A DNA stretch of 63,296 nucleotides, filler included, from Bonamia ostreae (lineage: Eukaryota): assembly GCA_040357525.1 (NCBI GenBank). It is 36 parts of 36 records of this genome, joined end to end, with 100 filler letters (N's around TTAATTAATTAA, not from the genome) between each part and the next. Parts side by side here need not be neighbours in the genome. Positions count along the whole stretch, not along the records: positions 1 to 1,672 come from JBDODL010001462.1; 35 more parts are not named here. One strand, 5' to 3'. Both the position numbers and the translations under genes were made by a program. Positions 1-63,296 of the stretch are shown in pieces; positions within the stretch are counted from its first letter, which is position 1, and every line of letters begins with the position of its first letter. The notes below the pieces were generated by a model. That model ran no database searches. It was not told the DNA's origin and saw nothing but the letters and a program-made list of their open reading frames with translations.

Positions 1-44
1 TTTTTTATTTTATCAAAAACAATTTTTTTACCAAAAATTTTTAG

Positions 45-784
45 TCACTAAAAAGAGAAAAGGAATGGTTAAAAATAAAGAAAAAACTAAAACTGAAAAT
101 AAAAGCTCAACAAAAGCAGTTTGACTAAACATTAATTTAGAATTGACAAAATAAAACCGCCGAGCGCAATCATAAAAGAACTCCAAAATTTGATCTTGGA
201 CAACAAAAATTTTGAGGAACCGAAAAATTTTACAAACTTTGAAAATCTGTTTTTTTATCTCATTAAAGCGATGACATCAAAAAACGAAAAAATAATTTGA
301 TCGAAAACAAAACAAAATTGGCCAATTCTTTGCAAAAATCAAATTTGATTTTGGATAAATTGACTGATTTTGAAGCTTTCAGACCAAAATTTTCAAAGGT
401 AAAAAAATCCAAATTTAGTTCATCGAAGAATATTCTCTGTCCAAAATTCCAACTTGTCAAAATTACGAAAAACAAATTTTTGATTTTCGCAAAAAATTTG
501 GTAAAATTGATTAAATTTAGACCATTTTAAAAGCGAAACAAAAGAATTCGTTGACAATTTTTACAAAATTAGTTTAAATTTGAATAAATCTGCTTCGACT
601 GAAAATTTTAGAAAAATGGAAACATTGGAAAAAAATTTGGTCGAAAAAGTTTAATTTTAATTTTTAGGAAAATCAGTTAAAGTCGAAAAATAGAGAAATC
701 GAAGAAAAGGAAAATATTTTTCGAGTGCAAATTACGGACGTAATGAAGCGCCTTACATATTTGGAACAAAATAAAATTTTGTAA
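45..784 (+). CDS. 3' part of an unknown K/E-rich coiled-coil protein (protist), five tiny introns
   Basis: The frame stays open to TAA 782-784 after removing GT-AG introns 119-140, 249-268, 501-520, 550-572 and 649-667 (19-23 nt). Confidence 0.75.
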
Positions 785-828
785 TTTTTAGAACTAAAAA
801 ACTTACTGCCATTTTTATAAATATCACA

Positions 829-1471
829 ATGCTAAAAAACCATTTTGCCGTTTTGATATAATAATATCGCCAATCGGAATTAGCCATGTTTTCCAAACAT
901 GGGCGAAAAATCCGTTTGAAATTACTTCGTAACATGAAAAATTGCTTTTCGGTGATCACCAAAAAGCTTAACTCGGATGGACTAAATTTGAAATTTGAGA
1001 TTCACCAAAACCCAAAATCGATTTCAGTTTAATTAAAATTTAGCTTTATTTTTATAAAATGGTTCAAACTTTAAGGAATTGCCGTTTATATTACCGTCTG
1101 ATCGCCTTCATCACATTTTCGCTTCCAATTTTAAGGGACAACTTTTTTGTTCTGCGAAATTTAAAGATCCGTTTAATGAAATGACAGTCAATGTCATGAA
1201 AACTCGGATTCCATTTTACAATTACGAAATTTTAGTCAAAAACTTAACTATCCTCAAAAACAAAAAAACGTTCAAATTGCCAAATTTTCGGCTCAATTTC
1301 GACAACGAAGAAATGCAGATTTTTTCTGGCAATTATTCTCTTTATTCCTTCGATGAAATTCTTTGTGCTAAAATTTTGGATGTCAAAGAAGATGTCAGAC
1401 AGTTTTCAAAACGTTTTTTAATGCAAAACTTTTTTTTTCACTTTTTAAGTATGCTTACATTTTTTTTGTAG
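829..1471 (+). CDS. Unknown multi-exon protist protein; faint resemblance to a Tubby C-terminal region
   Basis: ATG 829, several GTTT..AG candidate introns, ORF 1079-1471 containing ILKNK..PNFRLNF. Exon structure is not resolved. Confidence 0.35.
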
Positions 1472-1672
1472 TTATTATTTTGTGTGTTTGTTGAAGTTTT
1501 TTTGTTTTGATTTTTTAGGTTTTTTGGTATTTTGTTTTGAGTTGTGTGACGTGTGAATTGTTTGGGAGTATTTATTTTTTTTTATTTTATTTTTTTTTTT
1601 TTTTTATAGTTTTTTTTTGTAGTTTACAGCATTACATTTTTCTGGATCTTTTTTGGAATTTAGATTTTTATA

Positions 1673-1772
1673 NNNNNNNNNNNNNNNNNNNNNNNNNNNN
1701 NNNNNNNNNNNNNNNNTTAATTAATTAANNNNNNNNNNNNNNNNNNNNNNNNNNNNNNNNNNNNNNNNNNNN
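1673..1772. other. Artificial contig spacer N44-TTAATTAATTAA-N44 (first of 35 copies, recurring every ~1.75-1.77 kb up to 61546-61645)
   Basis: Identical 100-nt block with a six-frame stop palindrome; intervening contig lengths fall from 1672 to 1651 bp. Confidence 0.99.
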
Positions 1773-2258
1773 CCCCCAACGTGATTGACCTGAACAAATT
1801 TTTGGCCACTTTGGAAGATAATTAGCAAAGTCTTCCACTCTGAAATTGGTCAAGTCGCCCCCTTTTGTTAAAAATTATTAATATATACAGCAAATTAGAT
1901 TACAAAAAATTAAAGGAATAATACATGTATGTTATCTAATATCAAAACAGCATTGGCAATTGTTTTAGAAATCAGGAAGTTAGGTGTTATTTGTATTCAG
2001 TTTTGCCGATTTCGAAAGGTCGTGACGTGACATTTTCAGATAGGGGCATCAGTTTAGCCGATTTCAAATAGGGATGACTTCACCATTAGTAGATGGGGCA
2101 ACTTTGTTATCTTTTTGTAATAATTTTGAAAAAGGGATCAAGTTTGTTGAAAAGAGGGGTAAGTAGGAATGGATGGGGCCAAGTTAACAGGGGGAAATAC
2201 ATTGTAGTTGTCATGCTTCCTTTCACATATGTATTGAATGTTTCCTACTTTATTTCAG

Positions 2259-3018
2259 CTATTGGCAAGAGGTGGTATTGAAATTTATGGATGGCACACC
2301 AGACATACCAGTAACAGTGGACAGACAAACTGCACAGAAACTGGTAGCAGGAGGTATTGTTTCAGATTAATAATAAGAATTAATGTGTGCCATTGACCAT
2401 TGTTAATCAGTTTTATAACATGTATACACATGCAAAAGCTGGAGATGTTTCAGCAACCCATCTGTCAAAATGTACCTATGGGAATGTAAACATCTAGAGG
2501 TATATATGTAAAAAGAGTCTCAAAGTTGAAAATAGAAGTAACTGTAGAGTAGCAAGAATTTTATAGATGCAGATTGCATGAGCAAGACATAATGATTTTT
2601 GTGTTGTACTGAATTTGATACCAGAGCATAACTTGGTAATATATAGTATCATACAGTAGTAACAAATGCCTAAATATAAAGTATATATTTGATATTTATT
2701 AATCTGCATATGAAATTTTCTTTAAAATCTACTCTTGCATGTAATACCCGGTACTAGTATCTATAGATATGCAACACTCAGTAAGCATAATTTTTTTTAA
2801 TGCATATATTACCACATAGGACTGCCTTGTTGTCCTACTGAGTCGGGTTTGGATCAAATGACTACATTGATGAAGGTGACCATTATGTATATATATACAT
2901 CATTTTAAGGTGTTTTTTTCAGACTTGGAATTGATCAACAAAATAAAGGCAAATGTATTGGAAAGTGGACAGGGTAATGAAATACTGGACAGTAATGAAG
3001 CATTGGATAGTAATAATA
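2259..3018 (+). CDS. Two phase-compatible internal exons (2259-2353, 2923-3018) of an animal (host) gene
   Basis: Pyrimidine-rich TTTCAG acceptors, GTATTG/GTAAGT donors, 569-nt intron; joined frame ...QKLVAG-DLELINKIK.... Confidence 0.5.
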
Positions 3019-3604
3019 GTAAGTATTCACATACTGTGATAACTGAACTTCATGAACTAATAGGCTGTAATAAATTTATTAATTCCTCGATTCTCATCCA
3101 CCTTTAAAAAAAAAAAAGAAGTCATCCAGGTGAATTTTATTTTTATATTTGTACCATGATAGGCCTTTTTTTGACACCCCTTACTAATGAGGCTTAATCG
3201 TAATATTTGAGATAATCCATGCGAGATCCTATACCTAAAACATTGCTGTGCACCAATGACTTTGATAGTTTGAAGATTTGCAGGTCAGATGACCGCAACA
3301 ATATTTGATTCTGTGTTGGGTTCTCTGAATTTGCTTTTACGGGCGACATCACATGCTCGTTGATAAATACGATGTCCAGGTTTCAAAAATGTCTCATGAT
3401 ATACTGGGCGTTTCATAACTATTTTTCTTGTCTTTTACCTGATNNNNNNNNNNNNNNNNNNNNNNNNNNNNNNNNNNNNNNNNNNNNTTAATTAATTAAN
3501 NNNNNNNNNNNNNNNNNNNNNNNNNNNNNNNNNNNNNNNNNNNTGCTAATGTAATGGAGAGGGGAGAGTACTTCATTTATAACAAAGCATGATGGGATAT
3601 CTTA

Positions 3605-4015
3605 TTCATAGGTGATAACCGTATAATGATCAGTCTGTTCTATAGGTGATAACCGTATAATGATCACTTTGTTCTATAGGCGGGGCTCTATAGTTAGAGC
3701 ACCTACATAGGCTATGCCTAAAATGTTTAAAGTGATGGTGATCAGTCTTTTATTGGGGGGGGGGCTGTTATGATCAGTCCGTGTCTTTAGACAGATACCT
3801 ATAGTGATAATTCCTTTTTATAGTCGATAACCCTATCGTAATCAGTCCGTTCTATATAGGCGGGGATCTATAACGATCAGTCTTTTTGGGGGGTGGGGTA
3901 GGCAGATACCTATAGTGATAAATCAGGCTTGACTGTATAATGATCAGTTCGTTTTATAGGTGGTGCCCTATAGTGATCAGTTCATTCTATAGGCGGGACC
4001 CTTTAGTGATCAGTC
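3605..4015 (+). repeat. Degenerate ~33-nt minisatellite (host)
   Basis: Recurrent TATAGGTGATAACCGTATAATGATCAGTCCGTTC-like units. Confidence 0.8.
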
Positions 4016-5314
4016 CGTCCATCCGTCATATTTTTTTTACTATCCCTGCAGGCATTAAATCGAATATGTAGTTACGAAATGTGAATATAATGGGTTACAG
4101 CACAAGTTCTGAATTTAAACTGTGTTGACCTTATCCTAATCCCTGAACTTAACAAACTACAGTGTGCAGGTTTGCGGATCATTTCCGTGTATCCCAGTAA
4201 CTATTGCCGATGAATTCAAATCATTTTGCTAGCATTGGATTGCACATTTTCTAAAAGTGTTAATCCAAACATTATTGTGTGTGTATTGGGGGGGGGGGGG
4301 GGGTAGACCTCTTAGACCACCTCCGCTTCTGACGAGGCAGTGACGTTCATGTAGGAGATATAACAAGTTTCTCCCCGATACTCAATCAGATCCTACATGT
4401 ATATGGTATTTGTAATACCATTATTTCATGAAAAGTGTTCACTTACACTAAATACGAATCAGAGGTGAAGATAGGAAATGCATGTACGTCTGTGGTGAAC
4501 TTTGTTTAGGCAGCACAAGTAGAAGGCTCCAACCAATTCGTTTCCACAAACTTCTAAGAAATAGGATTTTGAACGTCAGCTTAACACCCTTTTAATTTAT
4601 TCCTCAAGGTATTTTGAGACGACAATTTTCCACCCGTGAAAAACGACAATTGCATAAGTATATTTTTTTTAAGAGTAAAGTAAAATACAACAAAAAAAAA
4701 CAAAAAAAAACAACTCAATATCACACAATTTAAAGACAAGTTCGACAGTCATACTAATTCATGTACCCTACATTTCTCTGCATATGCTTCCGTAACTGTG
4801 TAATATCTAGATATGACCGACAACAAAGATTTATTGTCTTTTTTAAAGAACCACAAGAGATTATAAATACATTTCCCTGTTTTATAACACTACCGCAAAA
4901 GAAAACGAAGTTCCAGTTTTAAAGACGAACCCTAGACCGGATAAAATCCGCACACAACAGAAGCGAGATACATGTACATTTATGCATGTACAATTTGCCT
5001 CAGTAGTCAGATGTAGTATCATGAATACTTAGATATGCTTATTGATGCTAATCTTCAGTAACGGAGCATAAATTGTTATTTTCAGCACATAATACGTACG
5101 AGTTATCATTTCTGAATTTTCATTAAGTTATGATAGTCCGGGGCAAACTGTAGTAGCCTCAGTCTACCGGACGAGGGTTAATGTCTAACCCTGGACGTTG
5201 ATACATCCAAGGAANNNNNNNNNNNNNNNNNNNNNNNNNNNNNNNNNNNNNNNNNNNNTTAATTAATTAANNNNNNNNNNNNNNNNNNNNNNNNNNNNNN
5301 NNNNNNNNNNNNNN

Positions 5315-5408
5315 ATCCGTCATTTTCGTTGTTGTTCCTTCGACTGCGAATACGATTTATCAAGGAATCAATTTCTTCATAATCTGTGATGTTAATGTTG
5401 TCGCCCAT
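5315..5408 (-). CDS. 5' end of unknown protist protein (MGDNINITDYEEIDSLINRIRSRR...)
   Basis: ATG at 5408, open to the contig edge, divergent from the gene at 5525. Confidence 0.55.
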
Positions 5409-5524
5409 TTGAACAATTTTGTTATTGTTTTCGATATAATCGTTTAAAGCTTTTTTTTGTCAGAGAAGTGTTTAATTAATGTTTTTATATATAATCGTTA
5501 ACAAACGTAAAAAATTGAAAGAAA

Positions 5525-6340
5525 ATGTTAAAAATTAGACAGATCGGTTCTGTTTGTAAAAGAAAAAATAGATTATTTCTGTTTGTCAATTTTCGGCTTT
5601 TCGCAATCCGTAAAAAAGAGCTTAGAATTTTAAGGCGGAAATCAAAAAGAGAAGAAAAGAGCGTTTCGAGAGAACCTTATTCCATCGTTAAAGATCGATA
5701 TTCTCAAAGTTTTCAACATTGACATTTTAGAAAAAGTCAAATTTGATGTTTTTTACTACGTTTTAAGCTATTCGTCTTTGTTTATTGCGCTGGCAATTTT
5801 AATTTTCATGGCTCGGTATTACTACAGAAAACATAGAACGCATTCGATTATTAACGAAGCTAGACTGACGATCAATCAAACAAAAAATGTTTTTTTGACG
5901 AATGACAAATTTGCAATAAACAAATTTACAAAAATGTCAAAAAAGCAAAATTTGCAATAAACAAATTTACAAAATTTACAAAAAAGTAAAATTTGCAATA
6001 AACAAATTTACAAAATTTACAAAAAAGCAAATTTTGCAATAAACAAATTTACAAAATTTACAAAAATGTCAAAAAAGCAAAATTTGCAATAAACAAAATT
6101 TAAAAATTTTAGCACAAAAATAAGCGCTATTTTTTGCCAAGAAACGCTCAAATAATCACAAAACAAACAAAAACTGAAAACGATTATTTTCTGCATCTTT
6201 TAACTCCCATTAAATCAGGTTCAAATGGCCAAACTGCTTTTCTTTCTTTAAAAATAAACAATTCGGAAATCAAATTCAAAACAACCGAAATCCAAATTTT
6301 GGAGAACAACAAAATTTTCAATGTTTTGGCTAAAAAATAA
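5525..6340 (+). CDS. Single-TM, probably mitochondrial protein, possibly COA1/Tim21-like
   Basis: Basic N-terminus, TM segment ALAILIFMARYYY, then SIINEARLTI...LLTPIKSGS. Intron 5889-6112 is filled with a ~38-nt tandem repeat. Confidence 0.4.
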
Positions 6341-6369
6341 ATTTCCCTTTTTGAACAAAACAAGTTAAT

Positions 6370-6781
6370 TTATCAAATTTTCGATTTTTTCGATTGAACT
6401 GTTCTCTTTATTTCTGTAAGAACAACCAATCGTCTTTTCTGTAAAATCTCAAGTTGCTTCTCTAGTTGTTTCCTCTTTTGTTCTCCGCCATGTTCTTCAC
6501 TTATTCTCTCGTTTTTCTCTTTTTCCTCAAAATATTTTTTTAGTCTTTTTGTTTTTCAATTTAATAAACTTTGGTTTGATATTTTCCAATCGCCGCAAAG
6601 TCTCCAACATTTTTACCGGATAAACTTCAATTGCCCTTTCTCTTCTCCGCATTGCTTCGAAGGACGTAATCGGTTTCCTTATCAGTTTGATGTGGTATCC
6701 GTCTTTAGTCACAAACGTGAATCCGTGCATCTTCCTCTCGATGCATTTGTTTTCGTATTCGATCGCGTCTTCGAAGTTGTC
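6370..6781 (-). CDS. 3' part of unknown basic/coiled-coil protist protein
   Basis: ORF 6527-6730 extended by one intron; upstream intron (6782-6985) is tandem-repeat filled. Confidence 0.5.
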
Positions 6782-7085
6782 TGAAAATTTTTATTTTGAA
6801 AAATCGAGAAATTTTGACAAAAAAAAGATTTATAAAAAAAATTTCAAAAATTGAAAAATTTTGACAAAATATTTATAAAAAATGAATAAAATCGTCTGAA
6901 AATTTTGACAAAAAAAGATTTATAAAAAATTGAATAAAATCGTCTGAAAATTTTGACAAAAAAAGATTTATAAAAAATTGAATAANNNNNNNNNNNNNNN
7001 NNNNNNNNNNNNNNNNNNNNNNNNNNNNNTTAATTAATTAANNNNNNNNNNNNNNNNNNNNNNNNNNNNNNNNNNNNNNNNNNNN

Positions 7086-7362
7086 AAATAAAGTCGTTTT
7101 TAAATTAATATCATTTTTCATTAGAGAACGAAACCTCGTTACAAAACGATTTACAGAAATAAAGAGATTTGTCTCTGTAATAATAAAAGTTTTTTAAAAT
7201 AATAATTTTCGAGGACACCGAGTAACCAAAAACGCCAAGTTTTAACGATTTGGAAGCATAATCGACGGAAGCCCAATTCTGATTGAAAATCGTAAAAATT
7301 ATAAACAGAACTGATACCGTTTTAAGGAATAAGGACATAAACAGATATATTTTACGATCCAT
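7086..7362 (-). CDS. 5' part of unknown membrane protein
   Basis: MDRKIYLFMSLFLKTVSVLFIIFTIFNQNW, hydrophobic N-terminus, divergent from TRAP1. Confidence 0.5.
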
Positions 7363-7804
7363 TTTTTAGTTTTCAAGCGAATTAATTTTTATAATTTTTT
7401 CGAAATTTATGTAATTTTACAAATATCGCATTTTTTGAAACTAATAACAATTTTTAAAGTTTGATCAATTTCTTTTTAAACAACAATAATACAAAAGATG
7501 ACGACTAGACGAATAAAAAACGAAAATGTGTTCGCCATTTATTTTATCGTTCTTCAACACGCTAATTTATATTATCCTTTGCAGCGAAAGGGCAATTTTT
7601 CTTAAATAACAATTATTTTTTGTAAATAAAATATTTTTTACAAAAAAGGAAAATGTAAATTTGTTAAATTTCAAAAAATTTTTGGGCTAAAAACTGAGAT
7701 TTGAAACTAAATCGTTTTATTTACAAATTCGATATAAAAAGACTAATTTCGTTATAATCAAACTTAATTAAAAACATTGAAACGACAACCAAATTTAGCA
7801 AAAA

Positions 7805-8593
7805 ATGCTCCGCAAAAATTTTGTAAAATTTGTAAAATCATCAAATCGCAAAACAAATACGAACTTTCGGAGATTCTACGATTTTAAAGCTTTTTCTAAT
7901 CCGTTTATCAAATCCGCAAGTTTTAACGCTTTTTCTACAACAACGGAACCGAACAAAATCGCACAAAAGAAACCGGAAAAGAAAGCCATTCAGATCAACG
8001 AAAAAATTAAAGGTTTCGCAAACGACTAAAATAGGAAAACGAAGCGAAGAAAAATTTAAAGCGGAAACAAAAGAAATCTTAGAAATAGTCTCAAAATCAA
8101 TTTACACGAACAAAGAGATATTTTTGAGAGAACTGATTTCCAATTCATCCGACGCGATCGAACAATTGCGATATAAAATGAGAGAAAGTCCGAACGATTT
8201 TAGCCAAAATGTCGATTTCAAAATCAATATTTTTACTGATCCTCAGAACAATAGAATTATTATACAAGTTATTTTTTTCTAAATTTATTGCTAAAAATCC
8301 AAAAAAGCTTAAAAAATGAGCTTTAACGAATTTTTTATAATGAAATTTGATAATTAGGACAACGGGATCGGAATGGCCAAAAAGCAATTAACGGAAAATC
8401 TCGGAATAATCGCAAAGTCCGGATCGAAGAATTTTATGAAGAGCATTAAAAACAAAGGAGATAAAGCTTCAACGATTATTGGTCAATTTGGAGTTGGATT
8501 TTATTCGTCTTTTATGATTTCGAGCAAGGTCGAAGTTTTTACGAAAAGTTGGCTCGACAAAAGTTCGTCGGCTTTTTATTGGGTTTCAGACGG
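7805..8593 (+). CDS. TRAP1: Mitochondrial Hsp90 (TRAP1/Hsp75), exons 1-3
   Basis: R/K/S/F-rich presequence; [53 protein letters not shown]. Introns 8013-8034 and 8268-8357; third intron starts at 8594. Confidence 0.93.
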
Positions 8594-8938
8594 GTTTTTG
8601 GGATTAAAAATTTTTTTGCGATATTTTTTGGGATTAAAATTTTTGATGATTTTTGTTTTTTTTTCGATATTTTTTGGGATTAAAATTTTTTATAATTTTG
8701 TTTTTTTTCGATATTTTTTGGGATTAAAATTTTTTATAATTTTGTTTTTTTTCGANNNNNNNNNNNNNNNNNNNNNNNNNNNNNNNNNNNNNNNNNNNNT
8801 TAATTAATTAANNNNNNNNNNNNNNNNNNNNNNNNNNNNNNNNNNNNNNNNNNNNAAAAATTGACCATTTTTATATTCTTTCAATTTTGTTGAAACTTTT
8901 CCGTCTATTTGCTCGAAAATAAAAAAAATCGAATAAAT

Positions 8939-9525
8939 TTAATTATCTTTATTGTTGTTGTCCTTGTCTCCAACATTATTTTTATCGCCATTATTTTTAT
9001 CGTCATTATTTTGTTCATTTTCGTTGTTGGTGCTATCATTAAGAGCGTCTTTCATAACTTGGTCGATATCAATGTCGTTTTTGTCGACGTCAGGCAAAGA
9101 TTCGATAAGAAATCTTTGTCACCAATCAATTTGTCGATTTGTTGTTTTTCCGATTTGTCTGGCAGATTCGAAAGGCTCATCGCAATTGCTTTCGCCAATT
9201 CGTCCTCTTCTGTTTCCATCGGTTCAGATTCTGTCTTCGTCGCTTCTAAATTTTATTGCTTCTTAAAAATTTTTATTTTTATTTTTTCCGATTTTACATT
9301 TATCGGCCATTTTAAGCAATTTTTATTTTTTCCGATTTTACATTTATCGGCCATTTTTAGCAATTTTGAAAATTTCAACGTTGATTTTCTTCCAAAGACA
9401 TTTTGAGTGCCAAGGCGAGTTCAGGGTCGTCTTCCATTTCAGCCGACCCGTTTTGCGGCACCTTCGCAAACTTGCCGAAAGCAGTGTCGGCGAGACTTTC
9501 GCCTTCGCTGACAGAAACCATTATC
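8939..9525 (-). CDS. PSMD4: 26S proteasome ubiquitin receptor Rpn10/PSMD4, C-terminal half only, with a frameshift near 9096-9112
   Basis: VSEGESLAD, UIM1 EDDPELALALKMSLEE, UIM2 EEDELAKAIAMSL, then DKDFL../ESLPDVD and an acidic tail. The vWA domain is absent from the contig. Confidence 0.85.
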
Positions 9526-9565
9526 CTGTTTTTTCTACTAAGCTCGCATATAATTAATCGCCATT

Positions 9566-9652
9566 ATCTCACAGGAGCATTGATTTAAATGTTGTTGCGG
9601 GGGAATGACGTGACCGAAAGGGCGTTCCTCTTGTTAGTAATTCCTGTGAAGA
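9566..9652 (+). ncRNA. Candidate structured RNA or hairpin element
   Basis: Perfect TCACAGGA (9569-9576) / TCCTGTGA (9642-9649) closing stem, inner GGGGGAATG/CGTTCCTCT helix, CC-GAAA-GG tetraloop; a GC island in AT-rich DNA. Confidence 0.4.
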
Positions 9653-9776
9653 TGACTAAAGCAAAATTATGTGGTTTTACAATTTGATCCAATTAATATC
9701 CACCAATCCTATTCTTTTAGTAGAAAGCGATTTTTAAAGAAAGAAAATAAGACTTTAAAATAATTTTAATAAAAAA

Positions 9777-10430
9777 GTGATGCGTATAAGCACTAAGGAC
9801 GATCTTGATAAACATTCCGCAACTCTTTTAATGTTAGTAAAACAGATTATGCTCCTTCATTCTCCTCGACAATACAAACTTGTATTGGATACGATATTTA
9901 AAGAAACACCAATTCTTTCTAAGATAGATAAACCAGGATTAGGTTTAAAACATTATCTTAAAAAGCTGTGATAGTTGATTTTTTGGAAGGAAACAGACCT
10001 GATTCGGTAGAATCAGGATCTGCAGAAGAAAGATTTTTCAAACTAGTCAGTGATTTTGAATCCAAAATCGAAGTTCTTAAATAACACATTAACTAATTAT
10101 ATTTAAAAAGACTTTCGATGAAACGTTTTATATTGAATCGCTCCAATTATGCGGTTTTCATTATTTTAATCGTTAAAATAGTCGAATTTGCTAGATATGG
10201 CTTTCTGACTTTGACGGATACACTTTTGATAGAGTTAAATGAGAAATTTGTTGAATCAAAAATGCAACATTAAAAAGCTTCTGAATATATGAAATTTGTT
10301 AGTGATTCTTATTCACATTTGTTAGTGAGTTTTTTACTTTAATCCAATTAAACAGAAGATGATGCTGATTTAAAACAGAACTTAAAAAATTTAACTTTGC
10401 ACTTAGGTTTTGAACCAATAATTTGTTAAG
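9777..10430 (+). pseudogene. Decayed intron-containing gene of unknown family
   Basis: Protein-like frame shifts at the A5 run (~9960) into AVIVDFLEGNRPDSVESGSAEERFFKL, continues over GTT..AG introns, and has an in-frame TAA near 10271. Confidence 0.45.
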
Positions 10431-10829
10431 GTTTTCTTTGTGAAAAGATAAATGGTCCCTTCGTTTTTAGACCAATCAATTATTAAATGCCTTAAAACTA
10501 CTTTGAACTCATTTTCTTTATTCANNNNNNNNNNNNNNNNNNNNNNNNNNNNNNNNNNNNNNNNNNNNTTAATTAATTAANNNNNNNNNNNNNNNNNNNN
10601 NNNNNNNNNNNNNNNNNNNNNNNNAACTTCGAAAACGAAGCGTCGACATCCCGCAAAGGATGAAATAGAAAGTGGAGAAACCAAATCTTCATTCTCTAAA
10701 AATAATCTAAATGGATTTCAATTATTTCATCTTTGTCGTTTAAAAAAAGACGCTTCTTTTCCGAAGATATGTCGTTTAAAAAATCTCTAACGATATAAAT
10801 GCGCATCTAAAAAATCACAACCGAAAAAT

Positions 10830-11799
10830 TTAATCCATATAATCACTCGCGACGAAAATATCTTTACTGACATAATACTTTTTCAACAATTCGTCGTTCA
10901 CAGTCCACGTAAATCTTTAAACGAACCGAGTAAAAATATTCAAACATTTGCAAATCCTCTTTTTTAAAACGAGCAATATCGGACGGCGACAATAGTTCGT
11001 GGTTTGGGCCGATCATTGTAGCGCCGACCAGAAACGAAAAGATCTCTTTGCTCATGTACATCAGCAAAATATCGAACGGATAGACGAGATATTTCAAGAC
11101 TTAAATTTTGCTTTTAAAACAATAATGATATTTGTGATCTGCGATTAAGCATCTAAGATGATCGTCAGTGTAGTTAAGACACACTTCTACTTCCGGCATT
11201 ATCTTTCTTATCTTAATTTTATCTTTATGGTAAAAACTTGGTATAAAGGAATGGGCCAAAACGAAATGAAAATCACGTTTTCGATTTTCGAATGCGTTTT
11301 AACCAAGTCGATCATGTTTTCCACCATTAATTTTGAGCAAGAAAAGCCCTTTATTTCAATAAAGAGCTTTAAATTTTTTTCGTTGCATTTGACAAGTGCA
11401 TTTTTTAGTGTTGCAATGCTTTTTCCGTTATTATATTTTTTCAGAATTAAATCTTTGTAATCGCAGTCGTTTATAAGACTAGTGTCTTAAGTTGTATTGA
11501 AAACCATTTTCATCAAACGCCTTCATCGATTTGTGGTGTAACAAGACGGGAATTCCGTCTTTTGTCTCCTGCACGTCAATTTCTATTGCTTTGAACCCCA
11601 AACAACTTCCCTTTTCAATGGACTCGACCGTGTTTTCGACAACACCGGGGATTCTGCAACCTCTAAACGGTTGCGGTGAAAACCTGTGACCGACATTTAA
11701 AGTGCCCCATTTTTTCGTGTAAACATTTTTAGGTCGATTTTGAAATAATTTTCTTATTAAGAACATTGTTGATATTGATATCAAGAAGACATAAAACAT
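10830..11799 (-). CDS. Glycerophosphodiester phosphodiesterase (GDE1-like) with N-terminal anchor
   Basis: GHRG (after removing 21-nt intron 11663-11683), ENT, IEIDVQETKDGIPVLLH; WTVND restored by a 31-nt intron; TAA at 10830-10832. Confidence 0.9.
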
Positions 11800-12393
11800 A
11801 TCGCCTTTGGTTATAAGATTTTTATATTAATTAAATATACAAAGTTTTTAATGTTGTAATGTTAAAAATCATTTTTTTGAGTTTTTTTATTTGAATCTCT
11901 CTGTTCTTAGATTTTGTCAATCTTTTTTCTTGAATCCGTGAATGATTTCCTTGCGCCATTTTCTGTGTGAAAGTTGTAAAACTTTTTTCCGATTTTAGTT
12001 TCACCGACATAATAGTAAAACTGTTTTTGTTGAATCGTCTATAAACGAAAGAACTTTGGATGAACTGGAAACTGTGTTTTGATTGGAGTTGCAGTTTAGA
12101 TTTTTAATTTTTGTTCGAATATGAATGTTTAATTTTTGGTTTGGAGATGAACGAGGTGGCATTGTTGCGAAGAGTTTATAGTTTTCGAACATGTGATCTA
12201 AAAATATAAAAAATTTAATTGTTAACAATTTTTAGTTAATCAAAATTTTGGCGACCCAAATTATTTTCATTTTGTCAACAAAGATTTAACATANNNNNNN
12301 NNNNNNNNNNNNNNNNNNNNNNNNNNNNNNNNNNNNNTTAATTAATTAANNNNNNNNNNNNNNNNNNNNNNNNNNNNNNNNNNNNNNNNNNNN

Positions 12394-13790
12394 ACAAAAA
12401 ATTTTGGCAAAAGAACAACTAACAAAAAACATTAAAGCTCCAATAACATGCACAAACGCATTAAAAGCGATAGCAATTACAGCAGCAAGCGAAACAGCTG
12501 CATATAATAAAATGTTTTTGGTCACTTCGTTCTCCGGTAATATGTTGTTGCCGGCGTACTGAATTAATATTTGGCAAAAAAACTTTATCGGTCCAAAAAG
12601 CTAAAAATCTTTTGACTCCGAAATCGCTTCCTTGTCTCAAAGCGAAGGAAATGGATATGACCAGAACCATTAAAATTCCCCCGTTGGCCATAATATAATT
12701 TTTATAGACTTTCCAACCGATTGCTCCGGCTTTTAATTTTTTATTTTGCAAAATTCAAAAAGCGATTAAATTTTAAAGTAAAATGTGATCAGAATAAAAA
12801 AAGTTCAAAGTAATAAAAAGAAAAAATCGATCAAAAATTTTAAAAATGCGAAAAATAAAATTTAAAAACGCGGAAAATTGAAAATCGATCGAAAATTTGC
12901 AAAATGTGAAAAAATATTTAATAAAAAAGAAAAATCGATAGAAAATTTAGAAAAGTGAAAAAGAAAATTTAAAAACGCGAAAAATTATAAAAATCGATCG
13001 AAAATTTGCAAAATGTGAATAATAAAAATTCGAAAAAATATTTTCAAAACTTTCCTTTTTCTCTCTATCTATCAACTTTCCTTCCGAATTGTGAGCCCCT
13101 TCTTCGAAACCAGAAACCGCTTCAAAAGAAACAGAATTTTCTATCCCTGTTCCGCTGATTGAAACAATGCGTGATCGCGATCCAGAAAACTCTATTTCGT
13201 GTTTTGTGTCATCGATTTTTTCCAAAACTTTTTCTTCGGTCAAATCGTTTTCATCTCGTCTCGTTTCGTTCTTATCCGAAGAAAATGCATTTTCCAAACT
13301 TTCTTTGATCTGTTCGAAAGCACCGAATTTTGTTATTTTCCCATTTTCGATCAAAATGAGCTTATTCGCGAGAGGATAAAAGTCGACTGCGTTTGTACTG
13401 AAAATGACTGTTTTGTTTTTTAACAAATCTTTTATGCAGCTATTCATTATTTTCTGTGCCACTTGCGGGTCTAGTGCGCTTAAAGCGTCGTCGATCAAAT
13501 AAATGTTTTTTCCTGTTAATAATTTTCGAATTTGCCAATTTGGATTTTCAAAATATTTTGGAATTTATTAAAAACTGGAATAAATGGCTCTCGCAAGAGA
13601 AACTCTTTGCTTTTGACCACCGGAAAGGTTTATTCCTCTTTCCCCGATTTCAGCGAATTCGCCGCCTTTTATCATTTTTAAATCTTCCGCGAGGCAGCAT
13701 GATTGAACGACTTTTGTGTACCATTTTTTGTCAAATTCGTTTCCAAATAATATGTTATCGCGAATCGTTGCATTTTGAATCTTTATTTAA
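12394..13790 (-). CDS. ABCC/MRP transporter, NBD1 to start of TMD2 (partial)
   Basis: [48 protein letters not shown]; repeat-filled introns at ~12730-13050 and ~13790-14061. Confidence 0.92.
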
Positions 13791-14161
13791 TTTTAAAGAA
13801 TATCGACACAATATTAAAAATCTAGAAAAATATTGAAATATCAAATTTGAAAATATCGTCAAAACATAAAAACAAAATATTAAAAATCTAAAAAATATTG
13901 AAATATCAAATTTGAAAATATCGTCAAAACACAAAAACAAAATATTAAAAATCTAAAAAATATTAAAATATCAAATTTGAAAATATCGTCAAAACATAAA
14001 AACAAAATATTAAAAATCTAAAAAATATTGAAATATCAAATTTGAAAATATCGTCAAAACANNNNNNNNNNNNNNNNNNNNNNNNNNNNNNNNNNNNNNN
14101 NNNNNTTAATTAATTAANNNNNNNNNNNNNNNNNNNNNNNNNNNNNNNNNNNNNNNNNNNN

Positions 14162-14930
14162 TAAATTTATAGAACACAAAATATTTTTAAACATTTGATA
14201 ATTTTCCTTTGCCAGATATTTTTCCAATTCTCACTCCAATGACAAATTTTGTTGTTTTTGGACTATAGAAAACGTTGAAATTGATTATTATCGACTTTCT
14301 TCGATCTTTAAATGTTATCACAAAATGTATCTAAAAAAGTTTGCAAAAAAATAATTATTTGAAACCCGATTCTTGCAATTGAAAATTAGAAAAAATAGGT
14401 TCATGATCGCCCAGATTAAGTTTAAGCAATTCAATATTTAGCAATTGCGATTTTGCAAGTTTTTTTATTATTTCCCATTCGACGTTTGATCTGATTTTGT
14501 CCTCAAAATAAGTTTTCAAATGAGGATTCCACAATATTTTTAAAACGTAATTAATAAAGTGGGCGTTTTCAATTTCTTTTATTATTAAAAAAACGAGGGA
14601 ATTGCAGCCATTTTGGTTTCTTTTTGTCCCCGTTTGTTATATTCGGAACATCAGGAAATGAAGATATTTTGTTAATCGAATATTCACATTGAACTTAAAA
14701 TTTTAATATTCATTTAAAAAATTCCATTAGAATTAAATTATCGTAAATTTTTGAAATTAAAAATTGTCCATATCAGCGATAAATCGAAAAAAACTCGATT
14801 GTTCACTAGAATCAATAAGTGATTTCAGCAGAATAATCAAAAAAATGATTAAAATAAGAACTGAAATTGACGGAAAATAATAAAGCCAATTAATCAGAAA
14901 ACTTAAAACAATTAGATATTTTGCAGACAT
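14162..14930 (-). CDS. 5' part of unknown membrane-anchored protist protein
   Basis: ATG 14930, MSAKYLIVLSFLINWLYYFPSISVLILIIFLIILL, multiple short introns. Confidence 0.45.
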
Positions 14931-14987
14931 TTGTTAAGCGGTTTAGTTTTAAGTTTTATATAAAATTTTTATTACTTTTTTTACTGC

Positions 14988-15753
14988 TTATTTTCGGGTC
15001 CACTTGCGCAAAACAAAACAAAAATTTTTATAGTATTTACTAAACTTTTTTTTCCACGTTGAGTGCGTTTTCTCGATTACTTTGCGAACCATTTCCTATA
15101 TTAAGATTTTAGTTTCCAAATGAAAAATTTGTCTAATTTTGCGTTTTGTTTGAAAACTCGCTTTTTTATAATAAGTAAAATTTTGCTTTAAAATATTTAA
15201 AATTTAAAATTTTTTTAAATTTTTTTTATAATTTTGCGATTTGATAAGTAAAATTTGTAAAATTTAAAAACAGCTCCTAAAACGCTTTCTTCATGTCCAA
15301 TTTTATTTTTTTGCTTTCCCTCCGCTGTTTTATAATACACAAACCATTCTTTTATTTGTTCTATCTTCCCGGGAAAGTGTTTTCGAATGTCGTCCAAATT
15401 ACAAATTTTATCAAACAAATCGTTTTCAGAACTAATTCCTATTATTTTCCAATCAGTCTCACCTTGATCGATCAAACAAAGTGCTCCTAAAGCTTTAAAA
15501 TGAATGATTTTTCCGGTTTCGATTGGTTCGTTGGAAAGTTCAACGACATCGACGGGATCGTCATCGCCCGGGAGAGAGCTAAAGAAATCTTTTTGTTTGT
15601 TGTCTTCCCAAGTTTGGGGGAGGAAGCCATAATTAAAAGGGATTGTGCCAAGATGAAAAGTTCTTAATATCTCTTCAGCGCCTTTATTTTTGAGAGTGTC
15701 TTGTTTCAAAGGGTTGAAGTTTTCATCTTTCGAAAGTTCAATTTTTTCTTCAG
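14988..15753 (-). CDS. Family I soluble inorganic pyrophosphatase, 3' part
   Basis: NPLKQD, NYGFLPQTWED, GDDDPVDVVE, LIDQGETDWKII, WFVYYKTAEGK. Confidence 0.95.
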
Positions 15754-17696
15754 TGCTTTTTTAATTTAAAAATCTGTTAATTTTGGTCAATATTTTGGGA
15801 TAACTTTAGGTTCAGTTTTTGATAAATATNNNNNNNNNNNNNNNNNNNNNNNNNNNNNNNNNNNNNNNNNNNNTTAATTAATTAANNNNNNNNNNNNNNN
15901 NNNNNNNNNNNNNNNNNNNNNNNNNNNNNGAATAAGATATTTGGTCGATTTCAAGTTAATAAAAATATTTACTTTTCTAAACTTATTTATGATAAATGGT
16001 GAATTATTTTATATGAAAAATAAATAATATACATTATATGATAATATGATACGCATTTGGAAAGAAAAATATCCATTTATTCTACTTATCGTTTGAAAAC
16101 GGTAGGAAAAAACGACAAAATATGATGACATATTCCCTGCAATACAACTATAAGACCTTTTTTTTTATTGTGACGTCATATGGTTCAAAGTGCACTGAGT
16201 TGGATCTAAACACACCACTGCAATTGTTCTTCGGGAGCCGTAACCAAACCGAGTCTGTATTTCCTCTTACATGCACATAGCAACAATCTTTTCAAAGTAG
16301 GAAGGGGTAGCTGTAGTCAAAGATGCTTGAAAAGCAAATAAAAAAGGAGATTGCCCGAACTTTAAATCCTAATTCGTGGAAAGGGGATTACTCATCTACT
16401 ACAACGGACTCAATTATTCGCCAAACTTTGATTAATCAAATAGTGTGTATGTGTTAGTGGGAGGGGGTGGGGGTCCTTCGCTATATACCTTCAAGCTTCC
16501 ACTCATCTCGTTCGCTACTTTCTGACACAGTGGAAGTGATAACCTAATACACTGAAGTATCACAGAAAATGATTGATGTAAAAAAAGTGCCCAATCTCCA
16601 GATTCTACATGGCTACTTTTTGACAGGCCTCTCTTCTTCATGATAACAAATTTCAATGTGTTGATGATCGCTGCGTTGATTAGAAAGTGTATTTTTAGCC
16701 ATATTTGTTAATTTGACCAATCAGATATATAGATCATAACAGGTCAAACATGTTAAAGTCTCGAAAAAAATGGTTGGTCTTTACAAAAGTCAGAACACAT
16801 GTGTTAACTTAAAACGAAATTTGTAATTCTATTAAAATGAATTGATAAAACTCGAATTCTCAAACTTGGATATCCTATACAATGATTTTCCTGCTGTTCC
16901 GAAAACTTGATAAAAACCAAGCAGTCGTGATGTAACAAAATACATAATTCTGTTTGTAAAATAATAGTTATGCATTGAAATAAATGTATGATATGATAAT
17001 TACTTGATAAATAATTACATGCGCTAAAACATTGTATACCATATACAACTCTGAATAGGATGTATCTCTAAAAGTTCCATACAAATCATTGTTTTCAATC
17101 TTTAGAATTAGTGCAAGGTAATAGGTGCCCAAGCTAGCCTTTAAATATTTGATAAATTCAAATTCTTGATGATCACGATGTTCTCGTGTTTTTGTTGTTG
17201 TTGTTGTTGTTGGCATGATTCATTTTGCAGATCATTTTATGTGTTGGAAGATGCACATTGCAGTGGTGATGTTATCTTAATTGAATGTTGAAATTATTGT
17301 ATTAGTATCTAATTACAGTATATCTATGATTGCACAATGCATTATGTCAATACGTGCGCCATTACACGGGCTTTACCAGTAATCTTCCTTTGAAAACGAT
17401 GCACAGTTCATGTCCTCCGCAAACACTACATGTACATGATTGTGTCTAGGAAACGTGACCACATTTTACTGGGACTACAACTGATGGGCTGGTGTCTTTC
17501 TATTGTACATATCTATTTTAAATCTTTAAAATTAGAATTATGCATAGATCTTAACAAAAACTCTTGTCTTAAAAATATTTAAGGTAAGGTTTGCGANNNN
17601 NNNNNNNNNNNNNNNNNNNNNNNNNNNNNNNNNNNNNNNNTTAATTAATTAANNNNNNNNNNNNNNNNNNNNNNNNNNNNNNNNNNNNNNNNNNNN

Positions 17697-19144
17697 ATGG
17701 TTTCCATGAGTTGTTAGCGCTTTTAGGAGAAGCACTGTTATTCATCTGTTTATTACTACTTCTTCTTTTATGCTTTAGATATTGCAGAAATCGGCAGAAA
17801 CAGCCGGTTTACTGTTACGATTCAGTTCAACCAAGCGATATCATTATTGCGGAACACCCCATTCAAAAATGTTTTTTTCTAAAAATGTTAGTTTCATTGT
17901 CTCAACCCGCACCAATCCCTTTCCAAAAATACAATGTGCGTCCTACTACAATTAAAAAAAAATTGAAACATAATCCTCTTACCAATCTCATAAAGACTGC
18001 AGCCACAAAAACGGGGATTTTCGAGAAAGAAAATTCTGTTGTTAAGATGCCACCTTTCTATCACAAAATGAATAAGCTGCAGATTTTAATCGATTTGTAC
18101 AATGAAACATTAAATGAAAATCTATCTTTTAATAAAACAGCGAAAATTCTTGGTGAGGAAATTAGATACGGCATCAAAGTTATCACTTTCAACACTTGTT
18201 TGAACAAAATTTCTAATGATTTCGAATCTTTGTTTTTGGAAAAACGGGACCTTTATGTTGTAGGGCTGCAGCAAGTCCCAAATATAACTAATTTGAATGA
18301 AAATATCTTAGAATCGATTAAAAAGAATCACGGCAGCGACATTTTCAGTTTAGTTTTTAGCTGCGTTAGCGATAAAACAGCATTGCTGGTCTTTGCTTCA
18401 GAAAGAATGGAACATGAAATAAGTAATGTCGAAATGAGAAAAATCGGGAAAAATGTGGCACTCAGGATGTCAGTTGGGGATTCTACTCTTTGTTTGGTAA
18501 CTTCTGAATTCGATAGTCAAGGAGCTATTGGAGTAGAGAACGTACTAAGAAATATTAAATTTCCGAAAACGCTTTGGGATCTCAAAAAGGATAAAATTTT
18601 CGAAAGCGAGTTTTATAAATTTGATTACAACAATTTAAATTGTTAAATTAAAAATTGAAGCACTGTCATTTGGTTTGGCGACTTTAATTGCCGTTTGAAT
18701 CCCGATGAAAATATATTCGACAAAATCAATGAAGCAAGAAACAATTTGAATAATAATAAATTTGAAAAGCTTCTATGGAATGAACAAGTTTTTTTTGCAA
18801 ATTTCAGTTGTTACAACAAAAAGTGGGGCATTTAAAAAACTTCAAAGAAGCAAATATTTCTTTTGCGCCGACCTTTAAGTACGATCTCAATACAAATAAA
18901 TACGATGAAAGGTTTGGTTTTAGTAAAGAATAGTGATTCTCCGGGGTGGTGTGACCGTATTCTGTACTTTTCTGAAAGACTGGAGCCCTCGAACTACAAA
19001 TCTGTACTTAATATAAGAAATAGTTATCATAGACCTGTTTCAATAAATTTCGATTATACGATTCAATTTTTCGACGAAAAATACGACCGATATTGTGACA
19101 TGTTGAGAGACAAAATAAAGAACAACAAACAGGTTATTGATTAA
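17697..19144 (+). CDS. Transmembrane inositol polyphosphate 5-phosphatase-like protein (5' truncated, degenerate active site)
   Basis: TM LLFICLLLLLLLCF; DLYVVGLQQ, VIWFGDFNCRL, FAPTFKYD, PGWCDRILY, SYHRPV. Introns include 17871-17891, 18788-18807 and 18912-18933. Confidence 0.85.
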
Positions 19145-19581
19145 ATATCTTACAAATTTTCTAAAATTCTAATTTGTGTAACTTTATTTGTCGGTTTTTG
19201 ATTGGTGCGAAAAAAGACGAAAGTATTCAAAAAAATCATAAAATTGCGCGAAATGAAACTTTAATTAACAATGAAAAGTTCAAATTGATATTAACTAAAA
19301 TTTCACATTTATAAGAAAATAGTGAATTATTGTCATTTTAATTTTGTGAACAGCAAAAACTTTNNNNNNNNNNNNNNNNNNNNNNNNNNNNNNNNNNNNN
19401 NNNNNNNTTAATTAATTAANNNNNNNNNNNNNNNNNNNNNNNNNNNNNNNNNNNNNNNNNNNNACTGGAAAAAACAGTACAAAAATTAATTTTAGAAAAA
19501 TCGTGCGCTTATTAGGTTTTGTGAAAATTATAAAAAGATATTGTGCGCTTTTAGGATCAAATATGCAAAAAATTTCAAAAA

Positions 19582-20120
19582 CGGCAAATATGAGGCGGGA
19601 AAGTTAAAAAGTCCCATTAAGTTCATTCTCGTGTCGTGATTTCGACGACACCAAATATAGGCCAACATAAACGAAAACGCGCTTCCGAGAAAAATGACAG
19701 AGAAGAAAGACCCCAACAAAAGTATCATCGTCCAACCAACAAACAGCATATATACAAAGTCCGAACTGCGCCCAATAAATTCCTCTTCTAAACTTGACGA
19801 ATATCGGCAACTTTAAAAATTTGGTTCAAGCACGAAAAATTTTCGAATTTGTAAAGTTGGAAAAAACAAGAAAAAAAGTTGGAAAATAAGATTAAGATCG
19901 AGTTTAGAGCCGAAAAAGAAGAAAGAAGTGATCAAACGCCACAACTGCCCGTCTTTGATTCTTTCGATGTGAAAATACAATTTTAGCGGCGAAAGATAAT
20001 TAAGTTTGCACAAAGCAGTCGTCGAAATCTTATTTTTGTGGCAAAAAAAACAGAAGCGAAAATGTAAGATTTTGTAAAGAAAGGAATATCTGAGAAAAGG
20101 CTTCCTACGTCGTAGTTCAT
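19582..20120 (-). CDS. Derlin (Der1/DERL2-like), 5' part
   Basis: DIPFFTKSY, GQLWRLITSFFFFG, FLGSAFSFMLAYIWCRRN, GLFNFPASYLP. Confidence 0.92.
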
Positions 20121-20237
20121 TCGAGAATAGAATTTAAAGCTTGTGATATAAATTTTTATTTTATCGAGTTTTCTTATTCGTCAAATTATTTTAAATTTAA
20201 AATATATTTTATATCACAAATTTTGACAAAATCAAGA

Positions 20238-20310
20238 GCCCTGTTAGCTCAGCTGGTAGAGTATTAGATTCTTAATTTAGTGGTCGCGGGTTCGAGTCCC
20301 GTACAGGGCT
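20238..20310 (+). tRNA. tRNA-Lys(CTT)
   Basis: GCCCTGT/ACAGGGC acceptor stem, TAGCTCAGCTGGTAGAG D-arm, TTAGA-TTCTTAA-TTTAG anticodon arm, GGTTCGAGTCCC T-arm, followed by an oligo-T terminator. Confidence 0.96.
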
Positions 20311-20355
20311 TTTTATAGTTTATTTTTTATTACTTTTTTTGGATATAATAAAAAT

Positions 20356-21060
20356 ATGGAGAAAAAGCTTTATGATGATGACAAATCAATTAAAGAATTG
20401 ATGCTCACTTTTCCGCGACGTAGTGTTCGTATCAACCTCCCAAACGATATAGTCGAAGATAAAACGGAAACTCCGAAAATTAGAAAAACAAATAAGCTTA
20501 AATCTAAAAAAATTCGAAAGATTGAAACTCGGAAAAAATCTTTCTTTAAAAACAAAAAAGCAAAAAACAGTTCTTCCAGAAAAGCAAAATTTTTCAAAAT
20601 AGAAAAATATTTTCCTAAAGAATATTATACTTGGAATAAACCCCGGAAACAGCTTTGGAAGCAATTGGGTCAAAATCCGGACAAATATTATTATCTTTAT
20701 TGCGCTCCTGGTCAATATTTTAACGAAAAATTGCATTAAAAAAATTTTTAAATTTGCAAATTTTAAAAATTGCAATAAAGGCGAAAAACAAAATAACAAA
20801 AATTGGTCAAAAGAAGAAAAAGAATATTTCTTTCTGAAATTAAAGCGCCATCCTGTTACAAACGAAAAATGGGGACTTTTTTCGATGAATATTTTCGGCC
20901 GCACTGGAAAACAATGCAAGCGATTTTACGAGAAATTCAAAAATTCGCGGAAAAGAAAATATTCCGATAAATGGAAAAAAAGTCCAAAAAAACTTAAATC
21001 TAAAATTTTGAGTAAAAAGTTGGACAACAAAAAGTCGAAAACTTTATTTAAACGTTGGCC
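20356..21060 (+). CDS. Myb/SANT-like domain protein (partial)
   Basis: NPDKYYYLYCAPG joined over an intron to EKQNNKNWSKEEKE...KWGLFSMNIFGRTGKQCKRFY. Confidence 0.75.
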
Positions 21061-21394
21061 GAACTTTTATTTGATTAACTTTTCTTTTCCGGAACACATT
21101 GTTTTTTTTGCAATTTTTTACAATTATTNNNNNNNNNNNNNNNNNNNNNNNNNNNNNNNNNNNNNNNNNNNNTTAATTAATTAANNNNNNNNNNNNNNNN
21201 NNNNNNNNNNNNNNNNNNNNNNNNNNNNTCAAAAACTTCCACAAACTTACTTTTACAAAAAAAGAAGAACCCAATTCAAAAAAAAACAAATCAAAACTAA
21301 CCCAGATTTTAGGCTAAATTATTCTATTCCGTCTGTCTAAACTCCACAAAATCAAAACTTACTATATTTGAGCACTTTAACAAACTAATCGAAA

Positions 21395-22780
<1,386 letters not shown>

Positions 22781-24756
22781 TTTTTTTCAATTTGTCATTT
22801 TTTTACTTTTTAAAGCAATTTTGTAAAACTGTTTTTCTGCGATTTTATAAAAACGACAACTTTTCAGCAATTTTTAAAACTGTTTTTCTGCGNNNNNNNN
22901 NNNNNNNNNNNNNNNNNNNNNNNNNNNNNNNNNNNNTTAATTAATTAANNNNNNNNNNNNNNNNNNNNNNNNNNNNNNNNNNNNNNNNNNNNGGTTTGTC
23001 GTTAACATCTTTGTCCAATACAATATCCAAATATGAATGAAACAAACATGGAAGACTCTGGAAATGACCTTTAAAACTAAAACGTGATCTTGAAGAATGT
23101 TGTGCTATTAAAGGAAATGTGAGTATTTATGCAACTTTTTGAATATTAATTGCAAAAGGGATTATAGTTTATAGCTCCCACACGCAGCATATACTATCTC
23201 AATGACTTGATTACTTTTTATAAATGTCTTAAAACTACAAATGCAAGTACGTTTTTTCACAACCGGCAAGGGTGATTGAAGTACTATCCTAGTGACTAGA
23301 AAGTGACGTATACGTTGGATGTGTCTAACATGATAAATAGAAGTAAATAGTTATTGATTCTTCTCATTTCAAAGACATATCACATGTTTCCTAAGTATAC
23401 ACACTCTTTGCAATCTGTCTAACCTGTCTTTCGTATACATGCAGTTGTCTAATCTAACTACGTCGCTCAAATATTGCGATAATTAGCCACAATAGTGGTT
23501 TAAACATAGGTTCCTCATGTAAAAAATCAAACCATATCGTTAACTAGTTTTGTTGCTCCCTGGTAAGATGGCCACACATGCAATCTTTTTCGATTAGCTT
23601 TTTGTTACAGTAGTGCTATATATCTTTACAAATTCAACATTTTCCTCACCATTGACAACATTTATTTTAATGTTGACAAATTCCCTGAGTCTTATACAAT
23701 CATTCGTATATTTTTTTTTTCGCTCTCATTCCGTACAAATTCTGATGTACATGTAGATACTCGAAAATGGAACAGAGATACAATCAGCAATTTTTAGTAA
23801 AAGTTTAAACGAATCGCGGTCTACATACAATTTGGCAAGGTTACGTCTTTAAACATTTGTGATTATTTAGCGTCGTTTTTACCATACATTTTGCAATGCC
23901 ATTTTGTTTATCAGAAGAAAAAAAACTATGATTTATTTACTATCGTTTCCACCTAATGTCACGAGTGTACCTCAAACAAAATTTGATGGAAATATAATGA
24001 TTAAATATCAAATTTAAGTAGAAATCACAATGATGTAATTCTAACACAAGCAATGTTATTTTCGTTTTTTCTATTTAAAATCTACGTGTCATTGGCAAGT
24101 GTAAGCAGAGTGTTATTTCAATTTCAGTTCTTTAAAAGAACTTCGGCCACATTTTGAAAGCATTATTAATCAATTAAAAGCAGGGATTATAAAATTTTAT
24201 CATTATATCAATGGAACTTCAATTATTTTCAATAGTAAAAAAAATTTGTAAATTTACGAGCTGTCGTAAGGTCGTTTTTTTGTTTTTTGTTTTTTTTTTG
24301 TATTATAAAAATGTGAGGGTGAATTTTGCGAGGTGATANNNNNNNNNNCAGAACAGATTGCATAGTTATAGTGTAGTTGTGCTTGCGCCTACATTTTTTG
24401 CAGTTTTCCTGGGTCCTTGTCCAGCTGCTATTGCGAAAAGTGCATGGACACATACGAATACTTTATGGTAAAATCCTTGCACCGACAAAGAATTTGCCCA
24501 AGTTAATTTCTTTACACATCCCTTCGGAAAATTTCAAAAACAACCTTGGTCCCCATTCCTTCTGACAGCTAGTGCACCCATGAGCGACCATAAAAAACAC
24601 TATAATGGAATTATAGGGCTCACGCCGATGTGACGAGCTGACAGGGTATGGCTGATNNNNNNNNNNNNNNNNNNNNNNNNNNNNNNNNNNNNNNNNNNNN
24701 TTAATTAATTAANNNNNNNNNNNNNNNNNNNNNNNNNNNNNNNNNNNNNNNNNNNN

Positions 24757-25314
24757 CATCGGATAAACATTAATCGCCGCATTCCCCATCATCGCCATCC
24801 CCGCCTCCAAAGACCTTTTCTGCCCCGACTCCTCTGCAAATTTGATCGAACCGAATTCGCGTGGCTGCCCTTCGTAATAAATGCGCACAGATTTAATCTG
24901 TCCAAACACCGAAAACACGCGACCGATTTCTTCCGGAGACACTCCGGACGGGAGAGGTCGCACGGCGACCAAGAAACCGTTCGAGCTAGATTTCGCTGTC
25001 GAATTGTTAAGCACTAATTGCTTTCCTCTCATTTTGAGGAATTTGCATTCCGTCAAAGCCAACCGCTGCGCTTCCGCCGTCGTGAAATTGACGAAGCCGT
25101 AGCGAGCGGGCATTTCCACGGGGGACACAATTCGCGTGCTAATTTATAAAAATTGTAGAATGATTTGGCGCCATTTAAAGACAAATTTTATAAAATTTTA
25201 GCAAATTGCGACGGACCTGTGGATTTCCCCGCAACGAGAGAAAATAAGGGACAAGTCAAAATCGTTGACTTGCGAGGGAATGTTTCCCACCCAAACTGGA
25301 AAGCTCTCCGGCAT
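24757..25314 (-). CDS. Multi-RRM RNA-binding protein, 5' part
   Basis: RNP2 VWVGNI, RNP1 RYGFVNF, second RRM VFSVFGQIKSVRI...FGSIKF. Confidence 0.85.
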
Positions 25315-25562
25315 TATAAAACTATATGAGTTTCTTTTATATTTTTTATAACTAAAATGAGCAAATTTGCTCATCGACATTTTTGTAGCAATAAATGGAA
25401 GCGATAAATGGAAGCGATAAATGAGCTTAAAAGATAAATGAGCAAATTTTTGTCGTCCGTTTAGTCGAGTTTTGAAATGGCGTTTGGCAAATTATTTTGG
25501 CAAAAAAACATAACTTTGAAAATAAAAACTTAAATTGATTTAGTCTTTGAGACTAAATTTGT

Positions 25563-26273
25563 CTAAATTTTCTTGGCGCTAAAGTAATTGTCTCTACTTC
25601 GACTCCTTTTATAAAATTTCTTGTGATCTCTTCCAATTCGCTCTTTTTTATAAAATCTGTTCGATTTGGGATTCCTCTCAAAAACTTCATTTTTCGAAGG
25701 CGTTCTATTTCCATTTAAAAATTCTTTTTCGTTTCTTTTTTTCGGGTCTTTTTTGGGTTCGTAGGCGCTCCGAGCGTACGAAACGTTGATAAAACAACCG
25801 TCGATTTCAAAATTGTCGATTTGCGACATTACTTTTTCAGCCGAATCGATTTTTTCGAACGCGACAAAACCGAAGCGCTTCGATTCTTTCGTAACAATGT
25901 CTTTTATCAGAATCGCTTCTCTGATTTTTCCAAATTTGGAAAAGACTGTTTTCAATGTTTTTTCGTCCGCCATTTTTGGCAAGTTTGAAACATAAATTGT
26001 GTTGTTTTTCGATTTGTTGAAGTGGTCCTTTTTTGCGACATTAAAATTTTGGCAGAAAAACATTGACAGATCTGTTAAAAGTTTCTGAATAAGGGAACTC
26101 TTTTGTTATTTTTAAGGAATAGTCCAAAAGTTCTTGATAGCGTAATTTCGATAACACCGAAAAAACACTTTTTTATGAAAACAAAACAAAAAATCGGACA
26201 TTGTTTTTTCTTCAATATTTTTCGTTTTTTCACCTATTTTTTCATTTTCTTCCATAAATTGTTTTTCTGCCAT
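25563..26273 (-). CDS. Single-RRM protein with short RS tail (SR/Tra2-like)
   Basis: TIYVSNL, SKRFGFVAF, C-terminal KRSRSRD; 5' exons approximate. Confidence 0.75.
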
Positions 26274-27193
26274 TTTTTAAGCTTTATTAGGCTTTTTAAA
26301 ATTAGCCGATTTTATAAATTTTAATAAATCGCGTATAATAATTTTTTATTTTTGTTGATTTTTGCGCATTTTGAAATATGAGAATAAGTTTGTTGGATCA
26401 AAGCAAAATCGACCATTTTCNNNNNNNNNNNNNNNNNNNNNNNNNNNNNNNNNNNNNNNNNNNNTTAATTAATTAANNNNNNNNNNNNNNNNNNNNNNNN
26501 NNNNNNNNNNNNNNNNNNNNTACCAAATACAAAAACGTATACAATTTAAAAAACGGCGTCCAATACAGAGGCTTTATCTCATCTCCGTGAGAATAAGAGA
26601 GGTATGTTGAATTTAAGTGTGTAAATTTTGAATAATTCTCGGAAAGTGCAGTGTTATGCTGTGTGAGGTGTTTTAAGATATATAACTTTAATATTGAATC
26701 AATTCTAATGGCAATTTTCGATGTGACATTCTTCGTGTATGTGGAAAGTAGTCAAGTGCGGACACAAAAAGTAATAGTAATATCAAAAAAACTAAAGAAA
26801 CCACAGAAGGTTTCTAACATCATAAATTCCAGAGTTAAAAACAGCAAATGACTGTGGTGATCGATTAACTAAAATGGAAGGTTATCCTGAATTTACAGAA
26901 ATATGTAACAATCCTACACCAAGAGTTACCTTTAGTCGAACGACAACTATTGATACTGAATCTATTGATACAAATGCAACTCCTCAAACATCTCTTATTA
27001 AATCGGGGGTCAAACATATTGCCTACCAAGACTTATTTATTCATCCATATGTGAGTTATCTTTCATGAACCAAATTGTTCCTATTTTGGCTAGCACCATT
27101 AGTGGGTGCCAGTGTTGAAATAACAGTGTAATAAGCCTTTCGGGATATCACCTGCACCATTAACAACCAAGTACAAGAAATTGGTGACTTAAA

Positions 27194-27730
27194 ATGCAAT
27201 TGGATGAAGCTAAAGAATCAAATTCTGATCTTCAAAAATACATGTGGTATTTAAAAGAATCGTTAGATGACCTCGAGCAATGTGCGAGACGAAATAATTT
27301 GCGTTTTCACAACAAAAATATGCGTCTGGATACTTATACTATTATGATCAACCTATGCAAGTCAGAGCTCAACATCGACCTGCCCGACATATTTCGATCA
27401 CACCCAAACCAAACAACAATGGGAACTATAATATCATATACCACTTCAAAAATTCTAAATTTAAACAATAAAGTGTACTCCGAAAAGCGCAAACTCAACC
27501 ACACTTCTCTATTCGTGACAGGAGATCTGACCAGATATCAACAAAGCATTATGCAGGAGTCGAAAAAAGCAGTGCGCGTAAGGGCTGGTCGAATTTTTGA
27601 GAAATTTTACGGGATAGGCCCAAACAAACTAGTCCTCTTGCTCAATGGTATGGAGCTATTGCACAATGATAGACGCACAATATTAAATCAATATCACTGC
27701 ATGTGTACTTCTGGGTTTTCCCCCAGATAA
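27194..27730 (+). mobile_element. Degenerate non-LTR retrotransposon ORF1-like sequence (host)
   Basis: Coiled coil followed by DDLEQCARRNNLRF and LFVTGDLT, resembling the L1/L2/CR1-type ORF1 motifs DLEQYSRRNNLRI and I.EDLT. Confidence 0.6.
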
Positions 27731-28856
27731 TCAAAAACGTTTTACTACATGCATGGTTAAAGTTGTGTATTTCATACAGGTACGTGCACTTCAGTATCGC
27801 AAAATATTTAAAAACATACACTAAAATTACCCATATTTTTCCTTTCAAAAACAAGCTGTTCTAACAAGCGTGTATAGTTTTGTATATAGCATTTCCTTCA
27901 TATAACCAAGTTGATGACACAGGGTGTTTTCCTTTGCCTCACGAAAGGTATTGGTGGTCTTTGTTATTTTTTATTTATTTTTGTCGTTCTTTTTTGTTTT
28001 GTTATTTCCCTTTGATCCATTATCAAACATGAAATAGAACAGGTCACGACTCGTCTCTTTGCAGCTGAATCCGTCTTATTCAATAGCACAAAAGGAAGTG
28101 CCATTTTCACCATTAATTTTTCTTTACTTGTTATTTGTTTTGTTTTTAAGACTATCAATATACATGGAAGTATAATATCATGANNNNNNNNNNNNNNNNN
28201 NNNNNNNNNNNNNNNNNNNNNNNNNNNTTAATTAATTAANNNNNNNNNNNNNNNNNNNNNNNNNNNNNNNNNNNNNNNNNNNNCTTTTTGTTGTTTGTCA
28301 GAGTTGAATAGACAGCTGACGTAACACTTGTTTTGCTGTAAAGATTGTATGACAGCACCTATTTAAGTCGTAGCTCACGAAAGGTCTGGGAAATTCATTT
28401 TGATATAAATACACTGTGGATTTTGTGCTATTAAATATTTGTTACTAGGTACTCGAATTCCGTACCTAAACATTGAATGCGATCGGGGAAAAACTTTATT
28501 TTGTACTGAATTTTGACTGAACAACCGATTTTGATAGATTGTGATTTTTTTAGTATGGGAATTCAGCTCGGCATTAAACCAGCAACGAGCTTTGCTAATA
28601 TATACCGATCGTGACTGAGTAATTTACCATGGATATATTTTTCGTTCGATAATTGTAAATAAATGATGCTAATCTTTGCATCGACTGTGCTGGATTTTCT
28701 GCTGATCACAAGGGTATTCTTCCCCTTGACGCAGTATTATATTGTTCCGAATTCTTTTACGCTGTTTACACTTCAACGCAGAATTCGCACCAATCCTTCA
28801 TTGGCGGATTCACGTTTTGTTCAAGGGTAAATCGAATTTAACAGCTTATTTTATTA

Positions 28857-28980
28857 GGCTCATTGCGTGTGTGACCGGCGAATAGGAACAATAATCTGCC
28901 TGACGTGTTTCAATCCAATTTTTATGTAAGCAGTCGACAGGAAATGCTTACTTGTCCTTGGCATCTGATCTCACCTCTAG
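28857..28980 (+). repeat. Degenerate copy of a dispersed host repeat (also at 48744-48790 minus and 48986-49083 plus)
   Basis: Shared GTGTGACCGG..CAGG..ATGCTTACT..CCT.GGCA.CTGATC.CACCTCT core in three places; from memory similar to an abundant oyster repeat (unverified). Confidence 0.65.
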
Positions 28981-29143
28981 GAGTTTTGCTGTTCGTTATG
29001 TTCTGCTTTACCTTTCCATTCGTCACTGTTCATTATCTTTACATTATCATTTTACGATGACATGGTGAAAGTATGTGGTCCGTTCCTGTTTTGACCCTAG
29101 ACATTTCGAATATTTCTATGCAATGTTAATTATCTTTAAATAG

Positions 29144-29944
29144 GAGAATGTGAAAAAGAACTTCGAATAATAATCATCGGATGTTCAGGATCCGGAATTA
29201 GCTCCACAGGAAATTCAATCTTGGGAAAACTGCAGTTCGACTCTGCGCCCTCTTCAGAGTCAATTACAATGGATCTAGAAATTGGAGAAGTCGAACGTTT
29301 TGGGGAAAATATCATCGTTATTGACACCCCCGGGTTTTCCAATTCAAANNNNNNNNNNGAACTTTGAAAAATATTTGATAGTTATCTTTACTCATAAAGA
29401 TAGATTGGAACATACTCATCCTGAAGAAACATTATCTGACATTATCGTTGATTTTGGTAACCAAACAAAAATAAAGCAATTGCTTCTTAAAGCAGGGTAT
29501 CGATATGCTGAATTGCGGCATTTCAAGCAATTTGCGACAAACACTCAACTAAATGATCAAGTTGAAAACATATTAGATATGACCAGCAAATTGCCAAAGG
29601 AAAGATTTCATTTTGATTTAACTGCAAAACAAGTACTGCCAGAGATCAGATCAAGTTCTACCTCCAGACATTTTAAGTCTGGGGAGTCTTCAGTTTGTAT
29701 TGATCGTCATGTAATATTATTTGTGATTGTACTACACTATTTTCCTTTCGTAATATTTTACTTCTACATCAAAAATGTTATACAACATAATATTCAAACA
29801 GCAAAAATGTTACCAGAAACAGAGATGAAATCCCAAGGGCAGAAATGTCCTAATCCTAACCCAATTCAAACAGCAAAAATATTACCAGAAACAGAGATGA
29901 AATCCCAAGGGCAAAAAAGTCCCCTTGATAAACCGAAGTCCAGG
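29144..29944 (+). CDS. GIMAP/AIG1-family GTPase fragment (host)
   Basis: ELRIIIIGCSGSGISSTGNSILG, VIDTPGF, IVIFTHKD; interrupted by an internal N gap, with a ~72-nt duplication at the 3' end. Confidence 0.85.
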
Positions 29945-30158
29945 NNNNNNNNNNNNNNNNNNNNNNNNNNNNNNNNNNNNNNNNNNNNTTAATTAATTAA
30001 NNNNNNNNNNNNNNNNNNNNNNNNNNNNNNNNNNNNNNNNNNNNTGGAATTAAAATTTTTTATAATTTTGTTTTTTTTTTGCGATATTTTTTGGGATTAA
30101 AATTTTTTATAATTTTGTTTTTTTTTTGTGATATTTTTTGCGATTAAAATTTTTAAAG

Positions 30159-31678
30159 AAAAGGAACATTTTCTATTTCGGAAGCAGAAAACGTTAAGAA
30201 TGGAACTAAAATCATTATAAATCTCGATGAAAATTGCTCCGATTTTTCGAAACGTGAAAACATCGAAAGTTTTTAAGACATTTCAAAATTTAAAGAAATA
30301 ATCAAACAATACTCAAATTTTATCGAATTTCCGATATTTCTCGATGGCAAAAAAATGAATATGGAAGGAGCGCTTTGGCTCAAAGATCCAAAATCGGTCT
30401 CCGAAATTCGCCATTCTGAATTTTATAAAAATATGACAAATGCGTATGATTCTCCGATGCTCCACATCCATTTTAGAAAAGATTATCCGATCGCTTTAAA
30501 CGTTTCTCCCAATTCAACATTTATGATTTTTTTTACAAAATTTGATTAAAAATTGCTTTATCAAATTGCAAAAATTAGTTTTAAAAAACAAAAATTGCTT
30601 TATCAAATTACAAAAATTATTTTAAAAAACAAAAATGGCTTTATCAAATTACAAAAATTAGTTTTAAAAAACAAAAATGGCTTTATCAAATTGCAAAAAT
30701 TAGTTTTAAAAAATAAAGTGGCTTTATCAAATTGAAAAAAATCTAAAAAACCAGAGCATCCTTTACATCCCCAAATACCACTCGGAGAAGTACGGCAATG
30801 CCCGGATGAAACCCGGCGTCAGTCTGTATTCCAAAAAAGTGCTCATTCAGAAAAACAGCACAGAACTGCTTCCGGACTGGATGCGCTTCGTAAAAGGCGT
30901 CGCTGACAGCGAAGACCTCAACCTGAACATTTCCAGAGACAGCACGCAGAGCAAATCCACTCTTAGCCGCATCGGCTCTATCCTCACGAAGACCTTGATC
31001 GCTCGGCTCAAAGAAACAATCAAAAACGATCCCACAAAATATGAACAATTCTACGAAGAGTACGCTCTCTTCCTCAAAGAAGGCGTCTGCACTGATTCGG
31101 AGAACAAAGATGCGCTCGCTCCTCTCCTGAAATTCGATTCTTCGAAGATCGATAACAAAAGTAAGAAAAAGCTTGAAGACAAAAATGACGATTTGAAGTC
31201 GTCTGAAAGGTTTTTTATAATTTTTTAAAATTTTTGTCCGTAAAAGCTTAAAAGAATAAAAATTATTTTCTACAAAAAATTTAATAAAATGTTAAAAATT
31301 TAATATTTGAAATATAAAAAGCTTTAAATGTAACATTAAAAAGTCCGGAAAATTATAAAATTTTTTATAAAAAATATCAAGTTCGAAAGAAAAAATTTCA
31401 AGTTTGAAAGAAAAAATTTCTGGAAGGACATTTGATGATTATGTCGGAGCAATGGACGGACAACAAACGAAAATTTACTATTTGGTGACATCGAATAGAT
31501 CTGCCGCTGAGAATTCGCCTTATTTCGAAAGCTTTAAAAAGAAAGGTCGAGAAGTTCTATTTTTGTACACTCCAATAGACGAATTTGTGATGCAAGGATT
31601 GGGCAGTTATAAAAACAGGAAGTTGGTTTCGATTGAATCGGCCAAATTGGATGAAGAAGATATGGATCAGTTTGACAG
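30159..31678 (+). CDS. TRAP1: TRAP1 exons 4 onward (continuation of 7805-8593)
   Basis: GTKIIINL, YSNFIEFPIFLDGKKMN..ALW (no charged linker), VSLYSKKVLI, LPDWMRFVKGVADSEDLNLNISRD, FLKEGV, SPYFE. Introns 30269-30295, 30502-30754 and 31210-~31381. Confidence 0.93.
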
Positions 31679-33563
31679 GTTTTATTTTAAAATTTTCGTT
31701 GTTTNNNNNNNNNNNNNNNNNNNNNNNNNNNNNNNNNNNNNNNNNNNNTTAATTAATTAANNNNNNNNNNNNNNNNNNNNNNNNNNNNNNNNNNNNNNNN
31801 NNNNAGTATTTCATCTTCATCGTCTGTATAGGTGACATTGTTTACCTATCAAAACTTCCTGTAATCTCTGTACGAAAATCAAATCAGGCATTCTCTAACG
31901 CCTTGCCTTATGAATGCAAAATTGTACAATACTTACTTAATGTATCTACACATCGCTACATCATGTAACACAGTCGCCGAATGCATGTATGATATTATTT
32001 TAAATCTTGAAGTGATTGAATGTTTGATATTTCAACACTGTTAATTTGTTTCATGGAAAACTTGTTAATAGTTATTGTTCATGACAGAGGAAAGTAATAC
32101 TCTTGCCTGACCTTGTTCAGTCATCTAATGAAGATTAAGTTTACTCATAGCTATCGATTGTATAATATTTGCAGTTGATTGACACCTTTGACCTATATTG
32201 TTTTAGATCTTTATCGCTTGATAGAAAGATGACGTAACCCTTATATACGGTTAGTACGTCGTGAATATTCTAGAGGCTTCATTCTTATAACTACATTGTG
32301 AATTTTGAGGACGAAAATGCTCCAGTAAAAACCACTTCAATGATTGGTGATTATAAGTAATAGCTGGGAACTAGGATTTGGATTCACTCGTGACAGTGTG
32401 TAGATTCAATTCAGCCTTGTAAATTATTGTGTACATCTATCAATTGTACTTTGTTATTGTTTTAATTTTCTTTCAGTAAATTTAAATAAATTGTGTTGAT
32501 TTGAAATTGCTTTTGTTAGTAAATTCTGCTGATGGGTTATTCTGATCAATAACACAGTCAAGGCATATGTCTCAACGGAAATACATTATTGAATAATTTG
32601 GTTTTCTCCTCATCACATTATATAAATACATTCATCAAAGTACAGCGGTTAAAAAAAAGCTTTAGTTGAATGAGTGTCAACACGGAGAAATGATTTGGAG
32701 TTATATCGCAACATCTGGACGTTAATGCATATGTCGTGGTCAGGAGGCTGGGACAACATGGTTTAAGAGGTAAACCTGACATATTGTGTTGCAACGTTTC
32801 AGAATACAAGACGTTGGTGAACATTATGAAACATCGTGATCACCAGTAGGAATAAATCTTATCTAAGACATTAGGCTAATATCTGCGTGTATATATTCGA
32901 CGGAAAGAAGATTTCTGTTCGTTCCTCTGATAACTAAGATTTCCGTACAGGGAAACCAACTTTCGTTTTCTAGTAGCATCAGAACCGAAAAACTGTGTTT
33001 CCTGATCCCAATTGACCCGAACGTTGTTACAATTTCATTTGAGTTTGATGAACTTTTGAAATTTGAAGTCGATTAGAAATCAAATATTAAGAATCCAATG
33101 ACAAACTTTTAGTTAGTTAAAATTTGCGAGAAATCTTTTAATCAAATATTAAAGTTTAATCCACATGAGACAATTCATATTCTTTCAAAAACACAAGCCA
33201 AAGTCCAAATGTGTTGCGCCACATTTTTTGTTTCTTTTTTCTATAAATTTTGTATGGATTTCATAATTATTTTATAGCTTATTGACCTATGCTGAATGAA
33301 TGGGACCACTTTCTGTTCTTGTATAACGGTAAACATTGGAAAGTATTGATACATGTTCATTATTGGGTCAAACCCTTGTAATGTCACTGTTTTATCTAGC
33401 ATTTGTTTCTTTCCAGCACAGGTCTCTGTCCACCACTTTAGTTCTGTGTCCAACTCTCTAGGTNNNNNNNNNNNNNNNNNNNNNNNNNNNNNNNNNNNNN
33501 NNNNNNNTTAATTAATTAANNNNNNNNNNNNNNNNNNNNNNNNNNNNNNNNNNNNNNNNNNNN

Positions 33564-33970
33564 ATTTTTTACTATTTTTAAATCAAATTTTGCAATTTGC
33601 AATTTTTTTACTATTTTTAAAAATCAAATTTTGTAATTTGTGATTTTTTACTATTTTTAAATCAAATTTTGCAATTTGCAATTTTTTTACTATTTTTTTA
33701 ATCTAATTTTGTAATTTTTTTACTATTTTTTTTAATCTAATTTTGCAATTTGCAATTTTTTTTACTATTTTTTTTTTAAATCAAATTTTTCAATTTGCAA
33801 TTTTTTTACTATTTTTTTAAAAACAAATTTTGTAATTTGCAATTTTTTTACTATTTTTTTAAAATCAAATTTTGCAATTTGCAATTTTTTTACTATTTTT
33901 TTAATCTAATTTTGCAATTTGCAATTTTTTTACTATTTTTTTAAAATCAAATTTTATAATTTTGTAAAAA
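33564..33970 (+). repeat. Intronic tandem repeat, ~40-nt unit
   Basis: About ten copies of TTTTTTACTATTTTTTAAAATCAAATTTTGCAATTTGCAA ending at acceptor AG 33978-33979. Confidence 0.9.
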
Positions 33971-33979
33971 TCAAATTAG

Positions 33980-34318
33980 ATTTTTCGTGCCTGCGCTGAT
34001 AATGGGAATGTTTTACGATAAAGCAGGCGATCTTTTTTCTATAATCGGCTCAGCTTTCGCCGGTCAAATGATTTACGTTTTTCATTTCAAAAAATAGATT
34101 TTGCCAATTATTTGTTGGTACAAACTGTCTGGCGGCTACAAAAAGATTGTAAGAGACGCCAAAAAGTTGCATTTTTTAAAAATTGAAAATTTAGGACCGA
34201 ATCGACAAAGGAGATTTTTAAAAAGATAGTTTTGCCGAATTTCATCGCTGTTTTTGGGATTGCGATAACGATTAGTTCGACAATCGTCAGCGTTTTGCAG
34301 GTAGCAAAAATTATTTAA
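33980..34318 (+). CDS. Amino-acid transporter (AAAP/SLC38-like), last three exons
   Basis: ALIMGMFYDKAGDLFSIIGSAFAGQMIYILPIICW and a final TM FIAVFGIAITISST; TAA 34316-34318. Confidence 0.75.
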
Positions 34319-35128
34319 AAAACATTCAAAATCATTTACCCAAAAATTGCTTTCAAACAATAAACTTTCTACGCTTTTGTCGTCAGCAAAATCGCCTTTC
34401 TCAAATTCGATCCAAATCAAACCGTTTTTTAACATTTCTTTCTGAATTTTGAAATTTGCGATTTAAAAATTTAATCGATTTAAAACAATTGCGATAAATA
34501 ATCTGTTTTTGTCCCAGTTTAGATCTTTGTTTAAAAATTGAAAATTGACGCCATTTTTTGATTTGAGCGAATTTAGGATCTGGCCAAAATCGTTGTTGAT
34601 TTCAAACGGCACAGAAATCAAAAATTCGCCGCCGGCAAATTTTTCGATTCTGAAGGATTTGTCGAATTTTGAAATTTTTTCGATCGCTTTTTTGATATCT
34701 GTTTCATTTATGTTATTTCCGATTTTCTTTAGAAGGCTTGAAATTAAAATGATTCCGCCGTTTTCGTTTCTGGTTTTAAGACAAATATTTATTATTTTGA
34801 CCGCCAATTCCACGTAAAAGTTTCCTAATCCCGTTAATTTGCCGATTAGACTTCGATTCGCTTTACATTATTTTGACATTTAAAAACAAATTAACGGATC
34901 GATCCCGATTTTGTTGCACATTTCTTGGAATTGGTGCCGAAAAACAGGATTTTTGTTTATTTTGCTTTTATACTTCAACGCAAAATCAGTCAAGTTCTTT
35001 TCAAATTTTTTTATTCCTTCTTTCAAATGTTTTGTTTGTTCTTTAGACAAATCTAGCCCAGTTTTCTTATACGCTTCTTTTTGTCTTTGTCTGTTTTTCA
35101 ACGAACTTATTCCGCCGCTATTGAACAT
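34136..35128 (-). CDS. SNF8: ESCRT-II subunit Vps22/SNF8
   Basis: INKNPVFRHQFQEMCNKIGIDPL, FYVELAVKIINICLKTRNENGGII, LISVPFE, GLIWIE; 3' end uncertain (see findings). Confidence 0.92.
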
Positions 35129-35506
35129 TCTGTTTTGTTAAAATTACTGATATAATTTTTTTAGTAAAAGATTTAAATTTCTCCATTCTTTCGACCGGGC
35201 TTCCTTCTCCGCAGAAAATTTGNNNNNNNNNNNNNNNNNNNNNNNNNNNNNNNNNNNNNNNNNNNNTTAATTAATTAANNNNNNNNNNNNNNNNNNNNNN
35301 NNNNNNNNNNNNNNNNNNNNNNGTTCGTCCATTATTTGATTTTGAGTTCGTCGATTATTTTAGAGATTGTCCATTATTTGTGAGTCCTTCCATTATCGTC
35401 ATTATTTGCGAGTCCGTCTCCACTAAAACCTTCCATTTTAAAACGGTCAAACTTAAATCTGAAAAACCTCCCATTCTTAAAAACCGTCTAACGCTTTCCC
35501 AAACAG

Positions 35507-36981
35507 ATCGAAGGCGACGAGCCGTGCGTCCTCATAACGACCTATTCGATGCTGGCCTTTTCCCAGCGCCGCTCCAAAGAGTCTCAGAAAATGATCGAAT
35601 CCGTTCGCTCGCGCGAATGGGGGCTCCTCATTTTGGACGAAGTCCACGTCGCCCCTGCGGACATGTTCAGACGCTGCCTCAACGTGGCCAAGTCCAAGTG
35701 CAAACTTGGACTGACCGCCACTCTTCTCAGGGAAGACGCAAAAATTTCCGATTTGGTAAAATAATAAAAATAACAAAATCGACAAAAACAATAAAATCGA
35801 TAAAATCGACAAAAACAATAAAATCGTCTAAAACAATAAAATCGATAAAATCGGCAAAAATAAAAAAAAATCGGCAAAAACAAAATCGACAAAAACAATA
35901 AAATCGTCAAAAACAAAAAAATCGTCAAAAACAAAATCGACAAAAATAAAAAAATCAGCAAAAACAAAATCGACAAAAACAATAAAATCGTCAAAAATAA
36001 AAAAAGTCGTCAAAAACAATGAAAATCGTCAAAAACAAAAAAATCGACAAAAACAATAAAATCAGCAAAAACAATAAAATCGTCAAAAACAAAAAAATCG
36101 ACAAATTTAGTCTTTCCTCGTCGGCCCGAAACTGTTCGAGGCGGACTGGCTCGAGCTCCAACGACAACGCTACCTCGCCACCGTGCGCTGCGTGGAGATC
36201 TGGTGCCCTCTCGACCCCCTCTTCTGCAGACAGTACATCCTCCAGCGCTCCACCAACCGGCGCAACCTCCTCCAGACGATGAACCCGTCCAAATTCAGAG
36301 TCTGCGAACACCTCATCCGGCTCCACGAGGAACGCGGCGACAAGATAATGGTCTTCTCCGACAACATCTTCTCGCTCAAGAAGTACGCCGTCATCCTGGG
36401 GAAGCCTTTCATCTACGGCCGCACCTCGGAAGCAGAACGGCTGGCTACGCTGAAGTCGCTGCAGGAAGACGACGAGATGAGCACCGTTTTCATCTCGAAG
36501 ATCGGCGACTGCTCGATCGATTTGCCCGACGTCAACGTGGTCATCCAGATTTCCTCCCACTTTTCGTCGCGCCGCCAAGAAGCGCAGCGGCTGGGTCGGA
36601 TCCTGCGACCGAAAGCGCGCAGCGACGCGAGCGCGCATTTCTACACGTTGGTTTCGGAGGACACAGATGAATGCGTGTACGCGGCGAGGAGGCAGCGGTT
36701 TCTGATAGACCAGGGCTACATGTTCGAGGTGAAGAATGGCGGAGGACTGGAGGGGGGCTTTTTCGAGGACGAGAAGACGAAGAAGGGTTTGCTGAAGGAG
36801 GTAATGGCTGTTTCTGAGAAGGTTGATTTTACAAAATTTTCAAATTGTAGCTTGGCAGTATTGAATCCGACATCGAAGACTTTGAGAAGACGAAGACACC
36901 GAAAATCAAAAAAGGGAAAAAGACAAAATTTAAATCGGAAAAAATGAAGAAAATTAAAGAATCGATTTTGCGCAGAAAGAG
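35507..36981 (+). CDS. ERCC3: TFIIH helicase XPB/Ssl2, 3' part
   Basis: TTYSML, EWGLLILDEVH, KLGLTATLLRED, MNPSKF, DKIMVFSDN, SRRQEAQRLGRILRPK, RQRFLIDQGY; repeat intron 35756-36109. Confidence 0.96.
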
Positions 36982-37081
36982 NNNNNNNNNNNNNNNNNNN
37001 NNNNNNNNNNNNNNNNNNNNNNNNNTTAATTAATTAANNNNNNNNNNNNNNNNNNNNNNNNNNNNNNNNNNNNNNNNNNNN

Positions 37082-37886
37082 AGCCTGTATTATGTCTTCG
37101 TATTATTAAATTTTAAAGTCGGGAGTTTTGCCACAGAATTAAATCAGTGTCAGTATCAACTTTCACCCAAAAAGAAGTTGATGCTTTAGTGAAAGGGGGC
37201 AACAGAGTTTCATTCAGTTAATTAAAAGAAATCGAACGAGTACTTTTTGAAAAATTACAATAGGAAAAGTTATTTTGCGCCGAACCCGGGGGACATCAGT
37301 CGCATCCGCAAATGGATACGTTTTCAAAACTTCATGTGAAGGGATGAAATATGTAGACCGAACATGGGCGAGCAAGACAGAAAAAGATTACTTCGAATCT
37401 TCCAGAAAAAGAGAAGAGATTGAAGCTTCCGAAAATAAACCAAAAGCTTCGATGAAACAAAAAGAACGAAATACCGGAAAAGAAAGAAATTCCAAATCAT
37501 CTGAAGAAAAAATAATAAAAGTGGAGAAGGTCGAAAAAAAGGAAGACAATCTTATTGATTTGAACGACATCTTCTCCTCTCAAAACAATACTAAAGACGT
37601 CAAACCGAATGGGGCGATTGATGGGGAAAATTTTGATTTCAACAGTTCAAAGAATTTGCTCGGCGACGAAAAAAACAGCGCAGAAAATTTGAGCCAATTG
37701 GTCAACAACATAAATTTGATGGATAAAAAACCGGGACAAGAATTGCAGAAAGAAGAAAAAGTTTGCAAAGTCAAAGATCCCTTTAGAGATCTTTTCGAGT
37801 TATCGATGGCCAAGAGCGAATTTGACAGAAAGTCTGTGAGTAAAAAGACGGTTGACGAAAAAGAGGATGCTTTGTTAAAATTTTAA
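37082..37886 (+). CDS. ArfGAP (AGFG-like) protein, 3' part
   Basis: REFCHRIKSVSVSTFTQKEV..GGN, IRKWIRMKYVDRTW after tiny introns; NLIDL and DPF motifs in the tail. Confidence 0.85.
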
Positions 37887-37920
37887 TGTGCTTTTGTCAT
37901 TTAACTGTTATTTTAAAATT

Positions 37921-38030
37921 GCCAGTGCTTCGTACTAAGTGCTCGCATTCATGCATGCATTGGTTCGAATCCCGGTTCTGTCGTTTCCAAATTGATGTCT
38001 TGCCAACAACTTCGGGACAGATGGAGCTTG
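37921..38030 (+). other. Conserved non-coding two-motif element, copy 1 (tRNA/B-box-like)
   Basis: GGTTCGAATCCC-GGTTC-TGTCGTTTCCAAA (to 37991) followed by CAACTT-N5-CAGATGG (38007-38024); both motifs recur at 43650-43714. Confidence 0.55.
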
Positions 38031-40596
38031 TTTAAGAAAAATAGTGCTTTCCTCAAATACTCGTTGTGTGAAAAGAGGATGAAACCTCCATTCACATTTT
38101 ATGCTCAGCCGGTCTAAATCCAGCATTAAAGTTATGGAGACGGGCCTCCCTCAGAGTCATTAGTTTTCCCTCCCAGACTCGGCTCACTTTTAGTGAACTC
38201 GGCTCATTTAAAAAATGGCAGAAAGCAGCATATGCGCAATGCGTTTATTTTGTTAAGTTTTAGTTGTGTTTCTAGGCTTAAATGGGCTTAGTCTTAAGGA
38301 AAAATAGTCGATTTTCTTTAAATTAAAGAGAATTGTGTTCAAAAGCCCGTTATCATTTAATAAACACGTCGTTCCAAATTTCCAAAATAATAGTGCACCT
38401 TTGAAAATGTAAAAAATTAATGTTTGGAAAAATCAAAATTCGATCCAATGTTTGAAAAGACATCCAAAAGCTTACGAGCAAAATGATGAAATATTAGACA
38501 CATTCACGATTTTAATATAAAAATCGAATTCCAATACAAACGAATCGAATTCCAATAGTCAGCAACCTTCTTCTTTGAAAAAATAGAGTCTGATAAAAGG
38601 CAAATCCAAAACTTCAAATAAATGATTTCTTTATACAACAGAATGTATATATTTAACGTGTAAAAGAAACATGACGGAAGAAAGATTAAATGTCTACTTT
38701 GAGGAAAATTAATTACTGAATAATGAGTTTATATACAAANNNNNNNNNNNNNNNNNNNNNNNNNNNNNNNNNNNNNNNNNNNNTTAATTAATTAANNNNN
38801 NNNNNNNNNNNNNNNNNNNNNNNNNNNNNNNNNNNNNNNATGTCGAGTTGAAGGCCACAGCATGTACATTCGTGCATCACAGTGTACATGTGTATAATAC
38901 ATTAAACCGTTTGGGATTTTAAACCAAATGCATATTCCAAATCAATGTATCCAAAATGAAATATTTACATGTAATTTGATAATAAATAATGATTAAGAAT
39001 TTTTATTTGAAAATTTGTTAATGATATATTTGTACAGGTGGACTGTCACCTAAGCAACTCTTGGTGTTTCGGTCACCTCATACCTACTTTAGAAAATGCT
39101 ACCACTCCAGTTGAAATGATATATTAACAACAAATAATTTAGTCAAATGCCCCAATACATTTAACAAAGCATGTTGAATTCATATTAGTCAAAAAGGTAC
39201 ACATACGTAAAGTAGATCGTATAATTTGAAAGTTTGTTTCAAAATCTCCTATCAATAAATAAATCTCCCAAAACAAGGAAACAAAGAATCCCTACGGCTT
39301 TTGGTGGTAATCTTTCACCGATCAAATAGCTTGACCCTTGTAAAATTGAAAGAAACCTTAGTGATGTGGACTGTAGTCAAGGCACCTGTTTGATGTAAAG
39401 AAAAAAACAGAGATTGTCACAATAACATGTTGGAAAAAGGTATTTTGAAAGATGTGACCCAAATTTTGTAGAATAATCTCCACTTTGGCCAACGCTAAAA
39501 TAATTCAAGATGGCACTGACACTTATATTAGTGAAGAGGCTACAAGAAATGATATATCATTTGAAAGACCCTGAAGTCCTTGTTCATATCTCTGCCAAAC
39601 TTGGAGATTTGTAAATTTGCCACAAAGAACAACTTCAGCATTTGATGAGTAATTATCCTTCAATTTCTTAGGATGCAACAACATAGAACAATGCTGCTTG
39701 TTATAATGTTTAAGTTAGTGACGCCCTGTCTATCAAGTAGTCTTATTATCGATAGTAATCGGTATTGTCCCACATTATTTGGATCCTATGTGACAACAAT
39801 TTCAACTCCATATTTTAACGATTTCAATTGAGTGCAAGATACGCAACCCATCGAGTCCATTCGTTGTCTTTACAATGATTTTGATTTGTATCTTTCATGA
39901 GTAATATACATTTGCTTATATATGTTAGGTGATTTAACTTTCCTTAAACATTCTGTAAAATATCGCTGCCTCCATGTGTAATTCATGCATTAATGTACAT
40001 GAGGAATTCTGAATAATTTTTGTTTTGTTTCAGGTTCCAGCTCTGCCTCAGAAAACGATAATTCAACACAAACACGTAATGATCTATTCTGATGATTGAT
40101 ATACGATAACCATATTTTCAAAATACTAATGGGTTTACTATATACTCATTACAGATTATGTAAGAGCAATGGCCGAACGGTTTGAAAAGAAGGTAGACAG
40201 AGAAGATCGACCTTTGCATCCAATAACTGTGCCATTTAAACCAGACGTTAGAGCGAAAACACAAGGTTAATCATTTATCAATTCCGTAATAAACATAGCA
40301 CTGAAATTTTGCATCACTGTAATGTTGATATCGGCGGGTGTTTACTAAAATTAGAAGAGATTGTATAATGTAGAATATAGAAGTAATACATTCGCCATTA
40401 CATTTTTTATTCAAATATCTCTCTCGCAAACATCTCTGACAAATCATAATGAATCATAACAAAACTATAGATTATATATAGCAAATATATACAATCNNNN
40501 NNNNNNNNNNNNNNNNNNNNNNNNNNNNNNNNNNNNNNNNTTAATTAATTAANNNNNNNNNNNNNNNNNNNNNNNNNNNNNNNNNNNNNNNNNNNN

Positions 40597-41109
40597 ATAT
40601 CGTGTTGGTCTAACATTTAAAAATTGTTTAAAACAAATATTCGTTCGTTTTTATTATTGCGGGAGGATTTTTTATCGTCTGTTTTGTGTTTTCGGGGATA
40701 TTTAAAAATGTTTTTATGCGACTCAACGTCTTTATAAAAAAATTTTGCAAAGAAATTTTTGGTATCAAAAAAATTTTATCAAAAAAATAAAATTTGGACC
40801 ATTAGAATAAATGTTGCTATTAAAAAGTTCTTCAATTCTGTCGGATAATCTTGCACTTCTTTTTCTGGATTTTCTGGTTTCCTTAGGGCCATTTGAAATA
40901 TTTTTCTATTTTAAAGAGCATTTAATAATTGCCAAATTTAATGACAGATTCAAAATTCGACATTTGAAAAATGAAAATTTAATGACCAAATAATCATTTC
41001 TGCGTTCAACATTGGATTTTGTATCCGTCGCTGGCGGTTTTTTGTTCTCAATCTTTTGTTTTCTATGATGTTTACAATATAACTTGTTTTTTTCGATCGC
41101 GGTAGACAT
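40597..41109 (-). CDS. 5' part of unknown basic protist protein
   Basis: MSTAIEKNKLYCKHHRKQK..., continued over short introns. Confidence 0.45.
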
Positions 41110-41429
41110 TAGTAAAATTTAGTATGTTTAAATTTTTTATATCCGAAAATGTTTAAGTTGATTTTAGACAAAAATAAATTATTTAAATGTTTGAAGTGAG
41201 TTGCAAATCATTTTAATTCAAAATTAATGTTGCAATTCATTTTTGAAAATTGACTAAACACATTTTAGCGTTTGTGAATATAATTATTTTGATTTATCAA
41301 GCTTAAAAAATGGCAAGATTTATTTTCAAATTTTTAATAATATCAGAAAATGTGCGATTTCAGGATAAATTTTTAAAATTAGCAATTCGAGATTTTGTAA
41401 AATAAATTTTAAAAATTTACTAAAACAAA

Positions 41430-41900
41430 ATGGAAAACACTGAAGAAATACTCGAAAACAAAGTTGAATACGAAGAAAAAAACGATTCGTTAAATCGCAT
41501 TAGCCAAAACGAACCCGATTTTGAAAAGAAACAAGAAAATAAAAATCTTTTGACTTTAATGCTCGCAAAAGAATTGGAAAAAAGAAATTTAGAGCCGAAA
41601 AAATTATCGCCTAAAACAGAAAAAATTTTGCCAAAAACAGAAAACAACGGAAATTTGGACGCTTTTTTAAACGAAAGCGCAGCGAAAAGTCACAAAAACA
41701 TAAAATTTAAAACGTTCAAATTTGAATGTGACAAAAGAGCGAAAAATAGAAAATCGTTTTATAAGCCAAAATTGAAAATTGCAAAAACTAAAAATATCAA
41801 AATTTTGACCGTTTCGAAGCCATTTAAGTTTCTGACCGAAATCAGAGCGCGTAAAAGAGTGAAAGATAAAATGACTTTCAAAAGAATGTGGAAAAATTAA
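41430..41900 (+). CDS. Intronless 156-aa protein with TPX2-like motif
   Basis: C-terminal LTVSKPFKFLTEIRARKR and FKFECDKRA resemble TPX2-type repeats. Confidence 0.55.
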   Translation: MENTEEILENKVEYEEKNDSLNRISQNEPDFEKKQENKNLLTLMLAKELEKRNLEPKKLSPKTEKILPKTENNGNLDAFLNESAAKSHKNIKFKTFKFECDKRAKNRKSFYKPKLKIAKTKNIKILTVSKPFKFLTEIRARKRVKDKMTFKRMWKN

Positions 41901-42027
41901 ATAATGTAATTTTATTATTTTCGAAAATCATTTTTAGCAATGTCTAATTTTTTGAAAAAGCTTATAAAAATTATAATTATATCAAAAAAATATAATTCCA
42001 AAATTAGCAATTTACTGTTTTTGGAGC

Positions 42028-42208
42028 ATGAAACGTAAAATCAATTTGAATCGAAAAACGACTGTAAACCCGCTTACACAAAAACCGTTTTCGCAAAAGT
42101 ACTTCGAAATTCTTCAGAAAAGAAAAACGCTTCCTGTTTGGGAGCAAAAAGACGAATTTTTATCATTGGTAAAAGAAAACAAAAATATTGTTTTGATGGG
42201 CGAAACAG
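42028..42208 (+). CDS. DHX15: DEAH helicase Prp43/DHX15, exon 1
   Basis: NPLTQKPFSQKYFEILQKRKTLPVWEQKDEF...VLMGETG. Confidence 0.9.
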
Positions 42209-42353
42209 GTTTAAGTGGATAAAATCGAAAATACAAATTGTACTTTAAAATGTNNNNNNNNNNNNNNNNNNNNNNNNNNNNNNNNNNNNNNNNNNNNTTA
42301 ATTAATTAANNNNNNNNNNNNNNNNNNNNNNNNNNNNNNNNNNNNNNNNNNNN

Positions 42354-43622
42354 GCAAACCTTCAACCTTCACGGGCGCCAAAATTCGCCTTGTCCTGGAT
42401 ATCACTAATCACGGATAAGCGCTTATTGTGCCCAGTGCTCCGCTCCGAAGGCGCCGCACAAAAGTGCAAATTCCATCTCGTCAAATTGCTCTGCGCCGCT
42501 TTCGCTTTTATCGAACCGCTCTTCCTCTTCCGACAATACGACGAACCGCTCGGAGCGTTGTGCCAAGGACTATTGCGTGTTCTGACGATGCTCTCGCAAA
42601 ACTTCCCGTCTTTCCTCTCCGAGTTCAACTTCGACCTGGCCACCGCTCTGCCCCCGAAGTGCTTCCAGCTGCGCAACGTGGTGCTCTCGGCAGTGCCGGT
42701 CGGGACCAACCCGATCCTGTACAGATACAACGACCCCAATTCGCTGCTCGAGCCAGGGCCGCCTGCGGCCCCGCGCTGGGAAACAGTGGTCACTCGGTTC
42801 AAGGGGCTGAAGACGGCCTTGGACCAGTACTTGTCTCTGGTCGCGACGAGCGCCGCAGCGGCGAATGCGTTTCTGCCGGAGGCCTACTTTGAAGACTTGG
42901 ACTTGATTTTGTGCGATAGAGCCAAAAAGACCGCGCGCGGCGGCGACCGCGACGTCAAGCCGAACCGAAGTGCGGCGGCGAAAGGGAGAAGCGGTTCAAG
43001 GAAGGAATACAATCGGAGGGCGATTTGCACTTTGGCGGCGTATTTTGGTGACAAAGGGATGTCGGCGATGCGGCGGGCGATGAGCAGCGCGAACGCGCCG
43101 ACGACGAATGCTCTGGACAGAATCTTCCTTTTTTTCGGGCACCTGCTGGCAGCGATGGAGCCGCAAGGGCGGTATCTGCTGGTAGCGGCCCTCTTGAACC
43201 AGCTGCGGTATCACAGCTCGCACACGCATGTTTTTAGTCTGGTGGTGTTGCAGCTCTACGGGAATGCTCCGGATTGCGAGTCGCGGGAGATAATCGTAAG
43301 GTTGGCATCAATGTTCGAAGAAGCGATTTTAATATGAAATTTTATTTTGGTCCATTTGGCCGATAAAATTTATCGATAAAATATTGTGTTAACAAAGAGC
43401 CATGTTGGAGAGACTGGCGCCGAACGGACCACATCCGGCGGGACTGGTCTCTGTTTTCGTGGAATTGGTGCGGAATCCTTTCTACAATTTGAATGCGCAC
43501 TGTTTCGGAGGAAGCAATCCGTCTGCTTTGTAGTTTTGAATTTGAATTTTAGTATTTTTAAGTCGCTGGTTGCGAGATTTGTCCCGGAATTGTCAAACGA
43601 GCGAGAAATCGCAGCGAAGTAG
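42354..43622 (+). CDS. CNOT1: CCR4-NOT subunit 1, C-terminal domain
   Basis: PSRAPKFALSWISLI, FPSFLSEF, CFQLRNVVLSA, RYLL..LLNQLRYHSSHTHVFS, MLERL..GPHPAGL. Confidence 0.92.
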
Positions 43623-43647
43623 TTTTTGTATGAAATAAATTAATTTG

Positions 43648-43714
43648 TGCAACTTTGCCGCAGATGGCTCTGTTGTTCGAACTAAACTCGAATCCCAGTG
43701 TTGTCGTTTCCAAA
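43648..43714 (+). other. Conserved non-coding two-motif element, copy 2
   Basis: CAACTT-N5-CAGATGG (43650-43667) followed by TCGAATCCC-AGTGT-TGTCGTTTCCAAA (43688-43714). Confidence 0.55.
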
Positions 43715-44145
43715 AACTTAAGTGATTTGTTAAGTGCAGAAGAGTCAGTTTTAAGGTGATTTGTTAAACTGGAAAAAATTTAGCCGTTGGCTCAAAATGG
43801 CGAAGAATAATTAAAAATCGACTGAAACAATTTAAAGGCTCATAAAATTTCGAAGATGAAGATCGATAAATTGGCTATTGCGAATCCAATTATTCCGCCA
43901 ATCATCATCGACTTCAACTTTTTTCCGGGAAAATTTATTTCTTCCATTAACGCGGCAATACTTATCGTTAAAAGAACTGACGTTACTTCATAAAAATTTT
44001 AAAATTGCTNNNNNNNNNNNNNNNNNNNNNNNNNNNNNNNNNNNNNNNNNNNNTTAATTAATTAANNNNNNNNNNNNNNNNNNNNNNNNNNNNNNNNNNN
44101 NNNNNNNNNCAAAAAACCGAATTTTAAAATGGCTCTATTTTAAAA

Positions 44146-45700
44146 ACTAAGACATAGGCACTCAGCAACAAATCCTTTCCGTGGATGTCCTTCAGTTCGA
44201 TAACCGGAATCGAGTCCGTCTTCCTAAACTCGATATCGTGAACTTCGCCTGAAAAACCAATTTCCTGTCCGCTTTCAAAGCGCCCTTTTCTGCAAGCAAT
44301 CGCTGCGAACCCATTCCGAGCCATGTCTTCAGTTCTGTCCACATTCATTTCTTCCGTCGTAAGTTGGTCCGTAGCGCAAAATCTTGTTTTCGAAACGGGC
44401 AAAAAATCGCCCGTTTTAGACGATTTGTCGTTTAACAAATAACTCAATTGCAAAAATTGCTCGAACAAAGCGATGCTCGTCAAATTGAATTTTGCGACCA
44501 CTTTTTTGGCGTTTTCGGGGAGCGGCTTCAAAACGATGGCCGAGTTGAAATATGGCGGTTTCCTAAAATCGCCGGGCAATGGCACTCTGAAAAACAAGTG
44601 CGCCAGAATTTCGAGTATTTTTATGCAAATCAGATTTTCGTTTTGTCTTTCTTCTTTCGTTTTGTTGCTCGATTTCAGTTGTTCCTAAATTCGTTTTGCA
44701 AAATTTAACTTTTAATTCGTTTTCGTCTTTTAAACTGACCGGCAACGGATTGCAAATGGAGTCGAAAACGCCTTGTTGCAGCAACATCGAAAAAACAAAG
44801 TTGGCCGGTTCCGTGGAATAGAGTTTTGTGACCAGTCCGGAAAAATGGACCGGAATCAAATTTTTGTTGATCAGACCGTTTATTAACAGATATTCCATCG
44901 AATAGCGATACAGCAATTTGGTCTGTTTCGAAACGAGCGGTTTCTGGGCTGAGTTGTCCAAGTCGTCGCCAAAAGTGCGCTTCATCGTGTTTCGAAGGGC
45001 TTTTAAGCGGAATGTTTTGTCTGTCGCGGACGCGACGCAAAACAGGTTTCGGAGAAAAGAGGTCACGGAAATCGTTTCGTGGCCGTCTTTTAAGAGATTT
45101 TAATTTAAAACGAAGAGACAGGAGAGAAGATGTCATCAGATAAGATATTTTCTGAGGAGGAATCCCAAAGAAAATCACTTTTCCGACTTTAAATTTTTGT
45201 GAATAAAAAATATTTTTGGCGATTTTTTTTGCGATTTTAATCAAAAAATTTTTTGTTTTTTAGAAATTTTTCGCGATTTAAATAATGAATTTTTATTTTG
45301 ACGATTTTTTTTTGCGATTTAAATCAAAAATTTTTTGGTATTAAAGACTATTGTCATATCCTCTTCTTCCGGCGCGACCCATCATCTGTCTGTAGCGCAG
45401 AGGAGTCAACTCAGAAGAATCTCCTGCGAACACAGCCGTCCTGCACGGCATATTGACACCGAGCGCCAAAGTGCCGACCGTTAAAACGACTTTTATGTGC
45501 TTTGCTCTGAAAAGCACTTCGACCAAAGTTTTGTACGCGCGACTCATTCCGTTGTGATGCACTGCGATTCCTCTGTTGATACAACGGAGGAAAGGGTGGT
45601 TTTTAGACCAATTGTTTTTGCGGAGAGCTCTTCTGAGCCAATATTCGACGTCATCGTTGTCCACCATTTCGCCTGGACGAAGGAAGCTGAACCGGAAATC
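44146..45700 (-). CDS. DDX60-like Ski2-type RNA helicase, C-terminal region
   Basis: RGIAVHHNGM, TLALGVNMPCRTAVFAGDS, YRQMMGRAGRRGYD, GKVIFFGIP, LHGH, LVTKLYSTEPANFVF. Confidence 0.88.
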
Positions 45701-46092
45701 ATACTATAAACAATTATTTAGCAATAAAGCGAAAAAGTAATTTGCAATAATTGTTCAAAAATTGCNNNNNNNNNNNNNNNNNNNNNNNNNNNNNNNNNNN
45801 NNNNNNNNNTTAATTAATTAANNNNNNNNNNNNNNNNNNNNNNNNNNNNNNNNNNNNNNNNNNNNCTTTCGAAGATATGTTGTTTTAGTATTTTAACCAT
45901 TTTTAAATAAAATTTGTTGCCATTCGCTTTTGAAGATATTTTATTTAAGCATTTTGACCATTTCTAGATTAGATTTATTGGAACTTACAATTCTTTAGTC
46001 ACATTTAAATTTTTAACTAAACCTTAAAAAAGTATTGAAAAATCTAAAAGTTTTGGCAAAAAAAAATTAAAGTCTAGCTATAAAAACAGAAA

Positions 46093-47520
46093 ATGCCAAA
46101 GTTCCTAGATAGAGACTTCCCTCCGGATCGGAGCTCCATTTTCACCAAGGGGCAAACTCCAAACGTTCAAATTTCGTGGAAACGACTGGAAGATCTGGTC
46201 GACGTCGGAACGGATTTGATCGCAAGCACTTCTGCAGAGGATATCGTCCAAGGATCCCTCGGCGATTGCTGGCTTCTCGCTTCTCTCACTGCGATCGCAG
46301 ACAACAAAAAAATTCTCGATCGCATTTTCAACACAAAAATCGTCAATTCCGACGGGAAATATTCGCTCACCTTCAACATTGACGGAATGGACAAGGTCAT
46401 CCAAATCGATTCGTATTTGCCCTTTCTCCCCAACGGCTTGCTCTACAGCGCGAGAATGGAGCACGAGCAGATTTGGGTCGCAGTTGCCGAAAAAGCAATG
46501 GCGAAATGTGTCGGCGGATATGACAGAATGGAGAGCGGGGACTGCGAAGAGGCGTTGAGAGTTTTCGCTATAACGTTAAAGGATTTCACCGGATGCCCAA
46601 CAGACACGTTCGACGACAAACTCGATCCGGGAGATTACTGGCAGAAGCTCCGAGAGTACGCAAACAGCAAAGACCACCTTTTAACTTGTGGTATCGATTC
46701 GTCTTCCATTCCGAATCTGCCGAAAGTGCATCCCCAAATCCTCTCGAACGGATTGTTGATGGATCATGTTTACACCATCTTGGACGCGCGCTGTCATGAC
46801 GAAACGCAGACGCGTCTTCTTAAACTGAGGAATCCGTGGGGAAACCTTGAATTCAATGGAAAATGGTCTGATTTTTCCACGGCTTGGAATCCGTCCTTGA
46901 GAGCTTTCTTTGGAAGCAAAAACGATTCCAACGACGGGATTTTTTTCATTTCCTTCGAAGAATTTGCGTTTTTGACATTTTTATTCCAAACTTGATAATT
47001 TTAACATTGAGACATTTCTCAAACTTTTTTTTATTTCGGACATTTCTTGTTTTGTATCTGATCTTTCGATTTTTGCAATTTTTTGTTTTCAGATTTATGT
47101 GAATACGATAAACTTAGAAACTTTAATGTCAACGATATCTTATTTTTAGTAAATTTAATCTCTGTTGTGCAAGTTGATCACTAATTCAAAACAAATCTTA
47201 AAGCTTGAACAAAATCTTATAAATTAAAGCAAATCAGTTATTTTATAAATGGAGGTAGCTCAAAACAGTATTTTAACACAAATTTTTAAATTCAATTTTT
47301 GTCGTTTAGCAAACAAAATTAAAAAATAGAAACTTCTTCAACGTAGTAAGTTATTGTGATACTCGCGATGGCTGGAATGCCTCAAGAATTAAATCAAAAT
47401 TTGTCAAAAATGAAATTGTCGACACAGACGTGCTAAGTCTCAACATTCCAGAAGACAGTTCCAATTTCTTAGCCATCCATCAACAAGACGAAAGAGTCAA
47501 AAATGCGAAAAAACATATCG
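46093..47520 (+). CDS. Calpain-family cysteine protease (CysPc), 5' part
   Basis: Intact triad QGSLGDCWLLA, DHVYTI, LRNPWG; AEKAMAK; EALR|DFTG after removing intron 46561-46581. Confidence 0.95.
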
Positions 47521-47621
47521 ANNNNNNNNNNNNNNNNNNNNNNNNNNNNNNNNNNNNNNNNNNNNTTAATTAATTAANNNNNNNNNNNNNNNNNNNNNNN
47601 NNNNNNNNNNNNNNNNNNNNN

Positions 47622-48350
47622 ATGTAATTGTTCTGAAAGCGACTGTAATCCTATTTTTGGTTGCAACGATTCAGTCCCCTCGCCAATTCCAGGTATTAGA
47701 CCATTATTATTCCTGCAAGAGATTTGAAAAAGGGAATCCTTTGAATGAGAACAGTTAATATATTCTTAATGTTGTGCTTCTATTGCGATCTTAATGAAAA
47801 TCGACTTCTGTACCTTCGGCAAATTATAGTCTTAGCATCCCCGAACATTAATTAGATAGTCTCTTTCCTTACTTCTTTCCTTTTCGGACAATATCCTTTT
47901 TAAATCTTTATCATAGATTTATTTTCCTACATTTCGTAACTCTTATATAAAAAATCGGTGTTTTCTAACATGGACCAAACTTGATTTTGATGCGTCTTTA
48001 ATCGCGATATATGTAACATCCCCTCCTCTTTATTTGCCCAGTTTTTAAAAAGCTACTTATTTCACCACTAGGTCTTTAAGGATGTTTTTCTGCTCCCTTA
48101 TATGAATTTGATTTAATCTGATTATGTATATCGGGTACGTTGTTGTTTTCTAAGGTATCGCAGACAACATCTACATTACGATTTCTTCCTCGTTTTGGAA
48201 TAAAAATAGATTTGTTTCCGGCAATTTCCTACTATTGTTCATTCAGATGGTTGACTTACTCCATTATTGTCCTCATGCTCATGGAAAAACTTCCTTAACA
48301 TGAATTGTTTAGTACATTTTTTTATGTATGTGTTGAGGTTTTGGTATTTC
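47622..48350 (-). mobile_element. Heavily decayed retroelement ORF, possibly Penelope-like (host)
   Basis: Broken frames LRKFFHEHED..LFIPKRGRN..VDVVCD resemble the region preceding PLE reverse transcriptases; many stops. Confidence 0.35.
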
Positions 48351-50059
48351 ATTCGAAGTGTGGTTGTATATTCTACATAATAACACAACCGTGCGATTTT
48401 AGAATATGTGAGGGATCTAAAACTTAAAACGACGATCCATCGATATATTAGAATTAAATGCATTGGTAATTGAATCGGAGTCGCAAATATCATGTTTGGT
48501 ACATTGTCTGATCATAAATATACATTTTTAATTTCCTTCATCTGACTAATAACATAAAATGCCTAACACCAGATAGGGCAAAATCATGATTTTATTTGTA
48601 ATCCTCTAATAACTTTGACATTCTCACTTAGGGTATTCATGGTTAACTTCATACCTCAACAATCAAATGCTAAAAGTGAAAATAAAAGTGATGGATGGCG
48701 AGCAGTGATCATTATTATAAATCCTATAGAAAATGTGAAGACCAGAGGTGGGATCAGGTGATTAGGAAAAGTAACAATCCCCTGTTAACCGACAAACGCG
48801 ACTTTACTCTTATTGTGCTAATTCTGGCACATATCCAATAACTCTTATTTTTATCAATAAAAATAGATAAAACCACTCTCCCTTAATTTCCATCCAACAC
48901 AAACACAAATAATTATCTGTAAAATACATGTATCTTCATTATTAAACAATTGTTTTATCGATATCTGTTTAACACAAGCATTGTATGGGGCTCATGACAG
49001 AAGTGATCGGTCAGCAGGAGGTGCTTACTTCTCCTTAACACCGAATCCCACCTCTAATGTGTCGAGGAGTCCGTGTTTGCCCTAATCGTACTCTTTGTAA
49101 TCTTGAAAGATTCATGAAATTGCTATCTGCATTTTGTAATTATCGATGACGTGCATTCAAAGAATCCAGTGGAAAATATTAGGTCACTTTCTACGACCTG
49201 TAAAAACCGAGAAGTGAGTACCACATGGAAGTATAAGAGTTGCTTAGCCCTATCAGTCTGACGTAATCAGATAACANNNNNNNNNNNNNNNNNNNNNNNN
49301 NNNNNNNNNNNNNNNNNNNNTTAATTAATTAANNNNNNNNNNNNNNNNNNNNNNNNNNNNNNNNNNNNNNNNNNNNCCGTCTGCGACAATGCTTTGCTGC
49401 AAAGTCGTCATCACTGGGGCGGGGGCATTTATGTTTATAAAGCATTTCTTGTTTTACAATATATCCACAGGTATTTGGTGGGGGGGGGGATTAATGTTCC
49501 TTGACCGAAACCTTATTCAGAACTTTAAAATGGTGCTTAATAGGGCTCTCATATCTTATATGTGCATTCCTTGTCACAAGAACTTTATTTTGGTATCACA
49601 ATTTTTGACCTCTTGAACTTGGAAGTTTGACTTGCTATTTTTAAGCAAACCCAACATTGGCAAGATCCGTTGAACTATCTATGGTTGGGGTTTGGATATT
49701 TTGTATGAAAATTCCTTTTGGTAAGACCTTTTATTTGTTGCCATGATCTCTTGACTTAAAAGTTGAAAAGTTGGACCAACATTTTGATACCAGTTTTTTT
49801 TAACTTATTGATTGTTCTCTATATCTTATGTTTGTACCACATTGGTATTCCTTTTCTTTTAATTTGTTTTCACATGTACTGAATAAATTGAATATTTAAG
49901 CGTTTGTTCCATTTGCTTTTAAGAACGTTATTACAAATATTAAAGAAAGACAAGAACTAAGTCTAGAAATGTTACTTTCATTACTTTGTTAATATGCAGA
50001 GTTCTTCATCAATTAATATGTTCAAAACATACTACAAAGTCACATGGTTTCAGCAGCAA

Positions 50060-51030
50060 GTATACTTCTCAAAGCGAGTTTTCTTCTCTTCTACAGTGGG
50101 CTCTGAAGATTATGGGTGTGACACAGGTGCAATTGTTCGATGCAATCTCCTGGGATCTACTCCATCAAAACCATGTTGTCTGTGGCATCCTTTGTTCTCA
50201 AGCCTCTTTTTAAAGACCCATTCCATCAGCATCTCTGCATGTTGGGATTTCTTTAATTTTCCGTTAAATGATACACAGTCCACCTTCCTGATTTTTTTGT
50301 TGAAGGTTCTATGAGTGAAACAATATGATATGAATAATTTTTCTCTGAATAAAAATTAAGTCATTCCTAAGACATTGTATCTCAAATGAAGAACAAATCA
50401 ATAACATCACAATACTACTTAAGAGTAGGGGGATATGGACATTATATACAGATAAAACATAAGCTATAACATATCTCAAGAGTTCCATCTATGTTTCTGA
50501 TATGCTCGCTGTCAATATTTTGGTTGTAGTCTAGTGCTGCCAGTAAACTTCTAGCCAGTTACACAGTTGGACTGTACGAGTACCATTTAGAGGAATACAG
50601 CAACATGACGTGATGATAGCTTTCCATATCAGCTTTGCACCTACAAAGTTAAAAATTTATATGAAAAATCGAAACACATTTTGTATGTGTACCATTCCCC
50701 TAAAACCAGTCTTCAAAGTGTAAAACTAAATCTCCATTGCATCAAATATTCATACATCTTACTCGAAGTTTAGATAACAGTGAATATTGTGTAGGAAGCA
50801 CTTGTTCAGGATGGTTTTCCGAAGAGCTTCATGCAAAGGAATGCCTGTCTCCTGCTGCTTCAGAGTATATGCGCTGATACCCATCTCCCTGTATGGTAGA
50901 TACCATTCATGTTCATCCACCACATCCCCTGATTGCACAGACATAGTTACTTTCATTTGCAGTTTATGGAATGTATCTGCACTGCACTGACAAGGATTGA
51001 TTGATTTATTGTTTTCACTCATATGGAGAC
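50060..51030 (-). pseudogene. Intron-containing Mutator-like transposase relic (host)
   Basis: MESYHHVMLLYSSKWYSYSPTV*LARSLLAALDYN and C-terminal DPRRLHRTIAPV..KTRF, with in-frame stops; animal-type introns. Confidence 0.65.
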
Positions 51031-53062
51031 NNNNNNNNNNNNNNNNNNNNNNNNNNNNNNNNNNNNNNNNNNNNTTAATTAATTAANNNNNNNNNNNNNN
51101 NNNNNNNNNNNNNNNNNNNNNNNNNNNNNNAACTTGTAGGCACAATTCTGACAATGGGGAATCAGTCGATATAGAAATACAAACACCTTTCATATAAACA
51201 GACCCTGAAGCGCACTACAACTTTATGTGAACCTTCGCGGTACGAACTGTTCCGTTTCCATATCAAAATGTTTCCTTTCTACCGTTCATCGTTCTGTTCC
51301 CAAACCAAAGCGTTCTTTTCTCATCTAAAACCGCTCGTTCCCCCAAAGCGTTCATCCCTATATAGCCCTTCGCGTGTCAATCGTCATTGTATGTCAACAT
51401 GGCGCGTTGTTGAGGTGGAAGCTAAAAGACTATCGCTCTTGATTCGACGCTATCTTTTCAGGTTGTGAAAGGCGTACAAAGTTTGAAAATTTCACACTTC
51501 AAATCCAATACAATTTACACTCTAATTAGCAATTCATCTCGACAAGACAGAACATGTTTTTTAAGTTTGTGTAAAATGCGAAGGGATATAGACTTGTTGA
51601 AGAAACAACTAAGGATACTAACTTACTAAAGAAAAAGTAATTGAAATTGTATTATTAAACCAAAAATTGTATAAACATATAAAGAATTAATTACCAAAAA
51701 TGTTACTGTTGATGAAATAAAGACGTTCGTACAGGGGGATTTTTTCATTTATTTATATTTAATAATTTATGTTTTGATTCAATTTTGTTGAAAGGGAATT
51801 TCGAAGCAAACAACCCTTCAAATTATAAAATATTGTCAATACGTATTTTTTGACTGATATGAGTTAGACACGTTTTGATTAAAGTGTTGGAAAATGAAAA
51901 TGAATTACTTATTTGTTTGTCTATCAACTAGTGTGGTGTCGTCTTCAAAAGTCGTTATAAAGTGATCGAGATAACAAGAGTTGCTAAAGGAACTATGTAC
52001 AAGCCGTGGTCTACGGGATAGTGGACACGGAGTACACACTATAGGTTCCCGTTACAAGTAACAGTGTTTTCCTTGATATCCCTTTTTAGAATTTGGCAAG
52101 TGTCTTCAAAACATGCTTAATGTGGGTATACCAAATTGGTATAATTAGGTGTATCAACAATCAACATGATAAGTCTGCATGATAATTAAAATAATGCAGA
52201 TATTCTCCTATCGAATTTAATCGCAAAATAAATCAAGTTTGTATCAAAACTAATTATATTCATCAACTTTTGAATTTAAATTATTAACTGTTAATGGATT
52301 ACATTTATTAATCTATTTCTTTTGCGATACTTTCACTCTGAATGTGCATATGATGACAATTTCTAAATCTTTAACACACTATATACACTGTGGTATACAT
52401 TTGTAATTTACAATTGATTGATAAACAACTGTACTTGTAAAAACTAAATCCGTCGTTAAATTTATCTCGTTAAGTAATCGAAAAAAAATCATAGTTTTTT
52501 TAATGAAGGGTGAGAATGTTATAACTTTAAAATCCGACTTAGAATGACGTAAAGCGATTTTCATTTTTAAATGAAATGTTGTTTTCTAATGCTTGCATTA
52601 GTGAACATACATGGAAATATCCTCATCTGAATCTTAAGGCACCTATAATTATATGTATTGGTTTACTTCCACTCACCCATTCCTTTAATTTCAAAATTTC
52701 GATAATTTTAAAATTTCATTTCGGCCACAAATGGCTCCCTTTCCCGCAATGCCTACATATCAATAAAACGTACCGAAAGTGTCNNNNNNNNNNNNNNNNN
52801 NNNNNNNNNNNNNNNNNNNNNNNNNNNTTAATTAATTAANNNNNNNNNNNNNNNNNNNNNNNNNNNNNNNNNNNNNNNNNNNNTTTAAAGAAAATTGACC
52901 AATTCAATTAAAAATATTGTCATTTTTAAAGAAAATTGTCCAACTCGACTTAAAAGTCGACGCTTCGTTTTCGAAAATATGTCGTTTTTGAACAAAAATT
53001 TATAAAATTTTAAAATGAAAAATTTTGCACAAAAATAATCACAAGAAATAGTCTCAATCTGT

Positions 53063-53553
53063 TTAGCCCGTTTTGGGTCTGTCCTTTTTACCCGTGAACA
53101 AAGATTTTAAAGCAACACCAGCGGTTTTAACAACTTTGAAACGCACTCCCGGAATGTCGCCGACGGAATGTCCTTTTCTCCCAAATCCAGAAACCAAAAC
53201 TTCGTCGTTTTCGTGAATGTAATTGAGATTTCCATCCAAAGGCACAAATGCAGTGATCTTCTTTCCGTTTTTCTTCAACATCACTCGGACGCATTTTCTG
53301 CAAGCGGAGTTCGGCTGTTTCGCTTCAATTCCTCTTTAGTTTTGCAAAAATTTTTTGTTTAAAAAAACAATTTTTCAACGACAATTCCTTTAGCGTGAGA
53401 AGCGCCTTCAAAAGGATTGGATTTTAGGCCGTTTCCGAAGCGCTTCTTTTTAAAGCTTTTTCTCGCCCATCGCTTTGTGCGATGTTTTGTTCTAAGTTTG
53501 CGTGCAGCGTTTATACCTCTTTTGAGTTAAATAGAATGTTACCCTTTGCCCAT
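53063..53553 (-). CDS. RPS23: 40S ribosomal protein S23 (uS12), complete, two introns
   Basis: [54 protein letters not shown]. Confidence 0.98.
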
Positions 53554-53927
53554 TTAAATTTAGTTTTTCTAAAACGCGAATTATATGCGATAAGTTTTAA
53601 TAAAATAATGGTTTAGGTTTGGATGGTTTGTCTAAATCAGTTTAGGATGTTTATTAAAACATTTGAAGATTATTGATTGTTTTGATTTATTGATTTACTT
53701 TTTGAAGATTATCGCTTTTAAGTTCTTTTTGGAAGGCGAAAAAGAAAATTTACAAACACAGAAAAACAGACCATATAATATAAAAAGCCGAAAATTACCC
53801 GTCAAAGCTTAAATTTTGTTTTTGAAAACGACATTACAAAACTGTGCTATTAATAAATTTTAAAGAGCTTAATTTTTTTTAGCACTTTTCCATTAAATAA
53901 AACTGACAACTAAAATTTAAAGTAAGC

Positions 53928-54456
53928 ATGGAAGCACTTAAAAGTTCTAATAAGTCTCTGGAAACAACTGTCAAACTCAATGAAAACAACTTCAAATTTC
54001 AGGCGAAAAAAGAGAGTTCCGATTTGTGCGTCTGCAATAACCCAAAAGAAGAAAAAAACGTTTTTTACATCGGCTGTGATATTTGCGAAAAATGGTATCA
54101 CGGCAAATGTGTCAGAATCAACGAAGACTTTTCAAAGTTTATCGACAAGTACTTTTGTTTTCGTTGCATCAACAACAAAACTCCAACGCAAGGAAAATGC
54201 ATTCTCAAAAAGTTTTGTTTTGAAATGTTGTGATCAAATTTTATTTTTAAATTTTGGATATAAAATTTAGTCATATTGTGAACAACAACGAAATTTATAT
54301 AAATCCTTTGGATCTCAATGATCCGAACATGTATTATGGGTACAACCCCAACAAAAGTGCGGCCACTTCGCGCCAAAAAAAGCTCGAATCGAATAAGCTC
54401 AAAATTCGGGCGGAAAAAATTGACGGATTATCAAAAAAGTTACAAGATAATCTTTT
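53928..54456 (+). CDS. PHD-finger protein (Spp1/CFP1-type PHD), 5' part
   Basis: LCVC..YIGCDICEKWYHGKCV..IDKYFCFRC. Confidence 0.85.
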
Positions 54457-57400
54457 GGTTTTTATTTATAATTTGATTTCAAAAAATATAAAAATTTAAT
54501 TTTTATCGCAAAAATAAAAATAAAAAAATTTAATTGNNNNNNNNNNNNNNNNNNNNNNNNNNNNNNNNNNNNNNNNNNNNTTAATTAATTAANNNNNNNN
54601 NNNNNNNNNNNNNNNNNNNNNNNNNNNNNNNNNNNNCCAACATTTCACATATATTCAAATCAGTTATACGACTTTAACGAGCTGAACTTCAATAACATAA
54701 ACACTGCCAACTTGATTTATCATAACTGAGTACACACACTTTTCCCACTATAATTCAGAATGAAACAACATGAAATGCTATCATTTTCATATTGTTTGTG
54801 AACATTACGTAGAATTGATATGCTTCCGCTCTTGATGTAGAACAACTATCCGTCAAACAACAGTTATTTATGACTATATACAAAGATACACACAGATGAC
54901 CGAGCTCAAAGGGAAAAGGAAACAGCTTGATAATATTTCATTACCTCAATGTAATTGGCAGTAATGTAATCCAATCCAGTTTTCAGAATTATTATTGAAT
55001 GGTCATCTGTTGTCAATGACAATAATTAGTCTTATATATAAATGTATCATCAAGTGAGTATTGGTATTGTTAGAAAGTAATTGTATAAAACAACAAACGA
55101 TAAACGGTACAGGAGTTGGAGGAACTCCCACGCCAAATGATGGACCTGATGCAAATGGTTTCAGTTAATCATTCTACAATCACATTGAGAGATGCAAAAG
55201 TAATGTTTATGAGACTGAGCTAGTGATTTGTTAAAAGTGATCGCTGTGCTCATGGAATACGTTTATATACGTGTAGAATGGTATGAATATCATGAATGAA
55301 AGGCTGCATGGAATGGAAGATACAAACAACATAGTGCGGGGAAAGTATAAACTACAGGATTTGATTTAATATTTTTCTACTGAGTTACCGAGTAAGGTTT
55401 GTGGAAGAAACATCAAGTTCCTGGTAACGTTATGCTGCTGCACGCACATTGTAGGGATCGAATCAGCAGTTTTCTTTCCATATACCACAACTTATTTCAA
55501 AATTTCATTGAGCGACAAAGTTAAATTTGTAGGGTTAAAAAAATTATATAAGTACATACATTAGATATGCATTGTTTTGTATTTCATTGGCACACGCAAT
55601 GTGTACATCGGTAGCAGCCTCAATGTCACTCGAAAGGGCTCTCAGTACCTAGGGGTCAAGCTCTGCGCTTCTCTAGTAGGATGGCTGCATGAGATGGCGA
55701 GGCTGGTTACACCTATGAAGTCTAAAAGGGAGCATGGAAGGTGGGGTGGGGGAGGGGTTGGGGTGTGCGCGGCGGCGGGGGGGTGGGGGGTNNNNNNNNN
55801 NGTGATGTGATGTTATCGAAATCCATTACATACATGGAAACGTTGTTTTAAATCTGTTCTTTGCCTCATTTCCCCCCTTCTTTCCTGCTTCACAACTATA
55901 TTGTTCTCCATAAGGTAAAGTCTGAAAAATGGAATACGTTTATTACGACATTATTGATATCTTAGTAAGATTCAAATATTATCTTATTTTGTGCTTGTGT
56001 AGGGGATATGATTCATAGTTGTGATAGACAAAACGGTTGCACCATTACCATGACGTACCATCTCTGGTGTAAGTCAATTGTACTGCATAGTGTACCAAGA
56101 ACATTTTTGTGCACGTTATTACAGACATGTGGTGTACTTTGTATGTGTCTCACTAAAATATTTTGACATTTCAAAGTAAAAACAGTAAATGTAAGCTTGA
56201 TGTATATTATCATTATCTAAAACAGTGAAATAAATTCATTTAACTGTGTAATATGCAACATGCAAGGATCAATCTCATAACTCCTATAANNNNNNNNNNN
56301 NNNNNNNNNNNNNNNNNNNNNNNNNNNNNNNNNTTAATTAATTAANNNNNNNNNNNNNNNNNNNNNNNNNNNNNNNNNNNNNNNNNNNNCTCATTACACG
56401 TACATGCAAATACACTTGGTGTATTTTTATGAATTATGAATTGTGAACATGATTATGAATAATTAATTATGTAACATATGTTAAAATCTAACAACGCTTT
56501 TATGCAGTGATAATCACTTTAATTTAAGATGACATATATGTCTGCTGAGTGATTTTGTTTGACCCGATTTGTTGGACATTAGAGCTTAACAAAAAATGCA
56601 ACATTTAAAAGCGTTCATATGCATGCATATAGTCATGTGATTATCATCGACAATAATATACTACTAGTAGTACATAAATATACCCATATCATGCAGAGCA
56701 TCCCAGCATTTTCCTTACAGAAAANNNNNNNNNNAGTCCGTATAAGGAATCCTTGTCCCCACTGTACGTCATTTTTTACGTTTTCAAGTATATAATATCA
56801 TGAAGATACTCTGCGCAGTTTTTGTTTGAGGCAGGCACAAACCATCACCAATTGAATTGAAACTTGCCATTTATTACGTAAATGTCTACAATAGGAAATA
56901 CAGTTGCAGTATACAAAATGCACATAGTACCTGCATGGAGTTAGAAAATTAGTAAACATTTGGCAGGTTAACCCTATATTCCTCCAACATATCGATGATA
57001 GCAGTAAAACTGTAACAACAGATACCTGGCATTTGGACCCACACCCATTTTAATCCACCGTTCTATTTCTAGTGTGCAAATTAAAGGTGATAAAATATCT
57101 TCATCTACACCTATTGAATCAATTTTATCTTTGCAGTTTTATCAAACTCCTAACTTACCTAGTTTTATGGTCCATATCAGTGGGGAGTATTTATCGTGAC
57201 AAAGGGGTTTTCCGTTTTAAGGTCACATCCAAAATACCCGTGAACTTTACTTCTCATATCGCGAAGGAATACCCCATACATGTTATTCGTCTTTGAACCA
57301 AGACCAGGATTGGGGATCAATTCGAGGCCCCTCGGCTGCGAAGTAATAGCGACCTAATCTTGTCATCTGATTCACAGAAGAAAACGATACACATCATTTG

Positions 57401-57809
57401 GGATGTCCCATGATGTGGTTTTAATCCGTTCACTGCATATAATGTTCTCATGTTTGATAACATGTCGTGTATGAGTTTAAATTCAGTTACATTTATACAG
57501 TTAACAGAAACAAATNNNNNNNNNNGTACAATATATACCATCATGTGTATAAAATTTATACTGTGGACTATCACGTAATGGGTTTTACTTCAATAGAAGG
57601 TGCGATATAAATCACATTAAATGATTCAGATGTGAACTAACTAAATTATTATAAAAATATATATTTCAGTATATATTAAAAGAAACCCAATATATTTTAT
57701 GCTGATTTGTTGTAAATTTTCAGGTTCGTGCATCATGCAATGTTTGATGTACAGATGCCGTGCGCTAGAGGCCACAGGAAATTACAGAATATAGTTTGCA
57801 CGATTCAAG

Positions 57810-58000
57810 TACAGTGATAGCTATCGGTAAGTGTAGTGGTTTTTGTGGAGTTACAACAGTCGGTAAGTATAATGGTTTTTGCTGAGTAACAACAACCTGT
57901 AAGTATAATTGTTTCTGTGCAGTGACAACAGCCGGTCAATAAAATGATTTCTGTGGAATAACAACAGCCGGTAAGCATAATGTTTTCTGTGCATTAACGG
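57810..58000 (+). repeat. Degenerate ~38-nt tandem repeat (host)
   Basis: CGGTAAGTATAATGGTTTTTGTGGAGTAACAACAG-like units, about five copies. Confidence 0.75.
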
Positions 58001-58141
58001 TTGTCAATAAGAAAGTATAATACACAGTTGTTGACTGGGGCNNNNNNNNNNNNNNNNNNNNNNNNNNNNNNNNNNNNNNNNNNNNTTAATTAATTAANNN
58101 NNNNNNNNNNNNNNNNNNNNNNNNNNNNNNNNNNNNNNNNN

Positions 58142-59303
58142 CGTTTTTTAGAATTGGAGAAAAAAGGTGCACGCATTTTCTCTGTTAAACAGCTTAAAAA
58201 TGCTTTGAAGTTGAAATCCGATGAAGTTGGAATTCAAACTTTAGTTTTTACTCATTTTCGCAAACGATGATTTTTAAAAAATTTTACTATTTTTAGTTGG
58301 ATAAAAAGGATATCGAAAAAATAAAAAAAATGCCAAAAAATAAAATGGTGAAAAGTTTGAAAAACGTTTTGTGTGAAGATTCAAAAGCGATTAAAAAAAT
58401 GACGAAGAAAAAGTTGGTAAAATTTATCAACAAAAAATTTTCAGTTTTTTTATAAAATTTAAAAGAGTGAAATGTCTTCAATCGATTTTTCACTGCACGA
58501 AAATTTATTGCACGAATTGCAAACTCGAAATAAAACAGTAACTAATCTAAACAAAGGATTCTTGGTACAATTTTGACAAATTTAATTTGCACTTTTTTAA
58601 AAAATCGATAATTGCAATAAAGAAAAAGAAACTTTACGAAGAACTTTTGTCCGAAAAAGCTTTAGCTGAAAAAGAGAAAATTTATCGAAGCGACGTGCAG
58701 AATCAATTGAATTCAGAAAAATCCATTTTTGTTTTGAGAGAAAAGCTCAAAAGCTTATTAGCGAACAGATACAGAAGACAAGCAGTCGATTTGGGCGTGG
58801 CCGAAATTTTGAATATCAGAAACACTGTTTTATGATCAATTTTAAAGAAACAGACATTTAATATAATCGGATTTAGATTGGAGCTTTTCTTTTTAATGGT
58901 CGAAGAAACGCGTCGTCGGTTTATGGAACGATTTTTCAAGGCGAAGCGCCCACTGAAATTGCTCAACCTTAAAAATTTTGACCAATTTGAAAATTTAGAT
59001 ATTTTAACAAGAAAACTTTCGGAGTTTATTCCTGTAAAGTCCGAGCTTAAAGAGCTTAATGAATTGGATGGTTTTTTATGGCAAATAAAGATGTAATCGA
59101 TTCTGAAGATCCAGACGACGAAAAGTCGAATTTTAAATTTCGGAGAGTAGTCGTAGAACTGCAGAAAAGTTTTAGGCAGATTTTTCAAGAAGTGTTGAAG
59201 GAGCAAATTTCAAAAAAAAAATAAAATTTGCAAAAATAATAATTCTGAAGATATCCACGATATTTTGGATACTGTCGAGAAATCGTGTGTGAATGATAAA
59301 TTT
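58142..59303 (+). CDS. 3' part of unknown multi-exon protist protein
   Basis: ORFs 58587-58835 and 58878-59096 linked by GTTTT..AG introns; no family recognised. Confidence 0.45.
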
Positions 59304-59410
59304 AAATTTTATTACGAATTTATACAGTTTATCTTAAATAGCGCAAAAATATTCAAAATGAACAAAAATGACAAAAAATTTGGCAAAAACTTGCAAAATG
59401 AGTCAATTCA

Positions 59411-59793
59411 TTAAAAATACAATCTCTTTGGTATCGAAACAGGTATTTTAAGAGCTGCAGACATTTCATTTTGAACATTCTTTGCATAAACACGAGGAAA
59501 TTGCTTTTCTTCTGAATTCGCCTTTCGGAACGGTAAATAAGTCACTTCGAGATTGTGACTAAACTGCGAGAAGAATCTCCAGAGATAAAAATAAATGTTT
59601 GTTTTGACGATTTGGCCATTTTTTTCGTGAAGTCCCGTGAACGCTGGATTGAATTTTTTAAAAGGATATTTGAGAATTATTGGTTGCAAGTTCTGGCCGT
59701 CTCCGAAAACGCCCGTCCGAAAAGGTAGCAACATTTTTCCGTTCGTTGTCGTTCCTTCCGGGAAGACTACTAAAGGACGCACATTTTTGTCAG
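59411..59793 (-). CDS. Lysophospholipid acyltransferase (LPCAT-like), 3' part
   Basis: VVFPEGTTTNGKMLLPFRTGVF, QPIILKYP, LEVTYLP, YAKNVQNEMSAALKIP. Confidence 0.9.
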
Positions 59794-59893
59794 NNNNNNN
59801 NNNNNNNNNNNNNNNNNNNNNNNNNNNNNNNNNNNNNTTAATTAATTAANNNNNNNNNNNNNNNNNNNNNNNNNNNNNNNNNNNNNNNNNNNN

Positions 59894-60633
59894 ATTTTTA
59901 TTATATTTTTTAGACAATTGATTGCTAAGTTCCGCAAGTTTAAATTCTCTTCTAATTTTTGCCAAATTTTGATTTTTCTCTCGTTCCCAAATTTTCATTT
60001 GATCGTCGCCAGATCGACCAAAATATTTTATGAAAAGTTTATTTGAACTATTTTTCGCTTCAAAAATTTTATTTTCGACCAAATTTAAATAATTTGATAT
60101 TTCATTCATTTTTAAATTGTTTTTTGGTTTCAATGTCAATTCCAAATTTGATTTCAAATTTTTTGTCGACTTTAAAATCGATTTTTGTTTATCGAAAGAA
60201 GCTGATTTGAGAATTGGCTCTTTAATGATTGAGATAATTTTGTTATTTTCGTGATTTTTTTGAATGGAAATTGGTCGAACAAAATTTCGCGGTTGTTTTT
60301 TTTGAATGATTTTCGAAGAAAATTGAGATTTTGTGGGGAATTTTGGTTTGTTAATATTTAAAGCGCTGTTTATCGCGTTTCGAAATAATTGTTTTCTCAA
60401 GCGAGGCTAAAATTTTGAATAATGTTTATTTAAAAAAATAGATAAAATTTAGCCAAAATAACTTTTAGGTTAACGTTTTTGCGTTTTTCGATTTTCCTCA
60501 AATTGTTTGTCGTTGTTGTGTTGTGATTGTTGACTCTGTTCGGATTGTGAAACATTTTTGAGAGAATGAAGATTGCTAAATAAATTGATAAAGCGGTTAT
60601 TATAAAATCAACATATAAACAAGATTTAGCCAC
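59894..60633 (-). CDS. Unknown N-terminally anchored K/N-rich protein (partial)
   Basis: TM segment FIITALSIYLAIFILSKMF, then ORF 59894-60400; start codon unclear. Confidence 0.45.
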
Positions 60634-60735
60634 TCGGCGTTAAAGTCGAATATATTATTAATATTCTAAAAAATATAATTAGCTTTAAAAATATATTGGA
60701 TTTTGTTAATAAATATATTTGAAATTAGTTTCAAA

Positions 60736-61113
60736 ATGGATAAAATTGAAAATTTGGTTCACAAAATTGCCGCAATCCGAAATGCGACAGGAGAAATCAA
60801 ATTTGAACCAATTTCAGAACAAAAATATTCGGATTATTTGTCTAAATTTTCTATTCTGTTAAACGACTTGGACGAGCTTAAAAAAGTGGTTTGTCTAAAT
60901 TTTAAATTTTGATTACAAATTAAGAAAGCGATATCTGATTTTACAGTTGTCCCGAGAGTTTCCGATTTTCCGGTGAACTTTTTTTACGGAGAAAATGGAA
61001 AATCTTGCGAAGATTTAAGAATTAGCAATTCGGATTTTGAACATGATAATGTTGAAGAAATAATTGAAAGTTTTAACAAAATGGTTGAATCAATTTTGGG
61101 GAGTTTTAAGTAA
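60736..61113 (+). CDS. Small two-exon protein, possibly Mediator Med8-like
   Basis: YSDYLSKFSILLNDLDEL..FTVVP..IESFNKMV loosely follows the Med8 pattern. Confidence 0.4.
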
Positions 61114-61645
61114 ATTTTTCAATTTAATTTTAATCTTTTTATTGATTTGGCTTGTGGCGGCTCATTGCTAGAGTTTCTTTGTTTTAATCGAATGAAATTT
61201 GTTCAATTGGAATTTACAATTTTACAATTAAATTTAATAAAATAGCAAAACTATAATTATTTTTTATTAAAACTATTTTTTTCTACGTGTATTGTTTTGT
61301 TATTAATTATAGAGGTTATGTTAAAGAAACTTTTATTGTATCATTATTTGTCTAGTTTTTATTAAATTAAAAAATTTATTTTTTTTTTCTTTGTAATTTT
61401 ATTACAATAAACTTTTTTTTTTGTTTATTCAAACAAGCTAACAATTTGATAGTATTGACCTCATCAAACTACATACAATGCTATGTATTTTTTTTTTTTT
61501 TTTTTGGTGAACAATATAGACTCTTGTAATGTCTTCAGAAATACGNNNNNNNNNNNNNNNNNNNNNNNNNNNNNNNNNNNNNNNNNNNNTTAATTAATTA
61601 ANNNNNNNNNNNNNNNNNNNNNNNNNNNNNNNNNNNNNNNNNNNN

Positions 61646-62942
61646 ATTTTGCGTTAAATGAAAAATAATCTTCAAAATTTTGATAAATGGCTGATCTAAA
61701 TTTTGCGTTAAATGAAAAATAATCTTCAAAATTTTGATAAATGGCTGATCTAAATTTTGCGTTAAATGAAAAATAATCTTCAAAATTTTGATAAATGGCT
61801 GATCTAAATTTTGCGTTAAATGAAAAATAATCTTCAAAATTTTGATAAATGGCTGATCTAAAATTTGCATAAAATGGCACAGAATTATTAACAAACTTTT
61901 AGTTTTATCACTGTATTCTAAAAAGAATGTTACGGCGTTTGTGTGACAATCAAAATTTCCTGCGAGAATCGGAAATGCTACAAAGAAACTATAAGGAGTT
62001 TTAGAAAAAAGAGATATTTCAGCTTTCGAGGTATCCAAATCAAATATAAAGTACAATATTCCGGCAACGAGAAATATTATGGCAACGAATGCCGTTATCG
62101 ATACAAACCGAAGCGAATCCAATCCTTTTAAATTGCAAAAATTGTCATTTAATAAATTTATTTGCAAAATTATTTTTATTGCAAATTTTCTTTTATTTTT
62201 GGCATTTTTATTACATTTTTTGCAAATTTTCTTTTATTATTGCCATTTTTATTACAATTTTTTGCAAATTTTCTTTTATTATTGCGAATTTTATTGCAAT
62301 AACAAAAAAGCAAATTAAAATATTCCAGTTTTCCAAAATAGTAAAACGCTTAAACAGCGAAAGCGGAAAGAGCACAAAAATCGAGACAATCAAAACAATC
62401 GCCCAATTCGGAAAATCGTAATTCTGGTAAAATTTGATGATTGACATTATCCGCGAACTTATTACCAGCTGATAGCCCGCATTCGCAGAAATCGTTATTC
62501 CGATTATAGAAAAATCGACTAAAACGACAAGCCATGTCCCAATATCTTCAAACATTAGCGAATACGAATTTTTTCTCGTCTTCTTGCCCAAGAAACCGAT
62601 CAACGAGAACGAATAAGCGGTGAAAAAATAAATGAGCACCAACATTATGTTGCCAAGAACTACCCCGCTCAGCGTGAACGTCCATGGAATGAAAATGAGG
62701 AAAGAGCCGATTATGTTTTTCGCCATGTTGAGCGTGAAGATGACGACTCCGAAAGGTTTGTCAAGCCAATAATCCGTTTTCTGATTTTGGGAAAGTTCTA
62801 AATCGAAGCTGTCGCTTTTTAGGGGGTCTTTAGAGCCATTTTCCGTATTTTCGTGTGCTTTAAAATCGATTTCGCGTTTGTCGTCAGTTTTCCTTTTTAA
62901 TTCTTCGATATCTTCTTTTGCTTTTTTTAGTTTGTTGACCAT
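61646..62942 (-). CDS. Amino-acid transporter (AAAP/SLC38-like), 5' part
   Basis: IFTLNMAKNIIGSFLIFIPWTF, FPLSLFKR|LDSLRFVS across intron 62125-62347, AFPILAGNFDCHTN. Confidence 0.88.
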
Positions 62943-62994
62943 TTGTGATTATTTGAAAACTGGTTTATTTTCCGGTTAGTGCGATTTCATAAAA

Positions 62995-63296
62995 AGAGCA
63001 AAAATGAACGTTTTGAAATTTATAATTTGTGTTTCGGAATTTTAACGATTTCCTTTTGTTTTTATTCGTAATTAATTTTTTTCCTAATTACAAAAATTTA
63101 TTAAAATGAACGTTCTGAAATTTATAATTTGTATTTCGGGATTTTAACGATTTCCGTTCGTTTTTATTCGAAATTATTTTTTTCCAAATTACAAAAATTT
63201 TTTAAAATGAACGTTCTGAAATTTATAATTTGTGTTTCTGAATTTTAACGATTTCCGTTCGTTTTTATTCGAAATTATTTTTTTCCAAATTACAAA
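62995..63296. repeat. Tandem repeat, ~102-nt unit, three copies, probably intronic
   Basis: AAAATGAACGTTCTGAAATTTATAATTTGTGTTTCGGAATTTTAACGATTTCC... repeated at ~63001, ~63103 and ~63204. Confidence 0.85.

Follow-up and report, generated by a model that had tools for sequence, protein, structure and literature searches.

At the start of the stretch of Bonamia ostreae DNA analysed here (the window; 63,296 nucleotides, made up of 36 short contigs of about 1.65 kb each with N spacers between them), the plus strand carries a locus, at positions 45–784, which reads as a six-exon gene once five segments of 19–22 nt are removed. The question raised by this locus is whether introns of this size are real in this genome and, if so, by which signals they may be recognized. 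The original prediction had joined two ideas in this regard, namely a divergent splice-site code with U-rich donors and A-rich acceptors, and a hairpin in which both ends of the intron would pair. Very short GT..AG introns are real in the window, as described below. With a probability of roughly three in four, we consider them conventional GT..AG (U2-type) spliceosomal introns of this haplosporidian, with a length floor of about 19–20 nt and lineage-specific signals, the two runs at their ends being separate recognition signals and not the arms of a helix.

GT..AG introns in conserved genes of the window

Introns were counted as verified when supported by a joint in an RNA contig, by a deposited gene model or by homology at the level of single residues. 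This yielded 15 introns of 20–253 nt (median 40), and the addition of ten predicted introns of 19–29 nt gave a wider set of 25. All 15 verified and all ten predicted introns started with GT and ended with AG. In eight of the verified introns, the boundaries involved no analyst choice, since they came from the RNA joint, the deposited model or a motif-blind DP; in five (those of the DER1, EAP30 and ABC genes, and the 51- and 22-nt introns of the 5-phosphatase gene) they were placed by eye, being picked among the GT..AG pairs compatible with frame and homology. The expectation that most introns would measure 19–40 nt held for 18 of the 25 introns of the wider set; taken by themselves, the verified introns have a median of 40 nt and extend to 253 nt.

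RNA evidence came from the gene adjoining the 45–784 locus on the plus strand (exons 886–1026 and 1076–1412). A contig of run X4 matched positions 851–1026 and 1076–1412 with no other letters, and thus skipped a 49-nt GT..AG segment at 1027–1075 (donor GTTTAA, acceptor TTAAG), the one intron out of one that was covered by an RNA-type contig. Here, X4 was classed as RNA by guess, although its contig is spliced; this is the single junction with RNA support obtained in the analysis itself, in which four runs were placed on contig 1. After position 1412, the X4 contig departs from the genome in a loose end of 255 letters, at a point where the genome shows a further donor (GTTTTT, 1413–1418, plus strand), the acceptor of which was not found.

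Four introns were taken from a deposited gene model, that of the stk11 kinase on the plus strand: 21892–21911 (20 nt, donor GTTTAG), 22045–22084 (40 nt, GTTTTG), 22228–22416 (189 nt, GTTTTT) and 22520–22555 (36 nt, GTTTTT). The deposited B. ostreae protein P0122 (stk11 variant 2) was 100% identical, left a single GT..AG solution at each junction and matched positions 1–263 of the 263 of the Pkinase profile without a break. According to the genome paper (PMC11069148), published transcriptome reads of B. ostreae served to train the pipeline behind the deposited annotation.

The remaining verified introns were defined by homology. In TRAP1/HSP90 sequences on the plus strand, the segments 8268–8357 (90 nt, donor GTTATT) and 30269–30295 (27 nt, donor GTTTTT, acceptor TAAAG) appeared as inserts of 30 codons with four stops and of nine codons with one stop, respectively, relative to three TRAP1 homologues, and the motif-blind DP picked the same segments in both cases. 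A third TRAP1 intron (30502–30754, plus strand, 253 nt, donor GTTTCT, acceptor ACCAG) contains tandem repeats, and only the acceptor at 30754 lets the alignment resume without a missing residue. The best TRAP1 matches were stramenopiles, with 44–52% identity, and not animals. On the minus strand, the exons around a 63-nt intron of an ABCC-type transporter (13513–13575, donor GTTTTT) aligned to residues 710–776 and 780–848 of chain 9br2_A, with exactly one residue left for the split codon. Those around the 35-nt intron of the ribosomal protein uS12/S23 gene (53334–53368, minus strand, donor GTTTTT), also picked by the motif-blind DP, aligned to residues 5–54 and 56–142 of the same chains (e.g., 11hg_RR).

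Profile order supported five further introns. The four exons of an inositol 5-phosphatase gene on the plus strand matched PF22669 in order (profile positions 1–133, 171–205, 214–240 and 247–287) around introns at 18610–18660 (51 nt, donor GTTTTA), 18788–18807 (20 nt, GTTTTT) and 18912–18933 (22 nt, GTTTGG). Two same-frame ORFs matched positions 12–67 and 68–155 of the DER1 profile on either side of a Derlin intron (19811–19867, minus strand, 57 nt, donor GTTTTT), with a stop within the 57 unmatched nucleotides. Similarly, in an EAP30/Vps22-like gene, same-frame ORFs on both sides of 34861–34887 (minus strand, 27 nt, donor GTTTTT) matched positions 2–69/71 and 83–202 of the EAP30 profile, where the choice of 27 nt leaves 12–13 residues for 13 profile positions. 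Overall, intron removal restored the conserved proteins without gain or loss of residues for uS12, ABCC2, Pkinase and TRAP1, and in the right order for PF22669, DER1 and EAP30.

Statistics over the whole window did not discriminate. ORF statistics with different stop sets were uninformative, and a comparison of total DP scores was discarded as an invalid measure. A codon-model DP over 256 dinucleotide pairs with free lengths of 15–60 nt showed no preference for GT..AG (25 versus a median of 27), and the reality of the introns therefore depends on the homology and RNA cases. Bridging of ORFs over the whole window gave 444 clusters with 230 GT–AG versus 214 CT–AC solutions across all segments, and bridging of ORF pairs gave a window-wide GT–AG enrichment of 1.06; non-coding ORFs of at least 30 codons are so abundant that both counts were dominated by noise.

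Among the five additional introns named in the original prediction, 18788–18807, 21892–21911 and 30269–30295 were verified, and the other two had a different outcome. The 21-nt segment 22639–22659 (plus strand, donor GTTTTT, acceptor AAAAG) is probably an alternatively retained intron, since P0122, annotated as variant 2, runs into it and ends at a TGA. The segment 8013–8034 would be required for joining the sole ATG-bearing frame to the TRAP1 domain, as judged from the reading frames. A Pfam search with the downstream exon of a GDPD gene gave no match, and the intron at 11486–11504 thus remains predicted only.

That there might be no introns at all, the breaks in frame being due to reassigned stop codons, programmed frameshifts or assembly errors, draws on the high fragmentation of the assembly and on a frame from position 65 which, under table 28, passes 16 stops. 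We regard this as extremely unlikely: the 49-nt segment is exactly missing from the RNA contig, the inserted codons are exactly absent from the homologues, GT and AG delimit every one of the 15 segments, and the conserved genes stay open between introns under table 11 (the standard genetic code).

Signals at the donor and at the 3′ end

Positions +3 to +6 of the donor and position −1 of the exon are those at which U1, and later U6, read the intron. In the verified introns, T was found at +3 in 15/15, at +4 in 14/15, at +5 in 11/15 and at +6 in 10/15 cases; GTTTTT was the donor in eight and GTTT in 14, while G occurred once at +5 and once at exon position −1. Across all 5553 GT dinucleotides of the window, the corresponding background was 0.406 for GTT and 0.194 for GTTT, so that the enrichment was significant in both cases (binomial, 1.3e-6 and 1.3e-9, respectively). 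The same held when considering only boundaries free of analyst choice (GTT in 8/8, GTTT in 7/8), and all picks of the motif-blind DP contained GTT in 21 and GTA in one of 31. The claim that donors are mostly GTTT(T) instead of GTRAGT was hence borne out.

At the 3′ end, 12 of the 15 verified introns had A at −8 and ten had T at −5, the respective values in the wider set being 18/25 for both. Within the introns of up to 63 nt (n = 21), A made up 0.71 of the letters at −8 and T made up 0.81 at −5, with A still at 0.62 at −7, in contrast to the flat profile (0.31–0.34) of 10,950 pseudo-introns, i.e., the other GT..AG segments of the window. Position −3 of the verified introns was A in eight, T in four and C in three. 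None of the 25 introns contained CTRAY, YTRAY was not enriched, and the longest pyrimidine run was about the same in introns and pseudo-introns (3.6 versus 3.5). Runs of AAAA and AAA were found in 15/25 and 20/25 introns, against expected fractions of 0.27 and 0.52. Acceptors lacking both a polypyrimidine tract and CTRAY had been anticipated, and the present data add the nuance that A(−8) and T(−5) are position-specific. The U-then-A polarity likewise exceeded that of the 10,950 background segments instead of equalling it. Altogether, these results agree with a divergent splice-site code consisting of a GUUUUU-like 5′ site at which G is nearly absent from both +5 and exon −1, together with an A-run in the place of CTRAY.

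Two other accounts of these signals were weighed against this code. One is that U-rich donors and A-rich 3′ ends merely reflect an AT-rich base composition and carry no signal value. Intron interiors do consist of 37% T and 42% A, the frequency of A at −3 lies near the background before AG (0.40), and the pyrimidine runs do not surpass those of the controls; even so, a T content of 0.37–0.43 does not account for the near-invariant T at +3 and +4, nor do the background frequency of GTTT and the flat pseudo-intron profile account for the GTTT donors and the peaks at −8 and −5, which makes composition by itself a highly improbable explanation. The other is hairpin-assisted splicing, in which pairing of the U-run at the 5′ end to the A-run at the 3′ end would bring the splice sites together and replace recognition by proteins or snRNAs. 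In its favour, the longest stretch of complementarity linking the first 10 nt to the last 10 nt was 5.1, as opposed to 3.97 after shuffling of the interiors (p 2e-5) and 3.87 in the 10,950 pseudo-introns (p 9e-6), and two introns folded below their shuffles, namely 22520–22555 (−5.6 kcal/mol, z −3.77) and 22639–22659 (−1.7 kcal/mol, z −3.52).

The folding energies spoke against the hairpin. The mean MFE of the introns of up to 63 nt (n = 21) was −1.25 kcal/mol at 37 °C, versus −1.11 kcal/mol for the shuffles (Wilcoxon p 0.71), and −3.96 versus −3.58 kcal/mol at 15 °C (p 0.68); the mean z was −0.13 (n = 21), and z was below −3 in only 2/20 introns. At 37 °C, the MFE was 0 in 10/20 introns, among them the two verified 20-mers and all but one of the five at 45–784; none of these five folds below −0.4 kcal/mol. 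Moreover, only A-U pairs could form, introns of 57–253 nt carry the same two runs, where pairing of the ends would close huge loops, and such pairing would presumably hide the donor and the likely branch adenosines from U6 and U2. Hairpin folding thus does not explain the introns; it is largely refuted on thermodynamic grounds, and we attach very little probability to it, the example which had been offered for U-run/A-run pairing, 22639–22659, being one of just the two exceptions.

With the U-run acting as the donor and the A-run as a branch region at a fixed distance, the U-then-A polarity would instead be accounted for by two signals and not by helix arms. Under our preferred reading of conventional introns, the U-run would be the 5′ splice site itself (consensus GUUUUU, with neither G at +5 nor an exonic G at −1), and the A-run would keep a constant spacing to the 3′ end (peak of A at −8/−7), followed by two or three U (peak at −5) and by NAG. 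These elements may correspond to a branch region, a spacer and an acceptor in miniature, respectively.

The predicted gene at 45–784

ORF restoration on the plus strand predicts six exons at this locus (45–118, 141–248, 269–398, 419–500, 521–648 and 668–784), with a TAA stop at 782–784. Splicing out of the five introns leaves 639 nt without an internal stop, as one frame of 212 codons ending in TAA. Positions 1–44 probably represent the 3′ end of an upstream intron, with an A-run, a T-run and AG at 43–44; the frame of exon 45–118 opens straight after the TAG at 42–44 and contains no ATG, and the 5′ end of the gene would accordingly lie off the contig. By eye, the 212-residue product looked K/E/N-rich and coiled-coil-like. 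An alternative genetic code was also tried at this locus and rejected, as a table 28 read-through of 65–790 yielded no recognisable protein.

The introns were scored with a PWM built from the verified introns. Three conform to the verified pattern: the predicted introns at 119–140 (22 nt, GTTTGA..TTTAG, PWM percentile 0.72, MFE −0.4), 249–268 (20 nt, GTTTTT..TAAAG, percentile 0.996, MFE 0) and 649–667 (19 nt, GTTTAA..TTTAG, percentile 0.985, MFE 0). The remaining two, at 399–418 and 501–520 (20 nt each, percentiles 0.51 and 0.44), are doubtful, in that ORF restoration is their only basis and their atypical donor, GTAAAA, has A at +3, which occurred in 0/15 verified introns. The claim of five introns in these 740 bp was consequently sustained in part: the spliced frame and three of the introns fit, the GTAAAA pair does not, and ORF restoration is the sole evidence for the locus. 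We therefore treat all five as predictions of the verified kind, of which three conform and two do not.

Whether 45–784 is a five-intron gene was weighed against the possibilities that only the GTTT-donor introns are real, with the gene ending at the TAA at 528–530, or that the locus is non-coding or decayed, its frame being mended by chance GT..AG segments. For the five introns speaks the outcome of the DP: the plus strand of positions 1–1000 contains 11 GT..AG segments of 18–24 nt, six of which were used by the DP path, one of them, at 44–62, being spurious and the others the five introns above. With a path score of 202, GT..AG ranked second among 284 controls (dinucleotide pair and strand) that offered similar numbers of candidates; abundant pairs, such as TT..AA, restored longer frames, and one matched control pair restored a longer frame on the opposite strand. 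The limits of exon 4 coincide exactly with the two GTAAAA segments, and two of the three conforming introns score within the top 1.5%. On the other side, those GTAAAA segments have middling percentiles, and the unspliced frame is already open over 270–527, running on for a further 129 nt past the donor at 399. No RNA cover of 113–840 was obtained in the four runs placed on contig 1, not even in the RNA-type run with cover of the adjoining gene; X1, X13 and X20 gave nothing more on this contig than low-complexity pieces of 31–50 nt with 90–95% likeness. Pfam searches with the six exons and with 270–527 yielded nothing over noise, exon 3 as a query retrieved no deposited or longer protein containing it, and exon 5 had 0 matches among 1.84 billion representative proteins. 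Taken together, the possibility that this is not a five-intron gene is a substantial one, albeit short of even odds.

Possible recognition of the donor and comparison with known systems

At either the gathering score or E ≤1, no Rfam snRNA was detected within the window, where the matches at E ≤1 comprised a tRNA and a sub-threshold SNORD74-like match only. In supplement file 1 of the genome paper, the term 'mRNA splicing, via spliceosome' is enriched among the orthogroup losses of B. ostreae (9/328 versus 77/12517, FDR 0.006; PMC11069148). An RRM protein encoded on part 15 of the window was considered as U2AF65-like or PUF60-like; its similarity was of the generic RRM kind, with PABP as the best match, and no splicing factor was recognized.

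Within the reading of conventional introns, the U-rich donor could be read by a U1 with a changed, matching 5′ end, as in Entamoeba, or else mainly by the ACAGA box of U6, and a branch adenosine within the A-run might be read by U2. The ACAGA box, described as pairing with donor positions 2–6 in a preprint by Roy and Bowser (10.1101/2022.06.08.495308), would pair at 4/5 positions with UUUUU, as against 3/5 with UAAGU. On this basis, we tentatively suggest, as a possibility and not as an expectation, that B. ostreae, and perhaps haplosporidians generally, have re-coded the 5′ splice site to GUUUUU and lost the two G, at +5 and at exon −1, to which the 5′ end of a standard U1 pairs, with U1 having co-evolved (its predicted 5′ end being complementary to GUUUUU) or U1 pairing having become dispensable; in the latter version, U6 ACAGA and U-binding proteins would specify the donor. 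Such a donor and the fixed A(−8)/U(−5) module would then set the size of the smallest intron at about 19 nt. The verified set (n = 15) is small, and the assignments of the branch point and of the snRNA pairing are inferred.

Lineages which depart from GUAAGU are natural experiments on the co-evolution of splice sites and snRNAs. Bonamia, a rhizarian parasite in Ascetosporea whose donors have U from +3 to +6 and lack G at +5, would add an independent and more extreme test case and, if U1 co-evolution were true, a second independent lineage after Archamoebae. From a practical point of view, gene finders trained on GTRAGT and with a minimum intron of at least 30 nt will get gene models wrong in this oyster pathogen, which is of commercial importance. 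In the available part of its text, the B. ostreae genome paper calls the introns merely 'canonical' (PMC11069148), and a search of openly readable article text turned up no account of the consensus that donors follow in Bonamia or in any other haplosporidian.

The closest parallel for the donor is Entamoeba (GUUUGU(U)), which, according to the same preprint, shares with Bonamia the U at +3 and +4 with a further downstream U preference, AT-rich introns with low-complexity branch motifs, and donors with which the standard U1 ACUUAC cannot pair (10.1101/2022.06.08.495308). The Entamoeba U1 reads ACAAAC and has co-evolved with the donor, and clear compensatory changes in U1 are reported there for Entamoeba and Mastigamoeba only (10.1101/2022.06.08.495308). 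Unlike Bonamia, however, Entamoeba has kept G at +5 (GUUUGN in 97–98%; 10.1101/2022.06.08.495308), whereas Bonamia mostly has T at this position. Furthermore, Entamoeba is an intron-poor member of Amoebozoa, while Bonamia belongs to Rhizaria.

Within Ascetosporea, very short introns of the GT..AG type are shared with the mikrocytids Mikrocytos and Paramikrocytos, for which a reduced spliceosome is described, with U2, U4 and U6 as the only snRNAs found and no U1 (PMC10245619). Their introns are few, measure 16 nt (217/224) or 17 nt and are near-identical in sequence (PMC10245619), in contrast to those of Bonamia, which range from 19–20 to 253 nt, reach up to 4–5 per 1.6-kb contig and have diverse interiors. 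Myxobolid myxozoans and Dicyema also resemble Bonamia in their ultra-short introns (median 22–27 nt) with reduced motifs and no polypyrimidine tract, and two or three weakly conserved A upstream of AG have been proposed as their branch point (PMC13644364). These are, nevertheless, animals with a 'GTa' donor (PMC13644364), as opposed to the invariant T at +3 and the non-animal closest protein relatives of Bonamia. A myxozoan origin of the DNA was considered in view of this likeness and rejected, given the identity to the B. ostreae protein and the best matches outside animals. Finally, AT-rich spliceosomal introns close to the lower length limit are known from chlorarachniophyte nucleomorphs (18–21 nt) and heterotrichs (15–16 nt) (PMC10245619), as well as from Paramecium (about 25 nt; PMC10245619; PMC5014332). 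The length ranges of all three are narrow, whereas that of Bonamia is broad above its floor of about 19–20 nt.

Verified introns and the contigs that carry them

Tiny GT..AG introns are a real feature of the window. A contig from public run X4, labelled as RNA by guess, matches 851-1026 and 1076-1412 with zero mismatches and skips the intervening 49 nt, which have GT..AG ends; past 1412 it departs from the genomic sequence, which continues with GTTTTT. Moreover, a kinase open reading frame (ORF) on the thirteenth contig is 100% identical to the deposited 'Serine/threonine-protein kinase stk11, variant 2 [Bonamia ostreae]' (P0122), and placement of this protein on the contig yielded four junctions with exactly one GT..AG solution each, i.e., plus-strand introns at 21892-21911 (20 nt), 22045-22084 (40 nt), 22228-22416 (189 nt) and 22520-22555 (36 nt). 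The spliced protein fits the Pkinase profile in a single stretch (1-263 of 263). The B. ostreae annotation, in which the introns themselves are already present, was produced with funannotate, for which transcriptome reads already published for B. ostreae served as training data (PMC11069148). Variant 2 keeps the 21 nt at 22639-22659 (+) and terminates at an in-frame TGA inside them, which could reflect regulated retention.

Homology supported the remaining cases. On the minus strand, the uS12 exons flanking 53334-53368 (35 nt) match one and the same set of PDB chains at residues 5-54 and 56-142, the one-residue gap leaving room for the split codon, and those flanking 13513-13575 (63 nt) of an ABCC transporter align to 9br2_A at 710-776 and 780-848, with one residue left for the split codon. 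Relative to three homologues, TRAP1 carries nine extra codons, one of them a stop, at 30269-30295 (+, 27 nt) and 30 extra codons, including four stops, at 8268-8357 (+, 90 nt), and the alignment continues with no residue lost only once 30502-30754 (+, 253 nt) has been taken out as well; as seen in a three-frame view, this last intron consists mostly of tandem copies of a ~45-nt unit (30550-30745, +). Introns of 51, 20 and 22 nt separate 5-phosphatase exons matching PF22669 at 1-133, 171-205, 214-240 and 247-287, while single introns divide the profile matches of DER1 (57 nt; 12-67, then 68-155) and EAP30 (27 nt; 2-69, then 83-202).

The 15 verified introns measure 20, 20, 22, 27, 27, 35, 36, 40, 49, 51, 57, 63, 90, 189 and 253 nt (median 40), and 10 more, of 19-29 nt, are predicted only. 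The original prediction that most introns are 19-40 nt long holds for 18 of these 25, which are ≤40 nt, with verified cases down to 20 nt, but the verified median lies at the upper end of that range and lengths extend to 253 nt. In eight of the 15, boundaries were fixed by a motif-blind dynamic program, by the deposited model or by the RNA joint; in five (DER1, EAP30, ABC and the 51- and 22-nt introns of the 5-phosphatase) they were chosen by eye from the GT..AG pairs that agree with frame and homology. Of the verified introns with lengths divisible by three, 8/8 would bring in an in-frame stop if retained, and 5/7 of the others also contain a stop. This recalls the translational check on tiny introns in Paramecium; in sequence of 80% A+T, stops within introns are also expected by chance.

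The 36 contigs, arranged in descending size from 1672 to 1651 nt, are joined by 44 N, a 12-nt motif with stops in all frames and another 44 N (e.g., 1673-1772), and adjacent pieces have no physical linkage. Their GC content ranges from 0.25 to 0.49; the published assembly has an N50 of 1417 bp and a GC content of 33.3% (PMC11069148, Table 1). Pfam searches revealed ordinary eukaryotic genes on many contigs, with families such as HSP90/TRAP1, inorganic pyrophosphatase, derlin, protein kinase, RRM proteins, EAP30/Vps22, XPB, Not1, calpain, uS12 and an amino-acid transporter. The closest TRAP1 relatives are from diatoms and oomycetes (44-52% identity) rather than from animals, which excludes a myxozoan origin, an alternative prompted by the tiny introns of that group (PMC13644364). 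A tRNA-Lys(CTT) gene at 20237-20311 (+) is flanked by the derlin gene and a Myb-like gene. The three-RRM protein at 24757-26105 (-), conceivably a U-binding splicing factor, has only generic matches, PABP being the best, followed by PUF60 and ELAV. The helicase at 44127-45703 (-) has a C-terminal domain region that by eye resembles DDX60/Ski2, together with a possible 25-nt intron (44685-44709) that ORF logic does not require. On the XPB/ERCC3 contig (GC 0.45), a lysine-rich low-complexity repeat block at 35832-36110 (+), between the ResIII and C-terminal helicase parts, could represent either an intron or an insertion. Roughly three tandem repeats of a ~99-nt unit occupy the contig end at 62999-63296 (-), upstream of the amino-acid transporter gene. 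An AIG1/GIMAP-like ORF (29360-29944, +) scores under the Pfam cut-off. Several contigs (47622-52783; 54637-58041) have neither a long ORF nor a Pfam match; these could be non-coding DNA of the parasite or stem from another organism by carry-over. DNA run X1 contains 0.66 of the words sampled from the first six contigs (1-10000), yet its matches to contig 1 are limited to low-complexity pieces of 31-50 nt (90-95% likeness), so the contigs are not all represented in the same public runs.

Donor and 3' signals of the verified introns

GT..AG introns are removed from RNA in this organism, and they carry a U-rich extended donor together with an A-then-U module whose spacing from the AG is constant. 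Among the 15 verified donors, T occupies +3 in 15, +4 in 14 and +6 in 10, whereas +5 holds T in 11 introns, A in two, and C and G in one each; eight read GTTTTT, and only one follows an exonic G. Across all 5553 GT dinucleotides of the window, GTT has a frequency of 0.406 and GTTT of 0.194, giving binomial probabilities of 1.3e-6 and 1.3e-9, respectively, for the verified set; the T content of intron interiors is 37%. The preference was retained in the eight introns with independently set boundaries (GTT 8/8, GTTT 7/8). The motif-blind program, with only GT, AG and codon usage as inputs, selected GTT 21, GTC eight, and GTG and GTA one time each (n=31), several GTC picks being demonstrably wrong (one removes the ABC signature region). 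The GTTT-type donors originally proposed are thus borne out.

At the 3' end, -3 is A in eight, T in four and C in three verified introns. As had been claimed, acceptors lack a polypyrimidine tract (longest run 3.6 vs. 3.5 in controls) and a strict CTRAY (0/25); YTRAY, found in 5/25 vs. 0.18, was not enriched. Among introns of ≤63 nt (n=21), the frequency of A is high at -8 (0.71) and -7 (0.62) and that of T at -5 (0.81), while the 10950 other GT..AG segments of the window are flat (0.31-0.34). AAAA runs occur in 15/25 introns vs. 0.27. The 3' module is therefore position-specific, and the U-then-A polarity is more than background composition.

The predicted gene at 45-784

Six plus-strand exons (45-118, 141-248, 269-398, 419-500, 521-648 and 668-784), read by eye and spliced in a script, join into a 639-nt frame with zero internal stops and a TAA at 782-784; bases 1-44 look, from their sequence, like the 3' end of another intron. 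The predicted GT..AG introns were ranked among 3268 pseudo-introns with a weight matrix trained on the 15 verified ones, and reached percentiles of 0.72 (119-140, 22 nt), 0.996 (249-268, 20 nt), 0.51 (399-418, 20 nt), 0.44 (501-520, 20 nt) and 0.985 (649-667, 19 nt). The third and fourth have GTAAAA donors, unlike the verified introns, of which 0/15 have A at +3. These two form the only short GT..AG pair linking exon 3 to exons 5-6 and coincide exactly with the limits of exon 4; the frame 270-527 is open without splicing as well.

Only 11 GT..AG segments of 18-24 nt exist on the plus strand of 1-1000, and the best path uses six of them (score 202), ranking second of 284 dinucleotide-pair/strand combinations with 0.5-2x as many candidate segments, one of which scores 262. 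TT..AA and other highly abundant pairs repair the frame still better (266-276). Cover of 113-840 was zero in the four sequencing runs compared, exon 3 as query found no longer protein, exon 5 had 0 matches among 1.84 billion representatives, and Pfam gave no match above noise for any exon. Since no RNA cover, protein match or Pfam match backs the gene, its five introns are predictions: restoration of the frame by GT..AG removal speaks for the original reading, whereas the missing support and the off-pattern GTAAAA pair do not. The odds that all five are real are roughly even, and somewhat better for the three with GTTT donors.

Recognition and comparison with known systems

It had been suggested that the U-run and A-run pair to bridge the splice sites. 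With ViennaRNA, the mean minimum free energy (MFE) of the 21 introns of ≤63 nt was -1.25 kcal/mol vs. -1.11 for interior shuffles (Wilcoxon p 0.71), and -3.96 vs. -3.58 at 15 C (p 0.68). In a separate folding comparison with dinucleotide shuffles, MFE was 0 in 10/20 introns, the five at 45-784 gave -0.4, 0, 0, -0.1 and 0, and only 22520-22555 (z -3.77) and 22639-22659 (z -3.52) outperformed their own shuffles. Of these two, 22639-22659, originally the hairpin example, does fold unusually well, but hairpin assistance as a general mechanism was rejected. A U-run and an A-run at opposite ends account for the raised end complementarity (5.1 vs. 3.97 in shuffles and 3.87 in pseudo-introns), which carries no folding energy. 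The observation of donors and introns is sound, the hairpin mechanism unsupported.

Instead, the donor would be read by snRNAs, and the branch adenosine would sit in the A-run; weakly conserved A's have been proposed as the branch point of myxozoan and dicyemid tiny introns (PMC13644364). A standard U1 (ACUUAC) is unable to pair with UUUU at +3 to +6, and no exonic G is there to assist. U6 ACAGA pairs with donor positions 2-6 (10.1101/2022.06.08.495308); by our count it would pair with UUUUU at 4/5 positions (one wobble) vs. 3/5 for UAAGU. In Entamoeba, the U1 reads ACAAAC and thereby matches the GUUUGU donors (10.1101/2022.06.08.495308). In B. ostreae, U1 may have either co-evolved with the donor or become dispensable. 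[quoted passage not shown] 77/12517, FDR 0.006), while its orthogroup gains include one 'U1 snRNA binding' (PMC11069148, supplement file 1). A search of the window found no snRNA. The donor pattern points to a testable question on U1.

The genome paper describes B. ostreae introns as 'canonical', at ~2 per mRNA (PMC11069148). Our literature search, with figures (the mikrocytid logo included) and subscription journals outside its scope, found no GUUUUU donor consensus or 19-20-nt floor described for Bonamia or other haplosporidians. Tiny introns are known from nucleomorphs, ciliates, myxobolids and dicyemids (PMC10245619, PMC5014332, PMC13644364) and, within Ascetosporea, from mikrocytids (16-17 nt; PMC10245619), from which B. 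ostreae differs in the spread of intron lengths. A transformed U-rich donor is likewise known in Entamoeba (10.1101/2022.06.08.495308), but the donors of the two organisms differ at +5.

Follow-up and report, generated by a model that had tools for sequence, protein, structure and literature searches.

Locus-specific minisatellites (VNTRs), as described in PMC6947457, consist of head-to-tail units of 10 to more than 100 nt confined to a single locus, with a short overhang in the two-copy form and amplification at a later stage. The tandem arrays of Bonamia ostreae analysed here share these features, and at one intron two assembled versions differ in copy number. They differ in that the units are very AT-rich (median GC 18%), the copy numbers are low (mostly 2-5) and the host genome is one in which half of the introns measure ~22 nt. 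Ultra-short introns are reported in PMC10245619 for mikrocytids (16-17 nt), chlorarachniophyte nucleomorphs (18-21 nt) and heterotrich ciliates (15-16 nt), where they are confined to a narrow range and are explained by a length floor together with deletion bias. B. ostreae, which belongs with the mikrocytids to the class Ascetosporea, shows the same sharp floor and narrow peak; however, of its 1485 predicted introns 650 are longer than 32 nt, some of them longer than 500 nt, and the RNA-supported introns of one locus, L024, span 20-187 nt, unlike the narrow mikrocytid range. Drosophila, C. elegans and Arabidopsis also combine a tight peak of minimal length with a long tail, yet their peak lies at 60-110 nt according to PMC8226300, whereas that of B. 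ostreae lies at ~22 nt and its tail keeps minimal GTT...AG signals. Secondary classes of longer introns in a short-intron protist are known from the intron length cycle of Tetrahymena LRR genes (PMC6564038); there, the repeats comprise whole exon-intron units and the growth is driven by a retrotransposon, while in B. ostreae repetition is limited to DNA inside the introns and no element family was found. In the Ascetosporea genome paper (PMC11069148), the introns of B. ostreae are described as canonical and its repeat content as 4.33%; the word 'tandem' is absent from the main text, and the supplements may hold intron statistics. In a literature search that largely excluded subscription journals, no title or opening of an abstract among the papers listed describes this array pattern in Bonamia or tiny-intron genomes, and no paper on VNTRs in Bonamia was found. 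Altogether, the repeats are of a known kind, minisatellites, in an unusual setting, and they are neither specific to introns nor the main source of long introns.

We analysed a window of 63,296 nt in which 36 contigs of 1651-1672 nt each (~1.66 kb) are joined by N spacers, together with samples of the whole assembly (10.3 Mb, 7503 contigs). By composition, 23 of the 36 contigs are protist-like (CpG-rich, TpA-poor and with tiny introns) and 13 resemble animal host DNA (contigs 2, 3, 10, 14, 16, 17, 19, 23, 28, 29, 30, 32 and 33); hence the assembly is mixed. The host-like contigs hold three arrays of score >=100 in 21.6 kb. The exon beside the array at 5889-6112 matches a public protein labelled Bonamia ostreae (P0121) at 100% over 75 residues, and the highest identity of the XPB exon among named matches is 64%, to the rhizarian Spongospora. 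A search for SSU rRNA yielded only a weak match. A gene predictor self-trained on the 60 longest contigs plus the window was applied to 122 contigs (762 kb, ~7% of the assembly, with a bias to long contigs); density counts exclude the host-like contig C506 and 26 targeted loci. Compared with the 13 RNA-supported introns of L024, a single locus, the predictor placed six exactly, gave three wrong ends and missed four, so that genome-wide counts are approximate; two of the four missed introns had been called intergenic, and some 'intergenic' arrays may therefore be intronic. By eye, we also noted a candidate tRNA-like gene at 20240-20312, between two protein genes.

Table 1. Tandem arrays and the introns or flanks that hold them, in window coordinates.
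Position	Strand	Feature	Array	Basis
5889..6112	+	224-nt GT-AG intron, hypothetical-protein gene		TRF; P0121 skips exactly 5889-6112
5907..6074	+	array inside 5889..6112 intron, degenerate to 6109	41 nt x 4.1	TRF
6781..6985	-	predicted intron, 3' part; contig end cuts intron	48 nt x 3.8	TRF, predictor
8594..8755	+	HSP90-family intron, 5' half; contig ends within array	44-nt unit	TRF, profile
8974..9012	-	coding tandem repeat	15 nt, 2.6 units	TRF
9246..9379	-	134-nt intron between two UIM-coding exons	44 nt x 2.1	TRF, predictor, profile
12730..13050	-	321-nt predicted intron, ABC transporter gene	107 nt x 1.9	TRF, predictor
13781..14061	-	ABC transporter intron, 3' half	65 nt x 3.9	TRF, in-frame join
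30045..30158	+	3' half of 8594-8755 intron, other contig	47-nt variant unit	TRF
30502..30754	+	253-nt intron, HSP90-family gene	42 nt x 4.6	TRF, HSP90 profile
33564..33979	+	array at contig start; probable intron, donor not visible	42 nt x 9.9	TRF
35756..36110	+	355-nt XPB helicase intron, nearly all array	18 nt (9+9) x 19	TRF, profile
45187..45348	-	162-nt predicted intron after Helicase_C exon	degenerate 41 nt x 2.7, 72% matches	TRF, predictor, profile
61646..61896	-	amino-acid-transporter intron, 5' part; contig start cuts intron	54 nt x 4.3	TRF, predictor
62125..62347	-	223-nt amino-acid-transporter intron	42 nt x 3.0	TRF, profile
62995..63296	.	5' flank	101 nt x 2.9	TRF, predictor

A sequence-only reading of the window had listed twelve long introns as tandem arrays. 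TRF finds an array at all twelve places (Table 1), with periods of 41, 48, 44, 44, 107, 65, 42, 42, 18, 41, 42 and 101 nt in order (41 nt at 5889-6112, earlier given as ~38, and 65 nt at ~13790-14061, earlier given as ~59), and it adds two arrays (30045-30154 and 61646-61876). Eleven of the twelve fit introns of coding regions. The exception is 62995-63296, which begins 53 nt upstream of an ATG at 62942 (minus strand); the product of this ATG reaches a transporter domain after 68 residues, hence the array is no coding-region intron, and it may be part of a 5'-UTR intron. The intron at 5889..6112 follows P0121, itself a gene model and not direct RNA evidence, while the predictor took an alternative in-frame acceptor at 6124. 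Homologs bear out the HSP90-family and XPB introns: the exons flanking 30502..30754 cover HSP90 profile positions 80-124 and 131-268, and the XPB junction at 35756-36110 aligns free of gaps to all four homologs tested. Contig ends cut 6781-6985 and 33564-33979, so that one splice site is visible in each. For the former, the upstream exon was not found and the downstream exon has no Pfam match; the latter, labelled intergenic by the predictor, has an AG at its end, followed by an open exon of 32 aa that is transporter-like and likewise lacks a Pfam match. The 107-nt unit of 12730..13050 is composed of ~21-nt subunits.

Two introns are split between contigs inside their arrays. The halves at 8594-8755 and 30045-30158, in an HSP90-family gene that we take to be TRAP1-like, join in frame, and their units (8594-8755 and 30045-30154) match at a normalised 0.94; the 5' half of the 13781-14061 intron lies with its upstream exon on C4510, and the join keeps the frame. 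Whole-assembly searches found no partner contig for 33564-33979 or 62995-63296. The intron at 9246..9379 lies in window 8856-9521, a 5'-truncated duplicate of a presumably Rpn10-like (proteasome) gene: C3484 carries the full copy, from which the compared exon differs at 6 of ~140 nt, the duplicate abuts unrelated DNA at 9521/9522, and 9523-9640 recurs on C7282 at 96%. The 15-nt coding repeat of the duplicate (Table 1) is 30 nt longer in the other gene copy on C4466. The window also has introns, predicted or apparent, that are long but show hardly any detectable tandem structure or none (31210-31423, 22230-22420 and 46968-47329), as is typical of most of the long class.

The arrays are real, private to their locus and spliced out. 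Predicted non-coding DNA (269 kb) holds 141 arrays of score >=100, compared with 0, 0 and 1 in three order-5 Markov simulations. At L024, a 10-kb locus, we compared the assembly with three DNA runs (X1, which may be the source sample, and X2 and X4, from another study) and one RNA-like run, X3; no run is recorded as RNA, and X3 was taken for RNA by a guess that its GT-AG skips support. Among the matches listed, X3 shows 13 such skips (20, 26, 30, 37, 57, 66, 77, 121, 126, 140, 174, 182 and 187 nt), four of which remove an array of score >=100, and none of the 13 appears in the DNA runs. The count excludes 5903-5966, with opposite-strand ends, and 3441-4175, which lacks splice ends. Contigs of X1 and X2 span two of the arrays, and one of X4 a third, with the unit number unchanged in all; thus the L024 arrays are real, are spliced out and are not hypervariable at these three places. 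Two further features of this locus may be mentioned. At 5903-5966, 64 nt are skipped in an RNA-like contig, but the GT..AG ends read on the other strand than the predicted gene does, reflecting antisense splicing or a misplaced joint, and at 8579-9837 an RNA-supported 182-nt minus-strand intron (9292-9473) crosses a predicted spacer, its transcript overlapping a predicted plus-strand gene.

The sequence-only reading had also held that many contig breaks fall in arrays. In the window this applies to 7 of 46 protist contig ends; sample-wide, an array adjoins the break at 23 of the 210 ends of contigs and at 25 of the 70 edges of scaffold gaps, compared with 321 of 2297 positions taken at random in non-coding DNA, so that gap edges are enriched for arrays and contig ends are not. 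The frequent gaps, and the fact that copy numbers beside breaks are lower bounds, might suggest that the arrays arise in assembly, yet this is scarcely credible: the copies inside arrays differ by substitutions (72-98% matches), independent DNA runs carry three arrays at equal length, and the RNA-like run skips arrays at GT-AG ends. For the L024 arrays compared with sequencing runs, an artefact is refuted.

Several arrays match many contigs at 65-80% identity in whole-assembly searches (17 contigs for 5889-6124, up to 40 scored for 33564-33979), and transposons are a known source of minisatellites (PMC6947457), both of which would fit an origin from transposon or introner families. Nevertheless, against the 17 contigs, the 5907 unit reaches at best 0.52 off its locus, within the 0.46-0.56 of its own shuffles. 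Similarly, among 15,576 pairs of 177 units, nine same-locus pairs score 0.66-1.0, while only seven off-locus pairs reach 0.61-0.73, the range attained by dinucleotide shuffles. The 65-80% matches are thus best read as shared composition, judging from the 17 contigs of the first array. As the earlier reading had supposed, the units of this 0.9-Mb sample do not cluster into shared transposable-element families, and no introner-type family of similar introns across loci appears among the 177 units. Nor did we see new lineage-specific intron positions: the array introns lie at positions common to old, 45-52%-identical paralogs (one gene family and one pair). Local duplication rather than a mobile element is hence upheld, and a transposon or introner origin, already largely refuted in the 0.9-Mb sample, is highly unlikely. 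The claim that each array has its own unit holds insofar as off-locus matches stay at shuffle level, except that the 9275-9367 unit also occurs in the parent copy, on C3484, of the duplicated gene. Introns can also be gained, according to another model, by tandem duplication of exon sequence; here, of 110 units, one had a match in the adjacent 80 nt on either side, and such gain is not apparent.

Periodic A/T clusters of the nematode type (PATC) are characterised by ~10-nt phasing of A/T runs over long stretches, and the units of B. ostreae, made of A- and T-run words and with several subunits of 9-11 or 21 nt, invite the idea that the arrays are functional, helically phased DNA of this kind. 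We regard it as most improbable, since the AA/TT autocorrelation gives a single peak at 9-10 nt that has no lasting phase and does not rise above exons or host contigs, and since multiples of 10.5 are not over-represented among the array periods (Rayleigh Z ~1.5, n=150). At this sensitivity, arrays of the PATC type are refuted, and a quantisation of periods by helical turns is not supported.

In the predicted classes, arrays reach a density of 7.58 per 10 kb in introns (96 arrays), 2.7 in all spacers (44) and 0.30 in exons (14); convergent spacers carry 4.15 (8 arrays), tandem spacers 3.15 (22) and divergent spacers 1.31 (5). The intron-to-intergenic ratio is 2.8 (95% CI 1.9-4.1), whereas introns and convergent spacers are not distinguishable (ratio 1.8, 95% CI 0.9-4.4). 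Likewise, the self-repetitive fraction of length-matched intergenic windows is 9/45, 17/45 and 7/18, against 11/45, 26/45 and 8/18 for introns. A duplication specific to introns, as first proposed, is therefore not borne out, and equal abundance in intergenic DNA, which was named as evidence against it, applies in part, namely to convergent spacers (4.2 vs 7.6) though not to all spacers together (2.7 vs 7.6). These densities point to a process general to unconstrained DNA, with introns as the most tolerant place. Within introns, the arrays do end before the splice sites, with median gaps of 23 nt (5') and 31 nt (3'); 3 of 71 overlap a predicted boundary.

The 1485 predicted introns comprise 835 of <=32 nt, 377 of 33-119 nt, 211 of 120-299 nt and 62 of >=300 nt, with a sharp floor, almost none being shorter than 19 nt, and a narrow peak that spans 19-23 nt. 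Two components of equal weight, at 22 and 90 nt, fit far better than one, and three or four fit slightly better still, hence the long class is a continuum. Of the proposed bimodality, the sharp ~22-nt peak and a hump near 90 nt remain, the hump being broad; the span of '~20 nt and >300 nt' was overstated, as introns of >=300 nt make up 4% of the total. A 9-11-nt ripple in lengths of 33-70 nt is weak and vanishes beyond 70 nt, a range for which the predictor lacks an explicit model of length, and was treated as self-training noise. An array is present in 21 of 377 introns of 33-119 nt, 82 of 211 of 120-299 nt and 31 of 62 of >=300 nt. Altogether 134 of the 650 introns >32 nt (21%) hold one, and extra copies amount to 10,055 of 78,038 nt of excess intron length (~13%), ~87% not being recognisable extra copies. 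Arrays thus account for much of the upper tail and little of the 33-119-nt class; that they explain the long class, as had been suggested, is not supported.

The same reading had placed the expansion inside 20-40-nt introns. When arrays are collapsed to one unit, a median of 142 nt is left and only 1 of 71 introns falls to <=32 nt; as the units moreover exceed the modal intron, 70 of the 71 cannot have grown from a 20-40-nt intron in one step. The median unit of ~44 nt being longer than the tiny introns, growth must have been stepwise or have begun in mid-size introns. An amplification specific to 20-40-nt introns that makes the long class could draw on the 2.8-fold higher density in introns, on non-array flanks summing to <=38 nt in about a quarter of the 71 array introns, on paralogs with tiny introns at positions where others carry arrays, and on the predictor's mislabelling of some introns as intergenic. 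It is clearly improbable in view of the 44 intergenic arrays, eight of them between convergent stop codons, the median unit of 44.5 nt, the single collapse to <=32 nt, the scarcity of arrays at 33-119 nt and the similar self-repetition of length-matched intergenic windows.

The arrays themselves hint at how they arose. In two-copy arrays the overhang beyond two units has a median of 6 nt and is >=6 nt in 18 of 33 (10 of 25 once eight rows of >=20 nt, possible partial third copies, are dropped), compared with a median of 1 nt and 10% >=6 nt in 1330 simulated random duplications. Such overhangs are the mark that duplication leaves between short direct repeats in the model of Haber and Louis (1998), in which, as summarised in PMC6947457, minisatellites are born by duplication between 5-10-bp flanking repeats. 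The other 15 of 33 have overhangs <6 nt, nine of them zero or less, and fit fill-in at DNA breaks, a duplication source described in PMC8355091, as well as slippage. Units contain internal sub-repeats in 34 of 134 cases against 10 of 134 control segments, a figure possibly inflated where TRF doubles the period, and the flanks of the same intron resemble the unit in 12 of 55 cases against 2 of 55; nested units and degenerate flank copies indicate repeated rounds of duplication.

We consider it probable, with good confidence, that the arrays are ordinary locus-private minisatellites produced by genome-wide local duplication and filtered by selection. AT-rich non-coding DNA full of A/T runs would supply many direct repeats of 5-15 nt, and slippage or microhomology-guided repair would duplicate the 20-100 nt lying between two of them. 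Further slippage or unequal exchange would then yield 3-10 copies, with smaller units nested in larger ones, and point changes and homopolymer indels would erode the array; this step is shown in part. Selection would remove duplications from exons and, for the most part, from divergent spacers, which bear promoters, in keeping with the observed densities; in introns and the remaining spacers they would persist provided that they do not copy a splice site. Finally, the swollen introns would be removed by the same GT-AG code as 20-nt introns, as seen at L024. Loss of a repair pathway was considered as well and rejected, as Ku, MutS-family proteins and an A-family polymerase are all present; the Ku and A-family polymerase contigs, which were checked, look parasite-like, and the top solved-structure matches of the polymerase are to polymerase theta, at 72.7 bits, a lead over bacterial Pol I (69.3 bits) that does not decide between the two.

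Among the introns, copy-number change was seen at one place. The 62125-62347 intron has 3.0 units in the window; in a second assembled version, on C4219, it measures at least 301 nt and holds 4.4 units or more. The two versions of window 61760-62400 (the other being L131 on C4219) share an identical 228-nt exon and differ in intron substitutions and unit number; they may represent heterozygosity, mixed strains or a very recent duplicate. A difference in unit number is thus seen at one intron, where the second version may be an allele or a recent duplicate, while three of three L024 arrays are unchanged in other DNA samples.

Four amino-acid-transporter paralogs lie on one contig (L043, C42, 800-9352) and share intron positions with very different lengths: at two shared positions, these 45-52%-identical genes have introns of 22/20/55/579 and 22/22/231/70 nt. 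With matches of 75-92% among their copies, the arrays are younger than the paralogs; the paralog tree gave no resolution and does not fix the earlier direction of size change. Long introns also cluster by gene (adjacent concordance 0.636 vs 0.511 +/- 0.017), and genes rich in GC3 have fewer of them (rho -0.35, 165 genes). A regional, isochore-like cause was examined and rejected: the long fraction falls as the GC3 of the contig rises (rho -0.41, 60 contigs), yet neighbouring genes do not correlate (rho 0.03, 172 pairs), which places the clustering at the level of the gene. Position in the gene had no clear effect on the intron length class. We infer selection for short introns in some genes.

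As to the long class itself, the ~90-nt hump may be an ancestral size that has not yet shrunk, with the 22-nt peak derived and the arrays decorating older introns. This is a serious possibility, somewhat short of an even chance, and is compatible with the minisatellite explanation of the arrays. Three other rhizarians have mean intron lengths of 68, 82 and 87 nt (PMC13746701, Table 1), most of the excess length (~87%) is not recognisable as extra copies, at one position each of the three paralogs with an intron there has a long one (137/58/55 nt), and long introns make up 24% in genes of GC3 >=0.5 against 46-51% in other bins, as would be the case had only part of the genes been driven to the floor. 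On the other hand, degenerate flank copies and nested units imply that old duplications fade below detection, and intermediate sizes (37, 55 and 70 nt) occur at positions where other paralogs have 20-22 nt. Rather unlikely, though worth keeping in mind, is that nearly all introns once shrank to the ~20-nt floor and that insertion-biased duplication then re-expanded about half of them gene by gene, the mid-size class being decayed duplications.

Whichever way they grew, short and long introns use one minimal splice code, as the earlier reading anticipated. GTT donors occur in 88% of short, 86% of mid and 85% of long introns, and all size classes lack a pyrimidine tract but share an A-rich spot that lies 7-9 nt upstream of the AG, with no extra 3' signal in long introns. 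Long introns are mildly depleted in AG and GTTT on the sense strand, and an internal decoy resembling a complete tiny intron is found in 115 of 273 introns >=120 nt (127 on the antisense strand). In recursive splicing, an intron is removed stepwise through internal AG|GT ratchet points; these are not enriched in the 273 introns >=120 nt (AGGT 32 sense vs 58 antisense).

In summary, a length floor stands in B. ostreae alongside a duplication-fed tail under the same minimal signals, and thereby offers a natural test of the floor and deletion-bias model invoked for tiny-intron systems (PMC10245619). The arrays also matter in practice: they break short-read assemblies and split genes, in two cases shown here, and they may serve as strain markers. 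If introns were indeed re-inflated from the floor, this would be a tiny-intron genome in reverse, whose spliceosome pairs GTT...AG over 19 to more than 500 nt despite decoys. The introns of B. ostreae thus also test how splice sites pair among decoys.

Follow-up and report, generated by a model that had tools for sequence, protein, structure and literature searches.

A 27-nucleotide box common to two Bonamia ostreae intergenic spacers and its possible origin as a remnant of a tRNA-related repeat

Two intergenic spacers in the draft assembly of Bonamia ostreae, a parasite of oysters, share a 27-nt sequence (box B) that is a real, non-chance match. We tentatively read box B as what remains of a dispersed, tRNA-related repeat, a short piece running from the T-loop to the trailer, and assign this reading a probability of roughly 0.4. 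The DNA analyzed (the window, 63,296 nt) consisted of 36 small contigs of the assembly joined via N spacers, with ∼59.8 kb of actual sequence. The features discussed below are collected in Table 1.

Table 1. Features at the two box B loci; positions are counted from the first letter of the window
Feature	Position	Strand	Remarks
Stop codon TAA, upstream gene (contig 22)	37884..37886	+	P0005 ends ...EDALLKF; N-terminal exon ArfGAP-like by eye
Box B copy 1 with candidate direct repeats	37959..37996	+	ATTGGT 37959-37964, ATTGAT 37991-37996 (5/6 bases)
Box B copy 1	37965..37991	+	79 nt after TAA stop; left part completes GGTTCGAATCC
Motif A copy 1	38007..38024	+	Judged a chance match
GT..AG intron, 97 nt, Not1 gene	43298..43394	+	Joint 43297>43395 in RNA runs X3 and X12 and in the annotated protein
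GT..AG intron, 20 nt, Not1 gene	43533..43552	+	Omitted in RNA runs X3 and X12; kept in both DNA runs
Stop codon TAG, Not1 C-terminal gene	43620..43622	+	C terminus ...NEREIAAK in annotated protein P0001; Pfam Not1 domain present
AATAAA hexamer	43634..43639	+	11-13 nt upstream of where the Not1 (CNOT1-like) mRNA is cleaved
Cleavage/poly(A) addition site	43650..43652	+	X12 RNA contig ends at 43652, followed by 22 A absent from the genome
Motif A copy 2	43650..43667	+	Taken as a chance match; starts with CAA, where poly(A) is added
Interrupted 15-bp hairpin, copy 2 only	43663..43705	+	Left half of box B is the 3' strand; z -2.13
Box B copy 2 with candidate direct repeats	43684..43717	+	AAAC 43684-43687, AAAC 43714-43717 (4/4 bases)
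Box B copy 2	43688..43714	+	66 nt after TAG stop; 36-38 nt after poly(A) site
Variable stretch just past copy 2	43735..43766		T>G at 43735; 29 nt missing from DNA runs X1 and X2

Match statistics of the box

The preliminary description had reported the pair at these coordinates as 24 of 27 identical bases on two unrelated contigs, and both points were reproduced: the copies agreed at 22 of the 22 specified bases on the + strand, and they lie on separate contigs (37082-38739, contig 22, for copy 1; 42354-44009, contig 25, for copy 2). The runner-up in the window matched 16 of the 22 specified bases, and the ∼60 kb contained no third copy; the gap between 22 and 16 makes two close copies, rather than a family of degenerate signals, look likely. 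Two matches to the motif were obtained in 0 of 100 shuffles, 0.0014 inter-contig pairs of 27-mers with at least 24 identities and a G+C content of at least 0.44 were expected under an i.i.d. model, and BLAST within the window gave an E value of 7.9e-5. These values speak against chance similarity of the box, as does the agreement of the copies in strand and in position relative to the upstream genes. When all compositions are counted, however, 0.34 pairs at 24/27 or better are expected in the window, six AT-rich pairs at this level were observed, and a partial third match (16/18 with a gap; 11648-11665, minus strand; E 0.66-0.74) falls in a GDPD coding exon, which indicates that partial matches arise easily. 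We consider coincidence an improbable account of box B.

The two copies begin at the same base and their similarity ends abruptly on both sides, leaving 27 nt in common. The match consists of two exact blocks, one of 9 nt and a GU-rich one of 13 nt, around a 5-nt gap that holds all three differences, a placement with a random probability estimated at ∼5% and one that gives the box some resemblance to a bipartite binding site. The copy 2 box was identical in DNA runs X1 and X2. The full B pattern and the 22-mer of copy 1 each had 0 matches in genome_contigs and in metagenome_contigs, two collections without the Bonamia ostreae genome.

The possibility that both copies are pieces of a minus- or plus-strand protein-coding family, the minus-strand form of which the preliminary description had itself named as a refutation, is very remote. 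The minus-strand frame of copy 1 is open for 71 codons and the plus-strand frames read SNPGSVVSK and SNPSVVVSK, but a search of proteins 39-125 aa long gave no homologue of the 71-aa ORF, and it matched no Pfam family. In copy 2, FGNDNTGIR occupies an 11-codon stretch with stops one codon to either side, and the minus-strand family fails there; moreover, the three differences fall at first and second codon positions of the plus frame, and copy 2 stands behind a poly(A) site.

Gene ends and the poly(A) site

Copy 2 follows the Not1 gene, in which removal of the 20-nt intron reads through an apparent stop at 43531-43533 and the annotated protein (...NPSALYIFKSL...) spans the junction. Since the genomic sequence at that position is CAA, the exact base at which poly(A) was added to this mRNA is ambiguous. 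The tail precedes the copy 2 box, which places the box outside the mature mRNA, and for the same reason the earlier suggestion of a tRNA-like leader does not suit copy 2. Both boxes are sense to the upstream gene. The proposal that each element begins 25-35 nt past a stop codon was borne out for arbitrarily chosen element starts alone, the box itself starting considerably farther downstream (Table 1). Convergent genes at copy 2, also proposed previously, are plausible but unproven: an RNA contig covers 43822-44009, where the minus frame is open and the plus frame is open too. The spacer that holds copy 2 measures ∼170 nt between two transcribed regions.

The main alternative is that box B acts past the poly(A) site as a sequence-specific cis element, at the level of either the DNA or the nascent transcript; it would serve as a terminator, roadblock, or insulator site, or as a strong downstream element, for some of the genes of a compact genome. 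We regard this as possible but somewhat unlikely. Consistent with it are the location of copy 2 past a mapped cleavage site, the shared orientation and similar stop distances of the copies, the exact blocks with their differences confined to the gap, the GU-rich right block, and the constancy of the box in two DNA runs despite an indel and an SNP 21-24 nt beyond it. At copy 1, TTTTAAAATTGCCAG at 37911-37925 resembles the sequence before both RNA-contig ends on contig 25, from which the copy 1 box would be predicted to lie ∼41 nt past cleavage. A precise downstream motif also has precedent in Blastocystis, where TGTTTGTT is located 4 nt past the poly(A) sites of ∼96% of 2,419 genes (PMC4159000).

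Against a cis element, two copies in 60 kb are few, degenerate versions are lacking, and the box spans 36-63 nt past cleavage, beyond classical downstream elements. Copy 2 shares with the mammalian GU-rich downstream element (DSE) and Blastocystis TGTTTGTT a position downstream of cleavage and outside the mature mRNA, and its right block is GU-rich, but those elements occur at most genes, are degenerate, and lie 4 to ∼30 nt past cleavage, whereas box B is rare and nearly exact (PMC4159000). The cleavage position behind the reading is the one mapped at copy 2, and positional agreement of the copies within a 217-nt spacer would arise by coincidence with an estimated probability of ∼7%. When the 250-nt stretches past 57 ORFs of at least 100 aa were searched, box B was found at the copy 1 locus alone, and TGTCGTTT-like words occurred 24 times in sense and 18 times in antisense orientation, without strand bias; past 28 ORFs the counts were 13 sense and 15 antisense. 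No general role of box B at gene ends is evident, and we count this in favor of the remnant reading.

tRNA likeness, folding, and motif A

The tRNA likeness of the box is most apparent in copy 1. The B-box consensus, GGTTCGANTCC, is matched there at 11 of 11 positions by GGTTCGAATCC (37962-37972), the sole exact occurrence in the window; the tRNA-Lys gene at 20237-20311 carries the word with one mismatch. By reading, the copy 1 register proceeds in tRNA-like fashion from a T-loop through CCCGG and a 7-nt strand to a G at the discriminator place. In copy 2, AAC replaces GGT and the G53 equivalent is missing. The T-stem ATTGG/CCCGG is 3/5 paired in copy 1 and has no counterpart in register in copy 2, where TCGAAT forms a stem strand of the copy's own, different hairpin. 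Neither copy has a conserved 5' acceptor strand, a run of four T is absent after the box, and the additional TTT between the discriminator-like G and CCA indicates that the box was not copied from the end of a mature tRNA. No actual tRNA carrying the box as its 3' half turned up in the window, genome_contigs, or metagenome_contigs.

In agreement with the earlier view that neither copy is a tRNA, ARAGORN (on the window) and Rfam at gathering threshold detected the tRNA-Lys gene alone. Rfam at E ≤10 matched neither locus with tRNA or any other family; this E value counts all 4227 families, so a very weak tRNA likeness would go unlisted. ARAGORN at default settings called 0 genes on both contigs, and its relaxed settings gave 3 and 5 calls compared to 4 on a control contig (1 true, 3 spurious), which is noise level. 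The pairings quoted in the preliminary description are present, but a shared or tRNA fold is not: shuffled sequences folded as well as copy 1 did (z -0.18 and +0.61), and for the copy 2 hairpin 7 of 200 shuffles folded equally well and copy 1 offers no counterpart. No fold was common to both copies. Covariation of pairing between motifs A and B was likewise absent, GACAGA/TCTGTC pairing in copy 1 alone.

Motif A, the partner assigned to box B in the preliminary description, occurs where it was placed, yet its meaning does not survive comparison with random sequence. At least two matches with no more than two mismatches arose in 31 of 100 shuffles; the flanks of 3000 random locus pairs contained an 18-mer at 14/18 or better in 20.9% of cases, and the ungapped score of motif A was equalled in 41.4% of 3000 random pairs. 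Its exact 6-N5-7 shape is rare (14/3000 random pairs), but this shape was picked post hoc. Motif A is a coincidence at chance level; the claim of two motifs in swapped order thus falls away, and nothing is permuted. The proposed two-motif ncRNA family, whether tRNA-like in circularly permuted form or transcribed by Pol III, is not supported, given also the lack of an Rfam or ARAGORN match and of a common fold. Permuted tRNA genes occur in red and green algae, and copy 1 recalls them in that a 3'-half-like piece precedes a GACAGA able to pair; the supposed 5' half, motif A, nevertheless lacks D-arm and anticodon parts, and the pairing fails in copy 2. A permuted or split tRNA gene is not supported by the ARAGORN and Infernal scans, and a recognizable 5' half (acceptor, D-arm, anticodon stem) downstream with conserved pairing is absent.

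Box B is not an RNA gene. That it forms the 3' part of an unannotated small Pol III gene, tRNA-like or permuted, is quite improbable. Its B-box-like left half and acceptor-like next strand would suit such a gene, as would the z score of the copy 2 hairpin and a weak A-box-like TTGCCAGTGC ∼43 nt upstream of the copy 1 B-box (7/9 specified bases, one gap). The required 5' half, however, would be motif A, and paralogous RNA genes would have more sequence or fold in common than the 27 nt that the B copies share; the database results and the defective T-stems also count against it.

Scarcely more credible is a site of the extra-TFIIIC (ETC) type, at which TFIIIC would bind a lone B-box without Pol III transcription and form a barrier between neighboring genes. 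An ETC site is an extended B-box motif standing in isolation that functions as a barrier and insulator (PMC12409998). Box B is like these in presenting a B-box-like word, perfect in copy 1, that stands alone in a spacer separating Pol II genes and has a conserved downstream extension, and copy 2 does lie in a short spacer between two transcribed regions. It is unlike them in that the first three bases of the B-box are missing from copy 2 and the best conserved 13-nt right block is outside the B-box; TFIIIC binding at box B is putative. B-box-like words with up to two mismatches, furthermore, occur in the window as often as chance predicts (13 observed, 13.2 expected).

Origin and possible use of the box

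Two of the fallbacks offered in the preliminary description survive, each for motif B alone: a relic of SINE or tRNA-related origin, and a DNA element that binds protein. As a remnant, the box would start within the T-loop-like TTCGAAT, continue with an acceptor-like strand followed by a short trailer, and end in two A; AA indeed follows the 24-nt core in both copies. The short candidate direct repeats that bracket it would be those of a small inserted piece, which may have arisen, for example, as a 5'-truncated retro-copy or as DNA captured at a break. Flanking repeats of either kind occurred at 8.5% of 200,000 random sites, hence ∼0.7% for both copies, by criteria chosen after seeing the data. 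Annotated repeats make up 4.33% of the Bonamia ostreae assembly and median gene spacing is 218 bp (PMC11069148). The box may be passive DNA that survived in the spacer behind a gene, which would be the sole neutral space of such a compact genome.

Among known systems, the 3' half of a tRNA gene, or the relic of a tRNA-derived SINE or pseudogene, shares with copy 1 the TTCGAAT in T-loop register within the B-box word, and with both copies an A-run and candidate short flanking direct repeats; box B differs in lacking a cloverleaf, a 5' half, and a common SINE body, and in the TTT before CCA. A tRNA-derived SINE exists in many dispersed copies, which have in common a body, a tail, and a head with the A and B boxes; box B has two copies in the 59.8 kb, with the same start base. 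No longer parent element or common SINE body was found in the window, so that "repeat family" here rests on two copies. Three further observations weigh against a remnant: random 5' truncation does not predict a common start base, the copies agree in strand and have similar stop distances, and the clustering of differences in the gap looks like a bipartite binding site. MALAT1 mascRNA, a tRNA-like 3'-end processing signal, is comparable as tRNA-like sequence located near where a Pol II transcript ends, but at box B AATAAA-type cleavage and poly(A) addition lie upstream and the box has no tRNA fold.

In a more specific form of the cis-element alternative, which we consider distinctly unlikely, box B would be situated ∼40 nt behind the cleavage site in some genes of this very compact parasite genome, and a protein bound to it would stop or insulate Pol II before the neighboring gene. 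That protein could possibly be TFIIIC, recruited via the B-box-like half. If this were true, Rhizaria would have turned a piece of a tRNA promoter into a terminator or insulator for Pol II.

Box B and motif A in the joined contigs

The preliminary description paired two motifs, here called box B (its motif B) and motif A (CAACTT-N5-CAGATGG), as one element with their order swapped between contigs 22 and 25. Box B is present at both reported positions, giving two matches at three or fewer mismatches, a result reached by 0 of 100 shuffles. An all-against-all contig scan yielded 16 pairs of 27-mers with at least 24 of 27 identities (i.i.d. expectation 0.34 overall); eight of these represent one tandem repeat common to contigs 5 and 18, another six are AT-rich (G+C of 0.15 or less), and only two have G+C of at least 0.44, where 0.0014 pairs were expected, namely box B and a small repeat that contigs 7 and 31 share. 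Within the window BLAST assigned box B an E value of 7.9e-5, the next best match to its 22 specified bases was 16/22, and no degenerate copies were found. The shuffles, the expectation of 0.0014, the BLAST value, and the gap to the next best match together indicate that box B is real and has exactly two copies in the window, a count that covers the window's 59.8 kb, 0.5% of the genome. Pure chance is thus an improbable account of box B.

Several further candidates were rejected. A gapped third copy, GAATCCC-CGG-TGTTGTCG, had an E value of 0.66-0.74, lies inside an ORF matching Pfam GDPD, and is ascribed to chance. The look-alike GTTTGAATCCCG agrees with box B at 11 of 12 bases over the left half, lacks the right half, and is probably also due to chance; it is in the sense orientation, ∼45 nt past the stop of a 315-codon ORF (17699-18646). 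TTCG[T/A]ACTAA upstream of both copies (9/10 bases, at differing distances, with ∼1.5 expected by our estimate) is likewise attributed to chance. Neither the full box B pattern nor the tRNA-like 22-mer from copy 1 had any match in metagenome_contigs or genome_contigs; a 19-base version of the pattern had one match in viral_contigs (L001), which is not a tRNA, has unrelated flanks, and was treated as chance. All three collections exclude the parasite's genome.

Motif A fared differently. It is present where reported, but 31 of 100 shuffles gave two matches at two or fewer mismatches, for 20.9% of 3000 randomly drawn locus pairs the flanks (±80 nt) contained an 18-mer with at least 14/18 identities, and the ungapped score of motif A was reached by 41.4% of 3000 random pairs. 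The exact 6-N5-7 shape is rare (14/3000), a shape that was picked post hoc. Because motif A does not exceed chance, it was dropped; the notion of a motif pair whose order is swapped falls with it.

The 36 contigs (1651-1672 bp each) that make up the 63,296-nt window are sorted by size and separated by N44-TTAATTAATTAA-N44. Because these spacers are artificial and the window is not one locus, distance or synteny across a spacer is meaningless; box B lies on separate contigs, 22 (37082-38739) and 25 (42354-44009). For the B. ostreae assembly, the main text of PMC11069148 gives 12.24 Mb, 9705 scaffolds, an N50 of 1417 bp, 33.3% G+C, a repeat content of 4.33%, and genes spaced a median of 218 bp apart; that text uses neither of the words tRNA and UTR, and an element like box B is mentioned neither there nor in what a literature search on the organism's genome returned. 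The G+C content of the contigs in the window ranges from 25% to 49%. Runs of at least eight G (or C) number 15, in two contigs only, vs 0.85 expected. One ∼44-nt tandem repeat (90-96% identity) lies both at the end of contig 5 and at the start of contig 18; these contigs probably adjoin in the genome, the assembly having broken within the repeat. The repeat shared by contigs 7 and 31, GTCGACGCTTCGTTTTCGAA..ATATGTCGTTT, is a second short repeat that is not AT-rich; it forms an inverted pair ∼100 nt apart on contig 7 and contains TTCGAA and TGTCGTTT words as in box B, at a different spacing. Four to five AAATCGACAAAAAC-like units (TGTCGATT on the opposite strand), spaced roughly 30-80 nt apart, lie 3' of an ORF (35323-35901) and overlap a 282-codon minus-strand ORF.

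Features of the two box B loci and other elements of the window
Feature	Position	Strand	Contig	Remark
Box B, copy 1	37965-37991	+	22	
Box B, copy 2	43688-43714	+	25	
Motif A, near copy 1	38007-38024		22	
Motif A, near copy 2	43650-43667		25	
Stop codon of P0005	37884-37886		22	
TTTTAAAATTGCCAG	37911-37925		22	
20-nt GT..AG intron, Not1	43533-43552	+	25	Absent from X3 and X12 RNA (two studies), kept in both DNA runs
Stop codon of P0001 (Not1)	43620-43622		25	
AATAAA	43634-43639		25	
Not1 cleavage site, CAA	43650-43652		25	
Hairpin at copy 2	43663-43705		25	
Variable stretch	43735-43766		25	
Box B third-copy candidate	11648-11665	-		Rejected
GTTTGAATCCCG look-alike	18685-18705	+		Rejected
tRNA-Lys(CTT)	20237-20311			
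GTCGACGCTTCGTTTTCGAA..ATATGTCGTTT repeat	10628-10647	-	7	
GTCGACGCTTCGTTTTCGAA..ATATGTCGTTT repeat	10749-10777	+	7	
GTCGACGCTTCGTTTTCGAA..ATATGTCGTTT repeat	52956-52987	+	31	
∼44-nt tandem repeat	8611-8752		5	
∼44-nt tandem repeat	30049-30154		18	
AAATCGACAAAAAC-like run	35902-36150			

The Not1 gene end and the position of box B

The gene upstream of copy 2 encodes the C-terminal part of the CCR4-Not protein Not1 (Pfam PF04054, E 4.1e-43) and is 100% identical at the protein level to B. ostreae MHBO_003096 (NCBI). The model of this annotated protein (P0001, C-terminus ...NPSALYIFKSLVARFVPELSNEREIAAK) needs a 20-nt intron, across which the annotated protein continues and whose removal replaces an apparent TAG stop with a Tyr codon; the RNA contigs that lack it (runs X3 and X12) also skip a 97-nt GT..AG intron of the same gene. 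A length of 20 nt is near the lower size limit of known spliceosomal introns, as in Stentor and the Bigelowiella nucleomorph. That B. ostreae introns are canonical is all PMC11069148 says of them.

A contig of RNA-Seq run X12 covers 43395-43652 and continues into 22 A residues not in the genome, which places cleavage and polyadenylation of the Not1 mRNA at the CAA listed in the table, exactly where motif A of copy 2 starts. AATAAA precedes this site by 11-13 nt, and the 3' UTR is 28-30 nt long. The following RNA contig begins at 43822, leaving a spacer of ∼170 nt from the Not1 transcript end, and probably derives from a convergent gene. Among the matches listed, no X3 or X12 RNA contig covers 43653-43821, although contigs cannot prove absence and no conclusion is drawn from this. 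For the first time, a gene end of the little-known oyster parasite B. ostreae is thereby defined from transcripts, with AATAAA, a short 3' UTR, a spliced 20-nt intron, and a spacer of ∼170 nt.

The distance from the stop codon to the start of box B is 79 nt in copy 1 and 66 nt in copy 2, and both copies are on the sense strand. Copy 2 begins 36-38 nt behind the Not1 cleavage site; being behind the poly(A) site, it is outside the mature mRNA. The protein upstream of copy 1 (P0005, ArfGAP-like by eye) ends in ...EDALLKF, and TTTTAAAATTGCCAG past its stop resembles by eye the sequences before two RNA-contig ends on contig 25. By this resemblance, copy 1 would lie ∼41 nt behind a putative cleavage site, as in copy 2. 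Box B copy 2 is unchanged in the DNA runs X1 and X2. Just past it, between two direct-repeat copies of GTGATTTGTTAA, is a variable stretch, where, relative to the assembly, the X1 and X2 Logan contigs carry T>G at 43735 and lack 29 nt at 43738; this variation reflects either differing strains or an error of the assembly.

tRNA, small-RNA, and coding readings

Although box B looks like a tRNA gene's 3' half, all tests of tRNA membership run on it were negative. ARAGORN and Rfam at the gathering threshold found only a normal tRNA-Lys(CTT) in the window, and default ARAGORN called no genes on contigs 22 and 25. A permissive Rfam scan of 301 nt around each copy gave no relevant match at E ≤10, whether to tRNA, vault, or another family, with E values multiplied by 4227 families so that a faint likeness would go unreported. 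With lowered thresholds and introns allowed, ARAGORN made 3 and 5 long-intron calls on the box B contigs and 4 on a control contig, one of them the true tRNA-Lys; the calls on the box B contigs are noise. The T-loop-like TTCGAAT of copy 1 is inside a perfect GGTTCGAATCC, but only three of the five T-stem positions pair, and this copy folds no better than its shuffles (z -0.18 and +0.61). In copy 2, the same bases form one strand of a different hairpin (z -2.13; 7 of 200 shuffles as good). The pairings initially proposed do exist, but they do not recur between the copies. By these searches, box B is neither a tRNA nor another known RNA; the proposed tRNA-like or permuted RNA is not upheld, and we consider a small-RNA gene unlikely.

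A protein-coding origin is very improbable. The minus frame of copy 1 is open over 71 codons, but a search of proteins of 39-125 aa gave this ORF no homologue and Pfam no family, and the minus-strand peptide of copy 2 (FGNDNTGIR) falls in an 11-codon stretch between stops. The preliminary description had allowed that both copies might be pieces of a minus-strand coding family; given the closed frame of copy 2 and the absence of any homologue or Pfam family for copy 1, that objection does not apply.

A possible repeat relic or element behind the poly(A) site

We tentatively regard box B as the remnant of a tRNA-related dispersed repeat, with a probability of roughly 0.4, and file it as a short dispersed repeat of tRNA-like ancestry. 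The common stretch would start within the T-loop-like word, pass through an acceptor-like strand into a short trailer, and stop abruptly. Both copies have a 24-nt core followed by AA between short direct repeats (ATTGGT/ATTGAT and AAAC/AAAC); by criteria set post hoc, such flanks arise by chance at 8.5% of 200,000 random sites, or ∼0.7% for both copies. With genome spacers of ∼200 bp, such a piece can persist almost nowhere but in the stretch behind a gene, which weakens the argument from position.

Four observations argue against a repeat relic: no parent element was found, the two copies begin at an identical base, their three differences all fall into the 5 nt that separate two exact blocks, and an extra TTT precedes CCA, so that box B is no mature tRNA end. 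These same observations feed the main rival, which we rate as less probable but as a serious minority view: box B would be a sequence-specific element that acts past the poly(A) site as, for example, a terminator, a roadblock, an insulator, or a strong downstream element. The 13-mer TGTCGTTT, the right block of box B, was found 13 times at two or fewer mismatches vs 5.0 expected, a count reached in 0 of 100 shuffles. As a general signal behind genes it was rejected for want of strand or position bias: similar words past 57 ORFs of at least 100 aa were 24 sense vs 18 antisense, and past 28 ORFs of at least 150 aa 13 sense vs 15 antisense. At least within this window, box B is no general gene-end signal. 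A precedent comes from Blastocystis, which has a precise motif 4 nt past the cleavage site in ∼96% of 2,419 genes (PMC4159000); that motif is general and degenerate, whereas box B is neither. A TFIIIC/ETC site, of the kind treated in PMC12409998, would fit copy 1, but copy 2 is without three of the B-box bases, and this reading is improbable.

The result removes the tempting but unsupported reading of a permuted tRNA-like RNA and leaves one short repeat box. As it stands, the finding matters little; were box B to recur across the genome at a constant position past many poly(A) sites, it would offer a handle on how transcription ends in a compact protist genome.
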